Assembly: GCA_964632265.1 (NCBI GenBank)
Contig: CAZWCL010000001.1
Span: 1-29,270, forward strand
Length of the DNA stretch: 29,270 bases
Source of the DNA: an uncultured Hyphomicrobiaceae bacterium
Lineage (GTDB): Bacteria > Pseudomonadota > Alphaproteobacteria > Rhizobiales > Hyphomicrobiaceae
Reading direction: 5' to 3'
Shown: positions 1-29,270 of the stretch, one piece after another
Numbering within the stretch: position 1 is the first letter of the stretch
Layout of the letters: the number at the start of each line of letters is the position of its first letter
Notes under the pieces: model-generated
Told to the model about the DNA's origin: nothing
Databases searched by the model: none
What the model saw: the letters and a program-made list of their open reading frames with translations, nothing else
Made by a program: the position numbers and the translations under genes

Positions 1-2
1 CA

Positions 3-917
3 TTTGAACTTCTCGTTCTCGGCGCGGCTGCCGGCGGCGGCCTGCCCCAATGGAATTGCGCAACATCCAACAGTGCAGCGGTCTGGCGGGGAGATCCGTC
101 AGTCGCGGTCGCAACGCAGTCCTCGGTCGCCGTCGGGACCGCGGGCCACTGGACTTTGCTGAACGCTTCGCCCGATATCCGACAGCAAATTCTATCTCAG
201 CCGAAACTGCATCCAACTGCGGTGCCGGGGGATCAGAAACGGCGCTCGCCGATCGGTGCCGTCCTTTTGACGGATGGCGATCTTGATCATATCACGGGAC
301 TCTTATCGTTACGGGAGCGGACCCCGTTCCGACTGATCGCAACCCAGACAACATTGTGCGGATTAGCGGCCAACCCGGTTTTCGATTCGCTCTCGCCAAG
401 CATTGTCGAACGTGAAACGGCAAACCTTGGTCAATGGGTTCATCTCGCAAATGGATTACGCGCACGACTGTTCGCGGTGCCCGGTAAAGTCCCGCTCTAT
501 CTGGAAAAAGCGCAATTGCCGTTGCAAACAGACGAGGTCACCGACGGAACGGTCGGGGTCGAGATGAACGATGGTGCAAGAAAATTTTTCTATGTTCCAA
601 GCTGCGCAAAAATGACCGCCGACTTAAAAGACAGAATTCAGGGTGCCGACCTGGTGCTGTTTGATGGCACGGTATTTCACGACGACGAACTGATCAAATG
701 TGGTGTCGGCGAAAAGACGGGGCGGCGCATGGGACATATGCCGATGTGCGGGCCAGGCGGATCGGTGGAGGCGTTTCGCAGCATCGATGTAGGCCGCAAA
801 ATCTATATCCATATAAACAACACCAACCCGGTCTGGCAGACGGAAAGCGAAGAACGGTTTTTATTGGAAGAAGCGGGCTGGGAGATCGCATATGACGGCC
901 TGGAGATTAGTCTGTGA
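3..917 (+). CDS. pqqB: PQQ biosynthesis protein PqqB (metallo-beta-lactamase fold), 5' end lies outside the window
   Basis: Frame is open from nt 3: FELLVLGAAAGGGLPQWNC...TQSSVAV...LLNASPDIRQQI, LTDGDLDHITGL, GHMP, HINNTNP are PqqB hallmarks. The ORF-track start at 156 is internal. Confidence 0.95.
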   Translation, partial: FELLVLGAAAGGGLPQWNCATSNSAAVWRGDPSVAVATQSSVAVGTAGHWTLLNASPDIRQQILSQPKLHPTAVPGDQKRRSPIGAVLLTDGDLDHITGLLSLRERTPFRLIATQTTLCGLAANPVFDSLSPSIVERETANLGQWVHLANGLRARLFAVPGKVPLYLEKAQLPLQTDEVTDGTVGVEMNDGARKFFYVPSCAKMTADLKDRIQGADLVLFDGTVFHDDELIKCGVGEKTGRRMGHMPMCGPGGSVEAFRSIDVGRKIYIHINNTNPVWQTESEERFLLEEAGWEIAYDGLEISL

Positions 918-1678
918 CCGACACCGACCCAATCAAAGAAAGACTGACGCCTGACGCGCTTGAGGCACATCTGCGCGCCATCGGCGAGGAACGCTATCAT
1001 CGCCGTCATCCGTTCAACGAACGCCTGCACCTCGGGCGGTGCACTTTGAATGAAGTTCGCGCATGGGCGCTCAACCGCTATTGTTACCAGCGCACCATAC
1101 CGCGTAAAGATGCAACCGTTCTTGCCCGTTTAGATGATGTTGAAGCCCGGCGCATCTGGCGCCGGCGGATCGTGGATCATGACGGTGATCCCGGAGACGC
1201 GCCGGAAGGCGGCCTTAGGCGCTGGCTTGCGCTCACGGATGAACTTGGTTTCGAACGGGATTACGTCGTTTCGCAGCAAGGCGTCCTGCCCGCCGTCCAA
1301 TACGCCAGTGAGGCTTATGTAAACTACGTCGCGTCTCAACCGGTCCTCGAAGCGATTTCCTCCAGCCTCACCGAGATGTTTTCGCCCACCGCGATCCAGG
1401 AGCGCGTCAGCGGCATGCTTCGCCACTACGATTTTATCACCCCGAACGCCTTGCGCTATTTCGAACACCGTATGAGCGAGGCACCGCGAGATGTCGATTT
1501 TGCCCTCGACTATGTCAAACGCAATGCGACAACTGCGGATCTGCAAAACCGCGTCAGCGCCGCTCTCCGTTTCAAGTGCGATGTGCTTTGGGCGCAGCTT
1601 GACGCGATCCATTACGCCTATGTGGTTGCTGAACCGCCGCCCGGTGCCTGGCGTCCTCCCTTGGCCTTGAATTCTTGA
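914..1678 (+). CDS. pqqC: Pyrroloquinoline-quinone synthase PqqC
   Basis: RYHRRHPF, WALNRYCYQ..IPRKDA, RIVDHDG, SSLTEMFSP, APRDVDFAL, FKCDVLWAQLD. GTG start overlaps the pqqB TGA (GTGA at 914-917). Confidence 0.95.
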   Translation: MTDTDPIKERLTPDALEAHLRAIGEERYHRRHPFNERLHLGRCTLNEVRAWALNRYCYQRTIPRKDATVLARLDDVEARRIWRRRIVDHDGDPGDAPEGGLRRWLALTDELGFERDYVVSQQGVLPAVQYASEAYVNYVASQPVLEAISSSLTEMFSPTAIQERVSGMLRHYDFITPNALRYFEHRMSEAPRDVDFALDYVKRNATTADLQNRVSAALRFKCDVLWAQLDAIHYAYVVAEPPPGAWRPPLALNS

Positions 1679-1698
1679 AAAGGGGGCAGTGCGAACGC

Positions 1699-3162
1699 AT
1701 GGATGGTTTATCGAGTTCGACCCGGGTGAGGATGCTGCACGGCACGCGCCTCCACTGGTGCGCGCGGCGGCAAGCGCCATACCTTATGGTCCCCGAAAGG
1801 GCGCTGGAGCTAACGCCGACGGCGCACGCCGTTTTGTCTTTGGTTGATGGCCGCAATTCGATCGGAGATATCGCGGCAAAACTCGCGACTAAATACGATG
1901 CTTCGCAGCCGCACATCGAGCGCGATGTCATGGCGCTGCTCCATCCCCTCATTAGCGATCGCAGTCTTGATTGCGGCAACAACGCTTCCTGCGGGCATAC
2001 CGCGACGGCTTCGAAGACAGCAATTCAGTCCCCCAAAATGTCTGAAGCAACGCCGAGACATCGGCAGGCATCCAGTAGGGCGCCCCGCCCCATCGCAATG
2101 CTCGCGGAGCTCACTCATCGCTGCCCGCTGAGCTGCCTTTATTGCTCAAACCCGGTGCAGCTTACCCGGCGAAGCTCGGAACTTGAGACAGAAGAGTGGG
2201 GCCGTGTCTTCGATCAGGCCGTCCAACTCGGGGTCCTGCAGGTTCACTTATCCGGTGGGGAGCCGGGAGCACGGCGCGATCTGGCCGAACTGGTTGAGGC
2301 AGCCTCTACATCGGGCCTTTATACCAACCTGATCACATCGGGTGTCGGATTGAAGCCGGATACCATAGACGCCTGTATCGACGCCGGCCTGGATCACATT
2401 CAGCTCTCAGTGCAGGCGGCAGATGAGGCAACCAGCAAAGCTGTATCCAGACGTTCGGGTGCCCTCGCGCTCAAGAAGCGGGTCGCCGATCAGGTCGTTT
2501 CACGGGGGCTGCCGCTGACGGTAAATGCCGTGGTTCATCGTTGTAATATCCACCAGTCCCAAGACCTTGTGAGCCTTGCCCTCGAGTGGGGCGCGCGGCG
2601 GATCGAGATTGCACATGCGCAGTATCATGGCTGGGCGCTTCTCAACGCCGAGACCCTGAAGCCAAACCTCGACCAGGTGATCACTGCGACCAGTGTCGTC
2701 GAACACGCGAGACGCGAATTAGCGGGTGTGCTCGCGATCGATTACGTAAAACCCGATCACTTCGCGCGGTATCCCAAAGCCTGCATGGGTGGATGGGGAC
2801 GTGTTGGACTCAATATCACGCCGGATGGAAAAGTGCTGCCATGCCATGCCGCCGAGACCATTCCCGGCATTGTGGCTGACACTGTCCGCGAGATGAGCCT
2901 CGAAGACATTTGGTTCGGGGGCGCTGCGTTCCAGATGTTTCGCGGCACGTCGTGGATGCAGGAGCCCTGCCGAAGCTGTCCGCGTCAAGAGCTTGATTTC
3001 GGTGGCTGCCGCTGTCAGGCCTTCGCGCTGACCGGCGATGCAGCAGCGGCCGATCCAACGTGCGAGCTTGTGTCTGGAGGGGCCGCCGTGGCTTTTTTGG
3101 AGGATGCCGCCCCCTCGAACAAGCATCCAATCTATCGGTCCATGTCCAGGAAACCTGGCTGA
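1699..3162 (+). CDS. pqqE: PqqD (RRE chaperone)-PqqE (radical SAM/SPASM peptide cyclase) fusion; alternative TTG start at 1675
   Basis: N-terminal ~90 aa are PqqD-like (LMVPERALEL..AHAVLSLVDG..SIGDIAAKLA.KY.A...IERDV). They continue with no stop into AELTHRCPLSCLYCSNP (CxxxCxxC), GGEP, and SPASM motifs CMGGWG, PCH, CRSC, GGCRC, DPTC. Confidence 0.9.
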   Translation: MDGLSSSTRVRMLHGTRLHWCARRQAPYLMVPERALELTPTAHAVLSLVDGRNSIGDIAAKLATKYDASQPHIERDVMALLHPLISDRSLDCGNNASCGHTATASKTAIQSPKMSEATPRHRQASSRAPRPIAMLAELTHRCPLSCLYCSNPVQLTRRSSELETEEWGRVFDQAVQLGVLQVHLSGGEPGARRDLAELVEAASTSGLYTNLITSGVGLKPDTIDACIDAGLDHIQLSVQAADEATSKAVSRRSGALALKKRVADQVVSRGLPLTVNAVVHRCNIHQSQDLVSLALEWGARRIEIAHAQYHGWALLNAETLKPNLDQVITATSVVEHARRELAGVLAIDYVKPDHFARYPKACMGGWGRVGLNITPDGKVLPCHAAETIPGIVADTVREMSLEDIWFGGAAFQMFRGTSWMQEPCRSCPRQELDFGGCRCQAFALTGDAAAADPTCELVSGGAAVAFLEDAAPSNKHPIYRSMSRKPG

Positions 3163-3203
3163 TGTAGAATTTCGGCAATGGCACATCCCAACGGTCTTGT
3201 GGC

Positions 3204-3234
3204 TTGACGTTCCACTGGGCGGAACGTTTACGGT
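3204..3234 (+). promoter_or_regulatory. MerR/CueR-type sigma70 promoter with operator dyad
   Basis: -35 TTGACG (3204-3209), 19-bp spacer, -10 TACGGT (3229-3234). Perfect dyad ACGTTCC-N7-GGAACGT (3207-3227) versus the CueR consensus ACCTTCC-N7-GGAAGGT. Lies directly upstream of the copper efflux unit. Confidence 0.8.
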
Positions 3235-3264
3235 GCAAGAGAAATTCGGGGTAAATGTTGGCGC

Positions 3265-3738
3265 ATGAGCGACGCACGCCATATTCTTGGACAATCAGCG
3301 GCCACTGTGGTTGCCGCTATTGTATTGCTGTTTGTGTTCGCGGCGGCGGGCCATGCAGGCCACAGCGAACATAATCACGGGCCCCATGTTCAGACTGCGT
3401 CCCCGGCGTCGATGACGGCGCAAAAACGCTCCCATACTCATCTGCGCACAGCTAACAGCCACCACACTACGCCGACCCGGACAGCAACGCTGTGCCCGAT
3501 GACGCTGTCTCAATCTCACTGCGAAATGTGTTTCGACTTGTTCGCCGTGAACGTCATGGCAAGCGGTCCCCGCAAATTCCTGACAGCGGTTTTCTTTAAA
3601 GCAGATCACGCCTTTTGGCGTCAGGCGAACAGGATCTCGCGGCATTCGTCACAAGAAAACCGCGTCCGCGGACCTCCCAGCCGAATTGCGCCTCGAATCT
3701 GCCGAATTGTCGCTCTTCGGAGCCGGTTGCGCATCTAG
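3265..3738 (+). CDS. His-rich exported protein with CxxC and RGPP motif (DUF2946/CutF/CruR-like leader, putative)
   Basis: Hydrophobic signal-like segment (aa 12-29), 13 His, CEMC at 3520-3531, RGPP at 3667-3678. First ORF after the CueR-type promoter and upstream of cusB. Confidence 0.65.
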   Translation: MSDARHILGQSAATVVAAIVLLFVFAAAGHAGHSEHNHGPHVQTASPASMTAQKRSHTHLRTANSHHTTPTRTATLCPMTLSQSHCEMCFDLFAVNVMASGPRKFLTAVFFKADHAFWRQANRISRHSSQENRVRGPPSRIAPRICRIVALRSRLRI

Positions 3739-3801
3739 CCGACCATTTGCCCCCGCACGCGCTGAGAAGTACGCGACCCAGCGCGCCGCACCGGGGTTCT
3801 G

Positions 3802-3838
3802 ACGCATAGGGGCCGACGATTGTCGGCTGGCGATGCGT
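3802..3838 (+). other. Stem-loop in the leader-cusB intercistronic region
   Basis: GCCGAC-gatt-GTCGGC (3812-3827) nested inside ACGCAT (3802-3807) / ATGCGT (3833-3838). Confidence 0.4.
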
Positions 3839-3883
3839 GCGAGCCAAATTTCTCGAAATCTTCGTCCAGCCAAAGGATGCACC

Positions 3884-5716
3884 ATGTGCAGCCAGTGTCA
3901 CCGCACACGGCGCCGCCGCGCAGCCGTCGTCGCCTGCTTGCCTATACTCCTGATTGCCCAGCCGTTAGGGACCGGCCTTGTCAATTCCGTTCACGGTGGA
4001 GGCTCCGACACGCCAACATACAGCACGCTCTTCGGGGGTGAGGCCTTTGCCGCAGAAGCCAAGGCTTCAACCGACCCAGACCTCATAAAATACACCTGTC
4101 CGATGCACCCCCACTACATTGCCGACGAGATGGGGACCTGCCCAATCTGCGGCATGGATCTGGTCAAGTTAGAGACCGGAGACTCGCTGGGCTCAACCGC
4201 AGGCGAGGGCCGCACCGTCATCACCGTTGCGTCCGAGACGATCCAGAACATGGGCGTGCGTCTCAGTAAGGCCGAACTGTCGAGCTTCGGCCGCGGGCTG
4301 CGCAGCTACGGCATCGTTCATGAAAACGAGCGCCGCCAGACGGAAGTCACCGCCCGTGTCGAGGGTTGGATCGAGGAACTCGAGGTTACAGCCGTCGGTG
4401 ATACCGTCAAAAAAGGCGATCTCCTCTTCAAACTCTACTCGCCGCAATTGATTATCTCGCAAGGCGACTTCCAGCGATCGCGCGGCAGCCGAGACCTTGC
4501 CGGTCGCGGGGAAGGCCAGTTGCGCTCTTTCGGCGTCCAGGAACAAGCCTTGGCGCAAATCAAGCGTCGCGAACGACCGATGCAGCTTGTGCCCTTCTAC
4601 GCTGAACAGGACGGTACGATTTCCGAACTCGCCTTGCGCCAGGGCACCTACGTCAAGCGCGGCATGATGCTCGCCAAGATCCAGGATTATTCAAACGTCT
4701 GGCTGCGTGTCGGCGTCCCGGAAAAGGATCTTGGCTTCATCTCCCGCAACACACCCGCTCTCGTTTCATTTCCCAATCTGCCGGGCCGTCAGGTGAGCGC
4801 CGTCGTCGACTACATCTACCCCACTGTGGACACCAAAACCCGGACCGGCCAGGTCCGGCTCGTCATCTCAAATGAGGACGGCATGATCCGTCCCGGCAGC
4901 TACGCCGACGTCACCTTCGAAGTTGGTTCCGAGAGGCGCCTCGCCGTACCCTCGGAAGCGGTCTTGCGCAGCGGCGCGGGTCGATACGTCGTCGTCTCTC
5001 TCGGTGAGGGCCGCTTTGAGCCCAGGCTGATCGAGGCGGGCCTGATTTCCAATGGACGGACTGAAGTCAAACAAGGCGTGCTTGAAGGCGAGGACGTCGT
5101 CGTCTCCGGTCAGTTCCTGCTTGATAGCGAAAGCGCGTTACGTGAGTCGTTCCGCAAGTTGCAGAAGCTGCAGGTGCCACTGTCGCTGCTGAAGCTGACC
5201 AAAAACGAATTCGCGATGTTCGATCACCTGATCGATGCCTCGCTCTACGTGCACGAAGCCCTGGTCGACGGCTACGACGTGATACCACAGCAACTCGACT
5301 CCGCGATCTCGATCAAAAAGCTGATGTGGCCTCGATACAAGAACACGCAACTTGCGTTCGTCCTTGTGGACGCAGTGAAGGCGCTCAAACAGGTCCAAAC
5401 CGCGCGTACGGAAAGTGAGGTCCAGGCGGCACTGACGACGCTCAACAACGCTCTACGTGCGTGGGTTTTGAAAGGGGCGCCGGAGCATTACAAGTCCAAG
5501 AAGCTTACGGTCTTCCGTGATCTTAAATCGGACCGCATCTGGTTCCAGGTGGGCGACAAACCTTTCAACCCGTTTGTGCGTGGCGGCGGCGAATTGATCG
5601 CTTATCCGGAGGCACAAAAACGGCCCGCGAATTCAGCTGCCAACGAGCCGTCCGATGTAACCGAGACCACTGCTGCGAGCACTGCTGCAAAACCGGGAGC
5701 GCACAGTGGCCACTGA
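3884..5716 (+). CDS. cusB: CusB-family RND periplasmic adaptor with N-terminal heavy-metal-binding domain and ~180-aa C-terminal extra domain
   Basis: YTCPMHP...CPICGMDL, ARVEGWIEEL, LYSPQL, IYPTVDTKTRTGQVR, LIRPGSYADV, SGQFLLDSES. Start 3884 chosen because AAGGA precedes it; the ORF-track start is 3833. Confidence 0.9.
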   Translation: MCSQCHRTRRRRAAVVACLPILLIAQPLGTGLVNSVHGGGSDTPTYSTLFGGEAFAAEAKASTDPDLIKYTCPMHPHYIADEMGTCPICGMDLVKLETGDSLGSTAGEGRTVITVASETIQNMGVRLSKAELSSFGRGLRSYGIVHENERRQTEVTARVEGWIEELEVTAVGDTVKKGDLLFKLYSPQLIISQGDFQRSRGSRDLAGRGEGQLRSFGVQEQALAQIKRRERPMQLVPFYAEQDGTISELALRQGTYVKRGMMLAKIQDYSNVWLRVGVPEKDLGFISRNTPALVSFPNLPGRQVSAVVDYIYPTVDTKTRTGQVRLVISNEDGMIRPGSYADVTFEVGSERRLAVPSEAVLRSGAGRYVVVSLGEGRFEPRLIEAGLISNGRTEVKQGVLEGEDVVVSGQFLLDSESALRESFRKLQKLQVPLSLLKLTKNEFAMFDHLIDASLYVHEALVDGYDVIPQQLDSAISIKKLMWPRYKNTQLAFVLVDAVKALKQVQTARTESEVQAALTTLNNALRAWVLKGAPEHYKSKKLTVFRDLKSDRIWFQVGDKPFNPFVRGGGELIAYPEAQKRPANSAANEPSDVTETTAASTAAKPGAHSGH

Positions 5717-8700
5717 TCCCCAGTCAGACAACGGGACTGGTCATGATATCGCGGGCCATGACCCGACGCTCTCTGGCGTCGCCAAGATCATCGACTGGTC
5801 GGTGCGCAACCAGTTGCTCGTCATCATGGGGGCTCTGGCTCTCATCGTTGCCGGCTGGATGTCCCTCAAACAGACGCCGCTCGATGCCATCCCGGACCTA
5901 ACCGATACTCAGGTCATCATCCGCACGGAGTTTTCAGGCCAGTCGCCGCAGATCGTCGAGGATCTCGTCACCTACCCGCTGTCAACCGCCATGCTCGGCT
6001 TGCCGAAAACCAAGTCTGTCCGCGGGTTTTCGATGTTCGGGACGAGTTTCGTCTACGTCATCTTCCAGGACGGCGTCGACCAGTATTGGGCACGATCCCG
6101 AGTCATCGAGGCATTGTCGACGACCGGCGCCAATCTTCCTGCCAATGCCTCTCCGCGTATTGGCCCCGATGCAACCGGCGTCGGCTGGGTTTTCCAGTAC
6201 GGCTTGGTCGACAAGACCGGCAAGCGCGATCTCGCAGAGCTGCGCTCGTTGCAGGACTGGTTCGTGAAATTCGAACTCGCGACGGTCCCAGGCGTATCCG
6301 AAGTCGCCTCCGTCGGCGGCTTTGTGAAGGAATATCAGGTCCTCGTCGACCCAAACCGGCTGCGCGCCTACAACGTCCCGCTCGATCGCATAATCTCAGC
6401 CATCAAATCCGCAAGTGGAGAGGTTGGCGGCCGGGTAATCGAGCAGGCGGAAACCGAACTCATCGTACGCTCGACCGGATACATTCAAACACTAGAACAA
6501 CTTGGCGATGTGGTTGTTTTTTCCGAGAACGGAACGCCAGTAAAACTTGATGATATCGCCCGCCTCGTGGAAGGTCCGGAGCTACGCCGCGGCGTGGTCG
6601 AGCTCAACGGCGAAGGCGAAGTGGTTGGCGGCATTGTCGTCATGCGTTCCGGCGCCAACGCGCTCACTGTTATCGAAGGCATCAAAAGCAAGCTTGAGGA
6701 GATCAAGCAAGGACTGCCCGAGGGCGTCGAATTCGTCACCGTCTATGACCGCGCGCCGCTAATCGAAGGCGCAGTCAAATACCTTGAGCACAAGTTGCTC
6801 GAGGAAGCCTTGGTCGTTTTCCTCGTGTGTCTCATCTTCCTGCTACACGCACGGTCGGCGCTCGTCGCAATCATTACCCTGCCGCTCGGCATCCTCGGCG
6901 CCTTCATTGTGATGGCGCAGCAGGGCATCACGGCAAACATCATGTCGCTCGGCGGAATCGCTATTGCCATCGGCGCAATGGTCGATGCCTCGATTGTCAT
7001 GGTCGAAAACGCACACCGAAAACTTTCCGACATGGGCGACGAGGCGACTCCGGACGAACGGCGCGAAGCGCTGTTGATATCGGCCAAAGAAGTCGGCCCG
7101 GGCCTATTCTTTTCGCTGCTGATCATCACCGCGTCTTTCCTGCCGGTTTTCGCGCTGACCGGGCAGTCGTTCAAGCTGTTTGCGCCACTCGCCTACACCA
7201 AAACCTATGCCATGGCATTCGCGTCGGTCCTGTCAATCACGGTTGTGCCGGTTCTGATGCTGTGGCTAATCCGAGGCAAAATCCGGGGCGAAATGGCAAA
7301 CCCCATAAACTGGGTTTTCGTGCAGCTCTACCGGCCCATCATTTGGCTCGCCCTCAAGGCCCGTTGGCTCACTATCGCTCTCTCGCTCCTGGTGCTGGCG
7401 TCGGTCGCCTATCCGTTGTCGAAGATCGGCACCGAGTTCATGCCTGCGCTCTATGAGGGTGAATTGCTCTACATGCCGACAACATTGCCGGGCGTGTCGA
7501 TCAGTAAAGCCAAGGAAGTTCTGGCGCAAACCAACCGGCTCATCAAAACCGTGCCCGAGGTCGAGCGCGTGTTCGGCAAGGTCGGCCGTGCCGATACCGC
7601 TACCGACCCTGCGCCAATCTCGATGATTGAAACCTGGGTCCGTCTGAAGCCCAAAGAGGAATGGCGCGACGGGATGAATGTCCAGGACCTCGTCAAGGAA
7701 TTGGATCAACGAACCAAACTTCCGGGCCTCGTGAACTCCTGGGGCTACCCCATCAAGACCCGCATGGACATGATTTCGACCGGCATTCGTACACCGATCG
7801 GGGTCAAGATATCTGGCGGCGACTTGAAGGAGATCGAGCGCATTGCACTTCAGCTCGAGGGGGCGATCAAGGACATACCGGGCACTCGATCTGTTTTTGC
7901 TGACCGGGTTGTCGGCGGTAAATATCTCGAGATCAAACCCGATCGGCGCGAGCTTGCCCGCCGCAACATCGACCTCGCGACCTTCCAGTCGGTCATTCAG
8001 ACGGCGCTTGGCGGCATGCGGCTTGCCGAAAGTGTCCAGGGGCGCGAGCGCTACAATATCATGTTGCGTTACGACCGGCCGTTCCGCGAGACGCCCGAAC
8101 AGTTGGCAGAGGTCCTCATTCCGACGCCAACAGGGCAGCACATCCCGCTCGGCGAATTGGCCACGATCGAGGTGACCGACGGACCACCGATGCTGCGCTC
8201 GGAAAACGCACGGCTTACCGGGTGGGTATTCGTCGACATCACAGGCCGCGATATCGGGACCTATGTGGCCGAAGCTGAAAAGGTCGTGCGCGAGCAAATC
8301 ACATTGCCGTCCGGCTACGCCATCACCTGGTCGGGACAGTTCGAGCAGATGATCGAGGCGCGGGAACGCCTCTCGATTGCAATCCCTACGGCCATCTTGA
8401 TCATCTTCGTCTTGCTGATGCTGCACTTTGGCCGATTCGACCGGACTGCGATCATTATGCTGTCGCTGCCTTTCGGACTGATTGGCGGCCTTTGGGCAGT
8501 GTACCTTGCCGGCTACAATATGTCGGTCGCCGTCGCCGTGGGCTTTATCGCTCTCGGCGGTATCGCGGTCGAAACGGCAGTGGTGATGCTGCTCTACATC
8601 GACCAGCGTGTGCGCGAATTCCCGCCAAAAAGCAGGCAGGAATTGCTCGATGCGATTATTGCGGGTGCCGTCCAACGGGTCCGTCCGAAATTGATGACGG

Positions 8701-8939
8701 TGCTCGTCATCATCGCGGGCCTTCTACCAATCTTCTTTACCGACGGCATCGGCTCAGACGTGATGCGGCGCATTGCTCTGCCGATGGTCGGCGGCATGAC
8801 GTCGACAACCGTGCTCACGCTGATCGTCATTCCGGTTATCTATTATCTTTGGGAAAGCCGGCGTTTCAGACCGACCGGCGCCGCGCAAGAACCAACACCT
8901 GAACCGCCACCAGATCCGGTCCTTCAACCGGCTGAATGA
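5706..8939 (+). CDS. cusA: CusA-type heavy-metal efflux RND transporter (Cu+/Ag+)
   Basis: PLDAIPDLTDTQVII, GPDATGVGWVFQY, GAMVDASIVMVEN, RVRPKLMT. The three Met positions of the E. coli CusA metal site appear retained (LLYMPTT, PISMIET, RMDMIST). Confidence 0.95.
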   Translation: MATDPQSDNGTGHDIAGHDPTLSGVAKIIDWSVRNQLLVIMGALALIVAGWMSLKQTPLDAIPDLTDTQVIIRTEFSGQSPQIVEDLVTYPLSTAMLGLPKTKSVRGFSMFGTSFVYVIFQDGVDQYWARSRVIEALSTTGANLPANASPRIGPDATGVGWVFQYGLVDKTGKRDLAELRSLQDWFVKFELATVPGVSEVASVGGFVKEYQVLVDPNRLRAYNVPLDRIISAIKSASGEVGGRVIEQAETELIVRSTGYIQTLEQLGDVVVFSENGTPVKLDDIARLVEGPELRRGVVELNGEGEVVGGIVVMRSGANALTVIEGIKSKLEEIKQGLPEGVEFVTVYDRAPLIEGAVKYLEHKLLEEALVVFLVCLIFLLHARSALVAIITLPLGILGAFIVMAQQGITANIMSLGGIAIAIGAMVDASIVMVENAHRKLSDMGDEATPDERREALLISAKEVGPGLFFSLLIITASFLPVFALTGQSFKLFAPLAYTKTYAMAFASVLSITVVPVLMLWLIRGKIRGEMANPINWVFVQLYRPIIWLALKARWLTIALSLLVLASVAYPLSKIGTEFMPALYEGELLYMPTTLPGVSISKAKEVLAQTNRLIKTVPEVERVFGKVGRADTATDPAPISMIETWVRLKPKEEWRDGMNVQDLVKELDQRTKLPGLVNSWGYPIKTRMDMISTGIRTPIGVKISGGDLKEIERIALQLEGAIKDIPGTRSVFADRVVGGKYLEIKPDRRELARRNIDLATFQSVIQTALGGMRLAESVQGRERYNIMLRYDRPFRETPEQLAEVLIPTPTGQHIPLGELATIEVTDGPPMLRSENARLTGWVFVDITGRDIGTYVAEAEKVVREQITLPSGYAITWSGQFEQMIEARERLSIAIPTAILIIFVLLMLHFGRFDRTAIIMLSLPFGLIGGLWAVYLAGYNMSVAVAVGFIALGGIAVETAVVMLLYIDQRVREFPPKSRQELLDAIIAGAVQRVRPKLMTVLVIIAGLLPIFFTDGIGSDVMRRIALPMVGGMTSTTVLTLIVIPVIYYLWESRRFRPTGAAQEPTPEPPPDPVLQPAE

Positions 8940-8940
8940 G

Positions 8941-8983
8941 TTCGCTTTCGGATGAAAGCGAAGCCGCCCGCTCGCGGGCTTTG
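8941..8983 (+). terminator. Tandem hairpins between cusA and cusF (terminator, attenuator or mRNA-processing element)
   Basis: TTCGCTTTC-ggat-GAAAGCGAA (8941-8962, perfect 9 bp), then GCCCG-ctcg-CGGGC (8966-8979) followed by TTTG. Confidence 0.4.
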
Positions 8984-9027
8984 TCTCGGGCCTCACGTTC
9001 AAACGAACAAGCCCATCCAAAACGGAG

Positions 9028-9402
9028 ATGAATGAGATGAACATCATCAAGTTTCCAGCATTCGCTGCCACGGTCCTTGCCGCAGGCCTGTTCGGGCTCA
9101 CGCCAGCTCTTGGCCAGGACAAAAAGGAGATGGACCACGGCTCCATGAAGATGGAAGCGCCTGCTGGCGTCACAGAAGCTGAAGCGAAGGGCAAGATCAA
9201 TTCGGTCGATACCGAGGGCGGAAAGGTCAACGTGACCCACGACCCGGTCCCGACAATCGGTTGGCCCAAGATGACCATGGACCTGCCCGTCACGCGCCGA
9301 GTCGATCTTTCGACCGTGAAACCCGGTACGGAGGTGACCTTCAAGCTCAAGAAGGGCCGCGACAACCAGTTTCGCATCATTGAAATCACGCCGGCACGGT
9401 AA
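9028..9402 (+). CDS. cusF: CusF-family periplasmic Cu/Ag metallochaperone
   Basis: Signal peptide, Met/His-rich N-terminus, and VTHDPVPTIGWPKMTMD carrying the H..W..M.M ligand set. GGAG RBS. Confidence 0.92.
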   Translation: MNEMNIIKFPAFAATVLAAGLFGLTPALGQDKKEMDHGSMKMEAPAGVTEAEAKGKINSVDTEGGKVNVTHDPVPTIGWPKMTMDLPVTRRVDLSTVKPGTEVTFKLKKGRDNQFRIIEITPAR

Positions 9403-9639
9403 GTCCCTGCCGGTTCCCGGTCGCGACTGCTCATGGCGTGGCCGGGAACCTGGTGCCGACGCGAAACCGAACCGACCGGTTGAAACAGCTCAACTGATGC
9501 ACAGCGCCAATGTAATCCTTGCGGCCTCGGTTGAGCAGCGTTTGACTGATATCAATGCTTGGCTCTTGTTTCGCCGGTAGCGTTCATTGAAAGTAAAATG
9601 CCGAAACGGAATTGCTGGCCCGACTGGGCAAGAGGCTTC

Positions 9640-10650
9640 ATGCGGTGGGACTTGAAACTGGTCGCTCTCGGTGCGGCAATCTTGCTGGTCGCTGGTTTTC
9701 TCATCTTTGGCACTGCCGAAGATCAGGACGTGCCTGACGGGATTTCCTACGGCAACGGGCGGATCGAGGCGGTGCAGATCGATGTCTCGACGAAGATTGG
9801 AGGCCGCGTCGCGCACGTCTTCAAGGCTGAAGGCGATCTGGTCAAACCCAAAGAAAAGCTGGCGGAAATAGAATCGTCACAGCTCCGCGCTCAACTTCAG
9901 CGCGCCGAAGCGGAAATAGCGAGTGCCAGGAGTCAGGTCGCCCAGGCCGAGGCGCAGGTTGCCCAGGTCGAGGCCCAACTGAAGCTTGCAGAACGCGAAC
10001 TGGCTCGCGCGCAAAAGTTGGTCAGCCAAGGTCACACCAGTCAGGAAGTCTACGATACACGACTGAGCCAACGCGATGTTGCCCTCGCAAACCTTGCTGC
10101 GGCCAAGGCCATCGTCGTCTCGCGCAAGCGTGGTGTTGATGCGGCCTTGGCGGCCAAGGCCGAATTGCAAACCCAGATCGACGATACGGTCTTGATCTCG
10201 CCAACGGTTGGGCGCGTGCTGTTTCGCCTCACTGAGCCGGGAGAGGTGATACCTGCCGGCGGCAAGGTTGTCACGTTGGTCAATCTCGCCGACGTCTACA
10301 TGGAGATTTTCCTACCGGCGGGAGCGGCTCACCGGCTCGCGATCGGTTCCGAAGCTCGAATAGTTGTTGACGGGGCAGACTTTGCGGTGCCGGCGACCGT
10401 CTCGTTCGTTTCCCCTCAGGCACAGTTCACACCGAAGCAGGTAGAGACGCGGGATGAGCGTGAGAAGCTGATGTTTCGCGTGAAGGTTCGCGTGCCGCCG
10501 GACTTGGTCCATGAGCACATAGATTTCGTCAAGACCGGCATTCGCGGCGTGGCCTACGTGCGTCCGGGTCAAAATCCGCCACCCTGGCCCGCGTGGCTCG
10601 AGAGGCGTTTCCAGACGCCGGAAAGGGCAGCTGAAGGGGCGCAGTCGTGA
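9640..10650 (+). CDS. HlyD/YhiI-family membrane fusion protein of an ABC exporter
   Basis: N-terminal TM, GNGRIEA..IDVSTKIGGRV, coiled coil, VSPQAQFTPKQVETRDEREKLMFRVKV. GAGG before ATG 9640 (track start 9559). Confidence 0.88.
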   Translation: MRWDLKLVALGAAILLVAGFLIFGTAEDQDVPDGISYGNGRIEAVQIDVSTKIGGRVAHVFKAEGDLVKPKEKLAEIESSQLRAQLQRAEAEIASARSQVAQAEAQVAQVEAQLKLAERELARAQKLVSQGHTSQEVYDTRLSQRDVALANLAAAKAIVVSRKRGVDAALAAKAELQTQIDDTVLISPTVGRVLFRLTEPGEVIPAGGKVVTLVNLADVYMEIFLPAGAAHRLAIGSEARIVVDGADFAVPATVSFVSPQAQFTPKQVETRDEREKLMFRVKVRVPPDLVHEHIDFVKTGIRGVAYVRPGQNPPPWPAWLERRFQTPERAAEGAQS

Positions 10651-13415
10651 ATACGAATGCATCCGAGCCCGTCGTTCGAACGCGCGGCCTCTCCCACCGG
10701 TATGGCAATACACTCGCCGTGAACAACGTAGAGATCGAACTCCCGCGTGGATTAGCAGTTGGCCTGATCGGACCGGACGGGGTGGGCAAGTCGACGCTGA
10801 TGGGGCTTATTGCCGGGGCTCGCCGCCTCCAGCAGGGTGGCCTCCAGGTGCTTGGCGCCGACCTGGCCTCAAGTAAAGATCGTTACCGCCTATGCCCGCG
10901 CATCGCCTACATGCCGCAAGGTCTCGGTAAAAACCTTTATGCCGATCTGAGCATCCGCGAAAATCTCGACTTCTTCGGACGACTTTTCGGTCAGGGCAAG
11001 ACCGAGCGGAGGCAACGGATCGAACGCCTGACCCAGGCTACAGGGCTGCATCCATTCCTGGGGCGGCCGGCCGGCAAGCTGTCGGGGGGCATGAAGCAAA
11101 AGCTTGGGCTTTGCTGTGCCCTGATCCACGATCCTGATCTGCTCATTCTCGACGAACCGACCACCGGCGTCGATCCCCTGTCGCGTCGCCAGTTCTGGAC
11201 GCTGATTTCTACAATCCGCGAGGAACGGCCCGACATGAGCGTGCTGGTCTCGACGGCCTATATGGACGAGGCGACTGAGTTCGACTGGTTGATCGCAATG
11301 AACGATGGCTGCGTGATCGGAACCGGCGAACCAAAAGACTTAATGACCCGCACCGGCACCGATGATCTCGAATCAGCATACGTGGCGCTGCTGCCGGAGG
11401 GGGCAGGACGCGGTCAGAAATCGCTGGAGTTGCCGCCACGCACACATCAGGATGGCGGCCCCGTAATCACGGCGACCAACCTCACCCGCCGTTTTGGCGA
11501 TTTTACCGCTGTCTCGAAGGTCGATCTGACGATAGAGCGTGGCGAAATCTTCGGGTTCCTCGGCTCCAATGGCTGCGGCAAGACCACAACGATGAAGATG
11601 CTGACGGGACTGCTGCCACCGAGTGACGGTAAGGCCTATCTCTTCGGCAAGGAAGCCGATGCCGGCAGCATCGAGATGCGCCGCCGCGTCGGCTACATGT
11701 CGCAATCTTTCTCCCTCTATGGCGAACTGACGGTGCGCCAGAACTTCGAGTTGCACGTCCGGCTATTTCATCTGCCGGCGGATGCGGCGGTCGAACGCAT
11801 CCGAGAATTGGCGGATCGGTTCGACCTCACGAAGCACATGAACGACGTGTCCGGCCGCTTGTCGCTCGGCCAGCGCCAACGCATGTCGCTTGCAATTGCC
11901 ATCCTGCACCGCCCCGAAATGCTGATACTCGACGAGCCGACATCTGGTGTCGACCCGATTGCACGCGACCGCTTCTGGGAACTGCTGATCGAACTGTCTC
12001 GCGAGGAAAACGTTACAATTTTCATTTCAACGCACTTCATGAACGAGGCTATGCGTTGCGACCGCATCTCTCTCATGCATGCGGGCGAAGTGTTGGCAAT
12101 GGGGGCGCCTCGCGAACTCATCGAAAAGCGTGGTGCTGCTTCGCTCGAAGATGCATTCATCGACTACATGAGCGATGCAATCGCCGACCCAGCAGAGGCA
12201 GGGGAGAAAGATCTCCAGGTCGCGGTGGCGCCGGCAATCCAGGCAGGCGTCGTGGGTAAGGAGACGGCTCCCGGACCGCGAGCCGTCGGGCTCGATACAC
12301 GCCGTATGCTTGCCTACAGCTACCGCGAAACAATGGAGGTGCTGCGTGATCCCGTCCGGCTGGGCTTCGCCTTCATCGGCAGCACAATTTTGCTATTCAT
12401 CTTCAGCTACGGCATCACCACCGACGTCGACCGTTTGCGGTTCGCGGTTCTCGACGGCGATCGCAGTCCGATGAGCCGTGCCTACATCGCGCAGTTTGGC
12501 GGATCGCAATATTTCGAAGGCAGGCGGCTCGCAACAAACGAAGCCGAACTGGCGAGACTTCTGGCGACACATGCTGTGGAAGTTGCAGTCGAGATACCAC
12601 CGGCCTTTGGCCGGGATATCTCGCGTGGCGGCAGGCCGACCGTCTCGATATGGGTCGATGGCGCCAACACCACACGGGCTGCGAGTATGGTGTCTTATGT
12701 CCAGGGCGTACACGATCGCTTTCTCGCAAAGCGGGACAACGAGACCCGCCTGACCGCTCGGGGCGATCCGTCAGTCTCAATCGAGATGCGCTTTTTGTAT
12801 AATCCGTCATTCGAGAGCATCTATGCGGTCGCTCCGGGCGTCCCCGCGATGCTGTTGATCCTATTTCCGGCGATCCTTATGGCCGTCAGCGTCGCGCGTG
12901 AGAAAGAGATCGGCACGATTACAAACTTCTACGTAACGCCGACTCGGCGCCTTGAATTTCTGGTCGGCAAGCAGTTGCCCTATATCGCCCTGACGATGGT
13001 CAATTTCGCCATCATGACGACTGCGGTGGTTGTGATCATTGGCGTGCCGTTCAAAGGCAGCCTCGTGAGCCTGACGATTGGTGCGTTGCTTTATGCGATC
13101 GTTACAACCGGCGTCGGTCTCGTGATTGCTACATTCGTCTCTAGCCAAGTCGCCGCCGTGTTCGCCGCCGCGATCATTACAATGATGCCGACCATGCAAT
13201 TCTCGGGGTTTCTGCAGCCGGTCTCAGCCCTTGAAGGCGGCGCGCGCGTGATGGGCATGTTGTGGCCGACTACGTACTACATGCACATGAGTGTGGGCGC
13301 CGTCACCAAGGGGCTCGGCATCGCCGACCTGGCCGGCGATATGTTGGCGCTTGCCGCATTCATCCCCGTCTTCCTCTCCATCGCCATCATTGGCCTTCGC
13401 ACGCAGGAGCGCTGA
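10647..13415 (+). CDS. rbbA: RbbA-type protein: two ABC ATPase domains plus an ABC-2 permease
   Basis: GPDGVGKST/LSGGMKQK/LILDEP and GSNGCGKTT/LSLGQRQR/LILDEP, followed by a multi-TM region with REKEIGTITNFYVTP. GTG start overlaps the previous stop. Confidence 0.9.
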   Translation: MNTNASEPVVRTRGLSHRYGNTLAVNNVEIELPRGLAVGLIGPDGVGKSTLMGLIAGARRLQQGGLQVLGADLASSKDRYRLCPRIAYMPQGLGKNLYADLSIRENLDFFGRLFGQGKTERRQRIERLTQATGLHPFLGRPAGKLSGGMKQKLGLCCALIHDPDLLILDEPTTGVDPLSRRQFWTLISTIREERPDMSVLVSTAYMDEATEFDWLIAMNDGCVIGTGEPKDLMTRTGTDDLESAYVALLPEGAGRGQKSLELPPRTHQDGGPVITATNLTRRFGDFTAVSKVDLTIERGEIFGFLGSNGCGKTTTMKMLTGLLPPSDGKAYLFGKEADAGSIEMRRRVGYMSQSFSLYGELTVRQNFELHVRLFHLPADAAVERIRELADRFDLTKHMNDVSGRLSLGQRQRMSLAIAILHRPEMLILDEPTSGVDPIARDRFWELLIELSREENVTIFISTHFMNEAMRCDRISLMHAGEVLAMGAPRELIEKRGAASLEDAFIDYMSDAIADPAEAGEKDLQVAVAPAIQAGVVGKETAPGPRAVGLDTRRMLAYSYRETMEVLRDPVRLGFAFIGSTILLFIFSYGITTDVDRLRFAVLDGDRSPMSRAYIAQFGGSQYFEGRRLATNEAELARLLATHAVEVAVEIPPAFGRDISRGGRPTVSIWVDGANTTRAASMVSYVQGVHDRFLAKRDNETRLTARGDPSVSIEMRFLYNPSFESIYAVAPGVPAMLLILFPAILMAVSVAREKEIGTITNFYVTPTRRLEFLVGKQLPYIALTMVNFAIMTTAVVVIIGVPFKGSLVSLTIGALLYAIVTTGVGLVIATFVSSQVAAVFAAAIITMMPTMQFSGFLQPVSALEGGARVMGMLWPTTYYMHMSVGAVTKGLGIADLAGDMLALAAFIPVFLSIAIIGLRTQER

Positions 13416-13417
13416 TC

Positions 13418-14545
13418 GTGTGGCGACGCGTCTCGAACATCTATTGGCTTGGCACCAAGGAGGTGCGTAGTGCACTTAGGGACGGCGTGATGGTGTTTCT
13501 GATCCTCTGGGCGTTTGGGCCGGGTATTACGGAACGGTCACGTGCGCTCAAAGACAATGTCAGCAACGCCAGCGTAGCATTCGTCGATGAGGATCGCTCG
13601 GCCCTGTCACGAAGCTTGATGCGGGCCGTGCTGCCACCACACTTCCAGCCAGCGGTTCTAATCGAAGCGGACGAGATAGATGAGGCCGTCGACCAGAGCC
13701 GCTTCACATTCGTCATCGTCATTCCACCCCGGTTCGAGGCTCAAATCCGCAAGGGCCTGAAACCCGAAATCCAGCTCAATATCGATGCAACGGCAATCAT
13801 CCAGGCAGCCACCGGGGCTGGCTATCTGCAGCAGATCTTGGTCAAGGAAGTCGCACGCCATGTTGCGCGGTCGGATCCGGTCAGCGTCACGGCAGTGGAT
13901 CTGGTAACGCGGCGAGCCTTCAATCCGAACGGCAATCACATCTGGTTTCAGGCTGTTGTTGCCTTACTGGATCAGATCTCTACGTTGACGATCGCGCTTA
14001 CGGGGGCGGCGCTTCTGCGCGAGCGTGAGCATGGTACGATCGAACACTTGCTAGTCATGCCGTTATCCGCCTTCGAGATCGCAATGGCGAAAGTACTCGC
14101 CAGCGGGCTCATTATCCTTATAGCATTTTCCGTCTCTCTAACTTTTATTGTTGAGACTTGGCTCGGCGTACCGATTGCCGGTTCGCGGTTGCTATTGATC
14201 TTCGGCACAATTCTTTATTTGTTTTCCGCGGCCGCGATCGGCGTATTTCTTGGCACGATCGCGCGCACGATGGCGCAGTTCGCTTTGCTGCTCTTGATGG
14301 TGATCATGCCAATGATGATGCTTTCCGGCGGCATGACACCGATAGAAAGCCAGCCCGAGTGGTTACAACCGCTGACCAATTTCCTGCCGTCGCGCCACTA
14401 TATGTCGTTTGCGCAGGCGATCGTCTTTCGCGGCGCCGGGCTCGACATCGTGTGGCGGGAATTTCTCGCGGTTGCCGTGCTAGGCGGGATCTTCCTGGCG
14501 AGTAGCATCTTACTCTTCCGCCGCTCGATTAGCGTTGGCCGGTGA
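13418..14545 (+). CDS. YhhJ-type ABC-2 permease
   Basis: VSNIYWLGTKEVRS, LLREREHGTIEHLLVMP, MLSGGMTPIESQP, six predicted TMs. Real start is probably GTG 13418, as track start 13262 overlaps rbbA. Confidence 0.88.
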   Translation: MWRRVSNIYWLGTKEVRSALRDGVMVFLILWAFGPGITERSRALKDNVSNASVAFVDEDRSALSRSLMRAVLPPHFQPAVLIEADEIDEAVDQSRFTFVIVIPPRFEAQIRKGLKPEIQLNIDATAIIQAATGAGYLQQILVKEVARHVARSDPVSVTAVDLVTRRAFNPNGNHIWFQAVVALLDQISTLTIALTGAALLREREHGTIEHLLVMPLSAFEIAMAKVLASGLIILIAFSVSLTFIVETWLGVPIAGSRLLLIFGTILYLFSAAAIGVFLGTIARTMAQFALLLLMVIMPMMMLSGGMTPIESQPEWLQPLTNFLPSRHYMSFAQAIVFRGAGLDIVWREFLAVAVLGGIFLASSILLFRRSISVGR

Positions 14546-14675
14546 ACGAATGATCACACTCAGAAACCGGATGATCCAGCCGATGATCATTTTCGATGCC
14601 CTTACGGTTTGATCCGGCCTGGGGCAGATGCCATCGTCCTCCGAAGCCTCTTGTTGCTATCTCCGGAGAGAGCAG

Positions 14676-14963
14676 ATGGAACGAACTGTCGTGATGAAGC
14701 CAACAGATAATGTTGCCACCTGCCTTGTTGATCTCAAGGCTGGCGATGTTGAACAGATACGTGTTGGCGACACGACGACGACCATCGCGATCAAGGATGA
14801 CATTCCGTTTGGACACAAGGTTGCACTTGCCGATGTCGAACCCGGTGAGCACGTGATCAAATATGCGGAAGTGATTGGTGCCGCCTCACAGGCAATCACC
14901 AGAGGCGAACACGTTCATGTCCACAACGTTGAGAGCATCCGGGCACGCGGAGACAAGTCATGA
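14676..14963 (+). CDS. UxaA-family small subunit (SAF domain; altronate dehydratase / SuyA-like)
   Basis: DNVAT, DIPFGHKVAL, VIKYAEVIG.A...I..GEHVHVHNV. GGAGAG RBS before ATG 14676. Confidence 0.88.
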   Translation: MERTVVMKPTDNVATCLVDLKAGDVEQIRVGDTTTTIAIKDDIPFGHKVALADVEPGEHVIKYAEVIGAASQAITRGEHVHVHNVESIRARGDKS

Positions 14964-16114
14964 CGGGATTTTACGGCTACAAAAGACCTGACGGCAGCGT
15001 AGGCGTTCGCAACATCGTTGCAGTTATTTCGGCTATGGATAATACCAATCCGTGCGCACACCGTATTGCCGATATCATTCCCGAGGCCCAAGCAATCACG
15101 ACGCCGTTCGGGCGTACGCAGATCGGGCATGACTTCGAAGTCACGCTTCGCACACTCGCCGGTATTGGCCGCCATCCCAATGTCGCCGCTGTGCTTGTCC
15201 TTGGGCTCAGCCTTGCATCGGCAAATGAGCTTGCAGGCCGGATCAGACCATCGGGAAAGCCGGTCGAAGTGCTGGGCCTGCAAGAAGCCGGCAATACCAT
15301 GGCCCTGACCGCCGACGGCGCAAGAATTGCGGCAGATCTCGTCGTGGCAGCCTCGACCCAGTCGCGTGAGCCTTGTCAATTCTCTGATCTTGTTATCGCC
15401 GTTGAGTGCGGTGGCTCTGATACGACTTCAGGTCTCGCCGGTAATCCGACAGTCGGGTTGTTCGCCGATCGCTTCATTGATGCGGGTGGCACAATCGTCC
15501 TCTCGGAACCAGCGGAATTCATGGGCGGCGAACACATACTGTCCGAACGTGCCGTCGACCCCGAAGACGGCAAGCGGATACTCGAAATGGTCAAGTGGTT
15601 TGAGGATGAAGCGATCCGCAACGGCGTGGACATGCGTGGCACGAACCCGACGCCTGACAACATCGCCGGCGGCCTGACAACTTTGGAGGAAAAATCGCTT
15701 GGCGCCATAGCCAAGGGCGGTTCGCGACCCGTTGTCGAGGTCGTCGAGTACTCTGAAAAGCCGAGCAAGCAGGGACTGGTGATCATGAACACACCGTCTG
15801 CTGCTTGCGAGTCGATGACCGGGTTACTCGGCGGCGGTTCGCACATGATCATCTTTTCGACGGGACGGGGCAACAGTATCGGCTCACCGATCTCACCAAC
15901 CGTCAAATTAACGGGCAATCCGAATACCGCCATCTCAATGAAAGACAACATGGACGTCGATGTCAGTGCCGTAGTGACGAGAGGTCTGCCGCTCGACGCG
16001 GCCGCGGACGATCTCTGGAACGACATGGTTGCCTTTGCACAGGGCAAGCTCACCCGGAGTGAGGTCTGGAAAGAAGAGCAACTCTCGGTCAGTCGATTTG
16101 GGCCTTCGGTTTGA
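14960..16114 (+). CDS. UxaA-family large subunit (hydro-lyase / sulfo-lyase SuyB-like)
   Basis: GYKRPDGSVGVRN, HPNVAAVLVLGL, ECGGSDTTSG, NPTPDNIAGGLTTLEEKSLGAIAKGG, FSTGRG. ATGA overlap with the small subunit. Confidence 0.88.
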   Translation: MTGFYGYKRPDGSVGVRNIVAVISAMDNTNPCAHRIADIIPEAQAITTPFGRTQIGHDFEVTLRTLAGIGRHPNVAAVLVLGLSLASANELAGRIRPSGKPVEVLGLQEAGNTMALTADGARIAADLVVAASTQSREPCQFSDLVIAVECGGSDTTSGLAGNPTVGLFADRFIDAGGTIVLSEPAEFMGGEHILSERAVDPEDGKRILEMVKWFEDEAIRNGVDMRGTNPTPDNIAGGLTTLEEKSLGAIAKGGSRPVVEVVEYSEKPSKQGLVIMNTPSAACESMTGLLGGGSHMIIFSTGRGNSIGSPISPTVKLTGNPNTAISMKDNMDVDVSAVVTRGLPLDAAADDLWNDMVAFAQGKLTRSEVWKEEQLSVSRFGPSV

Positions 16115-16115
16115 G

Positions 16116-17126
16116 ATGTCTGAACTCGGCCTTTCCCTGCTAGAGCTGCATGCCTTGGCTGCGCGCATCCTGATCGCGCACGACACAAGCGCTACGAATG
16201 CCGAATGCGTAGCTCGCGCGATCGTGCTTGCCGAGGCCGATGGACAAGTCGGTCATGGGGCATCCCGCTTGCCGTCCTACGCGGCCCAGGCGAAGAGTGG
16301 CAAGGTGAATGGTCACGCGACACCTGTGGCCGAGTTGGTCCGGCCGGCCGGTGTCCGCATAGATGCACGTGCCGGCTTTGCCTACCCGGCGCTGCAACTC
16401 GCAATCGAACACGTTTGCGAGTTGGCACCACGTCTCGGCATCGCGGCGGCCGCGGTTGCGAATTCACATCACTCCGGCGTGGCCGGTCATCATGTCGAAG
16501 CTGTCGCAAACAAAGGACTTATCGGCCTCTTCTTCAGCAACGGCCCCGTCGCAATCGCGCCGTGGGGTGGCAGCAAAGGTGTGTTCAGTACCAACCCCCT
16601 CGCCTTCGCCGCTCCGCGGAAGGGGCATGATCCGTTGGTCATCGACATGAGCCTTTCGAAAGTCGCACGCGGCAAGATCAATGTGGCAGCCCAGCGAGGA
16701 GAAGCAATTCCGGAGGGATGGGCCCTCGATGCGAGTGGCAAGCCGACAACCGATGCGGCCTCTGCGCTTGAGGGTACGATGCTCCCCATGGGTGATGCCA
16801 AGGGAGCACAACTCGTCTTGATGATCGAGATCCTCGCGGCGGCCCTGACTGCATCGCATTTCGGATATGAGGCAGACTCGTTCTTTACCGGAGCGGGCGA
16901 CCAACCATTAGTGGGGCATACCCTGCTTGCCATTGAGCCCAATGCCTTTTCACAGAACCAATTTGCCGAACGCCTTGAAGCTCTTCTGACCACGATTTTG
17001 TCGCAGCAGGGAACACGTCTTCCCGGCGCGCGGCGGTATTACAATCGAAGGCAGGCTGAAGCCAAAGGCATCATCATCTCACCGCCGCTCTCCGAGCAGC
17101 TGCGAACTCTTGATTCGGTCGAATAG
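16116..17126 (+). CDS. Ldh_2 (malate/L-lactate/sulfolactate dehydrogenase) family oxidoreductase, ComC-like
   Basis: AEADGQVGHGASRL, IDARAGFAYPA, NSHHSG, GVFSTNPLAFAAP, IDMSLSKVARGKI, GDAKGAQL, RLPG. ATG lies 1 nt after the upstream stop. Confidence 0.9.
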   Translation: MSELGLSLLELHALAARILIAHDTSATNAECVARAIVLAEADGQVGHGASRLPSYAAQAKSGKVNGHATPVAELVRPAGVRIDARAGFAYPALQLAIEHVCELAPRLGIAAAAVANSHHSGVAGHHVEAVANKGLIGLFFSNGPVAIAPWGGSKGVFSTNPLAFAAPRKGHDPLVIDMSLSKVARGKINVAAQRGEAIPEGWALDASGKPTTDAASALEGTMLPMGDAKGAQLVLMIEILAAALTASHFGYEADSFFTGAGDQPLVGHTLLAIEPNAFSQNQFAERLEALLTTILSQQGTRLPGARRYYNRRQAEAKGIIISPPLSEQLRTLDSVE

Positions 17127-17236
17127 GGACGACAGCCTTTTCCGACGACCATTGAACCGCGCCGGTAGCGACGTCACGTCCGCCAAGGTCGGCGGTTTGC
17201 ACCTGCTGCAGGCAACTCTATGAGTGTCGTCACCCC

Positions 17237-17261
17237 GGAACCACCGGCGGCGGGGATTGTT
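17237..17261 (+). promoter_or_regulatory. Putative EcfG (sigmaT/RpoE2) general-stress promoter
   Basis: GGAAC-N16-TGTT, intergenic, ~155 nt upstream of the SRPBCC gene. Confidence 0.55.
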
Positions 17262-17415
17262 GCCGTGCGAATTGGCGACGCGCAGGCATTTTCTCTGGTG
17301 ATCGTCGGGAGGTGGCGACTATGCCCTGAAATCGCATCGTTGCGTCGATCCTCGAGCCTGAAGCCTGAAGACTGGAGCCTCGAGCTTCATGCAGTCTTGA
17401 AGGAAAGCATTGGGC

Positions 17416-18084
17416 ATGACCAGACACATCGGAAACGAGCGGGGTCACTCGAATGGAATCGGTGGCGTGCCAACATCGGCAATTGCGTTGGCCCTTATTG
17501 CCGGCTTCTCCATTTATGGCTACGCAGCCCTCCTGAACCGGCGCAAGGGGCGGCCGCCCGACAGCGCGCCGGCGCGCACCCGCCGTGGCCTCAGCAGTTT
17601 TGGCGGATATAAGGTCGTTGGCCGTACCGTTCTCATTAATCGACCGCGCCAGGAGCTCTACGATTATTGGCGGCGCTTTGAGAACCTGTCGCATTTCATG
17701 GAGAACATCGAGCGTGTGAAGCCGTCCGGCAACGAGCGCCATGTCTGGACCGTCAAGGCGCCTGCCGGGAGCCGTGTCGAGATCGAGACCGAGATTACGG
17801 CCGATCATCCGGGGGAGCATATTTCGTGGCGTTCAGTGGCGGGCTCGGACGTCGAAACCAAAGGGCGGGTAAGCTTTCGCGAGGCTCCGGAAGGCCGTGG
17901 CACCTATGTCGAGGCGATCATTGCCTACAAGCCACCGGCCGGCCAGCTCGGTCACTTCATTGCAAAGCTCTTCCAGCGCGAGCCCTCCATTCAAGGCCGG
18001 CGCGAACTTAAGCGTTTCAAGATGCTGATGGAGACGGGTGAGATAGCAAACAGCAGCAACCGCAATTACCACGGACAGGAGTAA
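17416..18084 (+). CDS. SRPBCC (polyketide cyclase/START-like) family protein
   Basis: [75 protein letters not shown]. Alternative TTG start at 17410. Confidence 0.88.
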
Positions 18085-18089
18085 TCAAG

Positions 18090-19310
18090 ATGCGCGCTCT
18101 GACCTGGCACGGCAGCGAAGATGTTCGTGTCGAAACCGTGCCTGACCCCGAAATCGTCAATCCACGCGATGCCATAGTCGAAGTAACCTCGACAGCGATC
18201 TGCGGCTCCGACCTCCACCTCTACGACGGTGTCATTCCCGGCTTGCTGGCCGGCGATATCCTGGGTCATGAGTTCATGGGCCGCGTCGTTGAAACCGGCG
18301 CCGACAGCACGCTGCAAAAAGGACAGCGCGTGGTGGTTCCTTTCGTGATCGCTTGCGGCAGCTGCTTTTTCTGTGAGAAACATCAGTTCTCGGCATGCGA
18401 CAACTCAAATCCCGTCGAGAAACAGGATCTAACCGAGCAGCTCTTCGGCCACGCTATGAGCGGGCTCTTTGGCTACTCGCATCTCACCGGCGGCTATCCA
18501 GGTGGTCAGGCCGAGTATGTGCGTGTGCCCTTTTCCGACGTCGGCCCTATCGTTGTTCCCGAGGCTCTCGACGACGACCGCGTCCTGTTCCTCTCCGATA
18601 TCCTGCCAACCGGCTGGATGGCGGCTGAGAACGCCGAGATCGAGCCAGGTGACACCGTCGCGGTCTGGGGGTGTGGTCCGGTCGGCCTGTTCGCCATCCA
18701 GAGCGCGCTGCTCAAAGGCGCCCATAAGGTGATCGCCATCGATCACTATCCTCACCGGCTGGAACTTGCCCGCCACCTCGGCGCCGACATCATCGATTTC
18801 CAGCAGACCCGGGTCGGCGAGGCGTTGATGGAGTTGACGGGCGGCATTGGCCCGGATGCAGTAATCGATGCCGTTGGCATGGAGGCTCACGGCATTTCCA
18901 TCGACAGCGCTCTCGACGCTGCAAAGCAGAAAATCGGCGTCGGCGCCGACCGCGGCCATGCCCTGCGCGAGGCCATCATGGCGTGCCGAAAGGGCGGCAG
19001 GGTTTCGATCCCGGGCGTCTATGGCGGCTACCTCGACATGTTCCCGCTCGGCGCGTTGATGGAGAAAGGCCTGACGGTCAAGACCGGCCAGACCCACGTT
19101 CAACGCTATACCAAGGACTTGCTGCGCAGGATCGAAGAAGACGAGATCGATACCACCTTTCTTATTTCCCACCGCCTGCCGCTCGAGGAGGCCCCGACCG
19201 GCTACGCCAACTTCAAGGACAGGCAGAATGACTGGACGAAAGTCGTTCTCAAGCCCCGGATGCAAAAGGGCGTGGAACACTTGCAACCGCAACGGGCGCA
19301 CCAATGGTGA
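18090..19310 (+). CDS. Zn-dependent alcohol dehydrogenase (glutathione-independent formaldehyde dehydrogenase-like)
   Basis: [21 protein letters not shown]...[15 protein letters not shown]. Confidence 0.92.
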
Positions 19311-19386
19311 TAGGCAAGAAGGTGGAGACAAACCGGCCTCCTTGCAGGTGCTCTGTGCATTGATGATGCATTGCAGATGATACGGT

Positions 19387-20040
19387 CTATTGTTGTGCGA
19401 CGGACGGATCCGGAGGAAGCCCTCCTGTTTTCGGCGGCGTGATGCCCATGGAGACGTATACGCTGATCAAGTCATCGACATATCCTGGAGCCGGTTCAAC
19501 CCATGATTCAGGCACATAGATGAGAGCGCCACCGAATGGCACGGGGGCTGAGGGAATAAGAACGCCGATGTAGCTCGTGTCGTCGAAAATCACGGGTCTG
19601 GCGGTCGGCATGAGGGCTAGCACCGCCGCGCCCGGCTTGCCGCCAAAGAAACACCAGACCGGCTTCATGTTCTTAATATTGGCGTCGCTATCCTTGGAAC
19701 CGACGACGGACACAACCCGGCTCGATAGGTCATAGACAGTTGAAATCAACGGTGTGCCGCGAAGCAGACGATCAACAAGAGCTGCCATCCAGGCGCCAAT
19801 CCGCGATTCGATAATCTTACCCAGCAAGTAGATTGCAACGATTATCACCGCCAGTCCGATGAGATATGAGGCCGTAGTGCTGACACCCAGTCCCAATGCG
19901 ATCAGAAAGCGCCCGAATTCACTATCGGGGCCGACATACTGGTTGATGAGTGACAGTGACCAACCCACGATGAATGCGGTCAGCGCCAAGGGGAGGGCGG
20001 CCAGGAGGCCGGATAGGAAAACGCGGAGTAGTCTGTTCAT
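19387..20040 (-). CDS. DUF502-family membrane protein
   Basis: FLSGLLAALPLALT, two TMs, LLRGTPLISTVY, VLIPSAPVPFGGALIYVP, VSMG. Confidence 0.75.
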   Translation of the reverse strand: MNRLLRVFLSGLLAALPLALTAFIVGWSLSLINQYVGPDSEFGRFLIALGLGVSTTASYLIGLAVIIVAIYLLGKIIESRIGAWMAALVDRLLRGTPLISTVYDLSSRVVSVVGSKDSDANIKNMKPVWCFFGGKPGAAVLALMPTARPVIFDDTSYIGVLIPSAPVPFGGALIYVPESWVEPAPGYVDDLISVYVSMGITPPKTGGLPPDPSVAQQ

Positions 20041-20323
20041 TGGCTAGGTCTCCGAAAGTGGCAATAACCTTCGAGACCGTGCAACGATAAACCGGCAAAG
20101 ACCACCCGGTATGTGGACGCGCTTACTCACAGGCCATTTGCATCGGCGTCAGCACAGGATAGGAGGTCGCTGGGCGCGGACTTCTACAATTCAACAAGTT
20201 CTACATAAAGGCGCAACGAATCGGACTGCGCGGAGAGTTGTTGCCCGCATCGGCGCCGGCGACCCAGCTTTTGCAAGTGGCCGGGTTTAGCTTCAGTGCA
20301 CTGAACTCTTGCTGGCGTTGAAA

Positions 20324-20353
20324 GCGGGCCGGACTTTCAAGAGTACGGCCCGC
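20324..20353 (-). terminator. Possible terminator hairpin after the PRC-barrel gene
   Basis: GCGGGCCG (20324-20331) / CGGCCCGC (20346-20353), ~20 nt past the stop; only a short U-tract on the minus strand. Confidence 0.35.
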
Positions 20354-20372
20354 GAGAAAAATCTTGCTAATG

Positions 20373-20723
20373 CTAATTCGTTTGAGCTTCAGGCAGCTGC
20401 ATCGCCGCGGCCTGGTCAATCGTCAGGTTGATGCGATCGTCACCCGCATTGTACTGATCTTTCCCGACCTCCACCGTCTTTGCGCCGATGCCGAGAGCCT
20501 GGTCCATTTCAACCTGCAACTTGTCGCCCTCGACGCTCTTGACAGTGCCGATCTGCACGCCACCCGAGCTGAAGACCGGCCAGTCCGTATAGGACTGAGT
20601 CTGACCAGACTGCGTTTGGGTCGCCTGACCGGACTGTCCCATCGTACCGCTTTGCTGAGCGGCGACCGGCGCAGCGCCAAGGACCGTTGCGATCGCGATA
20701 GCTGTAATGAGGTTCTTAGTCAT
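20373..20723 (-). CDS. Small secreted PRC-barrel-like protein
   Basis: Signal peptide MTKNLITAIAIATVLGAAPVAA, Q/T/G-rich linker, then WPVFSSGGVQIGTV and LGIGAKTVEV. Start 20723 preferred over track start 20882. Confidence 0.7.
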   Translation of the reverse strand: MTKNLITAIAIATVLGAAPVAAQQSGTMGQSGQATQTQSGQTQSYTDWPVFSSGGVQIGTVKSVEGDKLQVEMDQALGIGAKTVEVGKDQYNAGDDRINLTIDQAAAMQLPEAQTN

Positions 20724-20780
20724 CTCATGATTACCTTTTACCAAGTGAGGCGACAACATTTCGTCGTCGCATACCGCCCG

Positions 20781-20806
20781 AACTAAAGACGTCAGCGTTT
20801 GGTTCC
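20781..20806 (-). promoter_or_regulatory. Putative EcfG general-stress promoter
   Basis: Minus strand GGAAC-N17-AGTT, ~58 nt upstream of the PRC-barrel start. Confidence 0.55.
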
Positions 20807-20929
20807 GCTGAAAACTGAACAAGCAAACGAGGACGTTGGCGGCTGTCACCCCGCAGGTGGCAGGCTTGCAAAGCCCGACCAAAATGAACGAATATTAAAT
20901 TTCGGACCGAGGATCGCACGAGGAAAAAC

Positions 20930-21652
20930 GTGTTGTTCTGCTCTCTGGATAGGATGCGCGTGCCGCTGACTACGGCGCTTTTCGCTACTGCTGTTCTGGC
21001 AGTATCCTTTGCGGCCGAACGTTTCGATCTTGCCGTCTACGCGCTCAGCTTCTGGCACTATTTCGTCTATGCGCTGGCATTCTGTTTCCGCAGTGTTGAT
21101 CACACCGCCTTCAAACGCGATGCGATCCTGCTCAAAGCGCTATCGATGACGGTCCTCATAGCCGTGGTTGTCCAAACGAGTCCGAACCCTGCGTCGATCG
21201 CAGTCGCGGCTGCCGGTTTTGGCCTCAACCTGTGGGCGGCGTCGGTGCTTGGTACGGACCGCACGTACTATGGTGTCGAGGTCAGAGGAATGCCGGTCGA
21301 ATGGTCGACCGCGATGCCGTTTTCCATCGTTCGCCACCCAATGCTGATCGGCAATATGGTAGCTTACGGCGGGCTTCTCCTTGATGACGAGCTCCGTGAT
21401 ATCTGGTGGCCCCTCATAGCGCTTCACGTTGCCAGCAATTTTCTCGTGTTGCTGATGGAAGGCCTTGACAGCATAGACCGATCGCGGGCCCGATTGTCGC
21501 TGTGGGGCAGCCTATTGGCCGGAACTCTTCTGCTCATCGTGTGTTTTGCGAACGTTATGCCTTTCGCCCTTCTGAGCGCGATTATTATTATTGCATTCGG
21601 CGCAATCCTTATCGAAAATTATACCGAGACGACCAGGAACCGGCGTCCTTAG
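20930..21652 (+). CDS. Integral-membrane PEMT/ICMT-like methyltransferase (putative)
   Basis: Multi-TM protein with LGTDRTYYGVEV and MPFSIVRHPMLIG, resembling the G.Y.G...PF..RHPM motif of membrane SAM methyltransferases. GAGGA RBS before GTG. Confidence 0.65.
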   Translation: MLFCSLDRMRVPLTTALFATAVLAVSFAAERFDLAVYALSFWHYFVYALAFCFRSVDHTAFKRDAILLKALSMTVLIAVVVQTSPNPASIAVAAAGFGLNLWAASVLGTDRTYYGVEVRGMPVEWSTAMPFSIVRHPMLIGNMVAYGGLLLDDELRDIWWPLIALHVASNFLVLLMEGLDSIDRSRARLSLWGSLLAGTLLLIVCFANVMPFALLSAIIIIAFGAILIENYTETTRNRRP

Positions 21653-21675
21653 ACAGCAACTCAAAGAGATACGTT

Positions 21676-22524
21676 ATGACGGACCGAAGCGACTCAACTA
21701 TCGACTATGCGCCGCGGAAGAGTTCGGGGACCAAAGATATATTTGCGGCACGCGTTGGCAGATTTCACGATAGTCATTTGCAGGCCTTGATGGACGAACT
21801 CTCCGCATGGGTCGAGTCGACCTACCGGGATGAACTTGCGCACCGCCCTTCGAAGCACGTCTACATTCAAAACCTTCCCGCGCCAATTATCGCCATGATT
21901 GACCGGCTACGCGATAGCGATGTTATCAACTCTGCAATAATGGATCAGTTTTCCTCATCTTCGGTACTCAAACCGATGAAGGCAACCGACGAACTATATA
22001 TATCGCATTACAATAAGGACTATGGTGGAGATCACGGACTCTTCACGAAACATTACGATGGGAACCTGCGTTTCATGCCAGTTGGCACCGTAGTGCGGGC
22101 GCTGATCTATTTGCAATCCGACGCGACGTACACGGTCGTATTCGCAAACAGCAAGGTCGAAAAGGCGTTTCAGTCGTACGATTTCGGCCTGCTTGACTTC
22201 CACAACGAGCTGCACTGGGTGGAGGGAGAGTACAACCCCGATGACCAGCAGCGTATTCTTCTCAAGTGCAATTATCTGATTGCGCCAAGGAATGCGCTAT
22301 GGCTTACGCGCGGATTGCTGGCCCTCAACGAAGCCGTCTTCTACATCGTGAAGTCCGCGATGGAATACTCGAAGAGCCCCCGCACGCCCGCTCAGTATCT
22401 TGTGGGCTATACGTGCAATGTCATGCGCCTAGCCAACAACGTCAGCCCGATACTGCCAATTGTCTTGGTCGGAACCTTGTTTGGAGCAATCGGCTGGGCA
22501 CTGAGTTCGCTCCTGCCAAGCTAG
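21676..22524 (+). CDS. Hypothetical protein with HxD...H triad (Fe(II)/2OG dioxygenase-like) and C-terminal membrane anchor
   Basis: KHYDG (H at 22051), ELHWV (H at 22213), downstream RILLK, and a hydrophobic C-terminus. Start 21676 preferred because track start 21502 overlaps the upstream gene. Confidence 0.55.
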   Translation: MTDRSDSTIDYAPRKSSGTKDIFAARVGRFHDSHLQALMDELSAWVESTYRDELAHRPSKHVYIQNLPAPIIAMIDRLRDSDVINSAIMDQFSSSSVLKPMKATDELYISHYNKDYGGDHGLFTKHYDGNLRFMPVGTVVRALIYLQSDATYTVVFANSKVEKAFQSYDFGLLDFHNELHWVEGEYNPDDQQRILLKCNYLIAPRNALWLTRGLLALNEAVFYIVKSAMEYSKSPRTPAQYLVGYTCNVMRLANNVSPILPIVLVGTLFGAIGWALSSLLPS

Positions 22525-22794
22525 CTCTACTCATTCGACGAACAACGACATGATCCCGGTGCGGCCTTCCAGTAGCCTCCTCTTGCTCAGGTTTTACTTC
22601 GGTGCATTGGCCTAGATCCTCTCCAACGTCACATACCGACGGCGGCAGGGACTGGCGGCCATCATTGACGCAGAAGTTGATCGCCGTGAGAGTCGCATCC
22701 CGTATAACATCGGCTGGACGGAGCCGACTTCCGCGTCAATGATGGCGCGACGGCACCGGCCGCCCCCTGGCCCGCAGCACATCGGACACAGATC

Positions 22795-24447
22795 ATGAAC
22801 GTCATCGACACCATCGCCAAAATCTTGAAACAGGAAGGCGTCGAATGGATCTCGTGCTTCCCGAGCAATCCGCTGATCTCGGCGGCGGCGCGCGCCGGCA
22901 TCCGACCCATCGCATTCCGCCACGAGCGCGGCGCCGTCATGGCCGCCGACGGCTGCAGCCGGATCAGCGACCGCCTCCGCTTTGGCGTCTGCGCCGTTCA
23001 ATCGCAGGCGGGTGCTGAAAATGCCATGGGCGGCCTCGCGCAGGCCAACGCCGACAACATACCCGTCCTCGTTTTCGTTGGCGGCAACCAGCTCGACCGC
23101 GTTGCCGTCAAACCCAATTTCTCCGCCGCCGAACAGTACCGCGGCTGGGTGAAGCACGTCGAGGCGATCTACACGCCCGACCAGGTGGGCGATGTCATGC
23201 GCCGTGCTTTTCACGCGCTCCGAAACGGCCGGCCGGGGCCTGTCGTCGTCGAACTCACGGCCGATGTCTGCGCCAAGGAGGTGTCGGAGGCGGCGCAGAT
23301 ATACACATCGCCCGCGATCGCCCGCCAGATGCCCGAGGCTGCTGCCATCGCCGAAGCGGCCGAAAAACTGATCAGTGCGAAAAAACCGATGATCTGGGCC
23401 GGCGCCGGTGTCCTCTTCGCCGAGGCGACCGATGCGCTGTGTCAGCTTGCCGAACTCACTGCGATGCCGGTCTTCACCACGATGCCTGGCAAGTCCGCTT
23501 TCGACGAGCGCCACGCGCTCGCGCTCGGCGCCGGCAGCGGCGCGACAACGCTCGCCGCGCATGAATGGCTGAAGAGCTCCGATGTCCTCCTTGCGCTCGG
23601 CACCAGCCTGACCCGGACGCCCTACGGCCAGGCTGTTCCTCCCGGCAAAGCCATCATCCACAACACCAATAGCCCGGACGATATCAACAAGGACGAAGCC
23701 GCGGCGATCGCGCTTGCCGGCGACACCCGTCTCACCATCGAGGCCCTGATCGAGGCGATTGCCGCCAAGACCGGCGCCAAGGGTTTCGGTGACCGTGCCG
23801 CGGTCGAAGCCGAAGTTGCCGCCGCCAAAGCGCGCTGGATGGCCGAATGGCAGCCGGTGCTCACCTCAGACGAGGAGCCGATCAGCTACTACCGCGTGAT
23901 CCACGAGATCAACCAGACGCTCGATCTCGAGGCAAGCATCGTCACGCACGATGCCGGCGCGCCGCGCGATTCGATCGTGCCATTCCACATCGCCACCGCG
24001 CCGCACAGCTACGTCGGCTGGGGTAAGACCACGCATCTAGGCTTTGGGATTCCTTTGATGATCGGTGCCAAGCTGGCGGCCCCTGAGAAATTCTGTCTCA
24101 ACCTGATGGGTGACGGTGCGTTCGGCATGTCGGGCACCGATATCGAGACCGCCGCCCGTTCGGGCGCTGCGATCACCACGGTCCTCCTGAACAACTTCGC
24201 GATGGCAACCTATTCCGGCCCGACGCAAGGCACCATCGGCAAGGAAGCACGCGAGATCTACGGCGTCTCCAACATGCAGGGCGACTACGCCAAGATCGCC
24301 GAAGGGATGGGCGCCATCGGCATCCGCGTCACCAAGCCCGCCGAGATAGCACCAGCGCTGCGTGAAGCGCAGAAGCTCAACAAGGATGGCAAGACCGTGC
24401 TGATCGAAGTGATGGCCAACGTGGAAGAGCGCCGGTCGAAGTTTTGA
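22795..24447 (+). CDS. ThDP-dependent enzyme, acetolactate-synthase-like superfamily (substrate unknown)
   Basis: RHERGAVMAADG (catalytic Glu), NGRPGPVVVEL, THDAG, GDGAFGMSG...LLNN ThDP motif. Confidence 0.9.
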   Translation: MNVIDTIAKILKQEGVEWISCFPSNPLISAAARAGIRPIAFRHERGAVMAADGCSRISDRLRFGVCAVQSQAGAENAMGGLAQANADNIPVLVFVGGNQLDRVAVKPNFSAAEQYRGWVKHVEAIYTPDQVGDVMRRAFHALRNGRPGPVVVELTADVCAKEVSEAAQIYTSPAIARQMPEAAAIAEAAEKLISAKKPMIWAGAGVLFAEATDALCQLAELTAMPVFTTMPGKSAFDERHALALGAGSGATTLAAHEWLKSSDVLLALGTSLTRTPYGQAVPPGKAIIHNTNSPDDINKDEAAAIALAGDTRLTIEALIEAIAAKTGAKGFGDRAAVEAEVAAAKARWMAEWQPVLTSDEEPISYYRVIHEINQTLDLEASIVTHDAGAPRDSIVPFHIATAPHSYVGWGKTTHLGFGIPLMIGAKLAAPEKFCLNLMGDGAFGMSGTDIETAARSGAAITTVLLNNFAMATYSGPTQGTIGKEAREIYGVSNMQGDYAKIAEGMGAIGIRVTKPAEIAPALREAQKLNKDGKTVLIEVMANVEERRSKF

Positions 24448-24533
24448 GTGACGATGCTCGACCAGACCGAGGACCTGCCGCGGCTGACAACGATGCTGGT
24501 TGGCCCGGGATCACGATATGATGACGGTTATTT

Positions 24534-24558
24534 GGAACACTCCGAGGCGGTATCTGTT
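24534..24558 (+). promoter_or_regulatory. Putative EcfG general-stress promoter
   Basis: GGAAC-N16-TGTT, ~70 nt upstream of the SDR start at 24628. Confidence 0.55.
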
Positions 24559-24627
24559 CGCAGATGCAGGGCATTTGGTTTCAATAATCAGATGCCAAAC
24601 TTCGCCATGGATCAGGGAGTTTCAAAG

Positions 24628-25398
24628 ATGAGAGGCTTGAATGGCAAAGTTTGCCTCGTAACAGGTGGCGGACTGGGTATAGGCGCAGCAACCTGCAAGC
24701 GCTTGGCTGAGGAAGGTGCAAAGGTTGCCGTCACCGACCTTCGCGACGAGGCGGCCCAGAAGATCACGGAAGAGATAACAGGAGGCGGCGGCGAAGCGAA
24801 ATTTTGGCCGCTCGACGTAACAGACGAGGACCAGGTGAGAAGCGCTTTCGCCGGGGTCCAGGATCATTGGGGCCGGTTCGACATCTTGGTGAATAATGCA
24901 GGGGTCGCGGGCGCGGATAAGCCGACGCATGAGATAGAGGCCGATGAATGGTCCATGGTCATGGATGTCAATGTGAAAGGCGTCTTCTTCTGCACGAAAC
25001 ATGCGATCCCGCAGATGCGCCGGACCGGAGCTGGAAGCATCATCAACCTCTCTTCGATCTACGGCATCATCGGCGCGCCCGACATACCTCCTTATCACGC
25101 CTCGAAAGGTGCGGTGCGCGAGATGACCAAGACCGATGCCTTGCTTTATGCGAAGGAGAAAATACGCGTGAATTCGGTCCATCCCGGCTTCATCTGGACC
25201 CCACTGGTAGAGGATCTGGCGAAGCGCTCTGGTCAGGACGTCGAGAAATTCCGGGCCGAACTGGACAGCCGTCATCCGATTGGACACGTCGGAAAGCCTG
25301 AGGATATCGCGGCTGGCATCGCCTATCTCGCCTCCGAAGATGCCGGCTTTATTACCGGTTCGGAACTTGTTATCGACGGCGGATACATTGCCAGATAA
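24628..25398 (+). CDS. Classical SDR oxidoreductase
   Basis: TGGGLGIG, NNAG, S...YHASK, NSVHPG, ITGSELVIDGG. GGGAG RBS before ATG 24628 (track start 24448 is too long). Confidence 0.92.
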   Translation: MRGLNGKVCLVTGGGLGIGAATCKRLAEEGAKVAVTDLRDEAAQKITEEITGGGGEAKFWPLDVTDEDQVRSAFAGVQDHWGRFDILVNNAGVAGADKPTHEIEADEWSMVMDVNVKGVFFCTKHAIPQMRRTGAGSIINLSSIYGIIGAPDIPPYHASKGAVREMTKTDALLYAKEKIRVNSVHPGFIWTPLVEDLAKRSGQDVEKFRAELDSRHPIGHVGKPEDIAAGIAYLASEDAGFITGSELVIDGGYIAR

Positions 25399-25800
25399 TG
25401 CCACCACTCCGCTTGAGTGCACGAAAGCTTCAAGGTCGCGGGTGTTAGCAAGCTCAAGGCGCCCGCCTCAATGATCCGACGTTACGCGATACAGGCCGAA
25501 TGTCGGTTAGTTAGCCGTCGCCGGTAGAATGAGACCGACCCGTCTGCTTGGCCCCGGTGGCACGACAGGCAGAGCCGGACTTGCCGGTAAATTGCTACAC
25601 GTCAACGAACCGTCGGGGCGGCGGCAAATTCATCTGCCGGCGAAAGGGACTTGCCGCAACCACGCACAGCGAAGGCAGTAAATCTGGCGACAAAAGGACC
25701 ATAGAACTCTCGGCAGACTCTACTTCAATCCAGGATGGCGGTCTTAGCTGTCTGAGGATATGGCGGTGCATGCAATAACCAAAACCGGCTAAAGGCGTGT

Positions 25801-26574
25801 ATGGGAAGTGTAGCGCTTGGTTTTCTCGCAAGTTTTCTGGCGGGCTCGGCAACCGCCGTGGGTGCTATCCCGGTCTTATTTGGACGTTCAATATCCCAGC
25901 GGATAAATGATGCACTGCTCGGGTTCGCGGCCGGCGTGATGCTGGCAGCATCTTTCTTCTCCCTAATTATTCCTGGCCTTGAGACTGCAGATGAAATTTA
26001 TGGGGATCACTTTATTCCGGCGACCATCGCCGTCATAGGGGTCGTGATTGGTGTCGCCCTGCTCGCGGCGCTCAATCAATGGGTACCCCACGAGCATTTC
26101 GCTCAAGGGCGGCAAGGGCCTGAGAAAAGCAAACTCGCGAGGATCTGGCTCTTCGTATTGGCAATAACCATACACAATCTACCCGAGGGGTTGGCCGTCG
26201 GTGTCGGATTTGCTGGAGAAGACATTGCCGGTGGAACGACGCTGGCCATAGGAATCGGCCTGCAGAACGCGCCGGAAGGTCTTGCAGTCGCCGTCGCTCT
26301 ATTGTCCTCCGGCTACAGTCGTGTTTCTGCCTTTTTAATCGCCAGCCTGACCGGCATGGTTGAACCCGTCGCGGGATTGGCGGGAGCTTACGCAGTCAGC
26401 TTGTCACAGCTGGTGCTTCCATGGGCTCTGACGTTCGCCGCAGGGGCGATGCTCTATGTCATCAGCCACGAAATTATTCCGGAGACGCATCGCCACGGTT
26501 ATGAAAACGAAGCCACATTTGGCCTGACACTTGGACTTGTGATCATGATGTTTCTCGACGTGGTGTTTGGATAG
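25801..26574 (+). CDS. ZIP-family (ZupT-like) divalent metal transporter
   Basis: LLGFAAGVMLAASFFSLI, PHEH, AITIHNLPEGLAVG, IGLQNAPEGLAVA, SHEIIPETH. Confidence 0.92.
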   Translation: MGSVALGFLASFLAGSATAVGAIPVLFGRSISQRINDALLGFAAGVMLAASFFSLIIPGLETADEIYGDHFIPATIAVIGVVIGVALLAALNQWVPHEHFAQGRQGPEKSKLARIWLFVLAITIHNLPEGLAVGVGFAGEDIAGGTTLAIGIGLQNAPEGLAVAVALLSSGYSRVSAFLIASLTGMVEPVAGLAGAYAVSLSQLVLPWALTFAAGAMLYVISHEIIPETHRHGYENEATFGLTLGLVIMMFLDVVFG

Positions 26575-26632
26575 ACCTCTATGTCGGCCATCCGTGGAAC
26601 ACCAGAAAGGCTTTGGGTGGCAGTGCTCATTT

Positions 26633-27271
26633 TCACCCTTTCAGATTTTCGTAATCGTTTTCCAGATCCGTGCGCACCAGCGCCGCGACCAATCGCGGGA
26701 ACTCTGCATCGCTGACCCTGCCGGCGAGGCCCTTGGCCGTTTTCGGTAGCCTTAGTCTCTCGGCCGCCTGTAACGCCTTCTTGTCTGCAAACGGGCGGAG
26801 TTCCGGCCAAGCCACTTGCGCCTCGCGGAAGAAAATGTCGACGCCGACATCGCCGAGGCCTTTGAACGCCTTCAACCGCCGACGCTCCTCCTCCGGATCT
26901 TCGCCGGCAGCCTTGCGCAGCTTCCGCAGGTCGCCGCCGTATTCATCGCGGAGCGCCTGGGCCGTCTCGCCAAGGTTCCGACTGTAGCTCTCGTCGTAGC
27001 GCTTGTAGCCATGCGCCGTGAGCACGTCGACACGGTCCTGCCAACTCGCCGCCGCCATCTTCTCGGCCGAGGTCAGCTCGGCATCGGTCAGCGCGCGGGC
27101 CGTCTCGGTCGCTTTGCCGGCGCTGATCCGTGCGGAATAGAGAATCGACGCCACGAGTAAGCGAAACAGGATGCTAGGCGTGTTCTTCGCGATGTCGATG
27201 CCGAGTTCATCACAGTAAGTCCGCCCGTGCCGCTCGAGCAGCCTGTCGATTGTCCTGTTGCCGCTTGCCAT
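26633..27271 (-). CDS. HhH-GPD / endonuclease-III-like helix-hairpin-helix protein lacking an Fe-S cluster (putative)
   Basis: GRTYCDELGI, LFRLLVASILYSARI, YKRYDE, HhH-like LKAFKGLGDVGVDIFFRE. Start 27271 preferred over track start 27535, which overlaps the polymerase gene. Confidence 0.65.
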   Translation of the reverse strand: MASGNRTIDRLLERHGRTYCDELGIDIAKNTPSILFRLLVASILYSARISAGKATETARALTDAELTSAEKMAAASWQDRVDVLTAHGYKRYDESYSRNLGETAQALRDEYGGDLRKLRKAAGEDPEEERRRLKAFKGLGDVGVDIFFREAQVAWPELRPFADKKALQAAERLRLPKTAKGLAGRVSDAEFPRLVAALVRTDLENDYENLKG

Positions 27272-27300
27272 TTCCGCACCAACGCCGCTTTGTTTCTGGT

Positions 27301-27325
27301 AACCGGCACCGACGATAGTGGTTCC
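27301..27325 (-). promoter_or_regulatory. Putative EcfG general-stress promoter
   Basis: Minus strand GGAAC-N16-GGTT, ~30 nt upstream of the HhH gene start. Confidence 0.6.
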
Positions 27326-27434
27326 GTCCTCAGGCATCGCATTGCACCCAGCTGCGAACCGGCATGCACACCCCCACCTGCAAATTCTTGTTCTGTCATG
27401 CCGATACGAAATCGCCCGACGGTTGCCTCGGCGC

Positions 27435-28328
27435 TCAGCGTTCACAAGCGCGGAGCGCCTGCAGCGGCGATACCGCCTTATCAATGTCACGCCAGGGGTC
27501 CTTGGTCTGGCCAAGCCGCCGGAAGATGTTGGCAATAGTGTATTTCTGCGGCGTCATGTCGGGCCTCAGCGCTTCGTCCCACGCAAGCGGCGTCGCAATC
27601 GGGGCCCCCGGCAATGCGCGGACGGCGTAGGGCGCCACCGCGGTCTGCCCGTAGGCGTTGCGTGCTGTATCCAGATAAACGCGGTCACGCCGGTCGGTCT
27701 TACGCTGCTCGGTAGTGAGTTCATCCGAGTTGGCGTCAGCCAGCGTTTTCGCAATCCGCTGGGCGCATCCTCGAACCTCATCAAAGGTGGCGGCACGCCT
27801 GAGCGGCACGATGACGTGGAGACCGCGCGAACCAGTCGTCTGGACGAAAGATTCGATGTCGTGCTGCCCGAAGAGCTTGCGAAGGCGCATGGCTGCCCGT
27901 TGCACCTTGGAAAAGTCGTCATCCGCGGGATCGAGATCCAAGATCATCCGGTCAGGCGTTTCGACCTTGTCAATGCGTGACAATCCCAGGTGCGGCGTGA
28001 TCATGCCCTGGTTCGCGAGATACACCAGTGTCGCGGGTCCGTTGATAACAACCTGACGGACCGTGCCATCTTTCTTTTCCAGTGCGGCCGTTTCAATCCA
28101 GTCGGGAAAATAGTCTGATGCGTTTTTCTGGAAGAACCCATTCTTTGCAATTCCATCCGGAAACCGCTGCATCGTCAACGCGCGGCCGCGATAATGCGGC
28201 AGCGCCGCATCGGCCACCTTGGCATAATAATCAACGAGATCACCCTTGGTGATGTCGCTTGCCGGAAAGAAGACCTTATCCCGATTGCTGATCTCAATGT
28301 CGTGGCCTTCGAGTTCGATCCGCCCCAT
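27435..28328 (-). CDS. ligD: Stand-alone LigD polymerase (primase-polymerase, PolDom)
   Basis: ISNRDKVFFP..ITKGDLVDYY, QRFPDGI...FFQKN, MILDLDP, TTGSRGLHV, YLDTARNAYGQTAVAPYAVRA. GGAGG RBS. Confidence 0.92.
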   Translation of the reverse strand: MGRIELEGHDIEISNRDKVFFPASDITKGDLVDYYAKVADAALPHYRGRALTMQRFPDGIAKNGFFQKNASDYFPDWIETAALEKKDGTVRQVVINGPATLVYLANQGMITPHLGLSRIDKVETPDRMILDLDPADDDFSKVQRAAMRLRKLFGQHDIESFVQTTGSRGLHVIVPLRRAATFDEVRGCAQRIAKTLADANSDELTTEQRKTDRRDRVYLDTARNAYGQTAVAPYAVRALPGAPIATPLAWDEALRPDMTPQKYTIANIFRRLGQTKDPWRDIDKAVSPLQALRACER

Positions 28329-28340
28329 TTAGCAAACCTC

Positions 28341-29270
28341 CTATGACTCGCGCACGACGTCGGCAGGTTTCTTGTCCCGGCGCAGTCCGAGGTAACGTGG
28401 ATGACGCAGCCGTCCATTGTTTGTCCATTCAGTGAAGCCGAATTCACCGACAAGCTTTGGCGACAGCCATGTGACCTGCGATGCTTTGTGCTTGCCGATG
28501 CCGTCAACGAATGGCGATGCTTCGATTATCAGATCATCGAAACGCTTGCGCAGGCGGGTTAGTGTTTCGTCGTCAAAGCCTGTGCCAACCTTTCCCGCAT
28601 AGCGCAGCTTGCCGTTTTCATAGTAGCCAACAAGCACGGCGCCGAAGCCGTGGCGTTCACCGTGCGGCTCGGTGAACCCACCAATTACGAGTTCCTGGCC
28701 GCGCGAGCATTTGAACTTAAGCCAGTCCCTGGTGCGCTTATGCTGATAGGCGCCGGCGGCACGTTTTGCGATCAGACCCTCCCAGCCCTTTTCGCAGGCT
28801 TCCGCGAGAAAGGCCTCTCCATCTGAGTTCCGATGGGTCGTGAACCGGAGGGGGTCGTCAAATGCAACCTCTGTCTTCAAAACTACCTTGCGCGTTCTGA
28901 GCGGCAATCGCTCCAACCGTGATTGGCCGAAAAAGATGATATCAAACACGTAGTAGAAAACGGGGATGCGGCGACGGTGGGCGTCGTCCGGGTCTTTTGC
29001 ATGCATGCGCTGCTGCAACTTCGCGAAGCTCGTGACCTTGCCCTCGAACGCTACGATCTCACCGTCGAGAATACAGGCGTCGGGCACGGCCTTGCCAAGG
29101 GCTTCGCTGATTTCGGGATAAGTCCTGGTGACGTCACTCCTGTTGCGCGTCATCAGCCGGCACTTGCCATCCATGCAGAAGGCCAGGATGCGCTCGCCAT
29201 CCAGCTTGCGTTCAAAAATCCAGTCGGGGTCGGAGAAATGGTCGTGTGTCAGAGTTGCGAGCATCGGCTC
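28341..29270 (-). CDS. ligD: LigD-type ATP-dependent DNA ligase domain; 5' end probably outside the window
   Basis: (EP)MLATL, ERKLDGER (motif I), LDGEIV, YYVFDI, EGLIAKR, WLKFK, and OB-fold AGKVGTGF...LRHPRYLGLRRDK. Frame stays open to the window edge. Confidence 0.92.
   Translation of the reverse strand, partial: EPMLATLTHDHFSDPDWIFERKLDGERILAFCMDGKCRLMTRNRSDVTRTYPEISEALGKAVPDACILDGEIVAFEGKVTSFAKLQQRMHAKDPDDAHRRRIPVFYYVFDIIFFGQSRLERLPLRTRKVVLKTEVAFDDPLRFTTHRNSDGEAFLAEACEKGWEGLIAKRAAGAYQHKRTRDWLKFKCSRGQELVIGGFTEPHGERHGFGAVLVGYYENGKLRYAGKVGTGFDDETLTRLRKRFDDLIIEASPFVDGIGKHKASQVTWLSPKLVGEFGFTEWTNNGRLRHPRYLGLRRDKKPADVVRES

Follow-up and report, generated by a model that had tools for sequence, protein, structure and literature searches.

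What does a small open reading frame (ORF) do that stands first in a copper-efflux operon, and might it control the genes behind it? The locus is part of a 29,270-nt stretch of DNA from an uncultured Hyphomicrobiaceae bacterium (contig CAZWCL010000001.1), the whole of which was analysed and is referred to here as the window. Copper-responsive arrest peptides have to our knowledge been studied in two systems only, CruR and CutF, and the effect of copper on the stall is opposite in the two. The clade to which the present locus belongs, where a CruR-like sensor geometry with the stall motif set off from the stop codon precedes an RND efflux pump with a CueR-type promoter, offers a natural experiment that bears on how one sensor design serves uptake genes in one place and detoxification genes in another. 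We report that the ORF, hereafter the leader, is at the level of its class probably a copper-responsive regulatory arrest leader (rough probability 0.7), and we discuss how it might act on the downstream gene cusB.

The operon and its promoter comprise the following features.

3204-3234, + strand: MerR/CueR-type promoter, -35 TTGACG (3204-3209), 19-nt spacer, -10 TACGGT (3229-3234).
3207-3213 and 3221-3227, + strand: promoter dyad, arms ACGTTCC and GGAACGT with N7 between them.
3265-3738, + strand: leader ORF, 157 aa, a CruR/CutF-like candidate copper-sensing arrest peptide.
3739-3883, + strand: leader-cusB spacer, 145 nt.
3884-5716, + strand: cusB-type membrane fusion protein with an N-terminal heavy-metal-binding domain (Pfam HlyD_D23 4.6e-60, HMBD 3.1e-12).
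5706-8939, + strand: cusA/czcA-type heavy-metal RND pump (TIGR00914 1140.9 bits, cut-off 701; Pfam ACR_tran).
9028-9402, + strand: cusF-type periplasmic copper chaperone (Pfam CusF_Ec 3.8e-23).

The CusB adaptor, CusA pump and CusF chaperone of a Cus-type RND copper efflux set are thus all present, and the match of the first of these to the NCBIfam CusB subfamily is below the cut-off. A full OEP-type (CusC) gene was not found next to cusBAF; the sole OEP match is weak, partial and situated inside an HlyD-type adaptor (9559-10650). The first ATG, at 3833, was rejected as the cusB start since conservation begins at ATG 3884 (MCSQCH..., Shine-Dalgarno sequence AAGGA at 3873-3877), and it is this conserved start that gives the spacer its length of 145 nt; among the homologues the spacer varies between 115 and 174 nt. 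The CueR promoter proposed in the sequence-only reading was borne out: TTGAC-N19-TA is conserved in relatives, being kept in the nine loci of groups A and C for which DNA upstream exists (three judged by eye), and 22 of its 31 positions are identical to E. coli PcopA, a promoter that is located 40 nt upstream of copA in 5406 of 5426 E. coli genomes. A tblastn search with an approximate E. coli CueR query gave no match in the window or in four related loci, and the cognate regulator may have its gene elsewhere. Scanning positions 3000-4000 for promoters and terminators revealed no sigma-70-type promoter and no terminator-like site on the + strand.

Within the leader the parts are as follows.

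3265-3360, + strand: signal peptide or N-terminal membrane helix, aa 1-32, by hydropathy.
3352-3465, + strand: His-rich stretch, 10 His, aa 30-67.
3493-3531, + strand: Cys block C77-x8-C86-E-M-C89, CPMTLSQSHCEMC, its Cys residues invariant in the four closest homologues.
3667-3678, + strand: RGPP arrest-type motif, aa 135-138.
3679-3738, + strand: translated basic tail, SRIAPRICRIVALRSRLRI, 19 codons and the stop; pN 0.15 between the window and locus L082.

Translation confirmed the position of every element listed earlier, i.e. the signal-like helix, 13 His, CEMC, RGPP and the 19-codon tail. Ten of the 13 His fall within aa 30-67, the Cys residues occupy positions 77, 86, 89 and 146 (CEMC being aa 86-89, nt 3520-3531), and the stop is TAG at 3736-3738. 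The export signal was judged by hydropathy and AxA-type sites: residues 9-31 are the sole strongly hydrophobic segment (Kyte-Doolittle 2.1-2.25) and are followed by AGHA/GH, at which point the homologues carry canonical AKA, AQA or ALA sites and then a mature part that begins GHGHHGH. AlphaFold2, run with a shallow alignment, gave helix 3-32 as the only confident segment (pLDDT 78-93), with pLDDT 39-60 beyond it and a pTM of 0.24. Weak matches were obtained to the copper-related families SMBP and LpqS. The leader has a poor Shine-Dalgarno sequence, and its codon-position GC values are 0.59/0.53/0.61 vs 0.63/0.45/0.71 for cusB.

Relatives of the leader are few. A word-indexed protein search with the leader ORF alone as query recovered only one copy, 99% identical, and in a full phmmer search against 1.84 billion representatives the only real relatives were P0002, which is 43% identical to the leader, and P0004; P0003 was discarded as a repeat artefact. 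Profile searches with the leader family added a 165-aa sister clade and returned no Pfam-annotated DUF2946 proteins, while weak extra matches were set aside as they aligned only on the His-rich low-complexity part. The 12-sequence leader alignment is too divergent for use as a search query, and the genome scan with the family alignment re-found locus L001 and nothing else. A metagenome scan with CusB yielded one identical truncated locus, the others being distant cusB genes (≤37% identity) that lack such a leader.

An ORF of the same architecture is situated directly 5' of cusB(HMBD)-cusA in 11 of 11 related loci found, and it is kept in frame with its feature order unchanged down to 15-20% identity. 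These loci come mostly from Methyloligellaceae-related metagenome genomes. Moreover, when all ORFs of 87 loci were searched with the motif-plus-tail pattern, only these leader ORFs matched. In the sister clade, pN/pS is 0.44 for the whole ORF and 0.26 for the Cys block; between the window and L082, pN is 0.40 for the whole ORF, 0.26 for the Cys block and 0.15 for both the NRVRGPP motif and the tail. The leader is a genuine conserved gene under purifying selection, and constraint is strongest on NRVRGPP, the Cys block and the tail; within the sister clade, however, it is weakest in the PP region. The expectation that CxxC and RGPP would be conserved upstream of cusB holds near the window and loosens with distance. 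Specifically, C-x8-C-x2-C is invariant in the four closest loci but gives way to CxxxC or CC further out, and RGPP is present in three of these four, but the fourth has HAPP and more distant loci have TGPP, HAPP or SDPP; P0006 is without PP at the aligned site.

The motif itself is rare. Among the 8,041 aa of the window's genes the leader RGPP is the only [RHQ]-[AG]-P-P, and RGPP is reported to be under-represented more than any other tetrapeptide across 10 major bacterial groups (PMC12992588). RGPP, HAPP and TGPP are arrest motifs, validated by experiment or catalogued, and are refractory to EF-P, and RxPP arrest motifs stall with the codon of the third residue in the P site (PMC10987492, PMC12992588). 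With the register taken from toeprints of RxPP peptides and CruR (same sources), the predicted stall has CCU 3673-3675 (Pro137) in the P site and CCC 3676-3678 in the A site, and the leading edge of the stalled ribosome would be at ~3688-3690 with a predicted footprint of ~3661-3688. Exactly 19 residues separate the second Pro of RGPP from the stop. All homologues have such a tail, 19-23 aa long and ending R-x-R-[ILN], and in the sister clade the last 14 aa of the leader have a pN/pS of 0.29; the constraint on the tail acts at the amino-acid level. The tail of the window also includes a direct repeat, GCCGAATTG, at 3680-3688 and 3701-3709.

Stalling, periplasmic copper sensing and control of cusB by the leader are inferred. 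The mechanism that we prefer, tentatively and at somewhat less than even odds, is an arrest that acts as a brake and is released by copper. The leader-cusB-cusA-cusF operon would be transcribed from the MerR/CueR-type copper-activated promoter, and the ribosome would arrest with Pro137 in the P site (3673-3675), when the His-rich part and Cys77 should already be outside ribosome and translocon and the CxxC would be ~48 residues from the peptidyl-transferase centre. This stall would be 19 codons before the stop and ~205 nt before cusB, too far upstream for the arrested ribosome to open the initiation region of cusB or to protect the RNA beyond it; action in the style of CruR or CutF cannot be reconciled with that position. 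Instead, the arrested ribosome would leave the modestly C-rich tail and the spacer untranslated, presumably leading to Rho-dependent termination (polarity) and keeping the cusB initiation region closed, and the arrest would therefore be a brake. Copper binding to the nascent chain would free the arrest, as proposed for CruR, whereupon the ribosome would read through the tail to the stop and cusB would be expressed. With the CueR-type promoter in front, pump synthesis would depend on two copper signals.

The RNA between motif and cusB bears on this brake through two elements.

3725-3734, + strand: last leader codons, GGUUGCGCAU, complementary to the cusB start AUGUGCAGCC (3884-3893).
3875-3893, + strand: local hairpin GGAUGCAC-CAU-GUGCAGCC, part of the cusB Shine-Dalgarno in the stem and AUG 3884 in the loop.

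The geometry suits a brake, as the leading edge at ~3688 falls short of 3725, where pairing with the cusB start begins. Support also comes from the sister clade. There the last leader codons, the stop and the 28 nt after it pair with the Shine-Dalgarno and AUG of cusB (probability 0.83-1.0, duplex z -2.1 to -4.05), 96.9% of the cells of this helix are paired vs 31-43% in slid controls, and the pairing arm is 91% identical between subgroups vs ~55% at synonymous sites; compensatory changes were not found in the helix. With a ribosome masked at the stop, though not with one masked at the PP motif, the Shine-Dalgarno is predicted to become more accessible in four of six sister-clade loci, and in L005 the anti-Shine-Dalgarno sequence UCCUCGC falls within the tail. 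Also in favour is C>G over the motif, tail and early spacer, a feature of 5/5 loci examined. In the window this modest stretch extends over ~3630-3810, i.e. the tail and the first ~65 nt of the spacer, with a C-G skew of +0.09 to +0.13 (~90th-95th percentile of + strand genes in the window), and includes a C-rich segment directly after the leader stop.

Against the brake stands the weak structural case in the window itself. The 3725-3734/3884-3893 pairing is present in the minimum-free-energy fold with a probability of only ~0.2, vs ~0.75 for the local hairpin, and its duplex z of -1.7 is reached by 6% of shuffles. Folds from the motif to cusB do not exceed shuffles in stability, either in the window (z -0.04, -0.84) or in L001, and the predicted accessibility of the cusB Shine-Dalgarno/AUG in the window stays the same whether a ribosome is masked at RGPP, at the stop or not at all. 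RNAalifold gave no convincing common long-range structure for the four closest loci, because the spacer aligns poorly, and no Rfam family matched positions 3100-4000. The local hairpin has pair probabilities of 0.65-0.77 in the window and 0.8-1.0 in L082 and L001, and its sequence is conserved in the four closest loci. Further observations count against a brake: in both characterised prototypes the arrest switches the downstream gene on, and the amino-acid-level constraint on the tail is left unexplained by a role as pure spacer or rut site. The Pfam score under its cut-off, the modest percentile of the C>G stretch, the lack of compensatory changes in the sister-clade helix and the loose constraint on PP in that clade, one member of which is without PP, weigh on the same side.

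A possible extension, which we regard as doubtful, gives the tail a meaning of its own. Here 19-23 codons after RxPP, followed by rut-like RNA that also opposes the initiation region, would turn a CruR-type sensor into its logical opposite, so that a copper-relieved RxPP arrest, which at the stop codon turns an uptake operon off, becomes a copper-opened efflux gate. The operon might then act as an AND gate that combines cytoplasmic copper, read at transcription, with copper that the nascent chain senses, perhaps in the periplasm, at translation or termination, and the tail ending R-x-R-I might have its own role as a second pause or degron. If brake-and-release is true, the position of the arrest motif sets the sign of regulation and a two-layer copper control of a Cus pump is documented; if it is false, the locus is one more CutF-like leader of the kind catalogued before cus genes.

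The alternative that survives best, and which we nevertheless consider unlikely, has the sign of CutF: periplasmic copper would prolong the RGPP arrest and the stalled ribosome would turn cusB on by remodelling the mRNA or blocking Rho. That a stalled ribosome promotes downstream expression in both characterised systems speaks for it, as do the strengthening of the CutF stall by copper in front of a detoxification gene and the Sec-type signal and periplasm-facing His/Cys region of the leader. The position of the stall, with 19 codons still to the stop and 205 nt to cusB, speaks against it. None of the segments predicted to pair with the initiation region of cusB is reached by the footprint at ~3661-3688, and masking this footprint had no effect across the 11 loci, with marginal exceptions in L086 and L005. 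In addition, ~195 nt of RNA 3' of the stalled ribosome would be naked, and the ribosome therefore cannot shield a rut site.

Rather improbable is a product without any role in cis, that is an exported, stable protein rich in His and Cys that binds copper in the periplasm, as a sponge or as a chaperone alongside CusF/CusB, and whose PP and tail are structural. The AxA signal sites, the GHGHHGH mature N-terminus of the homologues and the weak SMBP and LpqS matches would suit such a protein, and amino-acid-level selection on the tail after PP would imply that the full-length leader protein is made. Yet no confident fold extends past the N-terminal helix, ordinary proteins strongly avoid RGPP, and the distance from Cys to RGPP matches that in a proven regulator. 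The ORF invariably opens the operon, with the promoter before it and a long conserved spacer after it; CruR and CutF are likewise undetectable as proteins.

A pause at termination would explain why the tail is conserved at the amino-acid level and why R-x-R-[ILN]-stop is invariant. In the tna operon, arrest of a leader peptide decides Rho termination in a long spacer before the structural genes, and TnaC stalls at its own stop codon on free tryptophan and masks a rut site. By analogy, the whole conserved C-terminus (RGPP plus tail to R-x-R-I) would be a tunnel-resident arrest peptide that holds the ribosome over the stop-codon helix and C-rich RNA, with cusB on. This agrees with the stop codon within the sister-clade helix with the cusB initiation region, with the C-rich segment directly 3' of the stop and with the gain in Shine-Dalgarno accessibility predicted there for a ribosome masked at the stop; the unrelated HYC_CC_PP likewise has PP and a 17-aa tail ending VFRI. 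However, no arrest motif of such form is known, RGPP is itself a strong peptidyl-transferase-centre arrest motif, where the RAPP of CruR stalls by homology, and the stop-state mask has no predicted effect in the window, which makes a stall of this kind very doubtful. Finally, a chance ORF in a GC-rich promoter-proximal region, suggested by the weak codon-position GC pattern, the poor Shine-Dalgarno and the near lack of database homologues, is refuted by in-frame conservation with the same feature order in 11 loci, pN/pS well below 1 and a motif-plus-tail pattern unique to these ORFs among the 87 loci.

How does the leader relate to known arrest leaders? The proposed kinship with DUF2946 (PF11162) is seen in an end-to-end alignment, but the score (19.3 bits, E 0.002) is under the Pfam gathering cut-off of 23.7 bits; P0002 also aligns end to end (19.6 bits, E 0.0016). 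The alignments span positions 2/4-117 of the 117 in the profile, which ends at the second Pro of RGPP; none of the nine remaining homologues matched it. Because the alignment is end to end with a score under the cut-off, the data point to a remote DUF2946 relative and not a Pfam-defined member. CruR (Bordetella pertussis BP2923; DUF2946, PF11162) is likewise small and exported, and its gene is the first ORF in an operon related to copper. It shares CxxC and R-x-P-P with the leader, at 49 aa from the first Cys to Arg (C90-R139; leader C86-R135), a spacing that is 48-49 aa in L001 and L005, and also the long spacer to the next gene (162 nt vs 145 nt), the C>G stretch at the 3' end and the poor structure. 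In contrast, RAPP of CruR is 3 residues before the stop vs the conserved 19-residue tail after the leader RGPP, its operon is a copper-repressed uptake operon vs an efflux pump behind a CueR-type promoter, the His-rich region is additional in the leader, and the CruR stall blocks Rho, which the geometry of the leader does not permit.

CutF (Rhodobacter capsulatus cutFOG) has in common with the leader the Sec signal, the Cys motif, the C-terminal proline motif and a copper-detoxification gene immediately downstream with a structurally occluded ribosome-binding site, but it has an EF-P-sensitive PPP at the extreme C-terminus, a stem-loop right after the ORF where the leader has a 145-nt spacer, and CxxxC vs CxxC. 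CutF-like/DUF2946 uORFs often have genes for CusB, CusA, CusC-type OEP and CusF as their neighbours downstream (Ozturk et al. 2023, PMC9973294). Set against the CutF-like filters of that study, the leader has the hydropathy/AxA-type signal and cusB 145 nt downstream, and falls outside two of them, being 157 aa long (limit <150 aa) and having PP 19-21 residues from its end (limit 15). The novelty that the sequence-only reading saw was too strongly put, as CutF-like uORFs before CusB, CusA, CusC and CusF were already catalogued in 2023 (PMC9973294); what is new is the arrest motif 19-23 codons before the stop, the conserved translated basic tail and the 115-174 nt spacer.

Among the RAPP-like ('RQH') peptides ApdA, ApdP, SecM and their relatives, which are also encoded by small uORFs with an N-terminal localisation signal, the pattern (R/Q/H)-(A/G/D)-(P/G/S)-(P/G) accommodates RGPP, HAPP and TGPP alike; these peptides, however, monitor Sec/YidC upstream of secA, secDF or yidC whereas the leader precedes cusB, and their motif is near the C-terminus without a metal-binding region. 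HYC_CC_PP (NCBIfam NF047658, locus L072) is a small exported Cys-rich ORF before an HMBD/cusB-like gene in which a PP motif is followed by the 17-residue tail ending VFRI-stop, but it has no detectable sequence relationship to the leader, its Cys motifs are HYC and CC, and its signal is Bacteroidota-type and lipoprotein-like. TnaC differs from the leader in that it is not exported and has no metal ligands. The best explanation for the leader is that it represents a distant relative or a close analogue of CruR and CutF, the copper-responsive upstream ORFs.

The 157-aa ORF is the first gene of a leader-cusB-cusA-cusF operon, with the following features:

3204-3234, upstream of the leader: promoter TTGACG-N19-TACGGT with the dyad ACGTTCC-N7-GGAACGT
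3265-3738, + strand: leader ORF, translation of 157 aa, stop TAG at 3736-3738
3884-5716, downstream of the leader: CusB-type adaptor with heavy-metal-binding domain
5706-8939, downstream of the leader: CusA/CzcA-type RND pump
9028-9402, downstream of the leader: CusF-type chaperone

In the leader a single segment, at the N-terminus, is strongly hydrophobic (aa 9-31); the protein also contains 13 His residues (ten within aa 30-67), Cys77 followed by CEMC (aa 86-89, nt 3520-3531), and RGPP (nt 3667-3678, aa 135-138), whose second Pro is followed by 19 further residues before the stop; the translation thus shows every feature that the sequence-only reading had listed. Across the window's genes (8,041 aa), the pattern [RHQ]-[AG]-P-P occurs at this RGPP and nowhere else. 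The tail holds a direct repeat, GCCGAATTG, at 3680-3688 and 3701-3709, which codes [S/C]-R-I-[A/V] twice, and since the homologous leader protein P0002 carries the same peptide repeat (SRIA...SRIV) an internal duplication is suggested.

The conserved cusB start is the ATG at 3884 (MCSQCH...; Shine-Dalgarno AAGGA at 3873-3877), so the leader-cusB spacer is 145 nt. The conserved CusB N-terminus, MCSQCHRTRRRRAAV, is twin-arginine-like with two Cys ahead of the Arg run (MCNGTKC in the sister clade, group C), and about 180 CusB residues beyond the Pfam-covered adaptor core were without family in the Pfam scan. Together cusB, cusA and cusF belong to a copper efflux system, and no outer-membrane factor gene adjoins them in the window. 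A 226-aa ORF at 8754-9434 (- strand), antisense to the cusA end and all of cusF and without family match, is probably spurious. A PQQ biosynthesis cluster lies directly upstream (156-3162: pqqB 156-917, pqqC 914-1678, and a single 495-aa ORF fusing PqqD to a radical-SAM/SPASM PqqE); 9559-14545, directly after cusF on the same strand, encodes an HlyD-type adaptor, a 922-aa ORF (two ABC ATPase domains fused to an ABC-2 permease) and a second ABC-2 permease. A split NHEJ LigD is encoded on the - strand at 27435-29264, its primase-polymerase domain in one ORF and the ATP-dependent DNA ligase in the neighbouring one.

A 19-nt spacer is a hallmark of MerR-family-activated promoters, and the promoter element matches the E. 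coli copA promoter at 22 of 31 positions; that reference sequence was confirmed in 5406 of 5426 complete E. coli genomes, where it lies 40 nt upstream of copA. Spacer, dyad and this match uphold the earlier call of a CueR-type promoter; tblastn with an E. coli CueR query found no MerR-family gene in the window.

With the leader as query, a word-indexed protein search returned a 99% copy as sole match, and a phmmer scan of 1.84 billion representatives gave two relatives, P0002 (43% identity) and P0004. As direct searches had almost failed, related loci were fetched by cusB without conditioning on the leader, followed by profile searches and contig look-ups. This gave 11 loci in three groups: A (window, L082, L001 and L083), B (L005) and C (L003, L004 and L084-L087). 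In all 11 an ORF of 150-184 aa lies directly 5' of cusB(HMBD)-cusA and has the same order: signal-like helix, His-rich or low-complexity region, Cys motif, some 45-49 residues, proline motif, and a basic 19-23-residue tail that closes with R-x-R-[ILN]-stop. A regular expression for the C-terminal pattern, run on all ORFs of the 87 fetched loci, matched these leader ORFs only. In group C the leader pN/pS is 0.44 overall, 0.26 in the Cys block and 0.29 in the last 14 residues; between the window and L082, where synonymous sites are saturated (pS 0.70), pN is 0.40 for the whole ORF, 0.26 for the Cys block, and 0.15 for NRVRGPP and likewise for the tail. On these sequence grounds the leader ORF, with its tail, is translated and under selection at the protein level.

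Pfam DUF2946 (PF11162) matches two leaders independently, the window ORF (E 0.002, 19.3 bits) and P0002 (E 0.0016, 19.6 bits), both below the 23.7-bit cut-off, in alignments that span the whole profile and end at the second Pro of RGPP; the remaining homologues gave no match to it. DUF2946/CruR is defined by CxxC and RAPP at conserved spacing (Roy et al. 2022, PMC9426467), and the motif offset is 49 residues both in CruR (CxxC 90-93, RAPP 139-142; PMC9426467) and in the window leader (86-89 and 135-138), and 48-49 in L001 and L005. The leaders of groups A and B, and some of those in C, carry RGPP, HAPP or TGPP, all of them listed among the RAPP-like arrest motifs; at these the ribosome halts when the codon of the third residue occupies the P site (PMC10987492). 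EF-P does not relieve RAPP or RGPP arrest, no tetrapeptide is more depleted than RGPP across 10 major bacterial groups, and the CruR arrest has since been demonstrated in vitro (PMC12992588). Low predicted structure is reported for CruR; AlphaFold2 agrees for the window leader, albeit on a shallow 12-sequence alignment (confident for the N-terminal helix only, pTM 0.24). Pfam-defined DUF2946 membership was rejected, because two defining features, when tested, were absent from the leader.

CutF-like/DUF2946 ORFs most often precede RND efflux parts, i.e. OEP/CusC, ACR_tran/CusA, HlyD_D23/CusB and CusF (Ozturk et al. 2023, PMC9973294). Given these reported neighbours the general leader-cus association is already published, the cus-linked members being without experimental study, and the filters used there (fewer than 150 aa, with PP among the last 15 residues; PMC9973294) would exclude the window leader. 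A CueR-type promoter together with such a leader was not found described in a limited literature comparison, which is an absence, not proof. The interpretation in the sequence-only reading is supported in part: its family assignment (by motif spacing and whole-profile alignment) and its promoter stand, and its claim of novelty went too far. We class the locus as a remote DUF2946-like leader of the CruR/CutF type, heading a cusBAF operon with a CueR-type promoter; new in its clade is the putative arrest motif's shift to 19-23 codons from the stop.

Other cusB leaders were also seen. In L007 (1930-2420) a distant cusB (36% identity) follows a canonical CutF-like ORF (127 aa, CEMTLC, ending GKPPKHI-stop), with a hairpin and U-tract resembling an intrinsic terminator or attenuator in the 95-nt spacer. 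In L072 the ORF that precedes an HMBD/cusB-like gene (1489-1884) belongs to the NCBIfam family HYC_CC_PP (E 7.5e-15); its PP and 17-residue tail ending VFRI-stop recall the R-[LF]-R-I-stop of the window leader, and the likeness may be convergent or a shared feature.

For group C, folding predicts a helix in which the cusB Shine-Dalgarno and AUG are base-paired to the final codons and stop of the leader plus the next 28 nt (probability 0.83-1.0 in 6/6 loci; duplex -24 to -27.5 kcal/mol, z -2.1 to -4.05). The helix has 96.9% of cells paired against 31-43% in slid controls, and the pairing arm is 91% identical between subgroups against ~55% at synonymous sites; no compensatory changes were found in it. 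The RNA evidence for this predicted pairing is clear. The 40 nt after the leader stop (L003 3660-3700, likewise in the other five) share 91% identity across subgroups whose leader proteins are only 58% identical; no other non-coding stretch seen in the analysis was as conserved. With a ribosome masked at the stop, the Shine-Dalgarno is predicted to become more accessible in four of the six loci; with the mask at the PP motif it is not. L005 has an anti-Shine-Dalgarno sequence inside the leader tail. In the window the homologous pairing, GGUUGCGCAU (3725-3734) with AUGUGCAGCC (3884-3893), is in the minimum-free-energy structure but weak (probability ~0.2 vs ~0.75 for the local hairpin 3875-3893) and is matched by 6% of shuffles; footprint masking gave no predicted change, and overall window folds did not exceed shuffles in stability. 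In 5/5 loci examined, motif, tail and early spacer lie within a C>G stretch, which in the window ranks only at the 90th-95th percentile when set against the window's genes.

Taken together, we consider it likely (probability about 0.7) that the leader belongs to the CruR/CutF kind of regulatory arrest leader and responds to copper. As to sign, we lean, at somewhat less than even odds, towards arrest as a brake released by copper: a ribosome arrested inside the leader would leave ~195 nt of modestly C-rich RNA untranslated, the classical setting for polarity, and the sister clade suggests that cusB opens only once ribosomes have reached the leader stop codon. Since copper has to induce an efflux pump, a brake needs copper-relieved arrest, as in CruR. 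The relaxed PP-motif constraint in group C also fits, as loss of the brake would be tolerable behind a copper-activated promoter. Against the brake, structural coupling is not predicted for the window itself and the amino-acid conservation of the tail is left without explanation; for this reason a TnaC-like stall at the leader stop codon and a function of the released leader protein, either of which would account for the tail, both stay live.

The two prototypes differ. Arrest at CruR's terminal RAPP prevents Rho from acting, and an uptake operon stays on until copper relieves the arrest (PMC9426467); in CutF copper prolongs a stall at the terminal PPP, and the stalled ribosome opens the stem-loop that covers the following ribosome-binding site (PMC9973294). 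Arrest means ON in both prototypes, which also speaks against the brake. Their ribosome stalls at the ORF end; the stall predicted for the window leader, at about 3661-3688, is at least 35 nt short of any segment able to pair with the cusB start, and 195 nt separate it from cusB.

Follow-up and report, generated by a model that had tools for sequence, protein, structure and literature searches.

What could a methyltransferase-like gene and an oxygenase-like gene, lying side by side in an uncultured Hyphomicrobiaceae bacterium, do together? The two genes, ORF1 and ORF2, belong to a 29,270-nt stretch of contig CAZWCL010000001.1, which was analysed at its full length and is referred to here as the window (Table 1). 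An earlier note on this DNA had described them as co-directional and 23 nt apart, which is exact.

Table 1. Coordinates in the window of the two genes, the proposed functional residues and the translation signals
Feature	Position	Strand	Description	Basis
Shine-Dalgarno-like GAGGA	20919..20923	+	6 nt before ORF1 GTG	read from sequence
ORF1	20930..21652	+	GTG start, 240 aa; predicted polytopic membrane PEMT/ICMT-type SAM-dependent methyltransferase	
ORF1 N-terminal block	21047..21136	+	residues 40-69, SFWHYFVYALAF...FKRDAILLK	family-specific
ORF1 PEMT core	21197..21436	+	residues 90-169	Pfam match and invariant columns
Intergenic spacer	21653..21675	+	23 nt, ORF1 stop to ORF2 ATG; AAGAGA ribosome-binding-like motif	
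ORF2 ('X')	21676..22524	+	ATG start, 282 aa; predicted membrane-anchored Fe(II)/2-oxoglutarate oxygenase, unannotated family	
ORF2 H126-Y-D128	22051..22059	+	proposed iron facial triad: proximal His and carboxylate	cross-kingdom invariance
ORF2 H180	22213..22215	+	proposed distal triad His	cross-kingdom invariance; start of predicted beta-strand
ORF2 R193...K197	22252..22266	+	candidate 2OG C5 carboxylate binders	invariant; on strand after H180
ORF2 C-terminal transmembrane anchor	22459..22515	+	predicted; residues 262-280, IVLVGTLFGAIGWALSSLL	hydrophobicity and model helix

Judged by its sequence, ORF1 is a member of the PEMT/ICMT membrane methyltransferase family. The Pfam domain PF04191 (PEMT) matched residues 90-169 with a score of 26.8 bits (cut-off 25; E = 7.6e-6), and it was present in 120 of the 120 homologues listed, out of 231 in all. 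The protein has five distinct hydrophobic segments (Kyte-Doolittle >= 1.6), and its AlphaFold2 model is all-helical (pLDDT 91). Its core holds the motifs R111-T-Y-Y-G-x-E117 and R135-H-P-M-L-I-G141, with E177 just beyond, and H136, P137, M138, G141 and E177 were invariant among 35 sequences. We take the RHPM.IG motif and the invariant downstream Glu to lie in what is the SAM-binding region of ICMT structures. The above-threshold match, the polytopic helical architecture and this motif with its Glu align ORF1 with the clan of PEMT/Opi3/Cho2 and ICMT/Ste14. ORF1 differs from that clan in that residues 37-69 form a conserved N-terminal block beyond the Pfam core, the TYYG and RHPM motifs are separated by about 15 additional residues, and an oxygenase is its obligate partner. 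It also lacks a match to solved structures: a Foldseek search of the PDB with the model gave a best E value of 1.2 with ICMT not among the matches, and a profile search against PDB sequences found no match.

Both the PEMT/ICMT likeness and the unusual block SFWHYFVY...FKRDAILLK had been singled out in the earlier note. The likeness is borne out by PF04191, and the block is real and restricted to the family: Y37, W42, Y47, A50, F61 and K69 were invariant in 35 bacterial homologues, and eukaryotic fusion proteins also carry the block, as HY..Y...FKRDA.FFK. An alternative start for ORF1 exists at ATG 20957. No sigma-70-like promoter was found upstream of the gene, scans for sigma-70 promoters and intrinsic terminators staying at background level.

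ORF2 is identical (100%) to database protein P0001, which has 282 aa. A longer version starting at GTG 21502 and overlapping ORF1 was ruled out by the length of P0001 and by the N-termini of homologues, which lie near the ATG. Searches of ORF2 against Pfam and NCBIfam returned nothing at E <= 1. Besides P0001, the 120 homologues listed (of 857) are 59-85% identical, and all are named hypothetical. Conservation in the family is extreme, with about 60% identity between phyla.

The fold assignment comes from structure prediction. The AlphaFold2 model (pLDDT 77.5, pTM 0.76), with beta-strands across residues 97-205, gave 101 Foldseek matches in the PDB at E <= 0.001, and among the best 50 of these (E 7e-6 to 1.6e-4) almost every one is annotated as a 2OG oxygenase. 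In an alignment of 12 bacterial and 14 eukaryotic sequences, H126, D128, H180, R193 and K197 were invariant, whereas several of the eukaryotic sequences have N or S in place of H176, beside H180. The model places strands at 181-184, near H180, and at 194-205, with R193/K197 (model numbering, +1); its pLDDT is low in the H-x-D loop. The context of H126-Y-D128, Y..G....H.D, resembles that of prolyl hydroxylases. At the C-terminus, residues 262-280 (Kyte-Doolittle 2.02) form the sole segment above 1.6 and coincide with a model helix (260-280). ORF2 is thus predicted to have an Fe(II)/2OG oxygenase fold with an intact triad (H126, D128, H180), R193/K197 and a C-terminal anchor. This is the H-x-D...H...R spacing, the membrane anchor and the double-stranded beta-helix that the earlier reading had anticipated.

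With PHD2, P3H1, HygX/AviO1/EvdO1, AsqJ and FtmOx1, ORF2 shares the predicted double-stranded beta-helix, the H-x-D...H arrangement and a basic residue carried by the strand that follows the distal His. It departs from known 2OG oxygenases in its three C-terminal helices, which end in the putative transmembrane anchor and include an invariant AMEYSKSP, and it has no detectable sequence similarity to known prolyl-hydroxylase or PhyH-like oxygenases. The ORF2 profile found only chance matches among PDB sequences, and hhalign against PHD2 was not significant (E = 0.41). ORF2 represents a new sequence family inside the Fe(II)/2OG oxygenase fold.

ORF2 had also been suspected of being AT-richer than its neighbours, and it is: its GC content of 0.527 compares with 0.587 in the window and sits at the 2nd percentile of windows of equal size. 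The gene had no match in a plasmid collection. Foreign origin or recent transfer was ruled out. GC3, at 0.65, falls between the extremes of the neighbouring genes (0.57-0.81), and in 59 of 67 other loci the homologue likewise has less GC than the locus around it; we therefore attribute the low GC to amino-acid composition.

ORF1 and ORF2 form an almost obligate pair. In 74 of 83 loci the ORF2 homologue is directly preceded, on its own strand, by a homologue of ORF1; of the loci with contig room for an upstream gene, 74/78 show this. The paired loci span at least five phyla, including Alpha- and Betaproteobacteria, Planctomycetota, Verrucomicrobiota and Acidobacteriota. Cultured carriers include Reyranella soli NBRC 108950, Desertibaculum subflavum SYSU D60015 and a Pirellulales strain. 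A 4-nt overlap between the genes is present in 43 of 75 loci, and in 69/75 they are no more than 30 nt apart. Conserved co-occurrence, which had been named as a check on the pair, is therefore established. The four loci with X but no PEMT are found among phosphonate-type ABC transporter genes, in clusters of a kind typical of phosphorus scavenging. Antisense ORF families that appeared conserved in a crude ORF clustering (clusters 2, 3, 6 and 8) proved to be artefacts of high-GC DNA.

The two halves also occur fused, as the earlier note had supposed for algal and protist proteins, and in both domain orders. Bacterial PEMT-X fusions are represented by P0242/P0403 (on 17 contigs) and by P0255, the cluster of which includes a Bdellovibrionales MAG protein. 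Candidate fusions within the bacterial loci compared here were rejected: the long ORFs there are in-frame upstream extensions, and no locus has both domains stop-free in one frame. Many protists combine an Mpo1-like N-terminus, X and PEMT, in that order, in a single protein. The carriers include a diatom, Parmales, brown algae, a prasinophyte and a dinoflagellate, as well as choanoflagellates, a diplonemid, a chytrid and Corallochytrium, and one fusion ends in a C-terminal lipase-type alpha/beta hydrolase. The eukaryotic fusion thereby holds a third domain beyond the two halves considered earlier.

Mpo1 (yeast YGL010w, DUF962) is an Fe(II)-dependent dioxygenase that carries out the oxidative decarboxylation of 2-hydroxy fatty acids. 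An Mpo1-like domain heads the eukaryotic fusions, and in 23 bacterial loci (about a quarter) a separate, weakly Mpo1-like gene lies downstream of X. The resemblance is mostly below the Pfam threshold, which only the Oxyrrhis protein exceeds. No Mpo1-like gene adjoins the pair in the window, where a 234-aa query for this partner found no match.

A further link runs to betaine-lipid synthesis. Of 83 bacterial loci, 8 have btaA (DUF3419) and btaB next to the pair; these show three arrangements and come from two phyla, and one of them, in a Vicinamibacterales MAG, is a co-directional PEMT-X-btaA-btaB operon. Five loci also have a metallophosphoesterase gene that may be PlcP-like. Among eight eukaryotic genomic contexts, a BTA gene adjoins the tri-domain gene in three: L085 (diatom-like), L092 (the brown alga Pylaiella littoralis) and L094. 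The 1231-aa protein P0344 is a five-domain fusion that includes X, PEMT, DUF3419 and a BtaB-type methyltransferase. In the window itself, tblastn with BtaA, BtaB and PlcP queries over the 29 kb gave no match; the neighbours of the pair are genes for PQQ synthesis, metal efflux, ABC-2 transport and sugar acids, and none of the eight btaAB-adjacent loci comes from the alphaproteobacterial clade nearest the window. A Pho box (CTGTCAT-N4-CTGTCAT, up to 3 mismatches) preceded the pair in 1 of 74 loci, as often as in shuffled sequence, the pattern being of the E. coli type, from which that of these taxa may differ. Aureococcus carries the tri-domain protein despite its reported lack of BTA1 and DGTS (PMC3237563), an observation that, like the absence of btaA, btaB and plcP from the window and the small share of loci with btaAB, counts against a betaine-lipid reading.

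BtaA/BtaB and BTA1, which make DGTS from diacylglycerol and SAM, share neighbourhoods, one common polypeptide and the need for SAM with the PEMT-X module; the protein families are unrelated, and btaAB is absent from the window. Because BtaA/BtaB alone suffice for DGTS (PMC10685587), the module would act before, after or beside them.

Recurrent pairing and fusion, together with btaAB adjacency, indicate that the pair probably modifies a phosphorus-free membrane lipid. With moderate confidence we propose that ORF1 and ORF2, two translationally coupled membrane proteins, make up a module for tailoring the polar head of a betaine lipid, which contains no phosphorus. DGTS, the product of BtaA/BtaB, or its precursor diacylglyceryl-homoserine is the likely substrate. 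With O2 and 2-oxoglutarate, ORF2 would hydroxylate a head-group C-H at the membrane surface, or oxidise it in some other way, and ORF1 would move a SAM methyl to a heteroatom (N, carboxylate O or hydroxyl O) of the same head group, the two proteins working as a complex. In many organisms an Mpo1-like (DUF962) membrane protein of the Fe-dioxygenase type, not encoded beside the pair in the window, joins them.

The linkage to btaAB would suit catabolism equally well. In that case the module would degrade or recycle DGTS, for example by Fe/2OG-dependent oxidative N-demethylation when phosphate returns, and demethylation of N-methyl groups is indeed common among Fe/2OG enzymes. It would be futile, however, to fuse a demethylase to a SAM-dependent methyltransferase, and both the synthase fusion P0344 and the btaAB operon point to co-expression with synthesis. 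We therefore regard a degradative role as very unlikely and prefer head-group tailoring.

The Pfam family name raises the different possibility that ORF1 is a true phosphatidylethanolamine N-methyltransferase making phosphatidylcholine, with ORF2 hydroxylating a phospholipid, an acyl chain or an unrelated target. Eukaryotic members bear UniRef names that agree with this, for example 'phosphatidyl-N-methylethanolamine N-methyltransferase', although such PEMT-type names are automatic transfers. In 18 Reyranella-type loci a phosphatidylserine decarboxylase gene lies 3-4 kb off, but an opposite-strand gene intervenes between it and the pair, and its confinement to one related group of loci is explained by shared ancestry. 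Methylation of phosphatidylethanolamine needs no oxygenase, yet the pairing is near-obligate and fusions occur; the recurrent linkage, moreover, is to btaAB and not to genes of phosphatidylcholine synthesis. Phosphatidylcholine synthesis thus appears unlikely beside betaine-lipid tailoring.

Methylation and hydroxylation are the known decorations of ornithine lipids. This pattern fits a module that modifies another amino lipid (an ornithine or glycine lipid) by N-methylation and hydroxylation, like OlsG with OlsC/OlsE. We know of no ornithine lipid synthesis in the eukaryotic carriers of the module and of no report of ols decoration genes as fusions or as an obligate pair. The linkage found is to btaAB; PEMT-X neighbourhoods contain no ols genes, and an olsB/olsA-like acyltransferase family is absent among the conserved neighbours. 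Planctomycetota, in which trimethylornithine lipids are known, are among the carriers, and the enzymes of that system (OlsG; OlsC, OlsD, OlsE) likewise methylate and hydroxylate a phosphorus-free membrane lipid (PMC7828035). On this evidence an ornithine- or glycine-lipid substrate is highly improbable, and a betaine lipid is preferred.

The substrate might, finally, not be a lipid at all. The prolyl hydroxylases PHD2 and P3H1 are among the structural neighbours of ORF2, and ICMT, of the same clan as PEMT, is a protein methyltransferase, so that a membrane-proximal protein could be envisaged as the target of a prolyl-hydroxylase-like oxygenase and an ICMT-like carboxyl methylation; a soluble betaine or a quinone could take its place. 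The small-molecule oxygenases HygX, AviO1, AsqJ and FtmOx1 are equally among these structural neighbours, however, and a conserved candidate substrate protein is absent nearby. Lipids are indicated by the linkage to btaAB, by the fusion with a lipase domain and by the Mpo1-like partner, and a non-lipid target is the explanation to which we give least credence.

Returning to betaine lipids, we can be more specific only tentatively. The PEMT-like protein and the Fe/2OG oxygenase, with the Mpo1-like protein where present, might form a system that converts DGTS to the isomeric DGTA, or that contributes to another betaine lipid of this kind, for example DGCC, a reading we consider possible but rather doubtful. 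That the pair acts on a membrane lipid head group, which we also infer, is much better grounded than in the earlier note, since gene order, in bacteria as well as in eukaryotes, and one fusion tie the module to btaA/btaB. Conversion of DGTS to DGTA is thought to run via decarboxylation and recarboxylation, with the enzyme and mechanism stated to be unknown in 2023, and the genes of DGCC synthesis were all reported as unknown (PMC10685587). Two schemes for the conversion were weighed (a 1,2-carboxyl shift; decarboxylation followed by addition of a SAM-derived carbon and oxidation), and neither is proposed. We found no later report of the DGTA enzyme, and no publication on DGTA or DGCC synthesis, or on Mpo1-like proteins and betaine lipids, that describes the module; a recent report in a subscription journal is possible. 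The pair may supply candidate genes for a lipid conversion step that has no identified enzyme.

Betaine lipids, which substitute for phospholipids under phosphorus scarcity, make up a major part of the membranes of marine algae and of many bacteria. Understanding at the gene level has been limited to DGTS synthesis by BtaA/BtaB and BTA1 (PMC10685587). The present analysis defines a conserved, unannotated oxygenase family, its obligate methyltransferase partner and a third, Mpo1-like partner. New here is that the PEMT-X module is recurrently linked to the genes for DGTS synthase, in bacteria as well as in brown algae and in genomes of diatom-like type. Named candidate genes for betaine-lipid conversion are now available in a small bacterial form, and the module is a possible genomic marker for environmental lipidomics. 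If the conversion to DGTA is the true function, the pair in the window would be a split, minimal version of the enzyme found in algae, and soil and freshwater bacteria would contain lipids of the DGTA type far more widely than is recognised. Should the product prove to be something other than DGTA, a module for lipid tailoring that extends from Acidobacteriota to choanoflagellates would still represent new membrane biochemistry.

The two co-directional genes, ORF1 for a PEMT/ICMT-type membrane methyltransferase and ORF2 for the oxygenase downstream of it, are separated by the 23-nt spacer described in the earlier note, as their coordinates confirm. An ORF2 start at GTG 21502, proposed by mechanical ORF listing, was rejected because it overlaps ORF1; the N-termini of all homologues fit the ATG at 21676, and a 282-aa database protein is 100% identical to ORF2 from that codon, which together establish it as the real start. 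Consensus scans for a promoter and a terminator around the pair gave nothing exceeding background. No lipid or phosphorus genes were found elsewhere in the window, so the pair forms an isolated bicistron here; besides the PQQ, CusBA-type efflux pump and ABC-2 transporter genes, the window contains sugar-acid dehydratase and dehydrogenase genes and encodes a DUF502 protein, a TPP enzyme, an SDR and a ZIP transporter.

Features of the methyltransferase–oxygenase pair and its surroundings in the window
Feature	Position	Strand	Details
PQQ biosynthesis cluster	156-3162	+	pqqB (Lactamase_B_2), pqqC (TENA/THI-4/PQQC) and a single 495-aa ORF (pqqD-pqqE fusion) joining PqqD to radical-SAM/SPASM PqqE; pqqA expected upstream of 156
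Efflux genes	3833-8939 and 9559-14545	+	CusB-like membrane-fusion protein (heavy-metal-binding domain) and AcrB/CusA-type RND pump; after the pump genes, a HlyD-like protein, then a pair of ABC-2 transporter genes, one of which includes two fused ATPase domains
Divergent ORF	20373-20882	-	upstream of ORF1, intergenic region of ~200 nt common to both; probable start MTKNLITAIAI; small protein, signal-peptide-like N-terminus, Q/S/T/G-rich stretch; no Pfam match
GAGGA motif	6 nt upstream of ORF1 start	+	from sequence
ORF1	20930-21652	+	GTG start, 240 aa
ORF2	21676-22524	+	ATG start, 282 aa
ORF2 residues 206-257	22291-22446		two helices preceding the transmembrane anchor

Scanning one genome per species gave 134 loci with ORF2 homologues, of which 80 were kept and joined to three fetched earlier. 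Co-occurrence of the two genes proved conserved: an ORF1 homologue lay directly upstream of the oxygenase gene, on the same strand, in 74 of the 83 loci, and five of the nine exceptions have an oxygenase gene that begins at a contig edge. Only L001, L007, L016 and L017 truly lack the partner, with the oxygenase gene amid phosphonate-type ABC transporter genes. Of 75 loci, 43 show a 4-nt overlap between the stop of the first gene and the start of the second, and 69 have a gap no larger than 30 nt; such spacing is typical where translation is coupled and the two products are made in a constant ratio. The two also occur fused in one polypeptide, in either order: PEMT-oxygenase in bacteria and oxygenase-PEMT in eukaryotes. 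One bacterial fusion (P0242/P0403) is found on 17 contigs, where its neighbourhood is an ordinary bacterial one, and the cluster of another (P0255) includes a Bdellovibrionales MAG protein. ORF1 and ORF2 thus belong to an almost obligate gene pair.

The four alphaproteobacterial loci without a PEMT gene share several phosphonate-binding-protein ABC transporter operons around the oxygenase gene (5233-10164 in L001) and an adjoining hexapeptide-repeat transferase gene, joined in L001 by a class I methyltransferase gene; they may represent a variant module with another methyltransferase. In eight further loci (L019, L036, L041, L049, L057, L062, L072 and L075), the species names of freshwater bins, such as 'Bordetella parapertussis', 'Enterobacteriaceae', 'Asaia bogorensis' and 'Rhizobium sp. 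Q54', misfit the MAG content and call for caution.

ORF2 gave zero matches in Pfam and NCBIfam even at E ≤ 1, and none among solved structures by sequence-level comparison. A word-indexed search retrieved 857 homologues (219 clusters at 50% identity); among the 120 matches listed, identity to ORF2 was 59-85%, save P0001 (100%), the sources were Alphaproteobacteria, Burkholderiales, Planctomycetota, Verrucomicrobiota and Acidobacteriota, and every named homologue was 'hypothetical'. The AlphaFold2 model, built on 37 sequences (pLDDT 77.5, pTM 0.76), comprises a helical N-terminal part, a β-sandwich at residues 97-205 and three C-terminal helices. Foldseek returned 101 PDB matches at E ≤ 0.001, including 8zyb, P3H1, PHD2, HygX, AviO1, EvdO1, AsqJ, FtmOx1 and OkaE; nearly all of the best 50 are annotated as 2OG-dependent oxygenases, in line with a predicted 2OG-oxygenase fold. 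The TM scores are modest (~0.4) because the query contains a disordered N-terminus and a helical tail.

Aligning 12 bacterial proteins jointly with the oxygenase domains taken from 14 eukaryotic fusions left 16 invariant positions, among them Y108, H126, D128, H180, R193 and K197, bearing out the H-x-D...H...R pattern that the earlier note had read as Fe(II)/2OG-type. As H176 and H110 are invariant among bacteria and variable among eukaryotes, H126-x-D128...H180 is singled out as the predicted iron triad; its geometry is presumed, and the H-x-D loop has low confidence in the model. R193 and K197, on the strand after H180, are candidate 2OG binders. Residues 262-280, the sole strongly hydrophobic segment, confirm the C-terminal membrane anchor noted earlier. 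We conclude that ORF2 represents a new sequence family of Fe(II)/2OG oxygenases inside a known fold. The two helices before the anchor hold a stretch that ranks among the best conserved in the family (N218, F222, V225-K226, AMEYSKSP 228-235, C247-N248, R251, N254-N255); no other 2OG oxygenase is known to have such an element, which may serve as the methyltransferase interface or as a lid covering the lipid head group.

At 52.7% GC against 58.7% for the window, ORF2 is indeed AT-rich, as a single hand-counted line had suggested. However, GC at its third codon positions is normal, and in 59 of 67 loci the family member has a lower GC content than its surroundings. The AT-richness is therefore attributed to protein composition, with an abundance of Tyr, Asn, Lys, Phe, Asp and Ile, and not to horizontal transfer into this genome.

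ORF1 barely exceeded the Pfam PEMT threshold (PF04191, 26.8 bits; cut-off 25), and this domain is present in all ORF1 homologues among the matches listed. Its AlphaFold2 model is entirely helical (pLDDT 91). Foldseek found no significant structural neighbour of the model and PDB sequences gave no match, so family membership rests on the profile match and on motifs: R111-T-Y-Y-G-x-E117, H136-P-M, G141 and E177 are invariant. The N-terminal block flagged earlier as unusual likewise holds invariant residues (Y37, W42, Y47, F61, K69), lies outside the Pfam core and is found again in the eukaryotic fusions, a recurrence that marks a PEMT subfamily working with the oxygenase. Judged from its sequence, ORF1 is a member of a distinct PEMT/ICMT subfamily.

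A profile built from the eukaryotic proteins matched 67 proteins of ~560-700 aa. Named sources of the fusions are the diatom Leptocylindrus danicus, the Parmales Triparma and Tetraparma, the pelagophyte Aureococcus, the brown algae Pylaiella littoralis and Nemacystus decipiens, the prasinophyte Pterosperma, the dinoflagellate Oxyrrhis marina, the choanoflagellates Choanoeca and Salpingoeca, the diplonemid Flectonema, Corallochytrium, Ancoracysta and the chytrid Gorgonomyces; the earlier note was therefore correct in placing similar fused halves in algal and protist proteins. The fusions carry a third, N-terminal membrane domain that is weakly Mpo1-like (DUF962), and Oxyrrhis alone gives a match that exceeds the Pfam threshold. 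A gene for a highly conserved 234-aa membrane protein lies directly 3' of the oxygenase gene in 23 bacterial loci, most of them under Reyranella or Rhodospirillales labels; all 14 members tested gave sub-threshold Mpo1-like matches (best E 1.6e-4), and in a profile-profile comparison the H..N..LH motif of the 234-aa protein aligned weakly (E 0.005, hhalign probability 6.8%) with the N-terminal part of the eukaryotic fusion. Together, the fused domain and the downstream gene indicate a full module of three parts, two of which the window carries.

P0450 (864 aa) adds a C-terminal lipase/lysophospholipase-type α/β hydrolase to the tri-domain protein, and the Aureococcus protein P0462 (1023 aa; L087) exceeds its relatives in length by ~400 aa, without a clear additional domain. 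Downstream of the pair, L076 (8875-12182) and ~20 similar Reyranella/Rhodospirillales-type loci (e.g. L027, L052, L058, L074) conserve genes for the 234-aa protein, for a 575-aa class-III aminotransferase that is encoded on the opposite strand and extended at its N-terminus, and for phosphatidylserine decarboxylase.

The main new result is the link of the module to betaine-lipid synthesis. BtaA and BtaB make DGTS from diacylglycerol and SAM. Genes for both (btaA, DUF3419; btaB) lie within a few kb of the pair in 8 of the 83 bacterial loci: in five planctomycete-type loci the pair is divergent from a metallophosphoesterase-btaA-btaB unit, whose first gene may encode a PlcP-type phospholipase C, in two planctomycete loci pair and btaA/btaB are convergent, and a Vicinamibacterales MAG holds a unidirectional PEMT-oxygenase-btaA-btaB operon. 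In the Pirellulales MAG locus L034, btaA (4071-6038, minus strand) is split into three overlapping ORFs, each matching DUF3419-type BtaA, probably through assembly frameshift errors or as a pseudogene. In eukaryotes, a BTA gene is an immediate or near neighbour of the tri-domain gene in three of eight genomic contexts, head-to-head in a diatom-like contig (L085) and in P. littoralis (L092) and as a tandem arrangement in L094; no BTA gene neighbours the tri-domain gene in the other five (Aureococcus, Triparma, Gorgonomyces, L088/L089 and the short contig L095). P0344 (1231 aa) unites oxygenase, PEMT, DUF3419 and BtaB-type methyltransferase in a single chain, and it or a near-identical (at least 90%) protein occurs on three contigs. 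The partners are also of lipid type: one fusion bears a lipase-type α/β hydrolase, and the Mpo1-like family is described as hydroxy-fatty-acid dioxygenase. Four independent kinds of evidence, namely bacterial order, eukaryotic order, fusion and lipid-type partners, thus tie the module to BtaA/BtaB. With at most one btaA per genome, chance would place it within 8 kb in far fewer than 1% of genomes; the fusion, together with three arrangements in bacteria and three adjacencies in eukaryotes, cannot have arisen by coincidence.

The database name would make ORF1 a plain PE N-methyltransferase, and a phosphatidylserine decarboxylase gene does lie near the pair in 18 Reyranella-type loci. However, the aminotransferase gene on the opposite strand lies between that gene and the pair, the arrangement occurs in related genomes only, and plain PE methylation leaves both the obligate oxygenase and the btaAB link unexplained. 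The established families, active-site residues, pairing and btaAB linkage instead support the earlier interpretation of a pair that modifies a membrane lipid or head group, with the substrate as we infer it. We consider it rather probable that the module performs membrane-bound head-group tailoring in the DGTS pathway. The C-terminal helix would hold the oxygenase at the membrane, where it would oxidise a head-group C-H using O2 and 2OG, and the PEMT-like partner would add a SAM-derived methyl group by N- or O-methylation; coupling and fusion suggest that the two act as a complex. Three alternatives to tailoring in the DGTS pathway each appear quite improbable: that the module decorates ornithine lipids, that it degrades DGTS, or that its substrate is not a lipid.

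A more specific and distinctly less certain proposal is that the module, with its third, Mpo1-like part where present, converts DGTS to DGTA. DGTA is thought to come from DGTS via decarboxylation and recarboxylation, by an enzyme and mechanisms described as 'still unknown', and nothing was known of DGCC synthesis (PMC10685587); our literature searches found no later paper naming a DGTA enzyme. Two oxygenase-type domains and a SAM enzyme are a reasonable toolkit for this rearrangement. Speaking for it, DGTA occurs in groups to which several carriers belong, the lipid having been measured in relatives of the carriers and not in the carriers themselves: brown algae (PMC9892843), diplonemids (PMC8611851) and prasinophytes (Ostreococcus, PMC7407893). 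Bacterial DGTA is reported from Chloracidobacterium (PMC12816986). Against it, Aureococcus has the tri-domain protein yet is reported to make DGCC without DGTS and BTA1 (PMC3237563), and Phaeodactylum, Thalassiosira and Ectocarpus were not seen among the 67 eukaryotic matches of a word-limited search in which only a fraction is named. What emerges overall is a conserved two- to three-part module that is linked to betaine-lipid synthesis and contains an unannotated oxygenase family, its function being experimentally approachable through the small bacterial genes in the window.
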